A DNA stretch of 64,000 nucleotides from a virus. A model generated the notes under the pieces. That model was given only the letters and a program-made list of their open reading frames with translations. It was not told the DNA's origin and did no database searches. Each line of letters starts with the position of its first letter. Positions within the stretch are counted from its first letter, which is position 1. Both the position numbers and the translations under genes were made by a program. Below, piece after piece: positions 1 through 64,000 of this stretch. Location: IMG/VR virus record IMGVR_UViG_3300050821_004356, positions 1 through 64,000 of that record; one strand, 5' to 3'.

Positions 1-192
1 GTAATCTGCTAGTAGATAATTTGCTCTGATTGACTTGGAAGCTGAAATGCTAACAAGGCGGAAGCCGAAAGGCACCGTGAACGACTAAGCGAGCGAACAC
101 CCTTCGGGGTGATGCGATAGTCTGCTCTTACAGGAAACGAAACTGTAAGAGGTCGGCAGAAATGACCGACCCCGCGAAAGCGGTAACAAACG
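1..192 (+). ncRNA. Group I self-splicing intron, catalytic core and 3' end (5' end lies outside window)
   Basis: Core helices can be paired by eye: P3 TTGCTC(21-26)/GAGCGA(91-96); P6 GCGG/CCGT with GCC-GAAA-GGC; P7 GACTA(83-87)/TAGTC(118-122); P8 CACCC-TTCG-GGGTG; P9 CTCTTACAG/CTGTAAGAG; further hairpins GTCGG/CCGAC and CCGC-GAAA-GCGG; ends AACAAACG (probable omega-G at 192). Confidence 0.85.
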
Positions 193-208
193 GCCTGCTA
201 TTCAATAA
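193..208 (+). CDS. Probable terminal exon of the intron-interrupted upstream gene (G|CCT GCT ATT CAA TAA; possibly the major capsid gene, by position)
   Basis: Short open frame P-A-I-Q-stop directly after the putative omega-G. Host-gene identity is inferred only from gene order. Confidence 0.4.
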
Positions 209-217
209 AGAAACTTC

Positions 218-246
218 TTGACACGGGTTGCAACCTGTGTTAGGAT
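218..246 (+). promoter_or_regulatory. Sigma70-type promoter for the GIY-YIG gene
   Basis: TTGACA(218-223)-17 nt-TAGGAT(241-246) with TGn extension; the spacer is an inverted repeat. Confidence 0.7.
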
Positions 247-247
247 T

Positions 248-304
248 AAGAGTGGGGAAGTCTGCCTCTAACAGGCTTTCCCGACTCGCTCTTTTTTAGA
301 GGAG
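248..304 (+). promoter_or_regulatory. Leader hairpin whose loop is complementary to the Shine-Dalgarno region (pseudoknot/terminator-like)
   Basis: 11-bp stem 254-264/272-282; loop CCTCTAA(265-271) is the exact reverse complement of TTAGAGG(296-302); U-tract at 292-297. Confidence 0.6.
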
Positions 305-309
305 AGAAA

Positions 310-984
310 ATGCTAGTTTATTTAATCACGAATAAAAAGAACGGAAAGAAATATGTTGGTCAGCACGCAGGTAAAGACCTAGAGTCTTACTGGCGTCGAA
401 ACGTTTGGTTGGCAGAAACCGGGTACCAAGGTAAGCGTCTGTTATACAGAGCTATCCGTAAGTACGGCGCAGATGGTTTCGAAGTAGAGCCTCTTGTTAT
501 CGTTGGAACGAAACAAGAGATGGACTATTACGAGATTGGATTGATTAAGGTTTGGGACACAACCAATCCAGAAAAAGGTTATAATATCACGCATGGCGGC
601 GACGGGTCTTTGGGAGTTAAGATGAGTAAAGAGACTAGGGCTAAAATGTCCGAGTCGCGTACTGGTTTAATAATGCCTGAGAGTCATCGTCGTAAACTCT
701 CAGAACGCAATAAAGGTAACAAGTACGCTCTTGGTCGTAAAATGACCAAAGAGAATCACGAGAAATTGTTGGCTACTCACGTTGGTGCAAAACGTAGTGA
801 CGAAGCCAGAGAACGAATGCGACAGGCACAACTAGGCAAGAAACAATCCGAAGAAACAAAAGTAAAACGAGAGCCATCGTTGTTGAGAGGACGGCATACT
901 CGTTGGCATGTCAATCGCAACATCGTAAATCTCAAATGCCTACTCTGTAGGGAAGGAAGCAATAGCAATGTCATTCCACAATAG
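310..984 (+). CDS. Free-standing GIY-YIG homing endonuclease with NUMOD3-type DNA-binding repeats
   Basis: LVYLITNKKNGKKYVGQ, LYRAIRKYG, E...GYN motifs; C-terminal 'SKETRAKMS / SEETKVK' repeats; SD GAGGAG. Confidence 0.9.
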   Translation: MLVYLITNKKNGKKYVGQHAGKDLESYWRRNVWLAETGYQGKRLLYRAIRKYGADGFEVEPLVIVGTKQEMDYYEIGLIKVWDTTNPEKGYNITHGGDGSLGVKMSKETRAKMSESRTGLIMPESHRRKLSERNKGNKYALGRKMTKENHEKLLATHVGAKRSDEARERMRQAQLGKKQSEETKVKREPSLLRGRHTRWHVNRNIVNLKCLLCREGSNSNVIPQ

Positions 985-1678
985 ACACGTAGCCCCTGGC
1001 CAAAACACCGTAGACTTACGCAACACGCGCGCAGCCAAAGACGACGAAGAGTTGTTCACACACCACCACGATTTGCCTACTACCGAAGCGTCGGTACAGG
1101 AAATACTGGCGGGCGGCACCCCTGACTGGGTGAAGCGCCCACACGAGTTTAAAAATTTCGTTCGAGAGTCCTTCGCGCGCGAGAAAGAAATCAGCGACGA
1201 AATGGTGGAGAGATATAAGCTCGACGACCAAGAAGACCTTACGAACGCCAAGGCCCGCATGGTCAACCCGATGTCTACCGACGCGTTCATTAGAAAACTG
1301 AGAGTTAACGATATTTGCCCGATCAAATGCTTCACCGTTTACAACGGTCTTCAAGGCACAGTCGGGCTGTGGTGCATCCCGCCCAAGGTAACAGGTCGCG
1401 CTAGGTACGTGTGTTACGTACGAACGCCCGCTATGTACGAGTGGAGCCTTCTTTTACTCGACAAGCATAATTTACCAGCCGGTGAACTTCGCGGTTGGCG
1501 CACGGTCCTCGCCGAGCTAATCAAGAACGAAATCTTGACAGAGTGGCAGGCCCATCAGATTTTTGGAAATCCTTCCGAGAATAGTTGCTTCCGAAGGTAT
1601 CGTCAAACGTTGTGGGAACAACGCAACGGCAAACGATACACAGAGGATGAGCTAGCTAGTAAGGAAGTCCAAATGTAA
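968..1678 (+). CDS. Hypothetical phage protein (head-tail region)
   Basis: 236-aa ORF with SD, overlapping the previous stop; no recognised motif. Confidence 0.7.
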   Translation: MSFHNRHVAPGQNTVDLRNTRAAKDDEELFTHHHDLPTTEASVQEILAGGTPDWVKRPHEFKNFVRESFAREKEISDEMVERYKLDDQEDLTNAKARMVNPMSTDAFIRKLRVNDICPIKCFTVYNGLQGTVGLWCIPPKVTGRARYVCYVRTPAMYEWSLLLLDKHNLPAGELRGWRTVLAELIKNEILTEWQAHQIFGNPSENSCFRRYRQTLWEQRNGKRYTEDELASKEVQM

Positions 1679-1762
1679 AGGTCAGTCGACGACCATCATC
1701 GTGTCGACAAAAATAAAACGGGTTGTGTACGCCAAAAGGTACACGTAGTTAATAAGGAAAAT

Positions 1763-2440
1763 ATGTCAAACGTACAGAAACCGAAGTCAGTATTTGATCA
1801 GCTTGGAGAAGGTGTAGTGCCCGATGTTGAAGGCGTGCAAGCCGCACCAGCTACTCAAGCAGCAGTCGCAGGACAAACAGCGGCACCTGTCGCTGGTGTT
1901 GACGCGGGTGTACTCGGCCAACTCCTTCAGTATTTGATTTTGAAGGAAGGTCGGGAGGCACAAACGGCGCAAGAAGCCGAGAACCGTAACAAGATGCGTC
2001 AAGTACAACGTGATCGTAACGCCAAGGACTCAGATTCCAAGGCCTTGTTAAAGCAAGCGCGTTGTAAGCACTTGAAGGGCGGAAAGAAAGGTCCGAAGAC
2101 ACAGAACAAGGACTACGCGGTTTACCAACACAGGTTCATCGCGTTCACTACGTACATTCGATGCCGTATTTGCGGTATGAAGTGGTTCCCGAAGGATACA
2201 GTTGAGTATCTCGTCCGATTGGATAAACAAGAACGAGAACGTAAGATTTCAAATCACACTAAAATCGGATGGCGCGAAGCAGTCAATATGACTGACGCAT
2301 CTACCGATACTCAATCAGCATCGGAATCGATTCCGAACGTGGCACCGAACGCAACCAACATCGATCAATACGGCGCAGAATTTACCAGCCGTTTTGTCGA
2401 CAAGGAAACGGGCGAGACCATCGAAGGCGTACAAATCTAA
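1763..2440 (+). CDS. Hypothetical protein with possible Zn-binding CxH...H...CxxC motif
   Basis: 225-aa ORF, SD AAGGA; CKH...HRF...CRICG. Confidence 0.7.
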   Translation: MSNVQKPKSVFDQLGEGVVPDVEGVQAAPATQAAVAGQTAAPVAGVDAGVLGQLLQYLILKEGREAQTAQEAENRNKMRQVQRDRNAKDSDSKALLKQARCKHLKGGKKGPKTQNKDYAVYQHRFIAFTTYIRCRICGMKWFPKDTVEYLVRLDKQERERKISNHTKIGWREAVNMTDASTDTQSASESIPNVAPNATNIDQYGAEFTSRFVDKETGETIEGVQI

Positions 2441-2470
2441 AACAGGTTAACCTAGACCACAAGGTCCCGA

Positions 2471-2500
2471 GGGGCGGCGGTTCCCGCCCTATTCTTTTTT
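2471..2500 (+). terminator. Rho-independent terminator
   Basis: GGGCGG/CCGCCC stem followed by ATTCTTTTTT. Confidence 0.65.
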
Positions 2501-2598
2501 AAAATTTTCCAAAGGCACATGACCCTCAACTTCCTTCCAGAATTCCAACCCCCTTTTATTAGCGCGTCTGCCCAAATTTCTGCGCTAAAGGTGTTTTA

Positions 2599-3516
2599 GT
2601 GCCTGTCAAATTGGTATACACCGAACTTTACTACGATGATTTTCAACGACCGGATGAAAACCCTCTTGACCCGGCACGTTGGGTGGTTCCCCCGGTTGCG
2701 CCGGGAAATGATGAATTACAAATAGTAAACCACGAGGCTTGTACCACTAGACTTTATCAGGCTGACGGCCAAGAAGTTTTTCGACCCGCTCTTCCCGTCG
2801 ATCAATATTGTGAAATAGTTTTAGGAAACATCGTAAACTCCGACCTTCCGGGTCCTGTTCAGTATGAGAACATCCCTCTTCTCTATGTTCGTGCTGGATA
2901 TGCTCCTAATAATTTTGCGAATTTGACTCCGTGTTACGTGGCCTATTTATTTAACGACGCTAACGGAGTTGGTTGGTTGGATGTTTATCAAATAGATTTA
3001 GATATTTCAGTTCCATTCAATGTTGGACCCATTCAAGTGCCCACTTGGATTTGCGGAGACAAGTTCACCGTGGCAGTGGTCGGGAATTACGCTAGTGGAA
3101 ACATCTATGTGAGCAGAAACGGAGTGCTTATTCTAACTGTTCCGCTAAGCACCTCTCCAACTTATATTGACGCAGCGGTTACGCTTGGGAGAGCGGGACT
3201 TCAACTCTCGCAGACTGTTTCTTCGGACAATACCTCTCCTCCTACAAACACGGTGGATATTAGTATCACTCGGTGGGCGGCTGGAAGCGTTAACCTTGTT
3301 GATGTTCCGTCGAATTACAGTGTACCGGATTGTCGGGCTATAGCTCCCGCTCCAAACGCAAGTCGAAATGTTAACGGCACTTTAATTTACGATGCACAGA
3401 TATCCAGCAATCCAGCGGTTCCGAGCAAGGATAGTCGTGCTGCTGGAGTGCCAGTAGCATCGGGAACATATCCACAAAACAGCAGAGCACCGGGCGTGTA
3501 TGGCCCCGGAGAATAA
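2599..3516 (+). CDS. Putative virion accessory protein; beta-sandwich N-domain plus C-terminal module shared with the next gene
   Basis: C-terminal YSVPDCR...GT.IYD.Q.S.N...DSR...NSR.PG.YGPGE is shared with 3520-4401. Confidence 0.65.
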   Translation: MPVKLVYTELYYDDFQRPDENPLDPARWVVPPVAPGNDELQIVNHEACTTRLYQADGQEVFRPALPVDQYCEIVLGNIVNSDLPGPVQYENIPLLYVRAGYAPNNFANLTPCYVAYLFNDANGVGWLDVYQIDLDISVPFNVGPIQVPTWICGDKFTVAVVGNYASGNIYVSRNGVLILTVPLSTSPTYIDAAVTLGRAGLQLSQTVSSDNTSPPTNTVDISITRWAAGSVNLVDVPSNYSVPDCRAIAPAPNASRNVNGTLIYDAQISSNPAVPSKDSRAAGVPVASGTYPQNSRAPGVYGPGE

Positions 3517-3519
3517 TTT

Positions 3520-4401
3520 ATGAGTGTACGCACAGACGGCGTTTCAACCTATCTGACATCACCCGTAGCTGCGGTGTACAGTAGCCTCGCTAAATCAACT
3601 ATCTGCATGTGGGTTAAATGTCTGTCGTCTATTGCTGCTCTTGAGACTATACTAATAAAAGACCAAATCGTTGGTTCTCCGTGGTGCTTTGTTGAACCAA
3701 CAAACGCTATAGGCGCTGATGTTGATGATGACAGTCAAACAGCTTATCAGGTAGATTCTGCCAATAATACTATCACGCAGGGCATCTGGTTTCATTATGC
3801 TACGTCATACGACATGGTGGCTGGAGGCAAGATACAATTGTATCTAAATGGCGTTAATCTTAATGCCCTCAGCAATACAATACCACCCGGCTCGACTCCG
3901 TACGATGATTCAGCAAGCGGTTTTTCGATTGGTAATGGCGCTGGATTTCCTTTTAATGGCGAGTTATCGGATGTGCGCATCTACAATGCTGTGCTCTCTC
4001 CTTCGCAAATAGCATCCGTTGCGGCTGGCGGAACGCCAGCTTCTGCCAATTTGACAGCTTGGTGGAAGTTTTGTTCCGGTAATCTTTTAGCAGACAGTTC
4101 CGGAAATGGGAACACTTTGACGAATTTTGGGGCTGTCGCGGGCGCAACCCAACCACCGATTGATGTTTGCATAGCACCGCCGCCGTCTCTTCCATATTCT
4201 GTACCTGACTGTCGAGTTGCTCCATTCGGCCCCAATGCTAATCGTATAGTTCAAGGAACAAAGATTTACGATGTTCAAACGAGCGATAACGCAGCTATTC
4301 CGCCAGTGGATAGTCGTACATCAAAACCTGTTGATTCAAGAGTCGCGGCAAATATTCCGGAAAACAGCAGGACGCCCGGGATATATGGTCCAGGAGAGTA
4401 G
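3520..4401 (+). CDS. LamG/concanavalin-A-like domain virion protein with shared C-terminal module
   Basis: TICMWVK, WFHYATSYD, LYLNG, FNGELSDVRIYNAVLSPSQI, AWWKF...DSSGNGN LamG signature. Confidence 0.8.
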   Translation: MSVRTDGVSTYLTSPVAAVYSSLAKSTICMWVKCLSSIAALETILIKDQIVGSPWCFVEPTNAIGADVDDDSQTAYQVDSANNTITQGIWFHYATSYDMVAGGKIQLYLNGVNLNALSNTIPPGSTPYDDSASGFSIGNGAGFPFNGELSDVRIYNAVLSPSQIASVAAGGTPASANLTAWWKFCSGNLLADSSGNGNTLTNFGAVAGATQPPIDVCIAPPPSLPYSVPDCRVAPFGPNANRIVQGTKIYDVQTSDNAAIPPVDSRTSKPVDSRVAANIPENSRTPGIYGPGE

Positions 4402-4404
4402 TTC

Positions 4405-5721
4405 ATGTCAAACAGTATTTCAGGCCAAGCCTTAGCGGGCGCAACGATCACTCTTAGCGGCACTGCGAGCGCCGTAACAACTGCGGGACCTACTGGCTTA
4501 TATAGCTTCGCAGGCCTGAACGCAGGTCCTTACATGGTCACACCAAGTAAACTAGGAATCAGATTCACTCCAGTTTCTACGAATGTGACTATTGTAGCGA
4601 TAAACATCTCTGGGGTAAATTTTTTAGGCCAACCAGTCGGAAGCCAGGGATCGACGTACACGATTCAAAATATTATTGACCGAGTAGTTTCATTCGGGGA
4701 TATCGAGCCCGTGCTAAACGTAGGCGGCACGTCGATGGAACCCGCGCTAACAATCGCTAATGATGTGTTTAACGAAATCTGCGCTACGCCTTTTCCTCAT
4801 AAATGGAACTCGGCCGATTTGCCTTTGTTCTACACTTGGTCTTGGCAGCAAGACTACGCGTTGGTGAATCCAGATGGCAGTTCGGTTTATGAATTTGAAT
4901 GGTTGGAACGTGGAATTGCGATTAACATTAGCAGCACGCAAGTACCGAAACCCTGGGTTCGCGTCGAGTGCGGGCGAAGCCTTCAAGCACGTACCGGGTC
5001 GTATACGATAACCAATAATGGCACTATGATGGGTGACCCAGGTTTCATCGTTTCGTCTTTCCCGAATAGTGAACTCTATTATGGTACTTGGGGACAACCC
5101 GATGTTTTAAGCTCGTCTTGGGGTAACAATCCTAAAGCGGGTTCTGTATATATTGGCCCGTTAGCGACGACCGCGATGCCCGCTAATCCTATCTCTCAAA
5201 TCATCGACGCAAACGGAAACCTTCTCGTAATCACGACGTTTGGCACCGAAGGCAGCGCTGCGCCGTTGGCACCAATTAGGGCCGTTCCAGGCACGCAGGT
5301 TTCGGGCTTAGGCGCAACTACAGTTTGGACGGTTGTTGATCCGAACGGCATGGGTATTCGTATCGTAGACGTTCCCACGCAAACGGGTGTTGTGTGGCAA
5401 TTCAATATTGTTGGCCAAATGGTGCCGCCGAAGTTTACTAGTCTTGATGATCTGTTAGCCCCATTGCCCGATAAGTACGAGCCTTTTTTCCGCGCGGGTT
5501 TCATAGCACAGTGCTACCGTTACTCTCCGGAAGCTAAAGTGCGCGCAAAGTTTAAAGAAGAGTGGCCGATGTGGAAGGCGTCTCTCACTGGTATGCGCAT
5601 TGCCCAAGATAGAGAATTGGAAGAGTATTCGTTTCTTCCTGACCGCACCGTGATGGGATCAGGTCGTAGCCGCAACACATTCAAGGGTGGCGCTTGGCCC
5701 TTCAATTACCCCGTTATCTAA
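4405..5721 (+). CDS. Putative head-tail adaptor/ring protein with N-terminal Ig/carboxypeptidase-regulatory-like domain
   Basis: N-terminal GATITLSG...TTA...GLYSF.GL..G.Y.VTPSK; similarity to the next gene (EPA..AN...WN; P.PD.Y); position upstream of the nozzle-like gene. Confidence 0.55.
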   Translation: MSNSISGQALAGATITLSGTASAVTTAGPTGLYSFAGLNAGPYMVTPSKLGIRFTPVSTNVTIVAINISGVNFLGQPVGSQGSTYTIQNIIDRVVSFGDIEPVLNVGGTSMEPALTIANDVFNEICATPFPHKWNSADLPLFYTWSWQQDYALVNPDGSSVYEFEWLERGIAINISSTQVPKPWVRVECGRSLQARTGSYTITNNGTMMGDPGFIVSSFPNSELYYGTWGQPDVLSSSWGNNPKAGSVYIGPLATTAMPANPISQIIDANGNLLVITTFGTEGSAAPLAPIRAVPGTQVSGLGATTVWTVVDPNGMGIRIVDVPTQTGVVWQFNIVGQMVPPKFTSLDDLLAPLPDKYEPFFRAGFIAQCYRYSPEAKVRAKFKEEWPMWKASLTGMRIAQDRELEEYSFLPDRTVMGSGRSRNTFKGGAWPFNYPVI

Positions 5722-5731
5722 TTGATAAACT

Positions 5732-6679
5732 ATGTATACACTAACACAAAGTATTAATTGGTCCCAAGCTTTTTACGAGTACGCGCCTGTGACTGCGGGA
5801 CTCGGTCAAGAACCAGCAGTATCAACTGCGAATATGATTCGCGATACGCTGACTGGGCCGCCGATGACGTGGCCTTGGAATCGTGCCGTATTTCAGCTAG
5901 ATGCCCCGACGACCGTAGGTGAACAAGATTACCCAGTTCCACTGTCTTCTATTCCGGATTTTGGGTTTTTAGAAAAGGTTACGCTTACTGAAACAACAGG
6001 TGCGAACACTGGAAAAGTTTGGGAAATCAAAGACATCTACAATAACTTATCGATGTCACGAGACGCAGATAAACAACGCCCGAACTCAGCTTGCGTTTTC
6101 ACATTGTCGAGTACCCAACTGCTTTTGCGTTTCATCGGTGTACCGAATGCTGCGTATACGGTAACCTTGATATATCAAAAAAGGCCGGTTATGTTTGGTC
6201 CTTATATTATCTCGGCAGCCGGTAACGAATCTGCAGGAGACACGGTATACACAGGTACGTTTGATCCATTAGCATTTCCAGATGGGGCTGTTGCACAAAT
6301 CACTGGGTTCAAAACGAACATCGTAAACAATGGTTCGTTTGTCGTGGTTAATTGCACGGCGACAGCGCTTACTGTTGTTAACGCAGCTGGCGTAGCAGAA
6401 ACAATTACGGCGTACGCGAATAACTTTGATTGGGGTCCGATTCCGGACAGTTACCAAGATATTTACAATAATCTGTTTTTGAGCGAGATGTTCGCTGTCG
6501 AAGACGATGCTCGATCTCAAACGTATCGTCAACGTGGTATTGCAGCCTTTTTGTCCAAGGCCGAAGGTCTTACGCAGCTACAGCGTAACGCGTTTGTCCA
6601 GCAGTGGCTTGCAAGAGGTATTGAGTCAGCATCGTCAGCACAAACGGCTCAACTAGGAAGTCAGGCTCGCGGAGTCTAA
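5732..6679 (+). CDS. Putative head-tail adaptor (tail tubular protein A-like)
   Basis: WPWN...G..DY...P+P...Y.V.L.YQK...PIPD.Y adaptor-like pattern; position. Confidence 0.55.
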   Translation: MYTLTQSINWSQAFYEYAPVTAGLGQEPAVSTANMIRDTLTGPPMTWPWNRAVFQLDAPTTVGEQDYPVPLSSIPDFGFLEKVTLTETTGANTGKVWEIKDIYNNLSMSRDADKQRPNSACVFTLSSTQLLLRFIGVPNAAYTVTLIYQKRPVMFGPYIISAAGNESAGDTVYTGTFDPLAFPDGAVAQITGFKTNIVNNGSFVVVNCTATALTVVNAAGVAETITAYANNFDWGPIPDSYQDIYNNLFLSEMFAVEDDARSQTYRQRGIAAFLSKAEGLTQLQRNAFVQQWLARGIESASSAQTAQLGSQARGV

Positions 6680-6686
6680 GGAATAA

Positions 6687-9600
6687 ATGGCAAGTCTTCT
6701 CGAACAGAGCGGCGGTCAGCCACAGAAACAACCACGCTACGCGAGTGTTTTCAACTCTAGGTTTTTTACCGGCCTTTACACTCAGCGTGCGGCGCTACAC
6801 TCTGCGGCAGATATATACACTGAGAGATTTTACGGCGGTCGTCCTGAAGCTTTATGGTTAGGCGCGAACGTGGAACTTTCTAATAACTTCACTCTCAAAC
6901 GTCGCCCAGGCCTATCTCCGTTTCGTACCGGTGGCATAAGTTTCGGTATAGCGGGAGTACAGCTAGGTACGGCTGGACTTTACGCCGCGCTCGGATATTC
7001 CGGCATCACGAACACGGGTAATACGGTTATCTCTGGCGGAAATATTGGTAGCTTTCCCACGAACTCTATCTCCGGTTTCCCACCTGGCACTTTCGTTCCT
7101 CCTGCGGCCTATGTAACCGCTACCGCCCAAAACCAGACGGACTTGACTGCGGCTTTTGTTTTCTTCAACGGCCTAACACCAGTTCCAATCGGTGGCTCGT
7201 TTGGGACAACGACTTTCACCGCTACGGCTACAGGTTATAACGGCGCACCCGGTTTTGTCGGCGCTGCTTCTAGCACGCTTCATTTCACAGGCGGTACCGT
7301 AACTCTCGATGGCGCAGGTTTATCGAATCCTGTGTTCGTTTTCCAAGTCGGATCGGCTCTGAATGTCGATACGGCCGCAACTACCATCAATTTGATTAAC
7401 GGGGCATCGGCGGTCAACGTAGTTTGGGTTGTTGGGAGCGCGACTACATTTGACGCCCACACACACATTTGGGCTGGCAATATTCTCGCAACGTCAGGCA
7501 TCACTCTTAACGGTGGCACACTGACTGGTCGTGCCCTTGTCACGACAGGCCCTGTTACGATTTCATCCGCTACCAATATCAACATGCCCACGGTTCCGTT
7601 CGGACCCCAACCTGGTGGCGGTCCAGGGAATGGCTATATATACCCGACACAACCGTTAACTGCGTATTCTTTCCAATTGATTGACGGGACAATTCGCGTC
7701 ATCATCGACACTGGCTCGACAGGGCCGTCCGAATCAGATACGATCACGTCGGTGGCCGCGTCAGTAAACGGTCAAGCGGTTTACACAGGCTCATTTACTA
7801 GTGGCGCAAACAACGGCCTTCAAGGCCAATCAGTAACAGTCGCGGGTTTCACGAATAGTTCGAACAACGGCGTATTCGCGGTATTTCAGTCAACTGCTAC
7901 AACGTTAACTCTCGTGAACGCGAGTGCGATTAGTGAGTCGCACGCCGCAACAGCTGCGACAATATTCTTGACGTCCGTCGCTGCTGCGAGCGGTACAGGT
8001 GGCCCTGGTGGGACTGCGACGACCGTTTACACTGGAACGATTACCAATGGTGCGCCTACTGTATCATCGCCAAACGGAGCCTATGCTGGTCTGATATTTT
8101 TGATTTCTGGATTCGGTAACGGTGCTAATAAAGGCGCGTTTGTTTGTGTTGCGTCGACGAATACAACTCTTACTCTCGCTAATCCTAATGGCTTAATGGA
8201 AACAGCGAACGGTACTGCTGTTAGCGCGGGTGCCGTATATTGGGACCAACAGAACGGCAACGCGCAGTTACTGTTTGCTAAGTCTCCTGGTGCTGGTCAA
8301 ACACACTTTATCGGTTCTGGAGGCATTTTATTCTTCGGGGACGGCGTCGATGTCAAAAAATACACACCACTAAACGTTAACTTCCCCACAGGGAGCACGG
8401 TATCTGTTTGGAACTGGGGTATCACAGCGCCCGCTGCTCAACCAGGTATTCAAATTGTTTCTAGCGGTGCTGCGTCTACAGTGTGGCAAGCCAATACCAT
8501 TTTCTCCACGATGGGTCTAACGTATGATGCCACGAACCATCAAGTATGGCAATTGATCGGCGTCAACGCAGACCCGACAAATCCTAATATCACAAACGCT
8601 CAATTTGGAACTTCTGGTACCGGTGGCCCACCTTGGAACCAATCTTTATACGGCACGACCACTGAAACAACCGGTCTTACTTGGCAGAACGTCGGGCAAC
8701 TTGCCCCGTGGGCTCCGAGCTTTGTCTACGGAGATGCTGGCGTTAATGGAACAGCTGCACCGGTAGTTGTTTATGATTCTACCACAAGCGCCGTTTATTT
8801 GAACTTTAACGGTGGCGGCGGATTAAGTCGCAGCGGAACTGTAAAGCCGCCGTTCACTCCGACGGCTGGTTGGAACTACACCGAACAAAACGGTGCCGGT
8901 GGAACTAGCGGCGGCATAACATATAACCAGCCGCACTGGTTTTTCTTTTGCACATACGCGCAAGCCCAGGCTTGGAAGCCGTCTCATAGTTATTCGAATT
9001 GGTACGTAACGGGTGTTCCATTAGGTACTGGCGCTCGTGCTGTAGCCAACGTGGCGTTTGAACCTTTTATTTTTCCGCCTCCGACCGTTGGTTTGAATGG
9101 TAATCCTCCTACTGCGGTTTATTTACAAGTTCCGACTTCGACGGGCACGTCTGGTAGCACGTATACGCCGTTCCCAGCTGTTCCACTAAACGTGGGTCAA
9201 CAGCAAACGGATGGCCAGCTTTTGTGGCAGAACGTGAGCACGCCGTTCGGCGGCGCGCTAAGTGGCGTGTGGCATGCGTCAACAACGTACGTTCCTTGGA
9301 CAATTTCAGGCGCAGCCTTCGGCGTAATTTTTGACGGCACAAATTTACAAGTTGTGACTAAGACAAAGTCCGGCGGCCCAGATTTAAGTGGCACGGTTGC
9401 CCCTGGTACGACAATCGCGGCCGCTGTAACTACCACCGTCGCTGCAAGCACTCCATTGAGTGGAGAGGCTACATACACGTTGAGCACCGGAAGTTGGGTA
9501 AACAACCCACCACCTAATAGCTACGTAACATTCACGGGTTTTACAAATGCCGGGAACAACGGTACTTTCCAAGTTGTTTCGTCAACGAATAATTCGGTTG

Positions 9601-11516
9601 TTGTGTCTAACGCAGCGGCCGTAAACGAGACGCATACGCAAACAGCTGTTTTGAATGCTTGGGGAACAACTTATGGTGCGACTACTCAAGACGGTAATCT
9701 TACTTGGACTTGTGTAGGGCCTTCGGTTACGTGGACTGCCTCGACCATTTGGAACTTGCCATTGGTGGGTTTTGCTCCTCCACAACTAACTCAACCGTAT
9801 GGCGGGTCGTCTGTCGACGCTGCAAACGGGACGGTACAAGCTGTCATCGTTTCTGGTAAGTCGGCGTCATCCGGCCCACCCGCGTTTGGTGTTGTTGGAA
9901 CGACGACGATGGAAGGGCCATCTTCGCCGCAGCTAACATGGTATGCCGAATCTTTAGCTAGTACGAACTCTTTAGCATTTACGAAAGGGTATTCGTGGGC
10001 ATACAGCTACAAGGCCCGCGCGCTAGATGATATCTATTCTGCGCCCCCTTTAGGCGGTATTGACGGCGTGCAGCAAATTCCACCAGGTACTACACAGACG
10101 CTACCTGCGCCATTTGGCTCAGAAACTAACGCCGTGTCATCCGCGTCTCCAGCAAACGTGACGGTAGGGTCAAACGCAGGCGCTGTAATCACTGTTAGTG
10201 GCGTTTATTCAAGCGATCCACAAGTTGATACGATTATTATTTGGAGATCAGTCGACGGTGGTGGATCAAGTCAGATGTTTGAATTGACAGAAATTCCGAA
10301 CGTTGTTGGTGGCGGCGTGTGGCACTTCCAAGATTTTTTGCCTGATATCGCCAACGGAATATATCCCGGATTAAACACGTTGATCCCTGCGCCAATCAAT
10401 GGTGTTAACGATCCACCTGTGTCAACGTTCTTGCCTCAAGTTTATCACTTCCAGCGTATATTTGGAATAGACGGGCAGTTCGTAGCGTTCTCTGGCGGTC
10501 CAGACACACACGTCGGCAATCCCGACGAAGCTTTTTCTGCGGTAGATTCGTTGCCGTTTTTGGCACCAGTCAATCGCGTGGTAAAATCCGCACAAGGTCT
10601 TTTTACCTTTTTAACAAATAGCATCGAGTTCATAGGTGGCGGCCCCGCAACGTCGTCGTTCTCATCTATAACGGCCGCTCCGGGAATAGGCTTGTTAAGT
10701 TGGAACGCCCTCGACGTGTTCGCAGGCGAAATTTACTTCTTCTCGGCAGATAACCAATTCCGTGTTATGACGCCTTCGTTGAATATCACAAACGCGGGAT
10801 TTCCGATTGGGGATCAGTTCGCTAACCAGCCTACATCGGGCGCGATGTCGAGCGGGGTTAATATGACGTGGGACCCGAAGCAGGTATATGTAGCGTCATA
10901 TCAGAACGGTACCGATAACGCCATTTTTGTCGGCGATGGCAATACCGGTTGGTATAGATTGAACCCCCGCCAAGCTGGGGCGATGCCCAATACCGAGCCT
11001 GTATGGTCTCCGTACGCTATAATTACCAACGGTTGCCAAATGGTTGTGTCTGTGAATACTTCACAAGGCATTAGTCAGTTGTTGGTCGGACCACAACTTC
11101 AAAATCAAACCATCTTGGTTCGCAACCAACTTGTTTTTACCGATAACGGGACACAATATGATGCATTTTTTGAAATGGGTAACATCGTGTTGGTCAACCA
11201 AGGACAAATAGCGGCTTTGAAATTCTGCGCTTTTGATTTTAGCAACGTGAGTTTCCAACCGACGGTGAGCTATTTGTTGAATGAGATTGCAGGTAACTTC
11301 GTTCAATTTACTTTAAATCCAGTGTTTGATCCACCGTCTCTATACGGACAAACGATAACCCCAGGGTCTTATTCCCCCAACAGGTATTATTTCTCAGGCA
11401 CAGGTTCTTTGGCTCGCTGCCGACACTTACGTATTCGAGTTGATTACGGCAAGACGTCAATCGGTGATGAGATTTTTAATACTAATATTTTCGGACGCTT
11501 GTTCACAGAGGCATAA
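6687..11516 (+). CDS. Tail nozzle/stabilisation protein (tubular protein B / P22 gp10-like) with inserted DUF3494 ice-binding-like domain and repeated beta modules
   Basis: N-terminal NVELS...LKRRPG, C-terminal propeller-like region ending RCRHLRIRV; DUF3494 motifs at ~6957-7590; three GF.N..N.G.F.V modules. Confidence 0.7.
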   Translation: MASLLEQSGGQPQKQPRYASVFNSRFFTGLYTQRAALHSAADIYTERFYGGRPEALWLGANVELSNNFTLKRRPGLSPFRTGGISFGIAGVQLGTAGLYAALGYSGITNTGNTVISGGNIGSFPTNSISGFPPGTFVPPAAYVTATAQNQTDLTAAFVFFNGLTPVPIGGSFGTTTFTATATGYNGAPGFVGAASSTLHFTGGTVTLDGAGLSNPVFVFQVGSALNVDTAATTINLINGASAVNVVWVVGSATTFDAHTHIWAGNILATSGITLNGGTLTGRALVTTGPVTISSATNINMPTVPFGPQPGGGPGNGYIYPTQPLTAYSFQLIDGTIRVIIDTGSTGPSESDTITSVAASVNGQAVYTGSFTSGANNGLQGQSVTVAGFTNSSNNGVFAVFQSTATTLTLVNASAISESHAATAATIFLTSVAAASGTGGPGGTATTVYTGTITNGAPTVSSPNGAYAGLIFLISGFGNGANKGAFVCVASTNTTLTLANPNGLMETANGTAVSAGAVYWDQQNGNAQLLFAKSPGAGQTHFIGSGGILFFGDGVDVKKYTPLNVNFPTGSTVSVWNWGITAPAAQPGIQIVSSGAASTVWQANTIFSTMGLTYDATNHQVWQLIGVNADPTNPNITNAQFGTSGTGGPPWNQSLYGTTTETTGLTWQNVGQLAPWAPSFVYGDAGVNGTAAPVVVYDSTTSAVYLNFNGGGGLSRSGTVKPPFTPTAGWNYTEQNGAGGTSGGITYNQPHWFFFCTYAQAQAWKPSHSYSNWYVTGVPLGTGARAVANVAFEPFIFPPPTVGLNGNPPTAVYLQVPTSTGTSGSTYTPFPAVPLNVGQQQTDGQLLWQNVSTPFGGALSGVWHASTTYVPWTISGAAFGVIFDGTNLQVVTKTKSGGPDLSGTVAPGTTIAAAVTTTVAASTPLSGEATYTLSTGSWVNNPPPNSYVTFTGFTNAGNNGTFQVVSSTNNSVVVSNAAAVNETHTQTAVLNAWGTTYGATTQDGNLTWTCVGPSVTWTASTIWNLPLVGFAPPQLTQPYGGSSVDAANGTVQAVIVSGKSASSGPPAFGVVGTTTMEGPSSPQLTWYAESLASTNSLAFTKGYSWAYSYKARALDDIYSAPPLGGIDGVQQIPPGTTQTLPAPFGSETNAVSSASPANVTVGSNAGAVITVSGVYSSDPQVDTIIIWRSVDGGGSSQMFELTEIPNVVGGGVWHFQDFLPDIANGIYPGLNTLIPAPINGVNDPPVSTFLPQVYHFQRIFGIDGQFVAFSGGPDTHVGNPDEAFSAVDSLPFLAPVNRVVKSAQGLFTFLTNSIEFIGGGPATSSFSSITAAPGIGLLSWNALDVFAGEIYFFSADNQFRVMTPSLNITNAGFPIGDQFANQPTSGAMSSGVNMTWDPKQVYVASYQNGTDNAIFVGDGNTGWYRLNPRQAGAMPNTEPVWSPYAIITNGCQMVVSVNTSQGISQLLVGPQLQNQTILVRNQLVFTDNGTQYDAFFEMGNIVLVNQGQIAALKFCAFDFSNVSFQPTVSYLLNEIAGNFVQFTLNPVFDPPSLYGQTITPGSYSPNRYYFSGTGSLARCRHLRIRVDYGKTSIGDEIFNTNIFGRLFTEA

Positions 11517-11525
11517 AGGTATATA

Positions 11526-13364
11526 GTGGCAGATAATTCACCATCTATAAACGAAGAGGCAGGGCTTGGCCCAAACTGGAAGCCTATTGATGCGCCACCC
11601 ATAACTGGACGGCCAAGTCCACCATCAATTGGTGATATAACGCCCGTGATTCCGCAGTATTTCCAAGGTTCAATCGATCCGTCAATTCAGCACGACGTGA
11701 ACTTTGTAAACACGGCTCTTAGATCAACGAGCGCTCCTAGATTCGCTTTGATGCCTCCGGGAGTACAAAGCGTCGCGCTGACTTCTGCGCAAATTACAAG
11801 CGTAGCTAGTAGTGCTGCCTCTGCAGGTACAGGTCCCGGTCAGGGTGGCAGCGGCGGTGGTGGCGGAACAGGCGGCTCGGACTCTGATCAGATAACACTG
11901 GATATTCCGAGTATATTTACCCCTGTAACCCAAACGGTTACTTTGCCTGGGCCTTTAGAGTTTACGTTGGCTCCTGAGCCCGCCGGAACTGTTTTTTCTG
12001 GCCCCACCAACGCAGCTGTTGGTTTCGATGGCGCGTTCTTCAACACTGCGGCATCTTCTGGGGCGGGGAGTCTTACTGTTATTGGGGGAGTCCCGTCCAA
12101 TCCCAGCGGAGAGTATGCAGTTTATATTGCGGCGGGCGGGAATATCGCTGGTGCCCTTACTTTTACAGGTGCTCCTGCGGGATGGACCGTGCTCGGAGAA
12201 TCAACTGGCGTAAGTCCAGAGTATGCGATAGCGGTCCCTTCAACGGGCGTATCTGCTGTCGACACTTGGGCCGCTGGTCCGTCGGAAGCAAGTGGCATGA
12301 TCGTATACTTGAACGGCGCGTTACCATCGCTTTCTAATTTTGCTGCTGCGACACCGGGTAACACCTCCGTCTCTAAAGCATTAACGGGCATGACGGTTGG
12401 TAACAGTATTTTGGTTTTGTGTCATTGCACTCTACGCTTTTCAGTCGTCAGTGGAGTGCTATCGGATTCTCAAGGAAATACACCGATTTTACTCGGTACG
12501 GTGGGACAACCTTTTGGTGTCGGCGGCTCTATATTCGGATCACAGGTCTTCGTATACCTGATTCCTGCCGTATCGGCTGCCTCTGATACAGTGACTTTCT
12601 CTGTATCGCCAGCAAGTACATCGAACTCTTTGCGCATGGCTTTGTATGAGATTCCGCCTTCGAGCGCGATTGCGGCTATCCCTAGATTTCAGTTGCCGCC
12701 TCCTCCAAACGTTAGTAACGTCACTGGAATCTTATCTCCAGCGAACGGTGGGACGGGCGCGAATTTATCAACCACGGGTGGTCCTTCCGAAGTTGTAATG
12801 CAGACTACGGTGGGTGGTGCCTTTACGGTAGCGCAGTTAGCGGCGTCTGATTTGAGTAACGGAACCACAGGTAGTGGCGCGATTGTATTGTCCAATTCTC
12901 CCACGCTAGCAGGTAGCGTTATATTCACTGGTAAAATTACAAGTTACAACAATCTTGCCACCGTGAGTAACGGCATCCCGGAAGAAATCGCTACCATTGA
13001 TTTAATCAATCAAGCAGCCGCAATTACCCCTACGACACTATACGTGGTTACGGCGGGTCGCCCAGGTATGTATCGAATCTCTTGGGTCGCGACAGTGACT
13101 CAAGCGGACGCCGTGTCTTCTACTCTGGGACCTTTTCAGATTTTATATACTGATTTCGACACATCCGTGGTTAAAACTATGCCGGGAACGGTCGTGGCTG
13201 GCGTAGACAGCAACACTACGAACAGTACATCAACAGGAACTATTTCGGGATGCTTCATCGCCTACGTCGCGGCGTCCACCACCATTCAATATCAGATGGG
13301 CTATACGTCAGGTGTAACGCCCATGCAATACAACCTACATATAAAAGCCGAGTTACTAGGATGA
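11526..13364 (+). CDS. Putative tail fibre/spike
   Basis: 612 aa, G/S/T/A-rich, VTGILSPANGGTG fibre-type motif; position after the nozzle. Confidence 0.6.
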   Translation: MADNSPSINEEAGLGPNWKPIDAPPITGRPSPPSIGDITPVIPQYFQGSIDPSIQHDVNFVNTALRSTSAPRFALMPPGVQSVALTSAQITSVASSAASAGTGPGQGGSGGGGGTGGSDSDQITLDIPSIFTPVTQTVTLPGPLEFTLAPEPAGTVFSGPTNAAVGFDGAFFNTAASSGAGSLTVIGGVPSNPSGEYAVYIAAGGNIAGALTFTGAPAGWTVLGESTGVSPEYAIAVPSTGVSAVDTWAAGPSEASGMIVYLNGALPSLSNFAAATPGNTSVSKALTGMTVGNSILVLCHCTLRFSVVSGVLSDSQGNTPILLGTVGQPFGVGGSIFGSQVFVYLIPAVSAASDTVTFSVSPASTSNSLRMALYEIPPSSAIAAIPRFQLPPPPNVSNVTGILSPANGGTGANLSTTGGPSEVVMQTTVGGAFTVAQLAASDLSNGTTGSGAIVLSNSPTLAGSVIFTGKITSYNNLATVSNGIPEEIATIDLINQAAAITPTTLYVVTAGRPGMYRISWVATVTQADAVSSTLGPFQILYTDFDTSVVKTMPGTVVAGVDSNTTNSTSTGTISGCFIAYVAASTTIQYQMGYTSGVTPMQYNLHIKAELLG

Positions 13365-13792
13365 TAAGACTGACTGAAACAACCCAATCGGATATAGAAC
13401 AAATTCGAGAGTGGCTCGCCTGCGATCCTTGGCACAAGGATGATTCACGAAACGTTCCCGAACTTATGACGACAGGCAACGGTTTACTTTCTTATTGTTT
13501 GCAAGATGATGAAGGACCGATAGCATACGTTAAACTTACTGAGGAAGGTGAGTTGGTTCGAATCGCTATGCAGTTCGGGCCACAAGAAGAGGTTAGTAAA
13601 AAGCGTTTAGCAGTAGGCTTAGCCGAAGTAGGTATTCCGATTATCAAGGTATTCGCGTTAGAAAATGGATTCAAAGGTTTAGTATACGAGTCTATAAGTC
13701 CGAAGTTAATATTCTTTTGTGAAAAACTAGGTTTTAAAAGCGTAGGTAACGATGACTACGCGATGCTTTTTGGGGAAAATAAAAATGTGTGA
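13361..13792 (+). CDS. GNAT-fold virion assembly protein (T7 gp13-like position)
   Basis: ATG at 13361 overlaps the previous stop; C-terminal FCEKLGF GNAT-like motif; lies immediately before the ejection genes. Confidence 0.55.
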   Translation: MIRLTETTQSDIEQIREWLACDPWHKDDSRNVPELMTTGNGLLSYCLQDDEGPIAYVKLTEEGELVRIAMQFGPQEEVSKKRLAVGLAEVGIPIIKVFALENGFKGLVYESISPKLIFFCEKLGFKSVGNDDYAMLFGENKNV

Positions 13793-14516
13793 TCTTTTCG
13801 GGGGACCGAGCGAGGGAGAAACAACCTCCTACGATAACCAAGTAGGTATAACGAACTCAATGCGTTCTGCGTTTAACCAGCAATACGGCCAGCAACAAGG
13901 CGTGTTGGGACAGCTTAACGCACAGATCATGCGTATTCAGTCCGGACAAACAGGCCCTGGTTACGGCGGCGCTGAAAACGCGTCCAATATCGCGTTGATT
14001 CAAAATCAGGGCGCAGCACAAGCTCGCAATGCCATCCAAGCAGAACGTACACAGTCAGCCGGTGTCGGCGGTGGCGGGACAAGCGGTTTGGCTCGTTCAG
14101 CAGCTATTAACCGTCAGATTTCCGGTGGTATCGAAGCTTTGGCAGGCGCAAATACATCAAATCAATTAATCGGTGAACAAGCGGCGAATTACGCCCAAGG
14201 TCGTGCGAGTGCTCAGTCTGCCGTACAAGGTTTTCAAGCGCTCGCGGGAGACTATAATCCACTAGGGTATGCAAACGCATCAAGCAGTAGCAACCAGGCA
14301 CAGTTTGGTCAAGCCGATAAAATTAATCAACAGAAGATCGCAGCAAGTCAAGCAGAACTCGGCATGATTGAGAAGGGTGCAGCAACGGTGGCAACCGCTG
14401 GTGCGGGTGGTTTTGCCGCATTAGGTGGTGGAGAAAGTTTTGGCGAAGGTCTTTCGGACTTCGCGTCAGGGGCTTCCAATGCCACGTTTGGAACTAACTT
14501 TGGTATCAACGGATAA
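13785..14516 (+). CDS. Internal virion/ejection protein 1
   Basis: Starts MC; Q/A/G-rich helical sequence with glycine-rich hydrophobic C-terminus typical of podovirus core proteins. Confidence 0.6.
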   Translation: MCDLFGGPSEGETTSYDNQVGITNSMRSAFNQQYGQQQGVLGQLNAQIMRIQSGQTGPGYGGAENASNIALIQNQGAAQARNAIQAERTQSAGVGGGGTSGLARSAAINRQISGGIEALAGANTSNQLIGEQAANYAQGRASAQSAVQGFQALAGDYNPLGYANASSSSNQAQFGQADKINQQKIAASQAELGMIEKGAATVATAGAGGFAALGGGESFGEGLSDFASGASNATFGTNFGING

Positions 14517-14521
14517 GTGAA

Positions 14522-16924
14522 ATGAATACGCCACCACAAACTGAACAAGACGGATACCAACAGCTGTCGAACGCTGTCGGACCTAATCCTGCGCCAGCTA
14601 TTCCGAATTTGGACATCGCGAACTCGATGGTTGCGACACCAGGTGGTATCCTGTTGCCGCCTCAACAAGCTCCTGCGTCTTCGGCCGCACCAACCGCTCC
14701 CGGAGCAACAAGTTCGACGAATGCTGCACCCGCGCGCGACTGGCACACACAGCTAGGGGCCGCTGCACAGAAACTCATGATCGGAGGTATGGACCCGTTG
14801 AACGCATTGGTAGCTGGCGGCGTCCACGCCCTTGCTAATCTTAACAAAACAGCGCCTAGCGATACGCCTGCGCCTAGCAACACGACCTGGGATGCTGCGC
14901 AATCAAACACTGATGCAACGCAGCCGACTACTGCACCGCGCCCGCAACCATCAAACGCCAACAAAGTTATCCACGGAGTTGAGGCTAATTTGGGTGATCT
15001 CGCATCAGCCACAGAAGGCGGCACCGCAGGTGGTCCTATTGCGGGCGCATTTCGTGTTGCGAAAGCATCTACAACCCGCCAACGCGAAGAGCAAGAAAAC
15101 AATATCAAAATGGCTACTTCGAACGCGGCTATGCTTCACGAGCAACAGCTGCTCCACAAGACTGGTGAAGACGCCGTTCAAGCATCGTTGGCAATAGGCA
15201 AGCAATCTGCGGATGAAATGTTAGCGGCCCCGCACGCTGAAACTATTGCATCAGGAAAAAACTCAGATGAAATTAAGAAAATGATCGATAGTAAGGTACT
15301 CGACCCGTCCAAAGATGCAATATTCTTGACAGGTCGTGTTCTAACTGGTACCGATCAAAACGGTTTGCCGACATATCGTTCGACTTATTCTGTAATCAAA
15401 CCAGGCGACCGCATCCACCCTAGTCAAGAAAATATAGATTTTTTGAACAAATACCTCCCAGGTCAAGATTTCAAGGGGCCTGAAGACGTAGAAGAAGGTA
15501 AAGAAGGTCAGTCGTTCGACTCACACACATACTACATGCTGAATCAGCGCGCAATGAACCGCTTCGCAGATATGCAAGCTATCGCGAAGACCTCGGCAGA
15601 GACCGAAGACAAGGTACATAAGGCCTTACTTGAAAAAGGAAGCCAGGAACTCAGTGGCAATCAATACGTACAAGCCGCCATTCGTGATGTTCCTCCAGTT
15701 AAAGGCGGCGATCCGTTTTTGTTCCAAAAGGCATTCAACATTTTGGCTCGCGAAGCTGCGCTCGATCCAAATATTGCAAAGCAACTTCCTAAGAATTGGC
15801 AACAACAGTTCGCTTATACTTATGGCGGCGGCGAAACTAAGAAGTTCGAAGACCAGATGACGCAGTTAAGCAAGCTGCAAGAGAAGGCTCAAGATACTCA
15901 AAACGACATGTTGGATATCGCGATGAACAAGCCGCAAGAGATGGAGGGCCATACGCCCGCGTTTCAAGCAGCTTTAACCAAGATAGCAAATGACGCGGCC
16001 CAACCTCCCGAGAGACGCCAGAAAGCCACCGAGCTTTTAGGTGTAGTCAAAGACATTCGAGACGGTGAAGTACAAATAGAAAAAGATAAAGCTGCCGGTA
16101 AGAAACAAGCGGAAACAGGTTTTGTTGGCGATCCTACCGCCACAACTCCGGAAGGGTTTTTAAATAGTCTTACGCCGTCAGAACAGTCGCTTGTAAAACA
16201 AATAGGAACTGGAAAAATAACACTGTCTCGTATGGATTATTTGGTTTCTCGCAAGCCAGAAGTACTTGAGGCGGTCGGAAAGGCATTCCCGGATTTCGAT
16301 TCGTCGAAGGCAGGAAGCTATCCAGCTACTTATAAAGATTTCACGTCTGGAAAGACAGCCACAGCTTTGAATGCAGGTGGCACGGCTATGGGTCACTTGA
16401 AAGAGTTATATGACCTTAACACCCCTATGAGCCATATACCTCATACACCTGCGTGGACAGCGTATCAAAACAAGGCCGATACCCTGGCGACAGAGTTGGC
16501 TAAGTTTTATGGGGACGCGACAATCCCCGCTATTGCTGCGATTAAGGAAACACTAACATCTACGTTGCCTGGTAACAGAGAATCAGCCATCAAGACTCAG
16601 GCTCAATCTATGAACGATAAGTTAGAGTCCTTTGAACAACAGTGGAAGAACGCGGCACCAAGCAAAGCTTATGAAGCACCGCTTCCGTTCATTTCTCCAC
16701 AAGCAAAGAAAGCTTTCGCCAGTTTGAATCCGATATACGCTGCTGCCCATCCAGAATTAAACACTGGAAACCAACAACAGGATCAACAAACACAGTCGCA
16801 AACTCAAGCCACTCCATCGCAAACAGCTGGCGGGGGCGTGATTGTAAATACACCAGACGGGCCTGTTTCATTCAAAACTCAACAACTAGCAGACGCGTTT
16901 AGACTTAAACACGGACTAAAATAA
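14522..16924 (+). CDS. Internal virion/ejection protein 2
   Basis: 800-aa helical, A/Q/K-rich, Cys-free; position. Confidence 0.6.
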   Translation: MNTPPQTEQDGYQQLSNAVGPNPAPAIPNLDIANSMVATPGGILLPPQQAPASSAAPTAPGATSSTNAAPARDWHTQLGAAAQKLMIGGMDPLNALVAGGVHALANLNKTAPSDTPAPSNTTWDAAQSNTDATQPTTAPRPQPSNANKVIHGVEANLGDLASATEGGTAGGPIAGAFRVAKASTTRQREEQENNIKMATSNAAMLHEQQLLHKTGEDAVQASLAIGKQSADEMLAAPHAETIASGKNSDEIKKMIDSKVLDPSKDAIFLTGRVLTGTDQNGLPTYRSTYSVIKPGDRIHPSQENIDFLNKYLPGQDFKGPEDVEEGKEGQSFDSHTYYMLNQRAMNRFADMQAIAKTSAETEDKVHKALLEKGSQELSGNQYVQAAIRDVPPVKGGDPFLFQKAFNILAREAALDPNIAKQLPKNWQQQFAYTYGGGETKKFEDQMTQLSKLQEKAQDTQNDMLDIAMNKPQEMEGHTPAFQAALTKIANDAAQPPERRQKATELLGVVKDIRDGEVQIEKDKAAGKKQAETGFVGDPTATTPEGFLNSLTPSEQSLVKQIGTGKITLSRMDYLVSRKPEVLEAVGKAFPDFDSSKAGSYPATYKDFTSGKTATALNAGGTAMGHLKELYDLNTPMSHIPHTPAWTAYQNKADTLATELAKFYGDATIPAIAAIKETLTSTLPGNRESAIKTQAQSMNDKLESFEQQWKNAAPSKAYEAPLPFISPQAKKAFASLNPIYAAAHPELNTGNQQQDQQTQSQTQATPSQTAGGGVIVNTPDGPVSFKTQQLADAFRLKHGLK

Positions 16925-19900
16925 ATGCCTGATCCTCAGGAAACACAGCAGCAAGATATCGGAGCCACAGGACCCGCAACTGATCTTTCAACAAAAGATT
17001 TTCCTGCGGGAACCACAGGTGTGGACGACGGCGTAGCCCATGATGTATCGGGTAAACCGCTCGGTCAAGCAGGGGCTCCTGCGCAAAAAATAGACTATCT
17101 GGCAGAAGCCGCAAAGATGGGTGGTACTCCGGTTCCATCGAAGATTGACTATTTAGCGGAAGCTGCGAAGATGGGCGGCACGCCTGTACCACCTGAGACG
17201 AAGCAAAAAAGTGCTCCGGAACAATCGCACGATCTTTTGACACGCGCACTCTCGTGGGTGATGACAAAACCGCCACAGGATAGCAGCCTCGCGTCGGTAG
17301 CTGCACAAGCGAAAGACAATACATCCTTGGCTCAAGCTAAGAATGTCTCTGACTACATCTATAACAACATTCTTGGAAAAGATACGTACCAACACAATAA
17401 TATATCGTACGACGAAAAACCAACTACAGCTTGGGGCAACGTTAAACAGCGCATGTGGGGCTGGCTGACGCAAGATGAAGTTAACAAGATTCCAGGGCTT
17501 GAGCCCGACCGTGTTCAGATGTTGAATGAACAAGGCAAGGATATACTAGGTTCAATATTTGGTAAAGAAAAGGCAGATCAACTTCGCGAACATATTCTAA
17601 ACGGCAGTTGGGTAGTTAATCAACAACCTGAGGTTTTTGCTCGTGCGGCCGCTAAGTCTGTTACGGACTTTTTCTCCCCAGGCTATTATGCGCTCGGGGC
17701 ATTTGGTAGAGTAGCCCAAGGATATCAGAAGGCGGGTCAAGTAGCAGCTGCGGCCCAAGATTGGACTAAAGCCGCTTCTGCGATGGGCAAAGCTCGTTTG
17801 CTCGGTTTAATAGGCAGCATGGGCGTTAACGTCCCGTTTGCTGCTTCTCAAGCCCACGACTTAGTGGAAAACTGGGACAAGATGAACGTTCCAGAACGCG
17901 TCGCTGCGGTATCCGGTATCGTGGGTGCGTCGATCAACGCCCACATAGGTATTAATGCGGCCGGGGGTTATAAGAAAGTCGCAAGTGATGCGGCTACTGC
18001 AACAGGTCAAGCGGCGTCCGTCGCAACACAAGCGACTAAAAAAGCGGTCGGGTCGATGACAAGTCTCGGCAAAGCGCAGGATTTTAATACAGCTGTTGAG
18101 CGTGCTAGCGATATCACAAAAGCGGGTTTTGCTGACCATCGCGCCAAGATTCAAAATGTATCTCCAGACCTGCAAGCAATTCTTAATGCAAATCCGACTG
18201 TAAATTCCCCTCAAAAATTCGCTAAAGCCATAGACGATCATATTCAGAGTGGCGAACAGGCTCTCTTAGCAGCATCGGGAGCAACTCAGCACGATATAGC
18301 GCCCGTGGTTTCAAATCTTGAAACTCGCTTAGATGATCACCTGGATAAGTTTTTCAGCGACAATCGAGGCAAGTTCGGCACTCAGGATGAGGTCGACGCT
18401 GCGAAAGAAGATATAAAGAACCGTATTATGCAACAAGCCGGTAAGAATCCAGACGGCTCATCGATCCTTCGCGCGCCTAATCTTTTCGAATCGGAAAATA
18501 TACGTCAAGGCTTGAATATAGATGCTGCACCGCAATACCGCACCGATGCCAAGCCGACTACTAACGCATACAAGGCAGGCGCGTTTGAAGCAGCCAAGGT
18601 AATGCGCGAGGTTATCGATGAAGCGTACGGTAATCGAGGCATCGACAATGTCAAAGAACGTCGTCAGAAGGAAGCTAATCTTATTGACGTTCGTGACCGC
18701 TTGGCAATGGCCCAACAGAAAGCAGAAACTATGGGCAACGGCGGGCTGTGGGACGCCTTAATAAAGCGATTTAGTGTTCCGACGGTTATTACCGCCATCG
18801 CTCTCGGCCATAACCCACTAGCTTTAGGGGCATTGGCTCCGTATCTAGCTGGCGACCGCGTATATCAAAACGTCAAGAACCCGAACATTAACGTAGAACG
18901 AGCTAAGAAACTTGCTGCCCCGAACGCATCGGCTACCGAGTTATCCTTCCGTCCCCCAACACCTAGTGGGCAGCCTCCTGCGCTAGGGACTCCACCAGCA
19001 CCTGGAACCCCGTCAACCGGTGGTCCTGTGGTGCCATCTCCTGCGCCTGTAGCGCCTCCTGTGGCCCCTGTCCTTCCTTCGCACCCATCTCAGGACAATC
19101 CTCACCCTCAAGCCGCTCCTGAGCCTCTTCCTGCACCCCATGTGCTAGCTGACCAAGCGGCCGCTGTGGCACCGGCCACGATGGAAGAGCCTGCGACCAA
19201 TCACGCCTTGAACGCCGAGTTAGCGACCCATTTTGGCGAGCCTTTGACCCATGCGACATTAGATGATCGTGTCGAACACGTTAAGAATGATGTCGAAGCA
19301 ATGCGCAAAACTGGCGTAGCGTTGACCCCGGTTCAGACCAAGGTCCTTGGGGCAATCAACGAACACGAAGCTGCGCACACAGAAGCCATCGAGCAAACGC
19401 AAAAGAAGTCTCGGGAAGACGCGTATAAAGTTGCCGAAGAATTGCACAAAATGCTCGCTCAGGAAGCGGCCGAAGAGAAGAAACAAAAGGTAGAAGAGGC
19501 TAAAAAAGCAAAGGCCGCTGAGCCACAAGAAGGACTAAAAAATAAGCAAGCTGCTGCGGCTTCTGTGCTTGATCATACCGAACCTGAAGCAAAGCCGATT
19601 GAGTATACCGACGAAGAAATACCAGTACCACAACAATATAAATATGTTAAGCCACGCAATACTCGTATACACGAGGCTGGGCATATAGTCGGAAGCCACG
19701 CTGCGGGAATGGCACCTTTAGATATCATCTCCCATTTACATCCGGAAGGAGACCCGGATGCGTTAGCGGAAGCTCGTTCCAGTTTAGATTCTTTGAAATA
19801 TACAGATGATCAAATAAAGCTTGGTAAGGATACCCTTGGTTTTGCTATACAACGTGGACAGATCGATCCCGCCAAAGTAAAGGCTAAGTTATCAGAACTC

Positions 19901-22900
19901 ACGGTACGAGCCCTCTCGGGCGGTATGGCAGAAGAGATTTACGGCGGCGTACCGTTTGAAGGAAATAAAACAACGCACGGTGATCTAGAAGGTATTAGGT
20001 CAATTTTGCGCGAGTACGGTGAGTTGTCAGACGGCGAAATAGAGCGTTTTATCGACATGCATAAGGCGCGCACGAAAAAGCTGTTGACAAGCCCGGGTAT
20101 GAGTGATATATTTAACAAGTATGCGGACAAGCGTATCGCTGGTCAAGATAACAGCCATCACCTTAACCCGGCACTAACAGCACAGATGACGGGAGAATTG
20201 GACGCACTCGGAGGTAAAAATGCAAGGCAAAGCAGTGGACAGGGCAACGAAGGAAATACTCGCGGCGCTCAAAAAGAGAACACCGGAACAGAAGGCGAAG
20301 GACGCGGTCGAGGTGCGAGCGATGTTCCAAAAACTCAGCAACGAGCCCAAGGCTTAGTTGAAAAGAGCACCGGCGACCACGATATCGATGCGGTAATTCG
20401 TAACGGCGGCGGCATTCCTGCGGGCATGCAAGATTTTGGCGAGTTTGGCAAAATCCATATGTTTCACGACCCCGAGACGGGATCAACATTAGGTTTCAAG
20501 CCTAGCGAAAAGATCACACCTCAAAACGTGGGCAAGAAGCTCGCGAAGAGTCGTGAAGATTTTGCTGCGGGCGAAAAGGCTAATGCTAAACGCGAAGAAG
20601 CTGAGAAGGTTTTGGCGACGAAACAAGCCGCTGAAAAAGAAAAGAAGCCTATGAATTTAGGCGAACCCGCTCAGGCTTACGACGAATCGAAATTTCCGTA
20701 TAGCCAACCAGTAAAAGTTACTTGGCCGGATGGTACTGTTCACGAGGACGAAGTTAAGGGGTTGAATTCGGGCCACGCCTTGGCTCGCGCTAAGTCGAAT
20801 TGGGAAGGCGCGAAAGTAGAACCAAACGGTCCAGGGACGAAGCGAACGGATATGCAAACAGAGCTCGCCAAAACTCGTGAACAGTCTCGTGCAGATCGCT
20901 CTCATGCGTTATCTGTTGACGTAGAAAAGGCGTTCAACACGAAACAAGCCGCTGAAAAAGAAGACAGCCCCGTTGTAAAAAGTCTTTTGGAAAAATACGG
21001 TGAAACTAAAGACCCGCTAGGTACCGGCTTTATTTTATCTGACGGCCGACGAGTTAACACAGGCGGCGCAGACCACGCAACAGCTGTTCGTGTTTCTACA
21101 CCGTTAGAGGAACGCAGTCCTAATAAAGATCGAGACTTAAATGATTTTATAAATCGCGAAAAGGTAGTTCGCACCAGATACCGAACAGGAAGAGGCGGCG
21201 ACGAAGTTGTTTTCTCAGTTCCTAAGGAAGGTTTAACAGAAGAACACATATCGCAGATGCGTCAAGCTGTGGGTAAAATGGGGCGTAACGGTAATGCCGT
21301 AATGGAGGTTGCCGAGCCAGATGGCGCGTCTACCCAGAAGGACTTTGTTCGCCCATCCGATATAGATTCGATGCTGCGCGAAATAGGCGCTCATCCGGAA
21401 CAAAAAGGCGATTTAGAATCGTACACGAAGCCGATGCCACTGCCCAAGGCTTTATTAGAGCACCCAGATTGGCAAGCATCGGGTATGACCGAAGCCGGTA
21501 TCCATCACCACGAATTAGCTCATGGAATTATCGGTAAGCTGGAGGGTTTTAATCAGAGGGGTATAATAAGCAACCGCCATCCGCTAGCAAAAAAAGGAGT
21601 TGGTAGAGGTACATCCATCATTGCTGCTGCATCTTTCGATCCACCTACTCAGGCTAGATCACTAGCTACTTTACCGTCATTTCTGGATAGAGCGATGGCT
21701 GGTGCCGCTGCAAACGAGGCGCTAGACAATGTGCCCAGAGATAAGAACCCGGGTCTAATAGGCGATATGGCCAATGCTCGTAGGGCCTTGAGCGCGGCGG
21801 GCTTTCCTGAGAGCGAGCACCAAGCGTTGATAGATCAATCAATTAATCGGATAAAAGAGAAGTTGACAAAGCCTGGGGTTGCTGATATAATAAGGGAAGC
21901 TGGTAGAACCAGAGAAGACAATCTTCCTGTGGAGTTTCATCACAGCGAGAATAAGGTTAACTATGTCACGGATAAAATTCGAGGGATACTAAATGGACAA
22001 CAAGATAATAACACGACAGGAATTAGCGGAACAAGAGATCAAGTTAATCGAGAGCCTATCGCCGGAAGAGAAGGCGAAGCTCCGAGAGCAAATCCGAGCA
22101 AGGCTGAAAAGCTAAAGCCATTCTCGCCGCCTAAGAACACGTACGAAGTGGAGATCACGGACCCACAAGGAAACGTACGCACAGAAAGCATACAGGCTTT
22201 GAATCACAAGGCTGCTTTTAAACAAGTGTTCGCTAAGGGTGAGGATGTTCGACAGGTCCATATCAAGAGCGAAACCAAACCGACCGTTGGTGAACCGTTT
22301 GAGACTAAACAAAAGTCTGCGGTAGCTGACGCGGCCGATGAATTCAACAAAGAAAAAGGCCGCGACGAGATTGTCCCAGGCACTTCGCACAATCCCGAAT
22401 TGGCAAAGCGCATAGCCGACGCGTACGATAAGATGCCGCACAGTCCCAATGATCCTGCGGTTGAGAAGTCCTACGATTCGTTGAAGAAGGATATTGACGA
22501 CCAGTGGGATTACGCCAAGGACAAGATGGGCATCAAGTTCGAACCTTGGAAGAAAGACGGCCAGCCGTACGCTAACTCGAAAGAGATGGTCGCCGACGTA
22601 AAGAACAATAAGCATTTGTACTTCTTTCAAGGCGGCGAATTACCTGAAGATCACCCGTTGACCGAGCAAGCAGGCGAAGGTTTGTCGTACAACGATAAGT
22701 TGCGCGCGGTCCACGATTTATTCGGACACGCTGCGCACGAGTATCAGTTCGGGCCTAAGGGCGAAGAGAACGCTTGGAACGTCCACCGCCAAATGTTCTC
22801 GCCCGCGTCTATCCCGGCCGTAACCACTGAAACGCGCGGTCAGAACTCTTGGGTTAACTACGGACAACACTTGCGCGTACCCTTTAAAGAAGGTCAAACA

Positions 22901-25393
22901 GTTCCACCAGAGCGTACCACCGGCAACGCAGCCACTGATGCTGCGATCAAACAAGGTGGCGCTATCCCAGGTGGGTTTGAAAAGGGCGACGCAGATGCCA
23001 AGGTCCCGGATATGGCGCACTTCCACGATCCGACAACGGGCTCTACCTTAGTTTTGTCGGCAGACCAACTCACGCCGGAAGCGGTTAAGCAAGAGTTAGC
23101 AAAGTCTCGGCAAACGTATTTGAAGGCCAAGCCGGAAGAGAGCCGCATACCAGAAAGGGGTCAACCTGGCTATATTCCTCCAACCGAGCGCCCGTACGCC
23201 CAAAATAAGGCAGGTTTACTGCCGGAAGAGTTCCACGTCCCCAACAATTTGAATATTGACTTGGATAAACATCCTGCTGGCGGCATCGATCCTCGCACTG
23301 GTAGCATGGAAAGCAAGCGGTACGGCTTAGAGATTCACCCCGAGGATCGAATGGTTCTCGACCACAAGCCAACTGCACAAGACTTCCAACGATACGCCAA
23401 CGAACACGCGGACGTTTTGAAGCAACATCCAGATATGAAACTCGGATGGGACACGCTTGGGGATAAGCCCGAGCTCAACATCGGCGTTTCAACCGACGAC
23501 TTGGATGCTGCGAAGAAAGTCGGGGCTAAATTAGACCAGCGCGCGATTTGGGACACCAAGGAACAAAAGGAAATACCAACTGGTGGGAAGAATACACAAC
23601 GCGAGTTCCCAGACTATTCGCTAAAGTCTCGGTTGGATGATTTGAGCACGAAGCAATCTGCAGGAAGTTGGCAGCCACCCGCCGATCTTGAAAAAGGAAT
23701 TCCCAAGGATGAGGCAGTAGAAACTCAAATACCGTTAACTAAGATTTCTGTAGGCGAAAGAGCATACAATCAAGCTACGTCTAACTACTTTAGAAAACGA
23801 GGCAGTAAAACTGAAGGGCCTATTAGCCTCGTCTATAATCCAGATAACGGGCAGTATTTAGTTGAAGACGGGATGCATCGGTTGGTACAAGCGCATCAAG
23901 AAGGTAAGACGAATATTCCTGCGAAGATTTGGTCGGGACATTCTGATATAGCGAATGTTCTTCCTGAACAAAAAATGGATTTGTCTCCTATCGAGAACGA
24001 AGATGAAGATAATTTATCCACGAAACAAAAATCAGACGAGGACTTCGAATTCGGCCATAACGTAGCCGATACTGCGGATCAACAAAAGGGAATCATCTCG
24101 ACGGCGGTTCCAGGCGGTAAGAACGCGATAGCCGATCCACACACTGAGAATGTCCACGTTGGAATGCAATCTTTGACGCCTGAAACTAAGGAAAAGATCG
24201 CTGATAAGATTCGCAAAATGCCTGGGATGAGAACTCCCGAGAATATTACGGACCCCGACAAGGTCATCGGCCGGTACATCAACCAGTTTAAAGAGAACTT
24301 GAAGGACCTTTACAACCAGGTGCCTAAAGAAACTCGCGATGCTACCGCAAAGTGGTACGAAAGCGCCAACAGTATTGCTGACAAGTTTGCTTCCAAGTAT
24401 GGTAAGAGTACGAAGCAAGGTGCCGGTGTGTTGGCTGCGATGTCTCCTCAGAAAGATTGGAACATGAACGTCGGGCTGGCCGAACGCTTGACCGACATTT
24501 ACCACACCAAAAATAACGAACCGTTGTCACCAGAGGCTCGCGTCAAGGCTCGTGAGATAGGATTAGGCGGTATGGTGGCTGCTATCGGTGATAAGACGCT
24601 TAGTCAACTTACCGAACCGTTGGAGAAGGCCGCTTTTATTCGCATTTACGACGAGGCACACAACGACCGTTCGTTTCAAAACGTTGATCCAGCAACCGGC
24701 GAATACACGAACGTTATGAAAAACAACGACGGTTCTAACTCGAAAATCGCTTGGGGCGCTTTGAACGAAATTGCGAAGGCCGTAAACATCCTCGACGACG
24801 GTAGCCGTGAGAACATCAGCCGTAACCTAGGTGGATCGCACAAGGTTCGCAACTTTTATAACAACATTATCGATCCGAATAACCCAGGCGGGCACGTTAC
24901 TATCGATACGCACGCCGTCGCTGCGGGTCACCAGCGTCCATTGAGTGGCAAAGACCCCGAGGTATTAGATAACTTCGAACGGTTGAGCGCCCTTAAGACT
25001 GGTTTGAAGGGCACGTACGCCGTGAACGCCGAGGCTTACCGTCAGGCAGCCAAGGAATTAGGTTTGCAGCCACGCCAGCTTCAATCAATCGTGTGGGAGC
25101 AAGTTCGTAAAGACTTCCCGATGGAACTAAAGTCTAACGAAACCCATAAGGCCGCCATCGACGATATCTGGAGCCAATACAAGAATGGCAAAATTACCCA
25201 AAAGGAAGCCCAGGGACAAGTCCGCGATTATGCGAAAACAGCCCGAGAGCAAATAGAAGCTAACGCAGAGAAGCCGTCTACACAGCAAGATTTTGGATTC
25301 CCTATTTTGCCTAGCAAATTCGTGAACTTTAAGAGCAAAGTCGGGCAGGAACCGGCGCTAGAATCAGGGCTTGACAAACTCGGCGGAAAGTGA
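16925..25393 (+). CDS. Giant ejection/polyvalent protein (2822 aa): two M41/FtsH-like Zn-peptidase domains, HDxxGH metal-binding domain, ParB-like domain, C-terminal HhH-glycosylase-like domain
   Basis: HEAGH(19670)...GGMAEE...GD; HELAH(21509)...AGAAANE...GD; RAVHDLFGH(22712)...ETRGQN; PISL...YLVEDGMHR(~23860); WYE...SPQKDW..N...KVRNFYNN...VTIDTHA...QLQSIVW. Confidence 0.8.
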   Translation: MPDPQETQQQDIGATGPATDLSTKDFPAGTTGVDDGVAHDVSGKPLGQAGAPAQKIDYLAEAAKMGGTPVPSKIDYLAEAAKMGGTPVPPETKQKSAPEQSHDLLTRALSWVMTKPPQDSSLASVAAQAKDNTSLAQAKNVSDYIYNNILGKDTYQHNNISYDEKPTTAWGNVKQRMWGWLTQDEVNKIPGLEPDRVQMLNEQGKDILGSIFGKEKADQLREHILNGSWVVNQQPEVFARAAAKSVTDFFSPGYYALGAFGRVAQGYQKAGQVAAAAQDWTKAASAMGKARLLGLIGSMGVNVPFAASQAHDLVENWDKMNVPERVAAVSGIVGASINAHIGINAAGGYKKVASDAATATGQAASVATQATKKAVGSMTSLGKAQDFNTAVERASDITKAGFADHRAKIQNVSPDLQAILNANPTVNSPQKFAKAIDDHIQSGEQALLAASGATQHDIAPVVSNLETRLDDHLDKFFSDNRGKFGTQDEVDAAKEDIKNRIMQQAGKNPDGSSILRAPNLFESENIRQGLNIDAAPQYRTDAKPTTNAYKAGAFEAAKVMREVIDEAYGNRGIDNVKERRQKEANLIDVRDRLAMAQQKAETMGNGGLWDALIKRFSVPTVITAIALGHNPLALGALAPYLAGDRVYQNVKNPNINVERAKKLAAPNASATELSFRPPTPSGQPPALGTPPAPGTPSTGGPVVPSPAPVAPPVAPVLPSHPSQDNPHPQAAPEPLPAPHVLADQAAAVAPATMEEPATNHALNAELATHFGEPLTHATLDDRVEHVKNDVEAMRKTGVALTPVQTKVLGAINEHEAAHTEAIEQTQKKSREDAYKVAEELHKMLAQEAAEEKKQKVEEAKKAKAAEPQEGLKNKQAAAASVLDHTEPEAKPIEYTDEEIPVPQQYKYVKPRNTRIHEAGHIVGSHAAGMAPLDIISHLHPEGDPDALAEARSSLDSLKYTDDQIKLGKDTLGFAIQRGQIDPAKVKAKLSELTVRALSGGMAEEIYGGVPFEGNKTTHGDLEGIRSILREYGELSDGEIERFIDMHKARTKKLLTSPGMSDIFNKYADKRIAGQDNSHHLNPALTAQMTGELDALGGKNARQSSGQGNEGNTRGAQKENTGTEGEGRGRGASDVPKTQQRAQGLVEKSTGDHDIDAVIRNGGGIPAGMQDFGEFGKIHMFHDPETGSTLGFKPSEKITPQNVGKKLAKSREDFAAGEKANAKREEAEKVLATKQAAEKEKKPMNLGEPAQAYDESKFPYSQPVKVTWPDGTVHEDEVKGLNSGHALARAKSNWEGAKVEPNGPGTKRTDMQTELAKTREQSRADRSHALSVDVEKAFNTKQAAEKEDSPVVKSLLEKYGETKDPLGTGFILSDGRRVNTGGADHATAVRVSTPLEERSPNKDRDLNDFINREKVVRTRYRTGRGGDEVVFSVPKEGLTEEHISQMRQAVGKMGRNGNAVMEVAEPDGASTQKDFVRPSDIDSMLREIGAHPEQKGDLESYTKPMPLPKALLEHPDWQASGMTEAGIHHHELAHGIIGKLEGFNQRGIISNRHPLAKKGVGRGTSIIAAASFDPPTQARSLATLPSFLDRAMAGAAANEALDNVPRDKNPGLIGDMANARRALSAAGFPESEHQALIDQSINRIKEKLTKPGVADIIREAGRTREDNLPVEFHHSENKVNYVTDKIRGILNGQQDNNTTGISGTRDQVNREPIAGREGEAPRANPSKAEKLKPFSPPKNTYEVEITDPQGNVRTESIQALNHKAAFKQVFAKGEDVRQVHIKSETKPTVGEPFETKQKSAVADAADEFNKEKGRDEIVPGTSHNPELAKRIADAYDKMPHSPNDPAVEKSYDSLKKDIDDQWDYAKDKMGIKFEPWKKDGQPYANSKEMVADVKNNKHLYFFQGGELPEDHPLTEQAGEGLSYNDKLRAVHDLFGHAAHEYQFGPKGEENAWNVHRQMFSPASIPAVTTETRGQNSWVNYGQHLRVPFKEGQTVPPERTTGNAATDAAIKQGGAIPGGFEKGDADAKVPDMAHFHDPTTGSTLVLSADQLTPEAVKQELAKSRQTYLKAKPEESRIPERGQPGYIPPTERPYAQNKAGLLPEEFHVPNNLNIDLDKHPAGGIDPRTGSMESKRYGLEIHPEDRMVLDHKPTAQDFQRYANEHADVLKQHPDMKLGWDTLGDKPELNIGVSTDDLDAAKKVGAKLDQRAIWDTKEQKEIPTGGKNTQREFPDYSLKSRLDDLSTKQSAGSWQPPADLEKGIPKDEAVETQIPLTKISVGERAYNQATSNYFRKRGSKTEGPISLVYNPDNGQYLVEDGMHRLVQAHQEGKTNIPAKIWSGHSDIANVLPEQKMDLSPIENEDEDNLSTKQKSDEDFEFGHNVADTADQQKGIISTAVPGGKNAIADPHTENVHVGMQSLTPETKEKIADKIRKMPGMRTPENITDPDKVIGRYINQFKENLKDLYNQVPKETRDATAKWYESANSIADKFASKYGKSTKQGAGVLAAMSPQKDWNMNVGLAERLTDIYHTKNNEPLSPEARVKAREIGLGGMVAAIGDKTLSQLTEPLEKAAFIRIYDEAHNDRSFQNVDPATGEYTNVMKNNDGSNSKIAWGALNEIAKAVNILDDGSRENISRNLGGSHKVRNFYNNIIDPNNPGGHVTIDTHAVAAGHQRPLSGKDPEVLDNFERLSALKTGLKGTYAVNAEAYRQAAKELGLQPRQLQSIVWEQVRKDFPMELKSNETHKAAIDDIWSQYKNGKITQKEAQGQVRDYAKTAREQIEANAEKPSTQQDFGFPILPSKFVNFKSKVGQEPALESGLDKLGGK
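17087..17192 (+). repeat. Tandem coding repeat KIDYLAEAAKMGGTPVP x2
   Basis: Identical 17-aa unit twice, with synonymous nucleotide differences. Confidence 0.85.
20220..20357 (+). CDS. Nested +1-frame small gene after peptidase domain 1 (MQGKAVDRATKEILAALKKRTPEQKAKDAVEVRAMFQKLSNEPKA, 45 aa); putative cognate inhibitor
   Basis: Strong SD GGAGGT(20210-20215) then AAAA-ATG; amphipathic helical peptide; resembles the nested ORF at 21993. Confidence 0.7.
   Translation: MQGKAVDRATKEILAALKKRTPEQKAKDAVEVRAMFQKLSNEPKA
20618..20962 (+). repeat. 24-nt identical direct repeat ACGAAACAAGCCGCTGAAAAAGAA (20618-20641; 20939-20962) encoding TKQAAEKE
   Basis: Direct sequence comparison. Confidence 0.85.
21993..22115 (+). 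CDS. Nested +1-frame small gene after peptidase domain 2 (MDNKIITRQELAEQEIKLIESLSPEEKAKLREQIRARLKS, 40 aa); putative cognate inhibitor
   Basis: SD GAGGGA(21981-21986), 6 nt before ATG; SPEEKAK aligns with TPEQKAK of the first nested ORF. Confidence 0.7.
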   Translation: MDNKIITRQELAEQEIKLIESLSPEEKAKLREQIRARLKS

Positions 25394-25414
25394 TAGTCTA
25401 AGGGGATGAGGATT

Positions 25415-25582
25415 ATGGATTACGTTTTAGACTGGTTAAAGGAAAACAACGTCCCGGCGACGCGCCGGAATTATGTCGGTTTGAATTGGCCGGGAGCAGA
25501 CTACGATAAACCTCTGCCCGCAGAACTAGAGGCGGAAATACCCGAGGAACTGCAGCATCCAGATTTTAAAGAAGTAAAATAA
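25415..25582 (+). CDS. Small acidic protein (55 aa) directly after the giant gene; possible partner/immunity for its C-terminal domain
   Basis: MDYVLDWLKENNVPATRRNYVGLNWPGADYDKPLPAELEAEIPEELQHPDFKEVK; SD AAGGGG; below the ORF-track cutoff. Confidence 0.65.
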   Translation: MDYVLDWLKENNVPATRRNYVGLNWPGADYDKPLPAELEAEIPEELQHPDFKEVK

Positions 25583-25602
25583 AACAATAGAGGAGACACA
25601 CA

Positions 25603-25869
25603 ATGGCACACGGATTGGGAAGTGGAGACAAGTTGGCAAGGGGCGCGGTATCTGCCACGTATTTGACGACTGAGAAGAAGATTTCGGATGCTAAGTGGGA
25701 TGCGATGTTTGAGGGTTTCGATCCCGATGCATTCCAAAAGAAGGAAAACGTTAGTCGAGTTAAGGTAGAGGGTGCCGTTAATGTTAGACCGACAAGACGA
25801 GTCTGTGGTAGTGATGCCGGTGGCCGAAAGGCCCGAGTTTTGTGCATTGGCCTTGGAATGCCTGGGTAA
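25603..25869 (+). CDS. Hypothetical protein
   Basis: SD GAGGAG; 3' end overlaps the next gene. Confidence 0.55.
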   Translation: MAHGLGSGDKLARGAVSATYLTTEKKISDAKWDAMFEGFDPDAFQKKENVSRVKVEGAVNVRPTRRVCGSDAGGRKARVLCIGLGMPG

Positions 25870-26605
25870 GGCCCACTTCCAAGTGCCGATCCACGTCTTC
25901 GTTGACGACGTCAGTCAAAAACTAAAAGATGAATTTAGCTACGTCTTCGCCAATCACGCGCCGCCTTGGGCTCATTTGCACTACCAGCCTCGGCACGTTC
26001 AAGCAACGTCCGGTTGTTGGAACATTTTGGACGTAATTCGGCAAGGTCGTGAGACCTTTAAGGCCGAATACATCTTTATGATTGAGGAAGACGTCCTCGT
26101 TCGGCCGAATATCTTTGAGTATCACTGGGACGCTTTGCAAGATGGCTCGGTCGCTTCCTGCGGACGCAAGTACATGCCCTTTTGGGACCGGTGCCCGGGC
26201 ATGTACACAAATCCGGCTTCTTGTTTGACCGGCAAGCTGGTCGACGCAATCATTCCGCACATCAATAAAGACTTTTTCGCCAACACCGGCGGGTATATGG
26301 AGGAAGTAATAGGTCACGTCGAAGGGATTCACGGGTTGGATGACGGTCTAATTCGACGTGTTTTATGGAAGAACGGCTGGAAGGCGAAGCATCAAGATGA
26401 GCCAGCTTGCTCGCACGTTGGATTTATGGCTTACGAGAACAGCTACGACTTTTGCCGAGTAGATCGCAACGCCCACATCGCTGACCGAATCGCGAACTTG
26501 CGACGTTTATTCCTAACGCTAGACCCGATCAACGGCCCTCACGCTAAGTACATCAAGGATTTGGAACCGTTGTCGGCCGAGCAGCTTACCAACCTAAGAA
26601 TTTAA
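25781..26605 (+). CDS. GT-A fold glycosyltransferase (GT2-like)
   Basis: VVVMPVAERPE, HVFVDD, IFMIEEDVLV (ExD metal motif), DG...HVG. Confidence 0.7.
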   Translation: MLDRQDESVVVMPVAERPEFCALALECLGKAHFQVPIHVFVDDVSQKLKDEFSYVFANHAPPWAHLHYQPRHVQATSGCWNILDVIRQGRETFKAEYIFMIEEDVLVRPNIFEYHWDALQDGSVASCGRKYMPFWDRCPGMYTNPASCLTGKLVDAIIPHINKDFFANTGGYMEEVIGHVEGIHGLDDGLIRRVLWKNGWKAKHQDEPACSHVGFMAYENSYDFCRVDRNAHIADRIANLRRLFLTLDPINGPHAKYIKDLEPLSAEQLTNLRI

Positions 26606-26834
26606 ATACACAGCTAGGCCAGGTATATGGTTGTATCGGTCGGACACTAAAATTAAAACTCAACCAGCCTTCAATTGCTTCAGCCAGAATTTCTTCAGCT
26701 TCTTTTTCAGTCGCCCCTATAATCTCAGGCTCCGATACGTACTCTCCATAGCGATTGACTCGTACCCAACCCTTTAATCCCCATACAAATTTGTGCTTCG
26801 GTTTAAGCCAACGGACGTATCTTCCCGTGATCAT
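26586..26834 (-). CDS. Hypothetical protein
   Basis: Coupled ORF in the minus-strand string. Confidence 0.55.
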   Translation of the reverse strand: MITGRYVRWLKPKHKFVWGLKGWVRVNRYGEYVSEPEIIGATEKEAEEILAEAIEGWLSFNFSVRPIQPYTWPSCVFKFLGW

Positions 26835-27190
26835 TTAACCCTCGTAACAACGGAGCCGTCTCGTAGAGTTATCTCATCGCCGCAAATACTCTTGACATTG
26901 GTAGTAACAAACTCTGTACCGTCCGCGCGTATGACGCGAATCTTAGGACCTTCCCACTTGGGTAGGTCAACTTCTTCAGGTTTACCGACCTTACCTACAA
27001 CCCACCACTCAAATCCATCCTTGTAAAGAACCATCAAATGCTCGCTGCTCATAGCAAATTCAGCATCAAGACGGTCAACTCTGCGTACGTCATCTAAGTC
27101 CAATAAATCTGCCGTGGTCTCAAATTCAAAAACGGTCGGTACGTAATCTGGATCGTGGAAACTCGTTTTAGGGTACCAAAATGTGTTCAT
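26831..27190 (-). CDS. Hypothetical protein
   Basis: Coupled ORF, 119 aa. Confidence 0.6.
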   Translation of the reverse strand: MNTFWYPKTSFHDPDYVPTVFEFETTADLLDLDDVRRVDRLDAEFAMSSEHLMVLYKDGFEWWVVGKVGKPEEVDLPKWEGPKIRVIRADGTEFVTTNVKSICGDEITLRDGSVVTRVK

Positions 27191-27191
27191 G

Positions 27192-27503
27192 TTACGTGTA
27201 ATACCCCCACCCGTAGTCGCCGTAATGAAATCCTAGTTCCGACAGCGCGAGACCGTCAGGAGAGTCTTCCTTAGGAGAACATTTTTCGTCTTCCAATGGC
27301 CCGTTCAACCTTTCTGTGTGAATGTAAATAACGTCATGCTCGGCAGCGAGAAAAAATTTTGTATTTTCAGCTTCTTTCATATACGGAGCCAGCAGGTAAA
27401 GTCCTTTAATAAACCCAAATACAGACTTAGCGAGCGGGTCTTTCATGTACCGCTTGTCCGCTTCTGTTTCCACTTCCTCGATCTCGTCTTCTTCAAAACT
27501 CAT
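27192..27503 (-). CDS. Hypothetical protein
   Basis: Start MSFEEDE after SD GGAGGGG. Confidence 0.6.
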   Translation of the reverse strand: MSFEEDEIEEVETEADKRYMKDPLAKSVFGFIKGLYLLAPYMKEAENTKFFLAAEHDVIYIHTERLNGPLEDEKCSPKEDSPDGLALSELGFHYGDYGWGYYT

Positions 27504-27761
27504 TGATCCCCTCCCGCCATCGGGCACAATCCCTTATCGAAACAACGTTGCTGGCAACCCTTGTCGTGTGTTTGAAAGCACTGGCCGTGGCACTGGCGGC
27601 TCATGTAGAACAGCACACCCGCGTAAATAAGAATCACCAGCCACGTCGCCATAAATCCTAAAAATACTGACCTCATCGTCGTGCCTCCCTTGCTTCTTGT
27701 AACTTATCCCATGCCCACTGTTTCCCAGTGAGGATGAAAATCCATTTGTAAATGTAGAACA

Positions 27762-28118
27762 TCAGCTGTGCCCGGTTGCGTCGGGAATTGATGTGGTCTT
27801 CCCGTGCCAGCTATCTTGGCACGCTTGATTACAGTATATGCCTCGTAAAGCTGGCGCGTTTGACCCGCACGTTGCGCACTGCACCGGAAACATCCGAGTA
27901 TGAGTATGCCAGTCGATCACGCCCTGAGTATAATCACAGGGGTGTTCGCATATATTACACGACACCGACTTCTCGATTGGCTTCGGCGCGAGAATGTATT
28001 CAAGGTCATCGGCGCAAGAGTTGTAAACAGCCTCGTTCGCGGCCGTGGAAGACGCTACGCGGGTGCGCCACTTCTTCACCAGCCAAACCAGTTGTTCACG
28101 CAAACTTTGGTCGCTCAT
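27762..28118 (-). CDS. Hypothetical Cys/His-rich (Zn-binding) protein
   Basis: CNIC, CATC, C...C...WH motifs. Confidence 0.55.
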   Translation of the reverse strand: MSDQSLREQLVWLVKKWRTRVASSTAANEAVYNSCADDLEYILAPKPIEKSVSCNICEHPCDYTQGVIDWHTHTRMFPVQCATCGSNAPALRGIYCNQACQDSWHGKTTSIPDATGHS

Positions 28119-28248
28119 CTTCCTTGCCCCTTAATCTGGCTCATAATTTGCACAAGTTCGGCCACTTGTGCGGCGAGTTCTCGAAGGATGGCTTCCTGCC
28201 TATTCAGTACGGGTATGTAAAAATCGTCCTTTCGTATTTGTTCGGCTG

Positions 28249-29142
28249 TCATAGTGTGAACCCCAATCCGGCCTTTACGGCCCACTGCTTACGTGCTTGA
28301 ACATCGGGACCAAATTTAATGTACCGTTCTGAAATGTCGCTCGCCGCGTGACCGGTCCAAAACTTCATGAGCATGCGAGGGACGCCAACGGTTTCCAAAT
28401 ACGTTTCGCGGAAGCGACGCAAAGAGTGAAAGCCTGGGATTCCGACCTTTTCCAAGTGGCTGTACGCAGACATTTGGCGAACAACGCCGCCGTTAGCCGA
28501 GCGAAACAGAAGGCCGTCGGTGTGAGGGATATGTTTAGTCAGGAAGGCGTTCAATTCGGGGGTCAAGTCGACGATACGAGTACCAGCGATGGTTTTGGTG
28601 CTGTCCTGGGTGTGCCCCTTTACTATCGTTTTGGTGACGGAGAGGGTCATATTCTGGCGATCCCAGTCAGAAGCGGTCAGGGCGAGCGCCTCGCCCACGC
28701 GTAGCCCAGTTCCGGCTAGAAGAGCGTAAAGGGCTTTATCTTGTCCGGAAGCTTGTTTAATAGCCGCCTGGATGGCGCTAGGAGCGGCGCAGGGAGCTTT
28801 TTGTTCGGATTGCGATATAACAGGCAAATCAAGGAATTCAGAGTTCCAGGAGCGCTCGTAGAGCCTATTTCCGTTCGCGTCGACAGCAGAGGCCACTATT
28901 TGCTTTAAAACGTTGAAGGTGACGCTAATTGTGCTAGCGGATAGACCGTTTTCGGATAGTTTTTGAACAAAGGCCTTTACGAGCCCGTTATCAATTTCCG
29001 AAAGGTCCTTATGACCAAAGAAAGGCAAAAGCCACTTATCCAGTTTACATTGATAGGAAGCCACGGTAGCTGATGCCACTGGGTTGCGGCGACGGGTTTG
29101 AATCTGCGTCATGTACGTATCGGCTTGCTTTTTGAAATTCAT
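28249..29142 (-). CDS. int: Tyrosine recombinase/integrase
   Basis: TGLRVGEALAL, TKT, FHSLRR, TGH, ERY catalytic set; N-terminal core-binding domain. Confidence 0.9.
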   Translation of the reverse strand: MNFKKQADTYMTQIQTRRRNPVASATVASYQCKLDKWLLPFFGHKDLSEIDNGLVKAFVQKLSENGLSASTISVTFNVLKQIVASAVDANGNRLYERSWNSEFLDLPVISQSEQKAPCAAPSAIQAAIKQASGQDKALYALLAGTGLRVGEALALTASDWDRQNMTLSVTKTIVKGHTQDSTKTIAGTRIVDLTPELNAFLTKHIPHTDGLLFRSANGGVVRQMSAYSHLEKVGIPGFHSLRRFRETYLETVGVPRMLMKFWTGHAASDISERYIKFGPDVQARKQWAVKAGLGFTL

Positions 29143-29149
29143 AATAGAA

Positions 29150-29178
29150 ATCGTAACACAAACTACGATGCTTGTCAA
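29150..29178 (-). promoter_or_regulatory. Sigma70 promoter giving a leaderless integrase mRNA
   Basis: TTGACA-17-TACGAT with TGn; ATG 7 nt past the -10 box; no SD. Confidence 0.7.
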
Positions 29179-29181
29179 GCA

Positions 29182-29844
29182 CTATTTTTTATACCCTGCG
29201 TACTCTAACAAGGGACCCATCATACGGATGCCTCGCAACGCGGTATTGCAATCGTGGCACAGCCAACCTCTGAATAGTCCGGTTTCGGGGTCGTGGTCAT
29301 AATGCCACCAGCCGACACCGCGTGGTTCTTTGGGATGCAGACACCCTTTGTTCCAACAACGTGGGTTTAAAATCTGCTCAGCCATCAGCGTACGAGTCTC
29401 AGCAACTCGATCATCCGACATATTGTGGTGTCTCGACATTCTACCTAATCGGCAATCGTTATAGTGGCCCCAAGCCGACGCAGTAAACCAGTCTCGACTA
29501 TGAAGCAAACGACAAAAATTACACCATTGCAAACCGTCCTCATTAATAAAACCGTCGGGTACTCTACCTATTCCCCAATATCTCCCACGACTTCCATTCT
29601 CTGTGGGTTTTAATTTTTTCCAAGCAGCATACCAATTACATATCGGTATATACAAAGCATAACCGCAAACATGGGTTGCATGAACAGTCTGCCCATTTCC
29701 TTGGTAGTCTTTTGGTATATCGTTAGGTTTAAGTATGTCCGAGACTGTCCATTCTGAGGATAATCCAGGGAGCTTTTTCAAATCGTTAAGGCGCGATGCC
29801 CCTTCCTCAATCTGTCTTGTTTTTACGCCTCGCGATTTTGCCAA
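29182..29844 (-). CDS. Endonuclease VII-type (beta-beta-alpha-Me) homing endonuclease
   Basis: WCNFC...DC, C-terminal YDHDPETGLFRGWLCHDCNTAL. Confidence 0.8.
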   Translation of the reverse strand: MAKSRGVKTRQIEEGASRLNDLKKLPGLSSEWTVSDILKPNDIPKDYQGNGQTVHATHVCGYALYIPICNWYAAWKKLKPTENGSRGRYWGIGRVPDGFINEDGLQWCNFCRLLHSRDWFTASAWGHYNDCRLGRMSRHHNMSDDRVAETRTLMAEQILNPRCWNKGCLHPKEPRGVGWWHYDHDPETGLFRGWLCHDCNTALRGIRMMGPLLEYAGYKK

Positions 29845-29859
29845 GGTTAGTTTCTCCTA

Positions 29860-29995
29860 AAATTTGTGCGTGCTTTATATCATTCTTACTAGAGTTCCCA
29901 CGCACGGTATATAGCAACACGGGTTACAGCCCTGTGCTCGGTAACAAGCTAGCCGCTATTTACCTATCTCTAGATCAGCCGGTAGCTATCCGGCA
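29860..29995 (-). ncRNA. Candidate structured RNA leader upstream of the EndoVII gene
   Basis: Nested helices whose G-U pairs are consistent with the minus strand; complementary loops GUUAC/GUAAC. Confidence 0.35.
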
Positions 29996-30014
29996 ACATC
30001 GTTAAAAAGGAATG

Positions 30015-30686
30015 TCAGTATAATCCACCTTTGGCAACGGCTCTAAATCGTCTTGAAGTTTTTCTCTCGGTTTGCTCAACAGGTTCATCCAAATTCACCA
30101 ACTCGGCGTTTGTTTGGTAGTCCGCGTATTCGCTGATGGTTGCAACCACGCCCTCTTCTCCCAGTTTGAAAACGGCTTTGTCTTTAAGTTTTTCGCTCTC
30201 GGACTGTTTGGCTAATTCGAGCTCCACCATCTTTTTAAGCAGCGCGGTAGCCATAGCATCTTTCATTTCTTCATCTGCTTGCTTGTGTTCAGGTCCGTCT
30301 AAATTGAATGCGGAATAGTTTTCTTCTTCAGGCGTGTATTCGCCGAGAGAGCCTGTGGGGTATGACACTTCAGCCTCTTTTTGCTCCGGAACCCTATCTG
30401 CCCCATAAGCTACGAGCGCCGAAGTAGGCTTAGCTCTGTGAACGCCTTGTTTTGCCCTGTCGATGTAAATCGATGGATTCACGCTTCCGAGCTCGTTAAC
30501 TTGCTGCGGAGCACCCTCTGTTTGTTCCTGTGCGGGAATACTTACCTGTTCTGTGACCGCTTCGAGTGCAGATTGTTCCTGTTCGGTAACATCTTTCGGA
30601 AGCGGTACTAATTCGACGAATTTTCCATCGACCACCACTCGGCGATCCTGCCTCGGGCTGCGCTGCCAATTGTTCATCCAACTCAT
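30015..30686 (-). CDS. Hypothetical acidic protein
   Basis: 223-aa ORF, coupled. Confidence 0.6.
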   Translation of the reverse strand: MSWMNNWQRSPRQDRRVVVDGKFVELVPLPKDVTEQEQSALEAVTEQVSIPAQEQTEGAPQQVNELGSVNPSIYIDRAKQGVHRAKPTSALVAYGADRVPEQKEAEVSYPTGSLGEYTPEEENYSAFNLDGPEHKQADEEMKDAMATALLKKMVELELAKQSESEKLKDKAVFKLGEEGVVATISEYADYQTNAELVNLDEPVEQTERKTSRRFRAVAKGGLY

Positions 30687-30859
30687 ACTTGCCTCCAGTG
30701 CGTAGGTTCGTAATACACATACATGCTCATATCTTCAAAAAACCACAAGCGGTCTTGACGTATCAGTTTAACTTCGTTTCGAACACCGCGACCGTCGTCA
30801 ATCTTGGTCTCTACAACTTTGCCGTCAGGGGCGGTCGAAATCGGTTGCCAGTCGCTCAT
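30683..30859 (-). CDS. DUF551-like small protein
   Basis: MSDWQPISTAP...PTHWR signature. Confidence 0.65.
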   Translation of the reverse strand: MSDWQPISTAPDGKVVETKIDDGRGVRNEVKLIRQDRLWFFEDMSMYVYYEPTHWRQV

Positions 30860-31059
30860 TTAACCCCCAATGCGCGACGTAACGCGCCCTTTGCTTCCTC
30901 GCGACCTTGCTCGATTGCACCTAGTATGATCATCGCCGTTTCGTAATCTATTTCTTTTTCAACCCAGCCGCCGAACGAAACAGGTTCTCGATACCGCAAG
31001 CGGTAAATTAAAGCTACCCCATCGTCTGTCTTTACTTCTATTGACGTTTTGTAAGCCAT
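30856..31059 (-). CDS. Hypothetical protein
   Basis: Start MAYKTSIEV overlaps the previous stop. Confidence 0.55.
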   Translation of the reverse strand: MAYKTSIEVKTDDGVALIYRLRYREPVSFGGWVEKEIDYETAMIILGAIEQGREEAKGALRRALGVK

Positions 31060-31490
31060 CAGATTAGTCCGTCTAACGCGCCCTTTTTGAAGAGCATCGT
31101 CATGCAATTTTGAAACTCGGGGCCGTGGAATAAATCTATATCGCGAGTCGCAACGTGGCACATTTCGTGATACAAGGTCTCCTGGGTCGTGGCTGGCGCA
31201 ACGTTCACGTACGGGTCCAAGCGGATGCGGCAGCCTTGCTCGTTGCAAATCGTATCGCCCATCGCCTTAGCGTACCGCAAATTGGCCCAAACAATTTCAA
31301 TTTGCGAACCCTTGGGAAGCTGGTCGTCGAAGTAGTCCTTGTTTGCTTCCAGGTACCATTTTAAAAGCTGCACCTGAGAGACGCCTCCTGTGATAGGGCC
31401 GTCGGTTTTCTCTCGCGCAACATGCTGAGTAGTCCAAAAATAAGCGAATGCTAGGAGAATGGTCAACAAGATTTTAGTTCTCAATCGCAT
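31059..31490 (-). CDS. SprT-like Zn metalloprotease with N-terminal membrane anchor
   Basis: N..YF...L, TLYHEMCH, HGPEF; hydrophobic N-terminus. Confidence 0.8.
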   Translation of the reverse strand: MRLRTKILLTILLAFAYFWTTQHVAREKTDGPITGGVSQVQLLKWYLEANKDYFDDQLPKGSQIEIVWANLRYAKAMGDTICNEQGCRIRLDPYVNVAPATTQETLYHEMCHVATRDIDLFHGPEFQNCMTMLFKKGALDGLI

Positions 31491-31779
31491 TAGCTTCCTT
31501 TAACAATTTTCGTAAGATACCGATAGCCTCGGTAAAATCTTCGACCGGGCTCGCGTCACTTGAATACGGGTCGGTCGTTGCGGTCCAGAGTTGTCCAGCG
31601 TATTCCTCCAAACGTTCGTCGCTAATCACCGGCTTGTGCAGCCAAGCGAATGCCTTCTTGATAGTCTCTGAAATTTCTTTCTCTGTCATACCGGCATCCA
31701 ACATGTCTTGGCGCATGTTTTCGCCTGCGCGACGGCTGATATCCTCCCCAGCTTTGAGTATTTTTGGATCAATTGCCAT
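31474..31779 (-). CDS. Hypothetical protein
   Basis: SD GGAGG; coupled. Confidence 0.6.
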   Translation of the reverse strand: MAIDPKILKAGEDISRRAGENMRQDMLDAGMTEKEISETIKKAFAWLHKPVISDERLEEYAGQLWTATTDPYSSDASPVEDFTEAIGILRKLLKEANAIEN

Positions 31780-32217
31780 TTAAATTTCCTCCGGTCGCTT
31801 CAAAATCACATCAGCTAAGGTTGGAAATAATTTTGCGAGTTCTCGACGCGTGACAACTCCGTTTGGGTAAGCGTCGTCGAGTCGAGTTTGCTCTTCTTGC
31901 CACCTAATTTTCTTGCCTCTTGCTGCTGTTTCTTCGCTGGCTGGGAGAACATTTTCTACTTGACCCATTGAGATCGTATCAACGCGGTTATCGCTTTTTC
32001 CGTAACGAGGCATCCAAGTTCCGATGACGAATCGACCGTTGTAACCAAAGGATTTTCCAGCCTTAAATTTTGTTAAGTCTTCCAACGGATCGCTGGTTTG
32101 AAGACAGCCTCGGTCGTCTAACCACGGCGTTTCGTATTCGGTAAAAACGCGCAAAGGATAAGTAATCTCTACAGTTTTTCCGCTCTTTAACACTAGTACT
32201 ATATTGGTATCTTCCAT
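31780..32217 (-). CDS. Hypothetical protein flanked by 18-nt direct repeats
   Basis: TTAAATTTCCTCCGGTCG at 31780-31797 and 32217-32234. Confidence 0.65.
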   Translation of the reverse strand: MEDTNIVLVLKSGKTVEITYPLRVFTEYETPWLDDRGCLQTSDPLEDLTKFKAGKSFGYNGRFVIGTWMPRYGKSDNRVDTISMGQVENVLPASEETAARGKKIRWQEEQTRLDDAYPNGVVTRRELAKLFPTLADVILKRPEEI

Positions 32218-32864
32218 TAAATTTCCTCCGGTCGAAGCGCGCGAAACCAGACTTCGGGGATCGAATAATTTCCCTCTTTGCCGTTGTGGCTGTAGCAGAA
32301 AGGCGACCCCTTTGGAAAATTGCTGGTGGTGAATTGCGTGATTCGCACGACAGCTTTATCTATCCGATAAGGTTCGCCGTTTACGGAATCCCATTTGGGA
32401 TTATTAGTCAAAGCCATAACGAACTGTCCGACGCGAAACTTCGGCTTGGCGGGCACGGGAACGGGTCTGTCGAGACCGCTACCCCAGAAATTATTCGGGT
32501 TTATGAAATGCTTTCCGAGATCGTAATAAAGGTTCTCGCCCATCCTTCGCACGAGCTCGTCGTAACGCACTTGAATATCGTCTCGTTGCAATTTTAAACC
32601 GTCGATGCGGGAGCGCCAGGTCTCGGATATATCGTTCAAGCGGATTATTTCGAGTCCTAACCTATTATTTTCTGCTGCAATACTACCGTAGCTCTTCTGT
32701 CCACCGCGCGCCTCGTCTTCCAGCGCCACAGCGAGGTCGTTCTTCTCTTTCAGCGCTTGCGCCAAGTGCTTCGATTGGGTTTGAGATATACCGCTGAGAC
32801 GAACAATCTCATCAAGTAAGTCATTGCGAGACCAAGTGCTATCGATATGAGTTTTCATTGGCAA
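32217..32864 (-). CDS. Hypothetical coiled-coil protein with C-terminal SH3/KOW-like segment
   Basis: Heptad region followed by PKFRVGQFV. Confidence 0.55.
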   Translation of the reverse strand: MPMKTHIDSTWSRNDLLDEIVRLSGISQTQSKHLAQALKEKNDLAVALEDEARGGQKSYGSIAAENNRLGLEIIRLNDISETWRSRIDGLKLQRDDIQVRYDELVRRMGENLYYDLGKHFINPNNFWGSGLDRPVPVPAKPKFRVGQFVMALTNNPKWDSVNGEPYRIDKAVVRITQFTTSNFPKGSPFCYSHNGKEGNYSIPEVWFRALRPEEI

Positions 32865-33121
32865 ACCTCACACATAGACCCGCCGTATCTACATTCTGGG
32901 CAGATAGGCTGTAATCCCGGAATACTATAGGGAATTGACGCTACGGGCTGTTTTTCTTTTGACGGCGTATGATGCCCATCCAAGCAATACTGGACACACT
33001 CGATTGCCACTTTGGGATATCCTCCAGCGAAGTTGCTGCTGGCGTTAGATTTGCACTGTGCGCAAATTTTGAAATGCTTCATCAGTTCGTGTGCTGCCGT
33101 ATACCAACGGTCCAAAGTCAT
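32855..33121 (-). CDS. Cys-rich hypothetical protein
   Basis: Multiple CxxC motifs. Confidence 0.5.
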   Translation of the reverse strand: MTLDRWYTAAHELMKHFKICAQCKSNASSNFAGGYPKVAIECVQYCLDGHHTPSKEKQPVASIPYSIPGLQPICPECRYGGSMCEVCQ

Positions 33122-33216
33122 TGTATTCTCCTCACATTCCTGTCAGTGTCCAACCTAATGCCCAAACAATTATGGTACTGATAATGACGGCATCAATCAC
33201 CGCTATCGTTATCTTT

Positions 33217-33672
33217 TCATTCCTCGTCATCTTCGGTAGCTGTAGTCGCTGGCTGAAGTTCAGTATTCTCATAGGAATTCACCTTATCATCATTCTCAAG
33301 ACTTGTCAAGTGATTTTTTACAGTTTCTAAGCCGACGCAATACTCGGCCAAGGCGTTATACGCTTCATCATATGTCGAAAAAGGACCGTTCTCCAAGGCC
33401 CATGTTTCTTCGTAGAACCAAAACGTGCCGTCCGCGTGTTCATGCAGTGGATCGGGGCCGCCCTCGAAGTTACAAACCGGTTTGCTTTTGTCGCGCAACA
33501 AGTCGGCATCGGCCAAGACGCCGAGCGGCTTCACTAGCATCAATTCCATATTGGTGGATTTACCCCTGCGATAGACGACCACCTTTTCGCTGTTTAAATT
33601 TTGAGGCAGTGCTTCGCCGTCAGCTAAGATAACATGGGCTACAATGCCGCCCTGGCCTTTAGCTACTACCAT
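33217..33672 (-). CDS. Hypothetical protein
   Basis: 151 aa; overlaps the BCS1-like stop. Confidence 0.55.
   Translation of the reverse strand: MVVAKGQGGIVAHVILADGEALPQNLNSEKVVVYRRGKSTNMELMLVKPLGVLADADLLRDKSKPVCNFEGGPDPLHEHADGTFWFYEETWALENGPFSTYDEAYNALAEYCVGLETVKNHLTSLENDDKVNSYENTELQPATTATEDDEE
33281..33309 (-). promoter_or_regulatory. Sigma70 promoter
   Basis: TTGACA-17-TAAGGT with TGn; ATG at 33272 of a small membrane ORF lies 8 nt downstream. Confidence 0.55.
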
Positions 33673-34870
33673 TATTTTTCTCCCTCTTTTCGACCATCAA
33701 AGCCTGCTGTAAATCAGCTATCGTCATACGCTTATCAAGGTATTTCTGTGGGCAGGTGCCTTCGAAGAAGCGGCTGTACAACGTTTGTTTTTGCTTGTCG
33801 TTGGCATACGTGATACATAGTTGTAAGTCAACTCTGCCTGGGCGGATCAAAGCGGTGTCTAAACTCTCTTTGTGGTTCGTGGTCAGGATGAAGATCGCGC
33901 CGTATGGGGACAACAGACCGTCCATAACGTTCAAAAGACCGGATAACGTAACACCGTTTTTATCTTTTGATGCTTTTGTCTTTTTCGTGCGGCTATGTGA
34001 TGCGTGAACCCCGTCGACATCTTCGACAATTATGAACGAGTTCGGTTCGACAGTCTTGGATGACTCCATCAAAGATGTATCGGTCATATCCGCTAATTTC
34101 AAAATATAAATATTGGCATTGAATTTTGCCGACAACCCCGCCACCAAACTAGTTTTGCCCGTCCCCGGAGGCCCATAGAACAAAAATCCCTTGCGGTATG
34201 GTATACCCATTTCCGCATACCATTCTTTTTTGGCTTTAAACTCGACGATTTCTTGTATTACTTGATCCTTGTCTTCTTCGGGCAAAATAACAGTGTTGAT
34301 CCCACGGGGCTGAAAAGCGTGAATCTCCTGCCATTCACCCCAAGAACCCCAAGCATAAAGTTCAGGTTTCTTTTCTTCTTGCTTGACGAACTGATTAAAA
34401 ACATCGTCCATTAATTTTCGAAATATATCCTGCTTCCGGCCTAATGTCTTTAGTGTTATACTCTCCGAACGAGTAGTCATGGATATACCGCCCGCCATTT
34501 TAGCTTTCTCTTCCGAACGAAAAAATGTTGCAGACAGAACTCTCCCTCGGTAAAGCATCCAATGATGACCAGGTGCTGGAACAACTGCGTACGACCGCGC
34601 GCCTTTGTTGTATACATCCAGGTGTCGGGTACGTTTCATAATGCGTTGGTTTTCCAACCACAGTTTAGTCCAATAGTATGCTTTTTGGTCGTCGGTGACC
34701 GTTATGGTTACGGTTGTTTGATGGACTATCCAGGCCCAAATTTTAGCCGGTATAGAACGAAGCGCCGCAATAACGCTGCCAAGGGCCATTAATAAAATGC
34801 CGCCGCTCGCGAACTGATTCGGATTGTGCAAAATAGATGTGTAAACCGCGTGAAGAAGCTCTCGTATCAC
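33659..34870 (-). CDS. BCS1-like membrane-anchored AAA+ ATPase
   Basis: N-terminal TM (NQFASGGILLMALG), BCS1_N-like VPAPGHHW, GIPYRKGFLFYGPPGTGKTS, VEDVD, VTLSGLLNVMDG, ALIRPGRVD. Confidence 0.85.
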   Translation of the reverse strand: MIRELLHAVYTSILHNPNQFASGGILLMALGSVIAALRSIPAKIWAWIVHQTTVTITVTDDQKAYYWTKLWLENQRIMKRTRHLDVYNKGARSYAVVPAPGHHWMLYRGRVLSATFFRSEEKAKMAGGISMTTRSESITLKTLGRKQDIFRKLMDDVFNQFVKQEEKKPELYAWGSWGEWQEIHAFQPRGINTVILPEEDKDQVIQEIVEFKAKKEWYAEMGIPYRKGFLFYGPPGTGKTSLVAGLSAKFNANIYILKLADMTDTSLMESSKTVEPNSFIIVEDVDGVHASHSRTKKTKASKDKNGVTLSGLLNVMDGLLSPYGAIFILTTNHKESLDTALIRPGRVDLQLCITYANDKQKQTLYSRFFEGTCPQKYLDKRMTIADLQQALMVEKREKNNGSS

Positions 34871-35058
34871 TTTGCCCCCACTGGAATAGGTTCTGCCAAT
34901 CTCTCAACGACATCGGCCGTGTGCCGCAATCTGTGACCGTTACTCAAAATGATATAGTACCACAAGCCGCCTTCGGTCTTCTTCGCTAAGAACACGCTAG
35001 TCGGGTCGGCCTTCATTCGCCAGCTTGTGTAGCCTTTGTCTATTCGTACCAGGCTCAT
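34867..35058 (-). CDS. Hypothetical protein
   Basis: Coupled ORF. Confidence 0.5.
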   Translation of the reverse strand: MSLVRIDKGYTSWRMKADPTSVFLAKKTEGGLWYYIILSNGHRLRHTADVVERLAEPIPVGAK

Positions 35059-35342
35059 ACCAAATAGCTGTTCAACTTTCCGGGTCCGACTTGATCCTTC
35101 CGACGAGACTCGATCTTCGTGTTGTCTAAAACAATGGCAAGAGCCGCTGCCAACGCATTGTCGAGGCCCGCATGCGTTTTCTTTTTGATGTCGCCAAAGT
35201 CGACGCCGCCCATCACGAAACCCTTGCCCGCGTATGGCTTGTTAGCCGCGCGCTTCAGTTCTGCACGAAGCTGGCGGTGCGACATCGTTTCGACCGCTTG
35301 TGGAACCACAGCCTCTACTGCGACTTTCTTTTCGTCAGACAT
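35055..35342 (-). CDS. Hypothetical protein
   Basis: Likely start MSDEKK after SD AAAGG. Confidence 0.5.
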   Translation of the reverse strand: MSDEKKVAVEAVVPQAVETMSHRQLRAELKRAANKPYAGKGFVMGGVDFGDIKKKTHAGLDNALAAALAIVLDNTKIESRRKDQVGPGKLNSYLV

Positions 35343-35466
35343 GATTACCAAACCTTTCTCAGGAAATGAATAGCGATGAAAGCAATTGTACCCCACGCAA
35401 TCAACCAAATTAAAAGCATCACAACCGTTCCTACGGCACTAAATTTAATAATGTTCATGTTTCCTC

Positions 35467-35754
35467 CTAGAAATTTTCTGCTTTCGGATGCGCGACCGAC
35501 CAGGTCGAACGGTACGCTGGCCTAACTCGGTAGTTGTGAACGTCTACGCCGTTGTGTAAGCGATTTTTACCAGCGTAATTTGGTAGCTCCTGGGTCAACT
35601 GTTTCCCGTCTTCACCGAGCACCGGCTCGACGCCACTAAACTTTACGGCTTGCCGTTCAAACGGATCATCGCTTGTGCGAAGCGCTTGAAACAATCTATC
35701 ACGTTGGGCCTTGTCGGTCGATGTGTAAACTTCGTATTCGTGTTTTGGGTTCAT
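35467..35754 (-). CDS. Hypothetical protein
   Basis: Coupled ORF. Confidence 0.55.
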   Translation of the reverse strand: MNPKHEYEVYTSTDKAQRDRLFQALRTSDDPFERQAVKFSGVEPVLGEDGKQLTQELPNYAGKNRLHNGVDVHNYRVRPAYRSTWSVAHPKAENF

Positions 35755-35969
35755 TGGCGATCATCCTTGTGTAGCTTCAAAAACTCGATAACTTCTTGCG
35801 TGCAAGCGATATCGAAAATTATACCTGCATTTGCCATACTCCAGGTGTATTTGCGCCACGGAGCGTAGTACTGGATAAAACCGAGTAAATCGTCACTGGT
35901 TGATTTTATCAGCCAGCGCTTTGTAAGCTTGCCAGGATTGGGAGATTCTAGGAATTTCAGAAAGTTCAT
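35751..35969 (-). CDS. Hypothetical protein
   Basis: Coupled ORF. Confidence 0.55.
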   Translation of the reverse strand: MNFLKFLESPNPGKLTKRWLIKSTSDDLLGFIQYYAPWRKYTWSMANAGIIFDIACTQEVIEFLKLHKDDRQ

Positions 35970-36160
35970 GCGAGCCTCAAATCCTTGATATCGTGGGTAG
36001 CCTTTTCTGCAAATCCGACTGGGCCGCCTTTGTCGAATTTAACAGCTAGGTTAGTGGAACCACGGCGGGAGTGCCATACGTCGACGACTGTGCCCAGGCC
36101 GTATTTAGGATGCTTGATTCTTTGCGAAACGCTTAGCTTTACCGGTTTATTCGTCGACAT
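35966..36160 (-). CDS. Small Tudor-like protein (PcrA C-terminal-like)
   Basis: QRIKHPKYGLGTVV...VKF motif. Confidence 0.6.
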   Translation of the reverse strand: MSTNKPVKLSVSQRIKHPKYGLGTVVDVWHSRRGSTNLAVKFDKGGPVGFAEKATHDIKDLRLA

Positions 36161-36479
36161 TGTTTTCTCCTAATGGTACGCGTTCTGCACCTTGACATAC
36201 CCAATAAAACAACAAAGAACAAGCGAGAGGATAATCCGTATTCATGAGCCGTCCGTCTTCCGACGTTACTATAGACGTCTCCTCGCTAAATTGCACGACG
36301 TATTTACCTGGTGGCAGTTTCTGTTCGTCAGTCAGTTTCACGATAGCACCAACGTCATCAAATACGCGCCACCTAGTAACCCGAAGAACAACACGGTGCC
36401 CAACAACATGCCTAATTCTATGCTCGTCATTTGCCAAACGGCGGGTAAATTAGTGCAGCTACAAAAGCCGTGTGTTTCC

Positions 36480-36740
36480 CTAGTCAGTTTCAAGGTCGCC
36501 GCCTTCTTCGTCGTCTTCATCGCCGTGATACTCATCGTCGTAGTAGTAGACCTCGGATGGTTCCAAGATAACTGCGCCGCAATCGTCGCAAGCCAGCCCA
36601 TGTTCTTCGAAATCAGATGCCACCGTTGATTCGAGAATTTGGTCGGATACCGGCAACTTTCGTTTGTCGCCGCAATTGACGCACACGATACCGCCATCAG
36701 TAAGATAGCCAGCAGGTGTGAAATATTCGCTCGACATCAT
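36480..36740 (-). CDS. Zn-ribbon acidic protein
   Basis: CVNC...CDDC; acidic tail; SD GGAGG. Confidence 0.55.
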   Translation of the reverse strand: MMSSEYFTPAGYLTDGGIVCVNCGDKRKLPVSDQILESTVASDFEEHGLACDDCGAVILEPSEVYYYDDEYHGDEDDEEGGDLETD

Positions 36741-36889
36741 AATCTATCCTCCAAAGGTTTAGAATGCTTCGGTGCCTTATTGCGCTTGTCCTCGATCTTG
36801 CGCGTTGCACCCGGCTTTGCGGCCTGGTTACGGGCTGCGCGGCGGGCTTCGATTGCCTTATCGAATTGGCGCTTGTATCTCACAAAGAC

Positions 36890-36918
36890 AGCCTACCACG
36901 AGCTCAATCCGATGTCAA
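36890..36918 (-). promoter_or_regulatory. Sigma70 promoter (leaderless GTG ORF 36883-36737)
   Basis: TTGACA-17-TAGGCT with TGn. Confidence 0.6.
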
Positions 36919-37009
36919 GACTTATTTTTCGGAGGGCCGATGACGTAAAGCGCGGCCACTTCGAGTAAGAGCACGACTGCTACAACCACAACCAATCGTA
37001 GTAAATCAG

Positions 37010-37300
37010 TCATAGTTTTCCTGCCTCCCTCGCCAACCTGGCGTTTTCCATACGCTTGCGATAAACCCTATCCATAATCCAATTGGTACTTTCGATAGCT
37101 GCGTCTTCCGACAGCTTATGATCAACGCGTAGATGAATAATCAGCCTTAGATGGTATCGGACTTGTAGAAGTCGATGGCAGTCTACGCACCGAGCTACTT
37201 CTTCTCCTGCGTGTCGATCTACTTCTATTACCGGGAGTGGCTTTGAAAGCCACTTCTCACACGCTCTTACCCACTCCCATTCACGAATCAAGCTCAACAT
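37010..37300 (-). CDS. Hypothetical C2H2-like Zn-finger protein
   Basis: CVDC...HL...H. Confidence 0.55.
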   Translation of the reverse strand: MLSLIREWEWVRACEKWLSKPLPVIEVDRHAGEEVARCVDCHRLLQVRYHLRLIIHLRVDHKLSEDAAIESTNWIMDRVYRKRMENARLAREAGKL

Positions 37301-37323
37301 GTCCCTGTGTAACCTCTACCTAG

Positions 37324-37352
37324 ACCGTATCATTCTTACGTCCCTTTGTCAA
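37324..37352 (-). promoter_or_regulatory. Sigma70 promoter
   Basis: TTGACA-17-TACGGT with TGn. Confidence 0.55.
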
Positions 37353-37872
37353 GGAAAATCTCACACCAGAGACATAAATTAGATAATTCGTAGAAATAAG
37401 TAGGCTGGCGGCATGTTGAACACGTAGTCGAAGGCGAGGTTGACGGGACGTAGGCTTTCTCAAACGGAGGCATCGGCAGCAGGTCTTCAGCGCCAATGTA
37501 ATCGAAATCTTGTCCAGGCTTTGGCGGAATACTAACTGCGATATAAGTCTGATCATGTACTTCTTTCTTCTTTCGCTTTTTCTTCTCTTTGTCTTGTTCT
37601 TCTTTGATCGGGGCGAACTTGGCTCGGACCTCTGCGTTTATACGCTCTGTTTCAGTCAAACGCAAATACGCTTGGTACGCATCTTCAGCAATCGTCAAAC
37701 CGGACGCTGGCTTGTTCTCGCGAAGCTTGTTCAAAACCGTTAGCTTGCTAGTGTACCAAATTCTGTTCAAGCCTTCGTAACGGAACCCGGCGGCTTTGAC
37801 CGCGTTGTAGTCCCCGTTAAAATCCGTTGTGAACTCTGCCTCAAAACTCCCGGCGTTGTAGCGGATATTCAC
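37336..37872 (-). CDS. Hypothetical protein with VKAAGFRY...W motif and C-terminal Zn ribbon
   Basis: Motif seen; CSTC...CLWC. Confidence 0.55.
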   Translation of the reverse strand: MNIRYNAGSFEAEFTTDFNGDYNAVKAAGFRYEGLNRIWYTSKLTVLNKLRENKPASGLTIAEDAYQAYLRLTETERINAEVRAKFAPIKEEQDKEKKKRKKKEVHDQTYIAVSIPPKPGQDFDYIGAEDLLPMPPFEKAYVPSTSPSTTCSTCRQPTYFYELSNLCLWCEIFLDKGT

Positions 37873-38135
37873 TACGTTTCTGTGTTTCTCGCCATATCAA
37901 TCAAGGCCAACTTATTCTCAAGACTGGCGTTCTCTTTACGCAGCTGATCCAATCCTTCGGACAAGACCGTCCACATCGCGCGAACCTGTTCTTTGTACTC
38001 GTTTTCATCCTTGGCGTCTTGCGTGGTTTCGTCCGACCAGTCCTCGTCTAGTTCTATTGGCTCGGCTTCACTGTCGATAAACCCTTCTACGAATCCTTGA
38101 GCGTACACAATTATCGAAATTTTATGCGAATCCAT
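37872..38135 (-). CDS. Hypothetical protein
   Basis: Coupled ORF. Confidence 0.55.
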   Translation of the reverse strand: MDSHKISIIVYAQGFVEGFIDSEAEPIELDEDWSDETTQDAKDENEYKEQVRAMWTVLSEGLDQLRKENASLENKLALIDMARNTET

Positions 38136-38481
38136 TTGATCCCTCGTCTAAACCCATATTTCTTCTCTTTTTCTTAATTTCATCTTGCTCTCTCTTCCAA
38201 ATTTCGTGATGGTTTCTAAAATAGTTTGAGTTGGCCAAGTTTAAGTTCATAAAGGTAATAGCCGAATACAAATCATGGCAGGTGGCGCAAACGTCCCCTA
38301 TGTTGGGAGCAGCGTACGTAGTGAGTCGAAGAGACGAAATTGGCCATTTACAGTACGGATTGGCGCATTTCTTAGTGAGCAGGCGAAATAGGCCGTCCAG
38401 CATTTGGACATTTTTAAGCACAATTTCGTTCGCGCCCTCTTCCCCGATCTTCCATTCCAACTTGCGGTTGGCGAAGGGCAT
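38122..38481 (-). CDS. Hypothetical Zn-binding protein
   Basis: CANPYC...CATC. Confidence 0.55.
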   Translation of the reverse strand: MPFANRKLEWKIGEEGANEIVLKNVQMLDGLFRLLTKKCANPYCKWPISSLRLTTYAAPNIGDVCATCHDLYSAITFMNLNLANSNYFRNHHEIWKREQDEIKKKRRNMGLDEGSNGFA

Positions 38482-39005
38482 TAGCTATTTATCCGGCGTA
38501 CCCAATCGACAAAATCTTCTTTCTCTTCTGGTTTGGCTACGGTAACATTGAACGCATGCGTCACAAACGACGTTTTATACGCTTGGAGTAAAGAGTTTTC
38601 TTCAGATTGGTTCACGGCGCTAAGGGTGTTAGGCCCAAAATTCCCATCGACTGTTACATCAGAAAATGTAGGGGCCAAAACCGCTTGAAGTATTCTAATG
38701 GCCGTACCCACTCCGAACAAAACGCCCAGATCGAACAATTTGTTCGCCACGATCTGAGACTCGATTTGCGAATAAAGAGTTTTCCAAAAATGTTCTTCGT
38801 AGTACGCTATAGCTTGATCGGGCGTTAAGTCCTTGATCACGACCCCGGGCAAGTCTACTGCAGTGATGCCGTATTTCGTGCCTATGAGTTCGCCTTGCCC
38901 GATAACTCCGCTAGACCAGTTCGCGTGGTCGTGGGGGCTGTCTTGATATCCGCCTTCGTGCTCGGGATCGATTGTAATGAGTACCGCCGTTCTAAAGTCA
39001 GCCAT
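38481..39005 (-). CDS. Glycosyl hydrolase family 108 endolysin with peptidoglycan-binding domain
   Basis: HEGGY, TKYGIT, LFDLGVLFG, LQ...VDG.FGPNTL, W..R. Confidence 0.9.
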   Translation of the reverse strand: MADFRTAVLITIDPEHEGGYQDSPHDHANWSSGVIGQGELIGTKYGITAVDLPGVVIKDLTPDQAIAYYEEHFWKTLYSQIESQIVANKLFDLGVLFGVGTAIRILQAVLAPTFSDVTVDGNFGPNTLSAVNQSEENSLLQAYKTSFVTHAFNVTVAKPEEKEDFVDWVRRINS

Positions 39006-39006
39006 T

Positions 39007-39642
39007 TTATTCTCCTAGTTCATACGTGCTAAGTTCCGCCACGCAAGTGAATTTTGTGCCTTGGAACTCAAAACTTTTGTCTACGTGATAGTGACCAAAG
39101 ACCCACTCTTCCGGAACGTGCGCGTCTAACATCACTTGCAGCGCCTCGGCTGTTCGAGACATTGTGCAATCGGCCTTTGCTGCGAAGTAATCACCGGACA
39201 AAGAGTGAAGCATAATCTTCGCGGCATTTGAAGGTGCTTCGTGAGAGACCACAAACCTGGGTTTAACCTGTTTGTAAAGGTCGATTGCCTCTTGAAGTTC
39301 CGTATAGCTGAGCTCTTCGTCGGCCCACCAGCTGACGCCCGGGGTGCGCCAGATACGGTCTATGGAGAACGCGCCAGCTAGAAAGAATAACTTGTCCTCT
39401 GGTAGGTATCCGTAATCGCCCGCGTAGCCTACCGTCGACCTGCACTTCGCCGGGTCATCGTGGTTACCACGAATCCACTTGTGATCACCATTCGTCTGAA
39501 TGTCTTTGTGGAGGCCTGGGGTGCCAGCGAATCCGATACCCATGTCACCAATTTGAAAAGTTCGCTGTCCTGCGTACTTCTGACGCAGCATCTTCTGATA
39601 CCGGTCGGTATGACCGTGAACATCCCCTATAACTGTTATCAT
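39007..39642 (-). CDS. Calcineurin-like metallophosphoesterase
   Basis: GDVHG, GD.G, RGNHD, SHEAP, FGHYH. Confidence 0.9.
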   Translation of the reverse strand: MITVIGDVHGHTDRYQKMLRQKYAGQRTFQIGDMGIGFAGTPGLHKDIQTNGDHKWIRGNHDDPAKCRSTVGYAGDYGYLPEDKLFFLAGAFSIDRIWRTPGVSWWADEELSYTELQEAIDLYKQVKPRFVVSHEAPSNAAKIMLHSLSGDYFAAKADCTMSRTAEALQVMLDAHVPEEWVFGHYHVDKSFEFQGTKFTCVAELSTYELGE

Positions 39643-40229
39643 TGGTTTTCCTCTATTGGGCCGCGCGCTTGATATTTATCGGGATTCGCAATAAACTTGT
39701 CGAATTCTACTGGCATAAGATTCGTGTACTCGCAAGAAAACAGACGTTGCCAGGGATTCTTGAGTCGTCTCATAAAATCAGCGCCTAGCAGTTTCTTATC
39801 GCGTTCGATGCGTTCGGGGCTAGAGAATCCGTGCCAGATGTTATGCAAATGCCCGTGGATGTTCAATTCGCATCCGTCTGCAAGCGATGTGCTCGGCTCG
39901 TGAGTCAGCCACATGCTACGGAATTTCAAGCCATCGCACGCGAAGTCAAAACCGTGCTCCATCCACCACGAGCAGCTATGTTGGCGATCATGATTGCCGC
40001 GTATCAGTATCTTACGACCCGGCCACGCTCGTATCATCCACTCCCAGTCCGCATACTTCCCTATGCCCACGTCACCTAGATGTATCAACGTGTCTTCTGC
40101 CTTCAACGTGTTCATCATGTTTCGATGTATGATCTCAGAAAAGTTTGGCGGCCGCTGGCAATACGTTTGCATCGCGGTGTGCTTTAAGTGACTATCCGAA
40201 AACAAGTAAAAGCTCATAATTTTATCCAA
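39639..40229 (-). CDS. Calcineurin-like metallophosphoesterase
   Basis: SDSH, HLGD, RGNHD, THEP, HGHLH. Confidence 0.9.
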   Translation of the reverse strand: MDKIMSFYLFSDSHLKHTAMQTYCQRPPNFSEIIHRNMMNTLKAEDTLIHLGDVGIGKYADWEWMIRAWPGRKILIRGNHDRQHSCSWWMEHGFDFACDGLKFRSMWLTHEPSTSLADGCELNIHGHLHNIWHGFSSPERIERDKKLLGADFMRRLKNPWQRLFSCEYTNLMPVEFDKFIANPDKYQARGPIEENQ

Positions 40230-40338
40230 GTCACGTTATGCTTAGGCTTGTGTGGGAAAAACACGTTTAACGTGTAAACCACCGCTTCGGCCACAGTCAA
40301 AAACAAAATCGTTGATAAAAGAATACTAGCCGCCAATC

Positions 40339-40620
40339 TCACAGTTCCGCCCCCTCAGGCCAGCGACTTTTAAACGCTTGTTTTTCGTCTATACAACCTG
40401 GGCACCGATCAAAGGCCACGTCTATGGCCACGTTTAAATCATCCTGGGAAGACAGTATATGTGCGTTTACCGGGATTGTTTTTAAATGTTTCGCGCACTT
40501 TACAAAATACTCATTACCGACGGGGTTAAAAGAAGACGCTGGAACTACCCACAAGGTGCCTCTGCGGTCCACCCAATTCGAAAAAGACGAGTCGTGCCTG
40601 AGATTATAATAAGCCATCAC
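40339..40620 (-). CDS. Hypothetical protein
   Basis: Coupled ORF; C..H...CPGC. Confidence 0.5.
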   Translation of the reverse strand: MMAYYNLRHDSSFSNWVDRRGTLWVVPASSFNPVGNEYFVKCAKHLKTIPVNAHILSSQDDLNVAIDVAFDRCPGCIDEKQAFKSRWPEGAEL

Positions 40621-40961
40621 CTTTTCCTCAAATATTTACATATGCGTTCCGTTATATAGCCAATATGGTATGCTGGTGTTTCCCCTTTCAGTTTAATACC
40701 GACAAGTTTCATCATACTTTCAACAACGTGGAACGCCTCGTGGGCCGCTGTTCCAATAGACGCATCGGGGTTTAAGAACACGAAACAAACTTTTCCACCC
40801 GCATATATCGTAATCGCATCCGCTTCGCTGTCGCTATCATCAGCCAAATCTGCGATGTCTGAATACTTCTTGATAGATTTTTCTATATCGTCCGTTATTT
40901 CTACGTGGACGGTGAAATCAGAGAATACTGGAAATTTTATGAGCTCGATTCTATTTTTCAC
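40617..40961 (-). CDS. Small zincin-like (HExxH) protein
   Basis: AAHEAFH...E..AY. Confidence 0.7.
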   Translation of the reverse strand: MKNRIELIKFPVFSDFTVHVEITDDIEKSIKKYSDIADLADDSDSEADAITIYAGGKVCFVFLNPDASIGTAAHEAFHVVESMMKLVGIKLKGETPAYHIGYITERICKYLRKR

Positions 40962-41632
40962 CTTGCACTCCCTGTATACTGGTCGTATTGAATATTCACG
41001 ATCTTCTGATAGTATTCGTACATCATTTCAGGCACGTACTTCTTTTGCAAAGCACTAGATAGATGCAACGTGACTGTATCCTTATCCATCGCCGCGCCGG
41101 GATGCCATCGGTATCCTTGATGGAACACAGGTCTGATGCCCGCTTCCTTCAAAGCGTGGGCAACGAAGACGTCCTCGGCAGCTGTTTTGATACTACCAGC
41201 TTCCGCAATGATTGTCAAGGCCTTTTTAGATAGCCAATAACCGGCCCCACCTGAGCAAAATTCGATTCGTTCAGGCTCAAATCCCGAGACGTTGACGTCT
41301 GCGTTTTCGCCTCCAAAATAGTCGTGACGCTGAAATCCACTGAAAAGGAACCTGTATGGATTCACCAATGTATCTACGTCGCATTTAAAAACACAATCAT
41401 AATCGTGTGCTAAGGCCCAACGGCAGATTGATTGGGTTTTTACGGATAAATCACCGTATCCGTCATCGACGGTAAGTTGAACCTCGTCTTCTTCTAGTGA
41501 CTGAGCTAGCGGCCAGCCAATGAAAAATTTGTGTTCTACGATAAATAAATCCTTCAACCACGTTTCATGTTGGGCTTGATGTTTATCTCGGTCGCGGTGA
41601 CAGGACTCAATGGCAATTAAGAGACGCGTCAT
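40958..41632 (-). CDS. GT31/Fringe-like glycosyltransferase (paralogue 1)
   Basis: LIAIESC...TW, FKCDVDT, DY.G, SGGAGYWLS, AED. Confidence 0.8.
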   Translation of the reverse strand: MTRLLIAIESCHRDRDKHQAQHETWLKDLFIVEHKFFIGWPLAQSLEEDEVQLTVDDGYGDLSVKTQSICRWALAHDYDCVFKCDVDTLVNPYRFLFSGFQRHDYFGGENADVNVSGFEPERIEFCSGGAGYWLSKKALTIIAEAGSIKTAAEDVFVAHALKEAGIRPVFHQGYRWHPGAAMDKDTVTLHLSSALQKKYVPEMMYEYYQKIVNIQYDQYTGSAR

Positions 41633-42414
41633 CTGGTTTCTACCTCGGGGAGACGGTCAACTTTGTACTCCACAATCGGTTTTTTAAACTGCATCTGCGC
41701 GTCTTGGTGAGAAGCTATGTGAGCCTCTTGCATATACTCCAAAGTCGAGGCCGGATGCCTTATAGCTTTAAAAAACTCAGGACAAATGGTGTCTCGATGT
41801 ACTTTCGGATACCTAGGTAGATTAAGGTCCGATGTATTGCTAGTGTGGCGTCGAACAACCAACATGCGGCCTGGATCAGCTATCGCCAACTGGTCCGCTA
41901 ATCGCGCCCTTCGAGAAAAAACGCTATCTTCTCCGAAAGAAACATCTGGATAAGGGTGTTCCCGCCACCACGTTTTATCGTAGCACTGACTAGACCCAGA
42001 CGCAAAATACGGTGGACCGCCTGCGTTACGATAAAATAAACCAGTAGCCTCGTCGTAAATTATACTAGTATTGTAGCCTGTCACTGCTTTACCGGATTTT
42101 AATAGCCGCTGCACTTGGTCTTGAAGGCGGAACGGGGAGCTCCAATCGTCATCGTCTAGATTCGCGATGATTTCGCCGCGCGCTAGTTCTGCACCTAAGT
42201 TGCGCTTTGCGCCTGTTGGCATTCGTCTATCGAGATAAACCCACCGTATTCGATTATCATCTGGATATACCGAAGGCCGTCCGAAGCTACTATCGTCAAC
42301 AATTATAAGTTCAACGTTTGGGTATGTTTGCTGCATAAAGCAACGGATTGCCGTTGGCACATACTGGGCGCGGTTATATGTCGGCATCACTAAGCTAACT
42401 AGCGGGTGGGACAT
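41629..42414 (-). CDS. GT2 glycosyltransferase
   Basis: PLVSLVMPTYNR, IIVDD, GAKRN.G, LDDDD, GED. Confidence 0.9.
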   Translation of the reverse strand: MSHPLVSLVMPTYNRAQYVPTAIRCFMQQTYPNVELIIVDDSSFGRPSVYPDDNRIRWVYLDRRMPTGAKRNLGAELARGEIIANLDDDDWSSPFRLQDQVQRLLKSGKAVTGYNTSIIYDEATGLFYRNAGGPPYFASGSSQCYDKTWWREHPYPDVSFGEDSVFSRRARLADQLAIADPGRMLVVRRHTSNTSDLNLPRYPKVHRDTICPEFFKAIRHPASTLEYMQEAHIASHQDAQMQFKKPIVEYKVDRLPEVETR

Positions 42415-43264
42415 TCGGAGCTCCTGAATGAGTAGTCGAAATCTTGGGCGTCCATGATTCGATAATTGCTTTTGCTACGTTTCCAGTCCTATCAATATAG
42501 CTTAACGCTTTTTGATAGTTTTCTTCAATCACTGCCTGCTTCTGGGCATACAGTTCCGGCGTTAAGCCATGTATTATTTCTACTAACTCTTTCATGCTAT
42601 CGAAGTGTAGTATACCGTCCTTATTGAAAAACTCCCCAATATTAGGACAGCCCCAGTAGATTGGTAGAGTCTTAGTTGCAAAGGCATCGAGCAGCTTTTC
42701 GGAAAAATAGTTGTTATGTTGCGCGTTCTCCATAGTGATAGTGTATTGAAAAGGCACTAATAAGCTGTGCTTGGTCGCGAGATAAGGTGGTGATTTATAC
42801 TTTGTGACTGGCAAAGGCACAGTCCACTTTTTATTTTGATGGCATGGAATCGTTGCGGGTAAATAATTATATACATCTAGTCGATAGTTGTGCCCGTAAC
42901 ATGAATTTTTAGAACTTGTTATAAAAGACACTTCGAATTTCTTTTGCGACGTGTCGGGCTCCTTGGCCCACACGCTCGCCATCGGGAACAACTTGGCATT
43001 CGCGCATCGGCTCAAGACTTCTTGATCCCACGTCAAAATGAGGTCGTAGAATTCGTGATTTCTAATAAGCTTTTCTTGGTTATCAACAATTTCCCTCGGC
43101 TCTGTGCCCCAAAAAACACGGTAAGGCTGTTTATCTTCAAAATTGAAGCAGTCCACAGAAACGCTGACACCCCAATTAAATTCAGGCAGGTTCAATTCAA
43201 AATTACCATATGTGACGGCCTTGTACATTTTTTGTTCCCTCATCCAATCTGCTCGTTCGCTCAT
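42395..43264 (-). CDS. GT10 (alpha-1,3/4-fucosyltransferase-like)
   Basis: F..T.EN....YFSEKL.DAF...TLPIYWG alpha-1,3 motif. Confidence 0.8.
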   Translation of the reverse strand: MSERADWMREQKMYKAVTYGNFELNLPEFNWGVSVSVDCFNFEDKQPYRVFWGTEPREIVDNQEKLIRNHEFYDLILTWDQEVLSRCANAKLFPMASVWAKEPDTSQKKFEVSFITSSKNSCYGHNYRLDVYNYLPATIPCHQNKKWTVPLPVTKYKSPPYLATKHSLLVPFQYTITMENAQHNNYFSEKLLDAFATKTLPIYWGCPNIGEFFNKDGILHFDSMKELVEIIHGLTPELYAQKQAVIEENYQKALSYIDRTGNVAKAIIESWTPKISTTHSGAPNVPPAS

Positions 43265-43926
43265 CTATTTTTCTCGTACATGTTCTGCATCCACTTAGAT
43301 GCTGGGTTATAAGTCTCGAAATTACCAGGCTCGCTGTGGTAATGCCAAGAAATTTCTCTTTGAAATCCAAGAATCTTCCCAGCCGCAATCCCACGTTTAA
43401 TACGCGGCCCTAACGACTGCCCGACATACATATCCTCAGTCCAACGACCGGGATCGGTGGCCACAACTATCTCAGCTGCCTTGCGAGATACAAAATATCC
43501 ATAACCACCGGATGCCCAAGGATAGAAGTTAGGGACCGCTTCTCCATACCAGTCAAGAGTAAAAGTTGTGCCAAGCATGACGTTGCCCGTTTCGAACAGT
43601 CCAAAGTAATCGTAGTTCTCGAAGTGACACTTCATCAAACGTTCGGGGATCAAAAAAGTGTCATTGTCCGCTAAAAATGTATAATCGTATCCTTGTTGTA
43701 TAGACCACCGCAAAATCGCATGAGTCTTATGCTGTAAATGCTCATAATCGTCTCGCGTAGGGATTTGAACTGTACCTTCTACGGCGTTGTTCAGTGCGCG
43801 GTCGTACCCAACGAAGAAAAGCAAATCAGCCCCGACAACGTCCTTACCCCATGTTTCTAAAATAGCTTGGTGCGCGCCTCGATCCGAATCCCAGACACAC
43901 GATTTAATAGCGATTAAAGTTCTCAT
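43261..43926 (-). CDS. GT31/Fringe-like glycosyltransferase (paralogue 2)
   Basis: LIAIKSC...TWGKD, DDYEHL..K, FLADNDT, ASGGYGYFVS, TED. Confidence 0.8.
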   Translation of the reverse strand: MRTLIAIKSCVWDSDRGAHQAILETWGKDVVGADLLFFVGYDRALNNAVEGTVQIPTRDDYEHLQHKTHAILRWSIQQGYDYTFLADNDTFLIPERLMKCHFENYDYFGLFETGNVMLGTTFTLDWYGEAVPNFYPWASGGYGYFVSRKAAEIVVATDPGRWTEDMYVGQSLGPRIKRGIAAGKILGFQREISWHYHSEPGNFETYNPASKWMQNMYEKNR

Positions 43927-44669
43927 TTAAACTTACCATGTTTCTCGTACATCTCGTACTGCCAACCGCAACCGGGAAAATATGATTCGCTGTTGTGAAC
44001 ATCCCGGTAATGAAAGGATGCGTTGTTCCACAAATCATCGAGATTGGTGGCCCATATCTCTCCCGATTCAATCGCAGGACCTAAGGCCTGACCGGTAAAA
44101 GGCCCAATGTCCCAATGGCTAGGCGTTGCGTTCAAAACTATCTCAGCCGCTTTGCGACTTAAGAAATAGCCTACGCCGGGATTTGGATACGGATAGACCC
44201 TCCAATCGGACGTTGGGTTACGCGTTGGGCTGTGCGGCCACATCTGGTACGTGGTTCTTGTGCCAATTGGCGTGTCGAGCGGGAAGAAGCATCCAGAGAT
44301 GTCATACCTGGCGAAGTCTAGCGCCATTAATTTGCTAGGCACCATAAAGGTGTCGTTCTCACATTCGAACGTGAAATCATATCCTTGTTGAAGCGACCAA
44401 CGAAGATTTTCCTTTATATTTTTTTGCCAATAGTCTATGCAGCATCCTTCAACACACTGCCACCAAGGGTGCTCGCATGTCTTCGGCTGCTCCCAATCGA
44501 TTAGCACCTCGTCAGGTTTCGGTTGATAATCGGGCGAACGACGGCCGACAAAGAATCGCAAGTCGGCACCAGCTGCCGCGACGTCTTTGCCCCAGGTGCT
44601 CCGAATAGCGTCATGATTACCGTTTTCGGCGTCTCCTTGACAACTACAGACTGCTATAAGAACTTTCAT
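43923..44669 (-). CDS. GT31/Fringe-like glycosyltransferase (paralogue 3, divergent motifs)
   Basis: VLIAVCSC...TWGKD, FECENDT, PGVGYFLS. Confidence 0.75.
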   Translation of the reverse strand: MKVLIAVCSCQGDAENGNHDAIRSTWGKDVAAAGADLRFFVGRRSPDYQPKPDEVLIDWEQPKTCEHPWWQCVEGCCIDYWQKNIKENLRWSLQQGYDFTFECENDTFMVPSKLMALDFARYDISGCFFPLDTPIGTRTTYQMWPHSPTRNPTSDWRVYPYPNPGVGYFLSRKAAEIVLNATPSHWDIGPFTGQALGPAIESGEIWATNLDDLWNNASFHYRDVHNSESYFPGCGWQYEMYEKHGKFK

Positions 44670-45862
44670 CTAGACGACCACAATAAATATCTGTCAATAA
44701 CACTAGCGACATATCTAATATCGTCTGCATCGAGTCCTTGGTGAATCCCTATCATAAAGCCATCGCGGGCCAAACGTTGGGAAATCGGATACTGTTCAAT
44801 TAGTCCTGGGAAAAGTTTCCTATACGCAGGACTTTCCAACAACGGAAACATATAACGGGTCTCCACGCCGCTTTTTTCTAAAAACATAAGCAACTTTTCT
44901 CTATCTACACCTGGCTTACAAGTCATTGGAAACATCATGTAAGCGTGCGTAAAGCCCTCGGGAGTATATGGAAGCCGTAGGTATTGCTGCTGGGGCGATA
45001 GCAAACTTATCAACAAATTAGCGTTGAGTTGTCGTCTCATTTCATTTTGTTCGAACCGCTCTAGTTCTGACAGGGCTATAGCCGCTTCAAGTTCTGTGGC
45101 TCTGTAGGAGTAACCTATTCGATCAAACTTGAATCTGCGCTCGATGATATTTTGAAGTGCGGAGCCCGACAAGCCGTCATCGGCGTCGATGTTTGTATAG
45201 ACAGAATCCCGGCCGTGAGCCATCAGTGACCGACACAACTCAGCTATCTTATCGTCGTTGGTCGTAACCAGGCCACCAACCCCTCCGACTACGTGGTGAT
45301 TGACGTACGTACTGAAACACGCCGCGTCCCCGAAGCTGCCTACTAATCGACCTCTGATGCTAGAACCTACAGCTTCACAAGAGTCCTCGATAACCTGAAG
45401 CTTGTGGTTTTTAGCGATCTCCATAATATAATCCATATCAGCTGGTAAACCGAACAGGTGTACCGGGATGATGCAACGCGTTCGCGACGTCAGCTTCGCG
45501 TATATCGCGGATGGCCTCATGTTATACGTGATTGGGTCCACGTCGACGAAGACGGGCACTAGGTTATTCTGGATGACGATGTTACTTGTGGCGATGAACG
45601 TTGTTGCCGGTACAAGCACCTCGTCGCCGTCTTGGTATCCATGTGTTTCCTTCAGCGCAGCCAAGGCGACTTGAAGCGCCGAGGTTCCGCTATTCATGAA
45701 GATGCCATGCTTGCAGCCGTGCATCAACGAGAACTGGCTTTCGAATTTTTGCGTGAAGAAGCCGTATGACAACCGATTGTTGTCCAATGCGGCGTTTACA
45801 TATTCTTTACCTTTGTCGCTAATGTTTAAAGTACCTAATGTTATCTTACGCTGTTGTACCAT
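44666..45862 (-). CDS. colD: PLP-dependent DegT-family enzyme of the ColD type (GDP-4-keto-6-deoxymannose 3-dehydratase)
   Basis: NSGTSAL, PVHLFG, IEDSCEA; the active-site position reads FSTYVNHH (His rather than Lys); no Fe-S Cys cluster after HGRD. Confidence 0.65.
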   Translation of the reverse strand: MVQQRKITLGTLNISDKGKEYVNAALDNNRLSYGFFTQKFESQFSLMHGCKHGIFMNSGTSALQVALAALKETHGYQDGDEVLVPATTFIATSNIVIQNNLVPVFVDVDPITYNMRPSAIYAKLTSRTRCIIPVHLFGLPADMDYIMEIAKNHKLQVIEDSCEAVGSSIRGRLVGSFGDAACFSTYVNHHVVGGVGGLVTTNDDKIAELCRSLMAHGRDSVYTNIDADDGLSGSALQNIIERRFKFDRIGYSYRATELEAAIALSELERFEQNEMRRQLNANLLISLLSPQQQYLRLPYTPEGFTHAYMMFPMTCKPGVDREKLLMFLEKSGVETRYMFPLLESPAYRKLFPGLIEQYPISQRLARDGFMIGIHQGLDADDIRYVASVIDRYLLWSSR

Positions 45863-46758
45863 TCTATTGTCCTTGACAGCCCTGCTTCCAGCAAGGTGTT
45901 TGCTTCAAATCCAAATTCTTTAGCTCGACTAATATCGAGAACACGGCGAGGCTGGCCATCTGGCTTGGATGTATCCCAAAATATACCGCCTCTAAATCCT
46001 GAGAGCACCGTTATTTTCTGCGCTGTATCAAATATGCTGACTTCTCGACCTGAGCCCAAGTTAACAGGTTCCGCTTTATTGTACCGCTCCATTGCTAGTA
46101 TGATAGCATCGGCCGCGTCCTCGACGTATAGAAAATCACGAGTAGCTTTCCCGGTTCCCCACAATACGATATGCTCTTTGCCAGCGTTTACTGCGGTTGC
46201 TATTTTACCAATCATCGCAGGGATAAAGTGGGAGTCTTCTCCGAAATTGTCGCCTGGGCCGTACAGGTTCGTCGGTAACAAGTGAATGATATTCATGCCG
46301 TACTGCTGGCGGTAAGCCTGACCCATCGTAAGCAAGGCTCTCTTGGCTACGCCATATGCGGCGTTAGAGCCTTCTGGATATCCGTTCCACACATCTGACT
46401 CTACCAACGGGACCGCTGCGTCTCGGGGATACTCACAGGCACTGCCTATTTGGACAAACTTCCGAATCCCATAGGCTCGCGCACCCTCGATCAAATTCAT
46501 ACCTATCATCAAATTATCATGAAAGAACTTTCCTGGTAGTGCGATATTAGCACCGATGCCGCCAACTGCGGCCGCTAAGTTGATAACAATCTCAGGTTCC
46601 ATCCTTCGATACATTTGATCCGCTTCGTGAAAATATCTAAGGTCGTGGGTTTTTAGTTTCGGAACAAGAATATCGTAACCACCGTGTTCCCATAAACGTT
46701 GAACGACGTGCTTACCGAGAAAACCGTCGCCACCGGTGACCACAACTCTAGTGCTCAT
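45841..46758 (-). CDS. fcl: GDP-L-fucose synthase / ColC-type epimerase-reductase
   Basis: TGGDGFLG, LAAAVGGIGAN, GSACEYP, YGVAK, PTNLYGP.DNF, WGTG..TRDFLYVED, KPDGQPRR. Confidence 0.85.
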   Translation of the reverse strand: MSTRVVVTGGDGFLGKHVVQRLWEHGGYDILVPKLKTHDLRYFHEADQMYRRMEPEIVINLAAAVGGIGANIALPGKFFHDNLMIGMNLIEGARAYGIRKFVQIGSACEYPRDAAVPLVESDVWNGYPEGSNAAYGVAKRALLTMGQAYRQQYGMNIIHLLPTNLYGPGDNFGEDSHFIPAMIGKIATAVNAGKEHIVLWGTGKATRDFLYVEDAADAIILAMERYNKAEPVNLGSGREVSIFDTAQKITVLSGFRGGIFWDTSKPDGQPRRVLDISRAKEFGFEANTLLEAGLSRTIEWYNSVR

Positions 46759-47462
46759 AATCCACCCTCGTAGACGGAATGAAGTGAAATCATTTGTTGA
46801 GTATCATAAACGGCGGGACAGTTAGCAATATGCGATGTAATCACCCGGTTGCTTTTGCGAGGTGGGTCATCCCTGTCCAAATTTGTATACCGCTCATCGT
46901 GGCTAAGTTTGATTCCGTTTGCCTCCATCACATCACCTGTCCATTCATCGTAATTCCATTTGGTAACTGGCGCGTTGATTAAGAATTGCATCGCGCGCTT
47001 GCTTAACCAGAAACCGGGGCCACCACCCAAAGCTGTACGCTCGTCATTTGCGGTACCGAGATAATCGAACTTTTCGAATCCACTTTCCAATAGTCTTTCT
47101 GGTACAACGTATGTATCGGTAAGGCATTGGAAAATGTAATCGTATCCGTTTTCTAAAGCCCAGCGACAAGCTTCTCTAAGCTTAAAGCTTGCGTGCGAGT
47201 AACTATCCGGGATACGCAAAGCGACTTCATCCTCTCGAAGAACGTAAGTCCGAATGTCTGTGTCTTCGTATAGTCTTTTGTAATACAGCCAATCACTATT
47301 GTGCCAAGACTCTATCGCGTAGTTGTCTCCTATAACCGGCGTGCCGTCCCCCATAAAGAACTTATAGTTCTCAACATTTTTCAACCATGTATCGCGCATC
47401 ACTTGATTCTGACCGCCTACGGCGTGCTTGACACAGCTTAGAATAGCGATCAAGAATTGCAT
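46755..47462 (-). CDS. GT31/Fringe-like glycosyltransferase (paralogue 4)
   Basis: LIAILSC...[24 protein letters not shown]. Confidence 0.75.
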
Positions 47463-48400
47463 TGTAGTTCTGCGTCCATCATCATCTTTACTAATTCACG
47501 AAATTTGAATTTTGGTTCCCACCTGAGAATACGTTTTGCTTTCGATGGATCGCCGAGCAAGAGATCGACCTCTGTTGGACGATAGTATTTCGGGTCTATC
47601 GCGACATATGGACGCCAGTTCATACCAAGATAACCGAAAGCTTCATCGAGAAAATCTCGCACCGAATGCGTCTCACCGGTGGCGATAACGAAGTCATCCG
47701 GAGTCTGTTGCTGCATCATCAAATACATCGCTTCGACGTAGTCCCCGGCGAACCCCCAGTCACGTTTGGCATCCAAATTACCGAGAACAAGTTCGTTTTG
47801 AAGACAGCGCGATATGCGGACAGCTGCTTTAGCAATTTTTCGGGTCACGAATGTCTCGCCACGTCTCGGGCTTTCATGATTAAAGAGAATTCCATTGCAA
47901 GCAAAGGTACCGTATGCCTCGCGGTGATTTATTACTGTCCAATAAGCGAACTGTTTAGCGATGGCGTATGGGCTACGAGGATGAAACGGGACGGTCTCAT
48001 CAACAGCTGCCCCATAAATCCCACCGTATAATTCACTAGAGCTTGCTTGATAAAACTTAATGCCCTTCCCTTTAATAGCCTCTAGGATATTAAGAGTTCC
48101 TATAGCAGTGGATTCGGCCGTGTAAACCGGGATGTCGAACGAAACTCTAACATGCGATTGAGCGGCCAAGTGGTAGATTTCATCCGGCTTTACTGTGTTG
48201 ATGATATTCGTTGTCGAACTGCCATCAGTAACATCCCCATAATGCAAGTATAGGCGGTCGAATATGTGATCGATGCGCTCGGTATTAATGCTGCTCGACC
48301 GGCGGATGATACCATGCACATCGTAGCCTTTTGACAGTAATAGCTCGGCGAGGTACGATCCATCCTGACCTGTAATGCCAGTGATAAGAGCTCTCTTCAT
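47450..48400 (-). CDS. gmd: GDP-mannose 4,6-dehydratase
   Basis: [66 protein letters not shown]. Confidence 0.97.
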
Positions 48401-49191
48401 AAGCGCACCCACCTATCGGGTATCAAATCCTTGGTGTCTGTTCCATTAACAAACCACTTCCTGGGGAATACGCAAACACGACCTGGGTAGGCTCCCGCCC
48501 AGTCATCACCTAACCACGCTCCCCACCAACTGAACGATGAATTTGCCCCGATGCCGTGACGGCAGCAAGACATCAGATACAAATCATCGTGCATTGACGA
48601 TCCTCGAAAACTAGCTATTTCTAAATCCGGAAAGAGGAGCTTACAGTAGTCAGGGTCGTCGCTGAATACATAAAATTTAGGATTTTGAACTTTCTCTCGA
48701 ACGTATTCAATCGCTCGTTGATAGTAATTCGTGTCCTCCAAATTGCCGTGAACCGCGCTTGTACTCGGGTTAGTGTAGTCCCCGCGCCTTACGTGGATAA
48801 AGACGCTTTCTTTTTCGGAGAGTGCGTTGCCGGTGCCAACTGTCAACGGACTAGGATCGGTTTTCAATGTCAGTTCTGTACGTATAAAATACGAATAGTC
48901 CTGGAAGTACTTTTCGCTTTGCCAATAGCCACAAAGATACGCGTTAGACGGTTGACCTAATGCTTTGCCATCAAAATTAAACGATGCTTCGGTGTATAGA
49001 CTAGTTGCACTAATCGGGTTGACAAGCGGGTTGACAAGCTCTTCGTTGACGTTGTATTTATCTAAGGCATAATCCCGGGTTGACCTCGCCCAATGAAACT
49101 GAACAGGCTCATTACGACGAAAAGACAACGCGCGGCCGAATGCGTACATGAACATCTGATTTCCTAAGCCGCCTGTCAATCGAACGATCAT
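48397..49191 (-). CDS. GT11 alpha-1,2-fucosyl/colitosyltransferase
   Basis: [39 protein letters not shown]. Confidence 0.92.
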
Positions 49192-49901
49192 GCTACCAGT
49201 ATCCCCTTCTTGAAAAGATTGTCAAAATCGCCACCGACCTCTGCGGTCATCTTCATATATTCCGGTTTGTACGGCATACTGACCTTTGGATAGTGTGATG
49301 TGCCTAAAACACCAGGTGTAAAATTTGTAGCCTTGAGCATGTGACTATCGATCATCGGTGCAAGCGTTTGACCCGTCTGAAGGTCTTCGGCCCAAAAAGT
49401 TGGCGGTGTAGAACCAACAACGTCGGCTGCCCTCCGACTTAAGAAATAGCCCCAACCGCCTGATGCCCAAGCCCTGCACTCTGGGTAGCTACCGTACGCG
49501 TCGGTATACGAAAACGGCGCGCCGCCAGGTAGTTGATTGTTTTTAAACCAACCTGCGTAGTCGTACCACTTAAAATCAGACATCAAAAATGCCCTCGCGT
49601 TGATATACGTATCTGTGTCGCAAAGGAAAACTCGCTCGAACGTCTTGCCCATAACCCATTGACATATGCGCCTGGTCTTGATGGGCAGCGATTCGTAGTC
49701 ATCCCGACAGTCGACGACCACTTCGTTTGAAACGTACCGACGGCAACGGCGGGTATCTTGCTGTGTCGGGTCAGTACCAACGAAGAAATAGGTCTCTACA
49801 CCGAGCGCCTTAAGGTCGCGAGCCCAAGTGGACCTAATTGCGTCGTGGTAGCCCCTGTCGAGGTCCTTGTGGCAGGATTTTACGCAGACGGCTAAGTTCA
49901 T
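49188..49901 (-). CDS. GT31/Fringe-like glycosyltransferase (paralogue 5)
   Basis: VKSC...TW, DDYESLPIK, FLCDTDT, DYAG, ASGGWGYFLS, AED. Confidence 0.8.
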   Translation of the reverse strand: MNLAVCVKSCHKDLDRGYHDAIRSTWARDLKALGVETYFFVGTDPTQQDTRRCRRYVSNEVVVDCRDDYESLPIKTRRICQWVMGKTFERVFLCDTDTYINARAFLMSDFKWYDYAGWFKNNQLPGGAPFSYTDAYGSYPECRAWASGGWGYFLSRRAADVVGSTPPTFWAEDLQTGQTLAPMIDSHMLKATNFTPGVLGTSHYPKVSMPYKPEYMKMTAEVGGDFDNLFKKGILVA

Positions 49902-50941
49902 CCTTGTCTCGATCTTGTGACGGCATCCATCGGCAATATGCTAGTTGCATCATAGATTGTTTTTCTAAACGCGTCGTTTGCTGCTTTTTCTACTTGCTTC
50001 TGACTTTCAAATAGAATGTCGTTTGCCAATTTCTGCATGTATGACGGACGACCTATAATCTGATCGACCAAGTCTCTACCTTCCTGCAAAGGTAATTGAA
50101 AACCGGCCGCATGAAGATGTCCACCCCCGTTCCTACGTTTAGCAATCGCTGAAACATCGATATCGCCAACCGAGCGCAACGAAAATTGAATCACGCCGTC
50201 ACCACGTTCGAACCAAGTGATCCCGACCTGCGATTCGTTCGCTAGTTCGTGTCCGATTTCAGAACAACTAATGTACTGAGCGTTTGCGATGCCTGCGGTC
50301 AGGCCGTCGATTGTGCCAGGCTGTCGATTCTTGACGACGTTGCCAACATAGTATTCGATTTGACGAAGAGCACCGGAGCCATACGTTACTGCCTCTTCGA
50401 TATTAATATTTGCTAGTGCGTCCCACGCTTCTACGGTATAGGGCTGGGTCATCAAATAGGCCGCAACCTCTTTTGCATTTGGTAGTGCGTTGCGCCATAA
50501 GTCGCGATCTTCGACGTAGTTCACCCACCACGGACGCTGGTGAGATGTGTTGGTCCAGCGGACACCATTCAATTCATAAGGCTCTGCTTGATTGCGGTCT
50601 TTGCCGAATAGGTAGTCCCACGCCAACCCTGCGCCTGATCTATTCATGTCGAACGTGGCGTAAGACACACCAGCCAGGTTTGCTTGAGCGGTCAGGTGAT
50701 GATCCAAAATTCTAAAAGACTTTGCGACAGACGCGAGATTATCATTCTCTAACCTCGTCCTGAAACTAAAGTCTGTCATCAATACGTCTTTGCCTCGAAG
50801 AGACTGAATCAAGGTGTCAATATATTCGGCCGATTTGCCGTGGTCGAGGAAAATCATCTCGGCCTCGGGGTACTTCTTTTTGGCGATGTAGGCGGCCGCG
50901 AAACCGTCGGGACAGCTTGCATGAGAAAGTATAACGTCCAT
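49898..50941 (-). CDS. DHH/DHHA1 family phosphoesterase
   Basis: H..CPDG, TDF, LDHH, DRDLW, FSLRS, GGGHLHAAG. Confidence 0.9.
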   Translation of the reverse strand: MDVILSHASCPDGFAAAYIAKKKYPEAEMIFLDHGKSAEYIDTLIQSLRGKDVLMTDFSFRTRLENDNLASVAKSFRILDHHLTAQANLAGVSYATFDMNRSGAGLAWDYLFGKDRNQAEPYELNGVRWTNTSHQRPWWVNYVEDRDLWRNALPNAKEVAAYLMTQPYTVEAWDALANINIEEAVTYGSGALRQIEYYVGNVVKNRQPGTIDGLTAGIANAQYISCSEIGHELANESQVGITWFERGDGVIQFSLRSVGDIDVSAIAKRRNGGGHLHAAGFQLPLQEGRDLVDQIIGRPSYMQKLANDILFESQKQVEKAANDAFRKTIYDATSILPMDAVTRSRQG

Positions 50942-51231
50942 TATTTTATAGCCTCCACATTTTCAATGCGCCTTATTCTCATTGTAGAATCTGGCGGCAA
51001 CACAACTCTAAACTTGATAAAACTAGAATCAGGGCAGTCGCAAACGTCTACCACCAAAATCTGTACACCGTCACAGCAAGGGCAGTTCGCAATCAGGGAT
51101 CGACTATTCCTAGGACCATCTTCGCGCATGCCGCCGCAAATGCAATCCCTCCAATCTTTAGTCGGCTGCGTATAGTTCTCAGGCTTAGCAAATAGATGTG
51201 TATGCTTTCCGATTAAATCTTCGTGTCCCAT
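50941..51231 (-). CDS. Cys-rich hypothetical protein
   Basis: Coupled ORF. Confidence 0.5.
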   Translation of the reverse strand: MGHEDLIGKHTHLFAKPENYTQPTKDWRDCICGGMREDGPRNSRSLIANCPCCDGVQILVVDVCDCPDSSFIKFRVVLPPDSTMRIRRIENVEAIK

Positions 51232-51405
51232 TGTTTACCCCTTAAGGTTCAAAATAAAATTTTTATCGAAAAACAGTGCCGGAACGCTTCCGAGTTCGGA
51301 ATGATTAATAGGTTCCGGTTTATAGGGACAAAACCAATCGTGCAATTTTATCAAGCTTAGTCCAATCAGCTTACCCAAACCTATCGCAGCTGTAACAGAG
51401 AGCAT

Positions 51406-51816
51406 TTAGAATTTCTTCCCGTTCTTTTTCTTTCGCTCTTTATCAGAGTGATCGGCGCGAGTAGCATTGTACGCCATTTTCTCAACGTACGCGCCACCCA
51501 GGTCGTAGCCGTGACCAGTCGCGTAATCTAGAATACGGATGAACGCGTCTGCTAATTCTACTTCTGCCATCTTTCTATGTGGCAATTTGTCATCCATCAA
51601 ATCCTTGCGCTCGCCTTCCATCGCTTCAGCGATCTCACTGACGATGAGCATCAATTGTTCGCCACGGTTGCGCTTAATACGTTTGCCTGTTTTAAGACTA
51701 ATCCACCACTTCCGATTGGCTGTATGTACCTCTGACCCTATCTTATTAATAAAATAGTGTGCGTTACCTTTGAATATTGCATCTAGGCATGTATCGTGAT
51801 GTAGCTCTTTAGGCAT
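51406..51816 (-). CDS. MazG-like nucleotide pyrophosphohydrolase
   Basis: LIVSEIAEAMEGERK...VELADAFIRILD...KMAYN..R. Confidence 0.85.
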   Translation of the reverse strand: MPKELHHDTCLDAIFKGNAHYFINKIGSEVHTANRKWWISLKTGKRIKRNRGEQLMLIVSEIAEAMEGERKDLMDDKLPHRKMAEVELADAFIRILDYATGHGYDLGGAYVEKMAYNATRADHSDKERKKKNGKKF

Positions 51817-52363
51817 TTTTTACCTCTTCCGTATCACCTACGGCCTTTGTCTTAGGCAACGGAAAGCCTTTTCTTTTTGAGCATTTATCCGCAAAAGTTT
51901 TATTCAAACCCAAAATTTCGGCTGCCAATTCGCGCGCGTCTTTCAAGTCTTCCTGCGTGTACTCGTCCGGGATCAGTTTACGAACCAACTCGATGAATTG
52001 CAGCTTACGCTTGCTCGGGTGCGGATTCTTACGTTTCTTAGCGAAGTAGGCAGCGCCAACGATTGACTTCGGTGTACCATTTTGCCCAGGCAGCGGAACT
52101 ATCGCGTATTGAATAGAAAATTCACCGGTCTCAACGTCTTCGTCGATCCATAGCTGCTTGAATTTCTGTTCGCACTTTTGGCTAGAGCGGTGACGGGAGC
52201 GGCACACTTGGCACTTAATCATTTTTCCGAGCTCAGGGTGTCGTTCGCTATAGCTACGAAGTCGTATAGCAGCGAGCGCGGCATCAGCTGCCAGGATAGC
52301 TTCGACACTAGCTTTAAAATCGAATTCTTCGACGACGTCTTGAACTTCAGGATTTTCGTTCAC
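51809..52363 (-). CDS. Hypothetical protein with Zn finger
   Basis: CQVC...H....C. Confidence 0.55.
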   Translation of the reverse strand: MNENPEVQDVVEEFDFKASVEAILAADAALAAIRLRSYSERHPELGKMIKCQVCRSRHRSSQKCEQKFKQLWIDEDVETGEFSIQYAIVPLPGQNGTPKSIVGAAYFAKKRKNPHPSKRKLQFIELVRKLIPDEYTQEDLKDARELAAEILGLNKTFADKCSKRKGFPLPKTKAVGDTEEVKNA

Positions 52364-52792
52364 TTAGGTGCCCCTTTTTCTTCTCTGATGAGGACAATAG
52401 CCGTAGTGTCCTTTAGAAAAATTACAGTTCATACAAAGAACCAGTAGTCCCAGATTCTTAGGAAAATTTAGTTTTTTAAGCCACCGATAAATACCGGCGG
52501 CTCCACCCGGTATAGACGCTCTGTGCCTTTGCCCGTCTCCCCGAGAGTGTTCCAGTGTAAGAAACTCAATATCCCGAGCTCTACAACAAACACAAACTCC
52601 ACCATAAGTGTTTATAACGAGTCGTTTAAGTTTTCGCCGCCCTTTTCTACCTTTCTCTCCGCATCGCCTGCACAATGACGCGCGTTTAGCAGAAATTTTT
52701 CTTATGCCGCACTCACCACACAGACCTAGTCTTTTCATCTTACGACGGTGCTTGGCGCTATACAGCTTTTGATTCGGGTCGCCCCGACTCAT
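52364..52792 (-). CDS. HNH endonuclease
   Basis: YGGVCVCC...FLTLEH..GDG..HR...LCMNCN..K...CPH. Confidence 0.8.
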   Translation of the reverse strand: MSRGDPNQKLYSAKHRRKMKRLGLCGECGIRKISAKRASLCRRCGEKGRKGRRKLKRLVINTYGGVCVCCRARDIEFLTLEHSRGDGQRHRASIPGGAAGIYRWLKKLNFPKNLGLLVLCMNCNFSKGHYGYCPHQRRKRGT

Positions 52793-53478
52793 ATCGTACG
52801 GCCGTAATCAAATCTTCGACCTTCGACTTTCCAATACCAACTTTTGTTCTTAGTGCCGTCCGAGAACGTAATCGACCCAGGTGGATAACTTTTTACTTCG
52901 TCTTTGGGTTCGGAAAGTCCAGGCGTTAAAACCTCTCCTGTTTTTTCGGTTCTTAGCCGAGCACCCATTAAACATCTGTTCAAGGGGCCAAACCACGCCA
53001 GCGACTCTTGGATCATGACTTCGTATTCCTTTATGCGTTCTACAGCATATTTGAGATCGTCCACGAAGGCGCGTATGATGTGTTTTTTTTCTATCGTCGC
53101 TACGCGAGGCGTTTTGGCCCGCGTGTTCCTCCGATACTTCTTATTCTTCACGTCTACTGACATCTGACTCATTAAAACGATGTCATTATTGTACGTTTCT
53201 ATTTCTCTTAGACCATTGACTTTGCCTGAACCGGCGCACAACGCGCAGTTCTTTTTCTCGACGTCCGTCATAGCTTCGCAAAAGGAACAATCTTCGATCA
53301 CTTCTACCGGCGTGCGCTTGACTACAACCCATTTGGCCTGATTCGTCTTAATCAGTTCGTTGGCGTACGCATATTCGACCATCTTCTTACAACGGCACTT
53401 CGGGGCTGGCGGGGCCGATTCGCCCGTTGCGACCATCTCTTGCCCTAAACAGCCTTGGTGCATCTTCACTTTCTTCAT
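52789..53478 (-). CDS. Hypothetical protein with DnaJ-type CxxCxGxG motif
   Basis: CSFC...CALCAGSGK. Confidence 0.55.
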   Translation of the reverse strand: MKKVKMHQGCLGQEMVATGESAPPAPKCRCKKMVEYAYANELIKTNQAKWVVVKRTPVEVIEDCSFCEAMTDVEKKNCALCAGSGKVNGLREIETYNNDIVLMSQMSVDVKNKKYRRNTRAKTPRVATIEKKHIIRAFVDDLKYAVERIKEYEVMIQESLAWFGPLNRCLMGARLRTEKTGEVLTPGLSEPKDEVKSYPPGSITFSDGTKNKSWYWKVEGRRFDYGRTI

Positions 53479-53481
53479 TTT

Positions 53482-53889
53482 TTATGGGGTCCGACTGCTT
53501 ACTTTCCTTTGGAGGGGTGTTTTAGGGGCATAACCCCGGGTTCTGGTGCCAGAGCCGTCGGCTCTTTTGCCTTTTGAAGCTCTATAAATGCTTCTAATCA
53601 CACCTTTTATTCTCTCTTCTGTGCTCCCTAGCTCTTCTGCTATTTGCGACCGAGTATACCCCATTCTAAAGTAAAGATGTATAACAGTAGCCCAGCGTCC
53701 AGCTGCCTCCCGTTGATTATCATTACTAGCTAGCTTAGGAAATGATTGCAAGAGCAACCCTCGAATAAACTTGTCGTCCTTCGTCCAACCCGGCGCAGTA
53801 CGTTTATAAGTACGAGCGCCCACTGTTTGGTGTCCACCGTTTAAAAAAGATTCATTCCTATCTAATGATCGCCTCAATTGAGAATTCAT
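53482..53889 (-). CDS. Sigma70 region 4-like HTH protein
   Basis: VIHLYFRMGYTRSQIAEELGSTEERIK. Confidence 0.7.
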   Translation of the reverse strand: MNSQLRRSLDRNESFLNGGHQTVGARTYKRTAPGWTKDDKFIRGLLLQSFPKLASNDNQREAAGRWATVIHLYFRMGYTRSQIAEELGSTEERIKGVIRSIYRASKGKRADGSGTRTRGYAPKTPLQRKVSSRTP

Positions 53890-54200
53890 AGACCTGACCT
53901 TAATATTTTGAGAATCTCTTCTTTGTTCTCATGGCCTTTTAAATCCTTTGCCGCGTTTTTCAACTTGGTTTCTTTTGCTTTACTAGCATAGAGAGGAGCG
54001 CGCGGTAGCTTTTTACGACTTGAATATCCGCCTCTCCAGTAAACGATAGGGTCTGTTCCTCTATTGCCAGATTGACTGGTTCCGTCGAGCCCACTTCGCC
54101 CTGGTAGGTTTTCTTCAAACTGCTGCTCTTGAAAAAACACGTCTTGTGGTGCCGGTGGGCAAATCGTTATCTTTATATTCTTACTCATCTGCTCCTCCAT
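53886..54200 (-). CDS. Hypothetical protein
   Basis: Coupled ORF. Confidence 0.5.
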   Translation of the reverse strand: MEEQMSKNIKITICPPAPQDVFFQEQQFEENLPGRSGLDGTSQSGNRGTDPIVYWRGGYSSRKKLPRAPLYASKAKETKLKNAAKDLKGHENKEEILKILRSGL

Positions 54201-55386
54201 CGTCCTCTTTGAAAAGGTCGTCCAAACTACTGTCGTCGGATTTCGTGAAATTCTGCTGTTTGAACATTTCGTCTTTCAACACGAAGGCTCTAAAATACGG
54301 ATCGGCGCTATCGTCGTGGGGATATCTGACTGAGTACTTGTTCGGATAAGACTTCCTGTGCCAAGCGTTCACGATATTAATAATCTGCTGACCGGCTATT
54401 TCTCCTGCGTCATCTGCGCTTTCCTTTGTAACAAATCCAGCGTTGAATTGCAAGCGTTGTTTTGTTAAAACGTCTACCGAGACTCGGGCTCCGAATTGTG
54501 CCAACCACGCGTCTCTGCGTTCCTTGGCCACTTTAGTTTGGTCGGTCTTACCGTCTGCCTTCTTACCTTGTGCTCGCTCCATATCTTCAATTAACGAATC
54601 GTTAGCAACAAGAATAGCGTGGTCTTCGTCCATTTGAGCTATGACTGCCTCTTGTCCTGCTTTGAAGATACCAGCGTCTTCCAAGAGTGTAACCGAATAA
54701 CCTTTTTGAAGAGTATGGGCCTTCTTGACGAAAGTCAAAAGTGCGACGTCTCGGATACCGGTTTGCCAGCTGTAGCGTCGAAGCTGGGTATCATAAGCGG
54801 CGATGCCGTACGCTTCCGGAAAGTCCACACCAGATGTTTTGATATCAATAATTATTGGGCGTAGTGGGCCGTATTCTGGTTTCCAAATCAATTTAGGCAA
54901 TAGTGGATGGTTCGGATCGACGTATGAGACAATGTCGAGTTTTCCCATATCTGTAATCTCACCATAAAGTGGGTCGCCTGGGAACACCTCTTTTTCAAAT
55001 TCTTTTTGAAACAGCGTGGCACCGCCTAGAGGAATCGGCAACTCAGGCTGACGGATGATGTAGAGCTTAATCATCTCGATGCCAGTCTTGTACAGCGTGG
55101 GCCAATCTTTTTCAACTTTCGTATATTGAAGTTCTTTATTGGGCGCGTGAACCTGCCACTTCTCTATAAAGTGTTGAACCGCGCCTGTGCCGTCGTGTTC
55201 GTGATGCCATTGCACGGCCTCTTCGATGGCCTTACCAAACTCGAATCTGGCGCGGTTGTTCTTTTCACGCCAACCCTCGATTTTTTGAAGATAATATCCA
55301 TATGGCGACCTGTCGTAGGTGTTGCCCGCGCTGTAACTGTGACGTCTCCACGGTTGGCCTTTAGCATTGATATAGAGAAAAGCCAT
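54181..55386 (-). CDS. PD-(D/E)XK exonuclease (AddB/Cas4-like)
   Basis: HSYS...YY, FGKAI, E, GKLD, IIDIKTS, QLRRY. Confidence 0.8.
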   Translation of the reverse strand: MAFLYINAKGQPWRRHSYSAGNTYDRSPYGYYLQKIEGWREKNNRARFEFGKAIEEAVQWHHEHDGTGAVQHFIEKWQVHAPNKELQYTKVEKDWPTLYKTGIEMIKLYIIRQPELPIPLGGATLFQKEFEKEVFPGDPLYGEITDMGKLDIVSYVDPNHPLLPKLIWKPEYGPLRPIIIDIKTSGVDFPEAYGIAAYDTQLRRYSWQTGIRDVALLTFVKKAHTLQKGYSVTLLEDAGIFKAGQEAVIAQMDEDHAILVANDSLIEDMERAQGKKADGKTDQTKVAKERRDAWLAQFGARVSVDVLTKQRLQFNAGFVTKESADDAGEIAGQQIINIVNAWHRKSYPNKYSVRYPHDDSADPYFRAFVLKDEMFKQQNFTKSDDSSLDDLFKEDDGGADE

Positions 55387-55658
55387 CAGCTGTTCCTCGG
55401 GTCAGTGAAAGTGAAGCGGCCATCGATTCTGTTTTCCTCGTAGTTGTGGCCTTCGTAATAGATTTCATCATAACCATCGGCATCGGCGTCGTCAAAGTCA
55501 GCTTGTAGCCACCGCTCGAATTCGCCTTCCATTCCAACCTCTACGAAGTAGTCGTGCCCGCTATCGTCCGACTGAATCGAGTAGCGACGCTCCGCTGGCT
55601 TGGCTGGTCGTTGACCCGACCGGAGTCGAGTCCTGTTGCCCTTTTGCCCTATTCTCAT
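55386..55658 (-). CDS. Hypothetical protein
   Basis: DDSGHDY...FTFTDP; overlaps the helicase 3' end. Confidence 0.5.
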   Translation of the reverse strand: MRIGQKGNRTRLRSGQRPAKPAERRYSIQSDDSGHDYFVEVGMEGEFERWLQADFDDADADGYDEIYYEGHNYEENRIDGRFTFTDPRNS

Positions 55659-57276
55659 AATGTTTTATCTCCCCTTGAAAATCATTTAAAAATTCGCTGC
55701 GTACCGTGTCAAAACTTATGTGCAAATTATCAGCTGCGCGCGAGCAAGCGACGAAGAAAATTCGCTTTTCTTCTAATATCTCGCCATCTTTGTGCGGCAT
55801 CATACCTTGCTTACATCCGATTACGAAAACGTTCTTGTATTCTCTTCCCTTAGCTTGGTGGACTGTTGTCAAGGTCAAGGTCGGATTCTTGTCGCGATGT
55901 TCGTAGCTCGGGGACTTAGCTGCCTCGCAAGCGTACGTCAGTTTACGCAACCAGTCCAAAAATTCCTTCACGGTGCCACGGTTCGCAGATAGCTTGACGA
56001 TATCAGCTAGGTTCTCGACGGGCGGCTTTTCGTTTGGCCCGCCGGTGTTTCGATATATGTGCGTCAAGTTGTTTACGCGCATCTGCTCTTCCATCACATC
56101 GTAAGCCTTGCGACCGGAGTCTTTGAACTTCTTGGTCAGTTCGAGTAGGTGCTTAACCTCGTCTTTCTGCCAAAGGTCTTTCTGACCTAGGATCATCGTT
56201 TTGATCCCGAGCGCCATAGCAGCTTTTTGAAAGGTGCGAAGCTGACGGTTTGTGCGAGCAATGATCGCGGTGTTGTTAAAATCTTTCGATTCGTTTATTT
56301 GATACAATACGTGGACAACCTCTTGGAGATCGTCATCATACTGAGTGAAGGACGGGTCTATTCCCCACTCTCGCATTGACACCATATGGCTAGCAAGTCC
56401 GTTGTCGACAGGGATGATTTTTTTGAGGAAGGCCACGATAGCGCCTGTGCTGCGGTAATTGTTTCCGAGATATAACGTAGTAGCTCCGGGGAAATGGGTG
56501 GCAAAGTTAGTAAGGTTGCCAGCCACAGCACTGCGCCATTCGTAGATGAGTTGGTTTTCGTCTCCCACCACGAATATATTCCCACCGTAGAGAAGTTGTA
56601 GCAGCCTGAACTGGACAACGTCGGTGTCTTGACATTCGTCCACGCATATGTACTTTCGTATATATCGAGATCGTACCTCATCGTTCGTCTCCAACAGCTT
56701 CACTGTTTCGTCCATCAAACTCGAAAAGTCCAGCCAGCCTTGTTCGCGACATTTCTTTTCATAGTCACGGTAAGCAGCCGCGTAAAAGAACATGCTTCCC
56801 TTCTTAGTGGTGTCGCAATACGTGTCTTCTATCGCTTGCTCCGGACTGATATTAGATGCCTTCCACTCGGCTATCTTATCTCTCAACGAACGAAAAGATG
56901 TGATCGCTGGGTACATCTTCATCAAATCTCTGAGCAGCTGAAAGTCCTGGCCGTAACTCGGAAGCACGAACTCGCCGACCTTGAACGGTAGATGCTGCTT
57001 TTCTTTCATAATGATATCTAGAGCCAGCGAGTGAAACGTCCTAAAGACTTTCTCCGCTCCAAATAGACCGACTTTCTCGACCATATTTTTTGCTGCTTCG
57101 TTCGTAAAAGTTAAGTTCAAGATATCCGTTGATGGGATTCGATGTTTGGATATCATATCCAGGTATCGGCGAATCAAGACGGTAGTCTTGCCTGATCCCG
57201 GGCCTGCAATCGTAACTACGTTGCCGCTGATTGCGTCAGCGCAAGTCTGTTGGTCATTGTCTAGCGAATGAATCAA
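55561..57276 (-). CDS. UvrD/PcrA superfamily 1 helicase
   Basis: AGPGSGKT, LTFTN, TFHS, VDECQD, VGDENQ.IY.WR, NYRS, ARTN, TVHQAKG.E, EE.R.FFVA.SRA. Confidence 0.95.
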   Translation of the reverse strand: MIHSLDNDQQTCADAISGNVVTIAGPGSGKTTVLIRRYLDMISKHRIPSTDILNLTFTNEAAKNMVEKVGLFGAEKVFRTFHSLALDIIMKEKQHLPFKVGEFVLPSYGQDFQLLRDLMKMYPAITSFRSLRDKIAEWKASNISPEQAIEDTYCDTTKKGSMFFYAAAYRDYEKKCREQGWLDFSSLMDETVKLLETNDEVRSRYIRKYICVDECQDTDVVQFRLLQLLYGGNIFVVGDENQLIYEWRSAVAGNLTNFATHFPGATTLYLGNNYRSTGAIVAFLKKIIPVDNGLASHMVSMREWGIDPSFTQYDDDLQEVVHVLYQINESKDFNNTAIIARTNRQLRTFQKAAMALGIKTMILGQKDLWQKDEVKHLLELTKKFKDSGRKAYDVMEEQMRVNNLTHIYRNTGGPNEKPPVENLADIVKLSANRGTVKEFLDWLRKLTYACEAAKSPSYEHRDKNPTLTLTTVHQAKGREYKNVFVIGCKQGMMPHKDGEILEEKRIFFVACSRAADNLHISFDTVRSEFLNDFQGEIKHYENRAKGQQDSTPVGSTTSQASGASLLDSVGR

Positions 57277-57512
57277 TGTACTTCGCTCACTAGAGAATTA
57301 ATAGACTGGCCCTTCGCGCGCTTCTCTTCGCACAACTTTACCAATGATTCGTATAGCTCAAGTTTATGAGCGTCGGTACAATTACCGAAATTAACAACCA
57401 TCGGCTCCGGATCGCCTGCGAACGCAAAGCCGCATATAACGACCTTGTGCCGGTTGGCTAAGCGTAAGAGCTCTTCTACTGCGGTGTGAACTAACTGTTG
57501 TTCTGGACTCAA
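57273..57512 (-). CDS. Hypothetical protein
   Basis: Coupled ORF. Confidence 0.55.
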   Translation of the reverse strand: MSPEQQLVHTAVEELLRLANRHKVVICGFAFAGDPEPMVVNFGNCTDAHKLELYESLVKLCEEKRAKGQSINSLVSEVH

Positions 57513-58045
57513 TTTTGATCTCCTGCCTTTCTTACATACCGTACGTAGAAACGACGATTGTTTGCTTGTTCTTTAGCGGTAGCCCATTTACAATTCTCAG
57601 GTTCATAGTTGCCGTCAACATCCTTGCGCTCGATACTTAAACCTATAGGCTTCTCGCCCATGTCAGCCAGAAAGTTGTCAAACGAATCAATCCAGCGTTG
57701 ACACATTGTAATCCCACGCCCGCCATAGTGTTGATAGCCGACATTTTTAGGATTAAAACACCTTGCTTTTATTGATACCCACGTAGTATAAGTACGAGTA
57801 GTTTGACTATTTTTAGCGTGCCCGTGTTTTGTAAGCCGCTCTTTATTTGATTTACTTGTTGCTTCACTGCACAAACAACCGCAGCTTTTTGTGTGACCGT
57901 TTTGAACGTGGGACCGCAGTATCCGTTTCTCAGTTCCACACTCGCAACGAAACAGGTATAGCCACTGATTACTGCTACTGCGAATTGCGTCTACTGGCAT
58001 CAGCGTGAGCCGTCCGTATTTGTCTCCCGGACTCATATTAATCAT
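57509..58045 (-). CDS. HNH homing endonuclease
   Basis: GRLT...CECG...SCGC; W..IK.RC.NP...YGGRGI..C.RW..F..F..DMG; SIERKD.DGNYEPENCKWAT..EQ.NN. Confidence 0.9.
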   Translation of the reverse strand: MINMSPGDKYGRLTLMPVDAIRSSSNQWLYLFRCECGTEKRILRSHVQNGHTKSCGCLCSEATSKSNKERLTKHGHAKNSQTTRTYTTWVSIKARCFNPKNVGYQHYGGRGITMCQRWIDSFDNFLADMGEKPIGLSIERKDVDGNYEPENCKWATAKEQANNRRFYVRYVRKAGDQN

Positions 58046-58475
58046 CTAAGTGCCCGTCTTCTGCAGAAACAAACTTAAATACGCCGTGCGGGTCCTTGTC
58101 GCCTTCGAACTCTATTTGCACAATATCGCGAGTCCAGTTCGTCGGGCAAGTGTGCTCATCGTAGTAGTATCGCGAGTCTTCTGCGTATTCTTCCGGTGTG
58201 TCGTTCTGAGAGTGTGAGTACTTCCAAGCGTTTACCTTGACTGTGATTTTGGGTTCGGTAATAGATTGAAGGGTGATTGTAACCGGGGTATTCGTCCAAC
58301 CTGTCAAAGACGTTTCGAAGTCGAACTCCGAGACCCTCTCTATTTTAAAGTTAGCTTGGCACTTGGAGCACGACCAAGTTGTTTTAAAACCGATAACCAA
58401 GTGATCGGCCCGCGAGGAGCCTTCGATACAACCTGGGCACGGAACGTATAGCTGGGTTTTTGCTTGAACGACCAT
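58038..58475 (-). CDS. Zn-ribbon hypothetical protein
   Basis: CPGC...WSCSKC; EHTCPTN. Confidence 0.55.
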   Translation of the reverse strand: MVVQAKTQLYVPCPGCIEGSSRADHLVIGFKTTWSCSKCQANFKIERVSEFDFETSLTGWTNTPVTITLQSITEPKITVKVNAWKYSHSQNDTPEEYAEDSRYYYDEHTCPTNWTRDIVQIEFEGDKDPHGVFKFVSAEDGHLDD

Positions 58476-59978
58476 TTATTTTGCTCCTATCACGTCGTTG
58501 ATATACTTAACCAGATTCTGCGGCGAGTTACGCGATAAGAAGTCGGGAAAGAACGCTTTGAATTCCTCCCAATCGTCAACCGTCATGTGCGAGGTAGCCT
58601 TGCCCGACTGTCTCTCGGCAAAGAGCCGCAGTTTGGCGCTAGCTCCTCCGATGCCTTCGCTGGGCCGCATCCCTGCCATCGGGAGTACGTTATTGGCGTA
58701 CTCACGCAAGAACACGCGGTAGCCTTCTTCTTGTTCCTTCGTCGGCTTGCCTGGGAAGTCTGTACCCTGATTGGGTACAAGCGTACCCGAAATGGGTACA
58801 GACGATAACGAAGAGATTGGCGGCACCGTTGGTGTTGGGGGCGTCAGAGCTTCATGGGGTGTTCCTGCATACTTAGGGGTTTCGGCGAGAGGAGGCACAG
58901 CTGGATTCGCTTGCGTTGGCACAACCGGATTAGCTTGCGTTCGCATAGCCTCGTTAATTTGAAATGCCACAGCCGCCGGAATAGTGCCTAAAGCCTTCGC
59001 TGCTTCGACAATTATCGGATCAGTGGCTTGAGCAGGTGGCGTAGAAACTTGTCCCGGTGAAGACATGTCAACCGTGTTTCTCTTTTTATTAGGTCCCCGT
59101 GGTTTGCGGGCCTTCTTAACAGGCTCTGTCGATGCTGTTTCACTTGTTTGGGGTGTTTCAACGTTTGCTGAAACAGGTGTATATAATGAGCCCGGTAATC
59201 CTGCTTCGGCTTCGGCCAAAACCTGTTTCGTTACGTCTTTGCTGTGCAGTTGTCGGATGGCCTCGTCGCGCATTTCCTGCATAGACGGCTTGGCTGACTC
59301 TGGTGCTTTCAAGTTATTATAAGAGCCATAACGATCTGGGTCGATTGGCTTCTCGTGTGCGATAGTTCCTTCGTTATGATTAATTGTAGTCGAGACGGTC
59401 ACGTCTTTACCAGGTGCTGGGTTCGGCGAAATCTTTGGCATCGGTGGGAAGACTACCGAAGTGCTAGCGAGTTGCACGTCCGGTGCAGGCGCAGATAGCG
59501 GCGCGTCTTGATTCACTTCAGAATAATCGAGAATTCCCAAACCTACAAACTTTAACGTTAATCGACGTCCCGCCCGGGTCTCTGCGGTCGCCACAGCTGC
59601 TGCAAGCTTCTCGCCCTTGAGACCTTCGGTAGAGTGTGCGCCGACTGCGATCTCTTGGCGACCGTTTTTATCTTTACCTACGGCTGTGAAGCTGACGTAA
59701 CCAGGGCCGTCGTGCTGCGTCAAGCTGATAACGTTGATCTCGCGCTGACTGCGCAAAACATCGGTGGTGCCTCGGCGAGCATATAGCTGCAGCTTTTTCA
59801 TACCTGTGCCTTCGTCGGCGATCCACAAAATGTCGAACCAGTTAGTGGCCGGATCGAGACCGAAGAATTCGGAGACGTCGCGTTTGTATTGGTCCCGCTG
59901 TGCGTCGTTCAACGTCTCAAGATTGTAGACGATACTAAAATTTTTGCTCATGCCTTCTCCTCGTTCAACATTTGACAA
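58476..59978 (-). CDS. Putative single-strand annealing protein (RecT/Bet-like N-domain) with long Pro-rich linker
   Basis: GLDP...F...LYA...TD.LR...AET.A.RR.TL...GLG.LD.SE; adjacent to helicase and exonuclease. The true start may be 59951. Confidence 0.6.
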   Translation of the reverse strand: MSNVERGEGMSKNFSIVYNLETLNDAQRDQYKRDVSEFFGLDPATNWFDILWIADEGTGMKKLQLYARRGTTDVLRSQREINVISLTQHDGPGYVSFTAVGKDKNGRQEIAVGAHSTEGLKGEKLAAAVATAETRAGRRLTLKFVGLGILDYSEVNQDAPLSAPAPDVQLASTSVVFPPMPKISPNPAPGKDVTVSTTINHNEGTIAHEKPIDPDRYGSYNNLKAPESAKPSMQEMRDEAIRQLHSKDVTKQVLAEAEAGLPGSLYTPVSANVETPQTSETASTEPVKKARKPRGPNKKRNTVDMSSPGQVSTPPAQATDPIIVEAAKALGTIPAAVAFQINEAMRTQANPVVPTQANPAVPPLAETPKYAGTPHEALTPPTPTVPPISSLSSVPISGTLVPNQGTDFPGKPTKEQEEGYRVFLREYANNVLPMAGMRPSEGIGGASAKLRLFAERQSGKATSHMTVDDWEEFKAFFPDFLSRNSPQNLVKYINDVIGAK

Positions 59979-60151
59979 ATGGCCTCTGCAACGGCCACCG
60001 TCTTTTCTCTATTGCGAAACATCCCCATTGTCACTTCGACTGCAATGTCGTTGGGATAAACTTGCTTTCCCATCGGCGAAATCCTGTCTCGAATCACTAT
60101 GTTCGATTTCGGGTTGCCATCTGAGTCAACAGTATAGCGGTCAATCTTCAT
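59948..60151 (-). CDS. Hypothetical protein
   Basis: Coupled ORF. Confidence 0.5.
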   Translation of the reverse strand: MKIDRYTVDSDGNPKSNIVIRDRISPMGKQVYPNDIAVEVTMGMFRNREKTVAVAEAICQMLNEEKA

Positions 60152-60372
60152 GATTTTGCCTCGATGTCCTTACCGATTGCCTTTAGTTGCTTCAGACTGT
60201 ACGACTTGACATCACCGTATGGCGCGATGATTATCGGAACCAGAAATTTAAGCTTGATGGCTTCACCGGCGCGGACTAGCGTCTCTGCTGCGCGATGGTC
60301 TCGGACAACAACGATATCGCCAAACTTCAAACGCAAACGTTTAATCTCTATCAGCAGCTTCTTTTTGCTCAT
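60148..60372 (-). CDS. Hypothetical protein
   Basis: SD GGAG; first gene after the promoter. Confidence 0.55.
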   Translation of the reverse strand: MSKKKLLIEIKRLRLKFGDIVVVRDHRAAETLVRAGEAIKLKFLVPIIIAPYGDVKSYSLKQLKAIGKDIEAKS

Positions 60373-60391
60373 ATTTTCTCCAATTTAAACG

Positions 60392-60420
60392 ATAGTACCA
60401 TGACTTTTGTAGCTTGTCAA
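60392..60420 (-). promoter_or_regulatory. Sigma70 promoter for the recombination operon
   Basis: TTGACA-17-TACTAT with TGn. Confidence 0.7.
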
Positions 60421-60421
60421 G

Positions 60422-61474
60422 CTATTTGTGATAGAACGAATCCTGAAATCCATCTGCACCTAAAAGTAAGCCCGGTGCCCAATCGACAGGCGCGCTCATA
60501 ATATCGATCATGTCGTTTACCCCTGGGCTGAACGGATCGTTGGGAACCAAGCATAGGCCTTCGTCGTGAAAGTGACCGACCACGGGGCAATCAATTTTCT
60601 CGAATTCTAGGAGCTTCACGGCCAAGACGTCGCGGGCAATTCCCTGGACTGCGTTTTGATATTCGTGACCACCGTGCGTGTGGATAGACGTCCATTTGCC
60701 GGTTGTCTGATCTTCGGTTGCGTACCACAAAGCCGGTCGGTACACAGGGCCGCCTTCTTTGTCTGTCCAAGGCATCAACGTGTTTTGAACATATGCGTCT
60801 AGATAATGAAGCCTTCTACCTGATGGTAGCGTCATTCGCATAATTGGGTTGCGGCCGGTTACGTTCAGCCTATCGATCTTTACGCAATTATTAGGACCAA
60901 GATATCGCACGGTAGCTGGATGCGCCGGGTCCATTACGTCAAGAATTGCTTCTTCGAATTTAACCCATATGCCCTTTACGTTATCACCGAATCCGTTGCC
61001 ACAAATCTCAGGATAAGCGTTTCTAAAAACTTCGGTACCTGTGTGGGCCTCTTGTAAACTCATGTCGATGCCCATACCTCGCGCGTACCCGAATAGCCCG
61101 GTGCGAACTCGGTCGTATATTTTCTCGCCTGTTACCTCGTCAATGTAAGATGCTTTACCTTGCCCCCAACCGCCACCACCCATGCGATAAAGAGACGCTA
61201 AAACTGGAACCTTAGCCTTTTGTCGTTTTATCTTAGCCTCGGTTTTGGCTTCTTTACCGTTACGACCTTCCTTGCTCGCCCAAAGCGTTTCGTACGGCGT
61301 CGAATACAGCTTGGCGGCAAAAGATAAATAGGGATCGCGGCCGTTGCGATGGAATTTATCAAATTGATCTGTATACGGTTGAAATACATTAAGTAGTGAT
61401 GGACATTCAGCAAGCCAACTTCCCACCCTGGTTTCTATAGCGTTGAGGTCAGCCGCTTGAAGACGGGTGCTCAT
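60422..61474 (-). CDS. Family A DNA polymerase, C-terminal piece (motifs A, B, C)
   Basis: AADLNAIETRV (A), RQKAKVPVLASLYRMG (B), QNAVQGIARD, HFHDE (C). Confidence 0.9.
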   Translation of the reverse strand: MSTRLQAADLNAIETRVGSWLAECPSLLNVFQPYTDQFDKFHRNGRDPYLSFAAKLYSTPYETLWASKEGRNGKEAKTEAKIKRQKAKVPVLASLYRMGGGGWGQGKASYIDEVTGEKIYDRVRTGLFGYARGMGIDMSLQEAHTGTEVFRNAYPEICGNGFGDNVKGIWVKFEEAILDVMDPAHPATVRYLGPNNCVKIDRLNVTGRNPIMRMTLPSGRRLHYLDAYVQNTLMPWTDKEGGPVYRPALWYATEDQTTGKWTSIHTHGGHEYQNAVQGIARDVLAVKLLEFEKIDCPVVGHFHDEGLCLVPNDPFSPGVNDMIDIMSAPVDWAPGLLLGADGFQDSFYHK

Positions 61475-62040
61475 TGTTTTTCCCTAGCGTAATCTTCCAT
61501 CTCGGCTGCCCAATTAGCCACTTTCATGATTTGTACAGGGGTTGCGTTTGACTTAATCATATTCGCTAATCTGGATATTACAAAGCAATTTTCTTTTGTG
61601 TACCCTAACTCTGGAGCGAATCTATCTAAACTAGCTGAATCGCTCTGTGGAATTCGACAGGACAGGTTGTACGGCATACCCAATACAGGGCAAACACCAT
61701 CGCCAATTAAATAAAGAATATTTTCTTTAGTAATCGTACACGGTACCCCCTTCCTCTTAGCTCTTGATTTTGCGCAGTATAATAGTCTAGTTGCCATAAC
61801 GCTAAAACCACCGCACTCTTTACACGATTCTACTTGTCTTGAATGCTCACAGATGCCGTTGCCTCGACAAATTCGGCAGCGGTCTTTTCTGACAACGTGG
61901 GTACACAAAGAGCCCCCACCGCAATTCTCGCATAGGCTTTTACGTTTACCGTGTTTACAAAAATCTGAGCCCCCGCAGTCTCTACAGTAGTATTTTAGTT
62001 TACCGTGAACGCAGGTATTTCTCTTGGTCAATGTGGTCAC
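61471..62040 (-). CDS. HNH endonuclease with four tandem CxH-x6-CxxC Zn repeats, inserted in the polymerase gene
   Basis: CVHG..YYCRDCGG repeats; AKSRAK, CPVLG, SLDR..PELGY.KEN..VIS..AN..K; GTG start at 62040 with SD GGAG. Confidence 0.8.
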   Translation of the reverse strand: MTTLTKRNTCVHGKLKYYCRDCGGSDFCKHGKRKSLCENCGGGSLCTHVVRKDRCRICRGNGICEHSRQVESCKECGGFSVMATRLLYCAKSRAKRKGVPCTITKENILYLIGDGVCPVLGMPYNLSCRIPQSDSASLDRFAPELGYTKENCFVISRLANMIKSNATPVQIMKVANWAAEMEDYAREKQ

Positions 62041-62243
62041 TTTAACTCCGTATAAGCCAGCCATTGAAGTGCTGTGTCTTGAAGCATGTGGGCGATCCAC
62101 AAAGGGACGTGTTTACGGTGAACAAATATTACAGTATCCGGTTCCCCATGCCAAGCTATCATCTGCCGAGCTCTTTCGATTGCTGACTCTTTTGTGTCGT
62201 ACAAAGGCTCGCCATCTTCTTCGCTGAATCCTGAGAATGCCAT
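62037..62243 (-). CDS. Small hypothetical protein within the polymerase insertion
   Basis: TAATG overlap with the polymerase N-piece stop; SD GGGAG. Confidence 0.55.
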   Translation of the reverse strand: MAFSGFSEEDGEPLYDTKESAIERARQMIAWHGEPDTVIFVHRKHVPLWIAHMLQDTALQWLAYTELK

Positions 62244-63469
62244 TATTTGCTCCCGGGCGCAACGAACACAGTGCGCAATAATGATTTTATAACTTCTAAT
62301 ACGTTTCCGTATTTATCCTTAATTCCCTGGTAGTCTTCGGCATATATAAGCCGTCTCGCTTCCACGATCACTTCCATCTCTTCGAAGTCGTATCCGTTTA
62401 CGTTCTTGGGCGGCGAAGGCCGGGGAAAATTTTGAGGCTGCATACCGGCACCTGACCACCTGCCGCAACGAGAACTCCCGAGATATATGAACTGATTACG
62501 ACACACGCCGTCTGGGCAAATGTGGCGCATAATGGCTGCCAGTTTGGTATAGCTATTAGAACCAGCTGTCAATCTGGCCGTGAGAACCGTACGGCATTCT
62601 TCTGTTAAAACAATTTCAGAGTCACTCAATACGCTTTCAATGAAACTCTTATTCAACGTATTGTACGGATAACCACGTTCCCTAACCCAAGGGAGCAACT
62701 GATCTCGGCTGTTGGCATTCGCCAAACCTGTTAGTTTATTTTGACTTTCGAGCGAGTCGGCTTTTGCTTTTAACGCAATCTTGTACGCCTTTTGCGCAAA
62801 TTCTAAATCAGTGGGCACGCCACGGTCGTTCACCGTCTGATCGAATATCCAAAGCTTGCGTTCGAACTCAGGCATCGGCATCGCTTCCAAAATCTCTAAT
62901 CGGCGCATCACTTCTTCTTCAGCGTCGACGTCGCGCTTACAATAATCTGCGAACTGTTCCCACTCAACCGGATGACTGTTCCAATCATTGAAGTAAGGCT
63001 CGCCTTGCGGTTCACCTTTCTTCTTTTTCGGATACTTCGGCTTACTGAATAAATCGATCAAAGCGTCACCGCGTTTATCCTTCGTTAAGTGCGCCGGTAC
63101 GTTTAAGATTTCGCATACAGACTCCAAGTCCGCAGGAAGGGTTAGATAACGAGCGCCAACTTGGGGGTCTATGAATCGTTCGGGCGGGAGTTTGATACTG
63201 AGCAAAAACTGCAAGCAATAGCGTTCGAAGGCGCTATTAAACGCTTCGACTAAAACACTAGGATCGAGCAACGCTGCGCGTAACTCTTCGGGCATCGGGC
63301 CTTGGTGCGGCTGCCAGAGCTTCGTGACGGTTTCACTTGGAAGCTTGTAAGCCATCATCAAGATTCGAGTCAGCGGATGACAGATATAATTATAGAGACC
63401 GACGCCCTTCTGGCCGCCGATCTCGAAGAGTCCGCGTGTTTCGAAGTCGATTTTTAGCACTTTTTGCAT
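62243..63469 (-). CDS. Family A DNA polymerase, N-terminal piece (3'-5' exonuclease plus thumb)
   Basis: IDFET, AFNSAFER, YCKRDV, NDRG, GRWSG.GMQPQNFPR; ends LLRTVFVAPGSK. Confidence 0.9.
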   Translation of the reverse strand: MQKVLKIDFETRGLFEIGGQKGVGLYNYICHPLTRILMMAYKLPSETVTKLWQPHQGPMPEELRAALLDPSVLVEAFNSAFERYCLQFLLSIKLPPERFIDPQVGARYLTLPADLESVCEILNVPAHLTKDKRGDALIDLFSKPKYPKKKKGEPQGEPYFNDWNSHPVEWEQFADYCKRDVDAEEEVMRRLEILEAMPMPEFERKLWIFDQTVNDRGVPTDLEFAQKAYKIALKAKADSLESQNKLTGLANANSRDQLLPWVRERGYPYNTLNKSFIESVLSDSEIVLTEECRTVLTARLTAGSNSYTKLAAIMRHICPDGVCRNQFIYLGSSRCGRWSGAGMQPQNFPRPSPPKNVNGYDFEEMEVIVEARRLIYAEDYQGIKDKYGNVLEVIKSLLRTVFVAPGSK

Positions 63470-64000
63470 TTAGACTTCTTCAACGTCCCTCTTAATTAGC
63501 ACTTGAGTGAAAAAAGGGTCGCCTTTCTTGCCGGTGCCTTCTTGACGAATGATTCCTGCCTTCACGAGTCCGTAAAAAGCTGTGTTCCACATCGACGTTC
63601 CTGCTCTGTCGGCATGACATAATCTCATTAGCTCGCGCGTCAACAGCCGACCTTTGTGCATTTCTAGCTTCGCACGAATGCGCATTTGCAAGGCTGCTTC
63701 CCTGGTGTCGGCATCATAGGACTTCAAGAATTCCTTCACAGCAATTTCATACCGCACAATGTCAACGCCGCGATCCACGCACTCGTCGTCTATAGAATCG
63801 AGCCCCAGGTCAACCGCTAGAGCCAAGGCCCACTTAACAGCGCGGTCGGTGTACCGGCTACCCTTTGCAACTAGCTGCTGCAAATTAGGATTGTTAATAT
63901 TTTCTAACTCGAACGTGCCCCTTTGAACTGCTCGGTCGATTAACTGGCGAGTCTTCGACGATCCTGATAAAAAATCCGTTGTAACTTTTAATCTTTGTGC
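63470..64000 (-). CDS. Partial gene (C-terminus), possibly primase-helicase with winged-helix tail
   Basis: The frame is open to the window edge; C-terminal wHTH-like segment; adjacent to the polymerase. Confidence 0.45.
   Translation of the reverse strand, partial: AQRLKVTTDFLSGSSKTRQLIDRAVQRGTFELENINNPNLQQLVAKGSRYTDRAVKWALALAVDLGLDSIDDECVDRGVDIVRYEIAVKEFLKSYDADTREAALQMRIRAKLEMHKGRLLTRELMRLCHADRAGTSMWNTAFYGLVKAGIIRQEGTGKKGDPFFTQVLIKRDVEEV

Follow-up and report, generated by a model that had tools for sequence, protein, structure and literature searches.

Conserved small genes overprinted in the +1 frame behind FtsH/M41-like peptidase domains of a giant phage polyvalent protein

The closest described precedent for the arrangement analyzed here is the pair of spanin genes Rz/Rz1 of phage lambda, in which a small gene lies entirely within a larger phage gene, in its +1 frame and over a stretch of the host gene that tolerates mutation, and the two products bind each other (PMC5295617). 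The window, a stretch of 64,000 nucleotides of viral DNA (positions 1 to 64,000 of IMG/VR record IMGVR_UViG_3300050821_004356), contains two small genes that share with Rz1 both the embedding and the tolerant location, whereas binding between the products is, in this case, predicted only. The differences are nonetheless substantial: the nested genes show no sequence, lipobox or membrane relation to the spanins, their function is unrelated to lysis, their host is a 2822-aa multidomain polyprotein, and each nested gene accompanies a single type of domain, recurring with every copy of it.

The host gene belongs to another described class, the polyvalent proteins, giant phage proteins that string together unrelated domains and one to several HExxH peptidase domains (Iyer et al. 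2017, PMC5512222). Zincin peptidase domains have been reported as the commonest domain of these proteins, and the MPTase domains have been proposed to cleave the polyprotein that carries them, either ahead of packaging or once it has been injected; their clades were stated not to be specifically related to previously defined zincin clades (PMC5512222). The clade examined here differs in having an FtsH/M41-type fold with an H-H-D triad. No nested partner is described by Iyer et al. (PMC5512222), where the words 'overlapping' and 'frameshift' do not occur, and our literature search found no paper describing such a nested-partner arrangement. With toxin-immunity and protease-inhibitor pairs the present locus shares a small cognate partner located beside an enzyme domain, the two co-varying and duplicating together, except that the partner here is out of frame within an uninterrupted ORF rather than a downstream gene.

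The giant gene (positions 16925 to 25393, plus strand, as are all features below) is the host frame of both nested genes. Its product combines two peptidase domains, two FHDPxTGSTL domains, DUF7178 and several PHROG modules in a single polypeptide, as in polyvalent proteins, and one phage relative is annotated as 'large polyvalent protein'. The multidomain homologues span 1562 to 2716 aa, with the modules shuffled among them. In the C-terminal half, the sole family matches are DUF7178 and PHROG families of unknown function, and the large neighboring genes are almost devoid of PHROG matches. A conserved main-frame domain (20360 to 20599) carrying the motif FHDPETGSTL (20462 to 20491) is near-invariant in the closest homologues (P0004 to P0006); the FHDPxTGSTL motif is present in most homologues, with a second copy in this protein at 23021 to 23050. 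Because this domain resumes directly 3' of the overlap with the first nested gene, the giant frame evidently continues through the overlap.

Domain 1 of the two peptidase domains (19577 to 20224; family HMM E = 6.9e-62) contains HEAGH at 19670 to 19684 and, by homologue alignment, a putative third zinc ligand, Asp1020, at 19982 to 19984; domain 2 (21407 to 22000; E = 2.3e-63) contains HELAH at 21509 to 21523 and Asp1614 at 21764 to 21766. The two are paralogous (31% identity over 99 aa, E = 1e-5). Both His of HExxH are invariant across 11 homologues, and three homologues (L008a, L010a and L012a) have HDxxH instead, a variant that lacks the catalytic Glu and is therefore probably catalytically impaired. 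The downstream Asp (Asp120 of the domain alignment) is invariant, lies in a G-D helix and is aligned by profile with the Asp of the 'SND' segment in FtsH 'GASNDIKVA'; from knowledge of FtsH structures, we take it to be a zinc ligand. When the AF2 model of domain 2 (pLDDT 77) was compared with 48161 chains using VIA-align, ranks 1 to 8 were all protease domains of FtsH, FtsHi or Ycf2 (Z 8.3-12.1, 138-162 residues aligned, rmsd 3.1-3.9), followed by 5iqj, a protein of unknown function, at Z 6.8 and other chains at Z of 4.4 or less. The best Foldseek matches were FtsH/YME1, with a probability of 0.97-1.0 but E-values of 0.03-0.1, and the domain profile matched FtsH in the PDB at E = 0.0033. At the level of Pfam, the relationship is more remote: the giant protein does not reach the PF01434 gathering score and has no PF01434 match at E = 0.1 or better, and PF01434 is the best family for only 1 of the 11 domain members (E = 0.0022). 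Unlike FtsH proper, the domain is internal to a phage polyprotein and has neither a membrane anchor nor an AAA+ module; no AAA family was found by Pfam in the 2822-aa protein, and the peptidase domain is flanked by unrelated modules. On these alignments and models, we classify the peptidase as an FtsH/M41-like fold with an H-H-D zinc triad.

Where each of these domains ends, a small +1-frame gene begins. Nested gene 1 (P0002; 20220 to 20357, 45 aa) starts 4 nt (AAAA) after a Shine-Dalgarno sequence GGAGGT (20210 to 20215) that encodes Gly-Gly in the main frame; nested gene 2 (P0003; 21993 to 22115, 40 aa) starts 6 nt after the SD-like sequence GAGGGA (21981 to 21986), and its ATG is directly preceded by a +1-frame stop (TAA-ATG). 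The coordinates of the large ORF, HEAGH, HELAH, SD sequences and ATG codons given in a preliminary description of this DNA are all borne out by the sequence, as is its observation that an SD and an ATG coincide with the domain ends (20224 against an ATG at 20220, and 22000 against an ATG at 21993). Over both nested ORFs, the main frame is a G/N/E/R/Q/T-rich spacer (G/N/E/R/Q at residues 1099-1145 over nested gene 1). Against an HMM built without the window, nested gene 2 scores at E = 2.2e-9 and is a clear family member; its 40-aa homologue P0020 shares 78% identity with it, all differences being conservative, and AF2 predicts a helix-turn-helix hairpin (helices 8-20 and 24-39, pLDDT 84.5). 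Nested gene 1 reaches 10.3 bits, equivalent to E = 0.59 among 15371 stretches or to approximately 4e-5 if taken as a single pre-specified stretch, and outscores 1000 of 1000 synonymous recodings (recoded maximum 9.4 bits); it is a divergent, weak member. The resemblance between the two window peptides asserted in the preliminary description is weak as a pairwise likeness (28% identity across 36 aa; E = 0.008 within a set of 23 sequences). Neither P0002 nor P0003 has a Pfam match. We considered, and rejected, an identity with DUF3106/LTXXQ (Spy, CpxP-like) proteins, the Pfam models of which match neither peptide; the weak profile matches P0023, P0027 and P0146, which carry PF11304 or PF13801, are repeat proteins with signal peptides, and the likeness does not extend beyond the S/T-P-E-E helix cap.

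The case for the reality of the nested genes comes from related phages. Loci were sampled from IMG/VR, JGI and GTDB without the use of the peptide, via either the downstream FHDPxTGSTL motif or the protease; at the DNA level, the window's own lineage was tested only through relatives more distant than its closest homologues (P0004-P0006 and P0020). On the first check proposed in the preliminary description, the +1 ORF and its ribosome-binding site are conserved behind the M41-like domain: in 13 of 15 distinct protease domains, the peptide-HMM match begins between -8 and +37 nt from the end of the protease match, and the remaining two domains are followed by unrelated +1 ORFs, each with an SD and an ATG. 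The family core is M-S/T-P-E-E/Q-K-A-x-h-R. Among 23 copies, the start is ATG in 21 and GTG in two, and 22 are preceded by an SD-like site at a distance of 3-9 nt; the sequence thus appears to provide these genes with their own translation start. A reverse scan by the peptide motif yielded 63 loci, and all 17 true family members among them are nested in the +1 frame of protease-carrying ORFs (382-2163 aa), in contrast to the 46 chance motifs, which lie in frame in ordinary proteins; in a six-frame scan, 33 of 33 family matches fell in the +1 frame of a giant ORF. At least 17 different giant genes contain the domain together with its nested gene, in one or two copies each, and the similarities of domain and peptide co-vary (Spearman 0.67), which supports the proposed cassette, the two behaving as a unit. 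That the same hidden gene is kept after the same domain in related phages implies that this unannotated small protein is almost certainly real.

Might the nested ORFs nevertheless be chance products of T-poor spacer DNA, with their likeness a by-product of constraint on the main frame or on the nucleotide sequence, such as RNA structure or a recombination junction? The ORFs are no longer than chance would allow, and the +1 frame remains open in 30-100% of main-frame-synonymous recodings (40-100% for the two spacers of the window), so that openness carries no evidential weight and it is the conservation in related phages that exceeds chance; moreover, out-of-frame similarity does arise wherever the main frame is strongly conserved. 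Here, however, the main frame is the poorly conserved one: over the overlap, the spacer scores 0.49 per site in BLOSUM62 units and is almost without column conservation, against 1.66 in the +1 frame, as expected from the earlier suggestion that the constraint on these low-complexity stretches resides in the other frame. Family peptides score 28-73 bits, compared with means of -0.7 to 4.2 and a maximum of 28 for synonymous recodings; for nested gene 2, none of 1000 recodings exceeds 19.4 bits, compared with a real score of 37.4. For the first, second and third codon positions of the +1 frame, the excess of column identity over composition in the overlap is +0.17, +0.38 and +0.05, respectively, and the adjacent protease gives +0.21, +0.31 and +0.06 in the main frame; because the excess is highest at +1-frame position 2, the wobble base of the main frame is the most conserved. 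In the close pair L074/L076, the overlap contains 6 changes, of which none is synonymous or at position 3 in the main frame and 5 are synonymous in the +1 frame, whereas 79 of 106 changes in the flanks are at position 3 (Fisher p = 0.0005). Together with the conserved start, SD and stop, and with the occurrence of the module in frame in other proteins, these patterns support the status of both +1 ORFs as genuine conserved protein-coding genes overprinted on the spacer; the chance explanation is disfavoured, and we consider it extremely improbable. Only slightly less improbable, in our judgment, is the absence of a separate gene, with some ribosomes shifting to +1 at the end of the protease to yield a truncated product ending in a hairpin that folds back in cis. 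The close apposition of the protease and peptide matches fits such a shift, and in prfB an SD-like sequence is known to stimulate +1 shifting. Yet all 23 copies retain an ATG or GTG, and the SD is spaced as is usual for initiation; a search of the same copies found no conserved slippery sequence, and the main frame offers no stop or rare codon to provoke a shift. In addition, 10 of 23 copies have a +1-frame stop 0-1 codon ahead of the start codon, and in nested gene 2 of the window the two are adjacent, leaving almost no room for frame entry.

If the nested genes are translated separately, their products probably dock onto the protease. In complex modelling of peptide 2 with domain 2, the cognate pair reached a score of 0.86 (the model's own confidence) compared with 0.01 for the best control. 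Among solved complexes, 58 of 80 attained this mark, as did 2 of 110 mismatched pairs; both counts hold only roughly because the alignments were our own. Agreement between the runs extends to at least 55% of contacts, and the pLDDT of the partner is at least 81. On the protease side, the modelled interface involves His39-Gly40 of HExxH and residues 119 and 123, which flank the invariant Asp120, and on the peptide side, the conserved K27, L30 and R31; the model thus supports placement of the helical hairpin beside the zinc ligands of the upstream peptidase. Of the structural check proposed in the preliminary description, modelling each peptide with cognate and non-cognate protease domains, this result covers the cognate part for pair 2, with controls taken from outside the peptide family.

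Taking into account all these observations, the explanation that we favor, with moderate confidence as a whole, is that the two overprinted genes encode hairpins that dock on the upstream peptidase and likely act as a regulatory cap. Each nested gene would be translated from its own SD and ATG inside the giant mRNA, although internal initiation within a translated ORF is usually inefficient, which counts against it. The predicted product is a hairpin of about 40 residues, the second helix of which begins at the conserved S/T-P-E-E cap; it would dock non-covalently at the helices around the zinc site of the peptidase encoded just upstream, and the domain and nested gene would be inherited and duplicated as one cassette. 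During synthesis and packaging of the giant protein, the cap may restrain the peptidase or fix it in a defined state. We propose that, as a separate chain, the cap would come off when the protein is unfolded and ejected, which would allow the peptidase to cleave the polyprotein inside the newly infected host. For the peptidase domains of polyvalent proteins, published work favors self-processing of the polyprotein over a toxin role (PMC5512222).

A purely inhibitory function is complicated by two observations: the HDxxH domains, although lacking the catalytic Glu, retain their own conserved peptide subtype, and the module is also fused in frame to another domain. Both would suit genuine nested genes whose hairpin is a docking or assembly module, that is, a structural subunit, a folding or packaging helper, or an adaptor tethering other components to the M41-like domain. 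The fusions occur in three independent protein clusters (P0040, P0061 and P0143), where the module precedes a domain of approximately 330 aa that lies near YbjN/CesT chaperone-like clusters in the ESM Atlas (scores 0.84-0.92; a lead) and is possibly chaperone-like itself; the tandem pairs of modules in several loci and proteins point the same way. Against such a role, the modelled contacts with a zinc-ligand His and with neighbors of the ligand Asp would suit occlusion of the active site, and the majority of copies consist of the module alone, about 40 aa, with no further part that could be tethered. We regard a docking or assembly role as rather unlikely, without dismissing it, and retain the regulatory cap as the preferred interpretation.

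A broader proposition, which we advance only tentatively, is that a peptidase domain with an out-of-frame partner constitutes a general mobile cassette of phage polyvalent proteins, the partner being an ejection-triggered switch that would cap the zinc site in the producer cell and in the virion and be stripped by unfolding during ejection, so that the polyprotein would cut itself into active effectors only in the next host. If so, partner genes missed by annotation would be systematically concealed in the linkers of giant phage proteins. A conserved hidden partner after one peptidase clade would in any case be a missing component in the possible control of injected polyproteins, and the role of the peptidase domain becomes directly testable, given that mutating the nested ATG to ACG only exchanges one Asn codon (AAT) for another (AAC) in the giant frame. 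Giant phage genes carry, in their disordered linkers, dual-coding DNA that gene callers either skip or call by accident only; reading such linkers as 'low complexity' from their composition is misleading because the other frame dictates their sequence. The profile search with the peptide retrieved 228 cluster representatives at E = 1e-3 or better, and seven of these that were looked up are nameless or just 'hypothetical protein'. Within the giant gene of the window, 16 same-strand out-of-frame ORFs are at least 30 aa long.

The giant gene of the window, an ORF of 2822 codons (16925..25393, + strand), encodes a polyvalent protein with two zinc peptidase domains, the zinc motifs of which are HEAGH in domain 1 (19670-19684) and HELAH in domain 2 (21509-21523); the two domains are paralogues (31% across 99 aa, E 1e-5). 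Each is followed by a nested gene in the +1 frame: gene 1 (P0002; 20220..20357; 45 aa) has GGAGGT-AAAA directly 5' of its start, and gene 2 (P0003; 21993..22115; 40 aa) has GAGGGA and 6 nt at this place. The coordinates given for the ORFs, motifs and Shine-Dalgarno (SD) sites in the preliminary description all proved correct when the window was re-checked. The low-complexity linker that it had reported in the main frame was also recovered, as a spacer rich in G, N, E, R, Q and T that spans both nested genes.

Within the giant gene, there are 16 same-strand out-of-frame ORFs of at least 30 aa, and when such spacers were recoded synonymously in the main frame according to the codon usage of the gene, the +1 frame remained open in 30-100% of the recodings. 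Open +1 frames thus come free because the spacer is T-poor, and ORF length was rejected as proof of coding. Plain out-of-frame BLAST similarity was rejected as well, given that an all-against-all comparison of the out-of-frame stretches yielded wrong-frame similarity wherever the main frame was well conserved; such similarity was also seen on the antisense strand and across main-frame domains with strong conservation. Because neither length nor plain similarity is informative, a frame-specific comparison was needed.

The homologues of the giant protein in the protein database (P0004-P0013) have shuffled modules. No relatives of the window segment or of alignment A1 were found among viral contigs or metagenome contigs, and Megablast of the giant gene against phage records produced no match. 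We scanned IMG/VR with FHDPxTGSTL, a main-frame motif that is located 3' of the spacer and does not depend on the +1 peptide. Of the 11 loci with this motif, seven contain one or two homologous protease domains (23-31% identity), and in all seven, a +1 ORF directly 3' of the protease domain encodes a peptide resembling those of the window. The pattern common to the +1 peptides is T-T-x-Q-L, followed after about 12 residues by M-S/T-P-E-E/Q-K-A-x-h-R. A search with a DNA pattern based on the core of the peptide detected 63 IMG/VR loci that were cleanly separable into two groups: 17 with E <1e-13 against the peptide HMM, all nested in the +1 frame of enclosing ORFs (382-2163 aa), which match the protease HMM as well, and 46 with E >1e-6, which represent a common motif read in frame in ordinary proteins.

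Protease-based scans added further loci in a contig of an archaeon-labelled MAG (L072) and in JGI metagenomes (L073-L079), and the b-type protease domains from these scans likewise carry the peptide. When all loci collected before these protease-based scans were scanned with the HMM in six frames, a +1 peptide match was located between -8 and +37 nt from the protease domain in 27 of 27 cases; all 33 peptide matches were in the +1 frame of the enclosing giant ORF, with none in other frames and none alone. With the count limited to domains found without use of the peptide, the family peptide follows 13 of 15 protease domains. The expectation that homologues would have a +1 ORF after each M41-like domain is thus largely borne out, with the SD and the start kept. 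Behind two divergent domains, HEHGH and HEWAH (L072:1489-2200 and L073:573-1350), the +1 frame holds ORFs of 59 and 66 codons with an SD and ATG, for which no similarity to the peptide family was detectable; these ORFs may be either a second family of nested genes or copies that have decayed. The L072 contig (CABMCB010000010.1), with a cassette-containing giant gene, comes from a genome bin labelled 'uncultured archaeon isolate LFW-28', a label that may reflect mis-binning of a phage contig or a wider host range. In some giant genes, two nested peptide genes are arranged in tandem behind a single protease domain (L003:2824-3078 and L019, the latter on the - strand with two peptide matches about 610 nt apart).

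Several lines of evidence address the frame under selection. The real +1 peptides score 28-73 bits, compared to means of -0.7 to 4.2 bits and a maximum of 28 for main-frame-synonymous recodings, and this result holds for 10 copies left out of HMM building; hence the amino acid sequence of the spacer does not account for the peptide. In a codon-phase analysis of 22 copies and 30 gapless codons, identity above composition in the +1 frame of the overlap was +0.17, +0.38 and +0.05 at positions 1, 2 and 3, and the corresponding main-frame values in the adjacent protease were +0.21, +0.31 and +0.06. The coding phase, therefore, shifts by one base at the boundary of the protease domain and, because the main-frame wobble base is position 2 of the +1 frame, it is the best conserved base in the overlap. 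The mean BLOSUM62 score per site was 1.66 in the +1 frame vs 0.49 in the main frame. At +1 position 3 (position 1 in the main frame), T accounts for only 3%, a scarcity that fits a second constraint, namely, that the giant frame must stay open.

Substitution counts for an aligned close pair of loci (L074/L076, about 11% divergent) follow the same phase. In the protease (600 nt), 55 of the 83 changes are synonymous in the main frame and four in the +1 frame, and 61 fall in main-frame position 3; downstream (300 nt), the respective numbers are 16, 0 and 18 of 23. Among the six changes in the overlap (135 nt), none is synonymous in the main frame, five are silent in the +1 frame, and none affects main-frame position 3 (Fisher p 0.0005 for position-3 changes in the overlap vs the flanks). 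Among 23 copies, 21 start with ATG and 2 with GTG, and 22 have an SD-like site 3-9 nt 5' of the start, for the most part AGGAG or AAGGAG at a distance of 5-8 nt; a +1 stop lies 0-1 codon ahead of the start in 10 of the 23. Comparison of the sequences shows that the +1 frame is under protein-coding constraint, with conserved start signals, and is tied to one domain type.

Membership of the two window peptides in this family was scored with an HMM from which the window had been left out, against 15371 six-frame stretches. Gene 2 obtained 37.4 bits (E 2.2e-9), and its database homologue P0020 has the same length, 40 aa, and 78% identity, with all replacements conservative; an ESM Atlas search with P0003 returned no usable match. 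Gene 1 obtained 10.3 bits (E 0.59, or about 4e-5 as a single pre-specified stretch), and both genes outscored 1000 of 1000 synonymous recodings. Judging from its position, frame, SD, ATG and TPEQKAK core more than from overall similarity, gene 1 is a divergent member of the family.

The protease identity proposed in the preliminary description is supported by fold and profile, although Pfam M41 was not reached by the protease domains (best E 0.0022, for one member). In an alignment of 11 protease sequences, His35, His39 and Asp120 are invariant, and the profile matches E. coli FtsH (E 0.0033), with HExxH and the 'GG-AA-E ... G-D' segment collinear and Asp120 aligned to the Asp of the FtsH 'SND' segment. 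Searches of the PDB with single sequences of the protease domains gave nothing significant, whereas the profile and fold searches did match. The best structural matches of the AF2 model (pLDDT 77) are all FtsH, FtsHi, Ycf2 or YME1, with Foldseek probabilities of 0.97-1.0, yet E of 0.03-0.1; in VIA-align, ranks 1-8 have Z of 8.3-12.1, followed by a protein of unknown function, 5iqj (6.8), and the rest at 4.4 or less. Given the FtsH-type fold and profile and the lack of an AAA+ module, the protease is an M41-like stand-alone domain inside a polyvalent protein. Such peptidases are described as the commonest domain of polyvalent proteins and have been proposed to self-process the protein before packaging or after injection (PMC5512222); the words 'overlapping' and 'frameshift' do not appear in that paper. 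In one sub-clade (L008:1078-1897; L010:1875-2676, - strand; and the first cassette of L012), HDxxH and GGVANDL replace HExxH and GG-AA-E, so that the catalytic Glu is missing and these domains may be inactive.

All three HDxxH domains have the same longer subtype of the peptide as their partner (core EPEQK ... GIQQSFD ... LLKEKA), and similarities among protease domains and among peptides are correlated (Spearman 0.67). Taken together, these observations indicate that protease and nested gene are inherited as a unit, in accord with the cassette originally proposed. The peptide of gene 2 is modelled by AF2 as a hairpin (pLDDT 84.5) in which helix 8-20 and helix 24-39 are joined by a turn at an S-x-S-P cap. 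The predicted complex of domain 2 with peptide 2 scored 0.86 vs 0.01 for the best control. Of 80 solved complexes, 58 attained this mark, as did 2 of 110 mismatched pairs; these are rough counts because custom alignments were used. The runs share at least 55% of contacts, with partner pLDDT of at least 81. The predicted interface includes, on the protease side, His39-Gly40 of HExxH, residues 119 and 123 beside Asp120, and helices 89-96, 126-133 and 141-148, and on the peptide side, the conserved hydrophobic positions together with K27, L30 and R31. The model supports docking of peptide 2 on domain 2 close to the zinc site.

Beyond the giant genes, searching 1.84 billion representatives with the profile yielded 228 matches at E <=1e-3, and among the 150 listed, the median length is 74 aa for the 156 sequences that re-match the peptide HMM. 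Seven looked up by cluster are unnamed or only 'hypothetical protein', and none of them has a protease in the same frame as the peptide. Some database proteins (P0014, P0028-P0032) contain two tandem modules in one frame, comparable to the tandem genes of L003 and L019. Three clusters of metagenomic proteins of 389-709 aa (P0040, P0061 and P0143) are in-frame fusions in which the module, at the start or in the middle, precedes a domain of about 330 aa that all three have in common; in P0143, a response-regulator receiver domain is present as well. The 330 aa domain has no Pfam match, and its placement near YbjN/CesT chaperone-like clusters in the ESM Atlas (0.84-0.92) is only a lead towards a chaperone-like domain. 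A few weak matches were rejected as DUF3106 or LTXXQ-type repeat proteins or a GA-module protein that have only the S/T-P-E-E helix cap in common with the family; one of these, the in-frame match P0030 (2420 aa), is an unrelated GA-module repeat protein.

Under the model considered most likely, the peptide, as a chain of its own, would cap the peptidase and be available at the site of synthesis of the giant protein; the cap could be stripped as the giant protein unfolds for ejection, and with the cap lost, self-processing would be timed to the next host. Both the retention of a peptide by the HDxxH domains and the in-frame fusions of the module count against a purely inhibitory role and are equally compatible with docking or a chaperone function. 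Production of the peptide by a +1 frameshift from the giant frame, in contrast, is unlikely because ATG and SD are conserved and +1 stops adjoin the start. In their arrangement, the nested genes resemble lambda Rz1, a gene embedded in the +1 frame of Rz over a mutationally silent stretch, the product of which binds that of the host gene (PMC5295617); for the nested peptides, partner binding is predicted here. The arrangement had been put forward as undescribed and, in a literature search of limited extent, we found no papers on nested genes in polyvalent proteins. Embedded +1 genes with binding products are already known, and the novelty is the domain-linked, repeatable cassette of a peptidase plus an out-of-frame partner.

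The 58-aa ORF just 3' of the stop of the giant gene (25406-25582) has no match to the peptide HMM and no PHROG match. The large genes 5' of the giant gene (3520-16924; 1609, 612 and 800 aa, and others) have almost no PHROG matches, so the phage lineage of the window is poorly represented in annotated collections. The FHDPxTGSTL domain, which is without a Pfam family, is present in two copies in the giant protein (20360-20599 and 22910-23150) and in most relatives adjoins the 3' side of the protease-plus-peptide cassette. The tripeptide TKQ occurs seven times in the giant protein compared to 0.6 expected (window 17198-24412; aa 92, 1232, 1339, 1794, 2242, 2366 and 2496). Giant proteins of other loci have no such enrichment, which is thus specific to the lineage of the window, where TKQ is found mostly at domain junctions as xTKQ-A/K/S, a placement that would suit cleavage sites.
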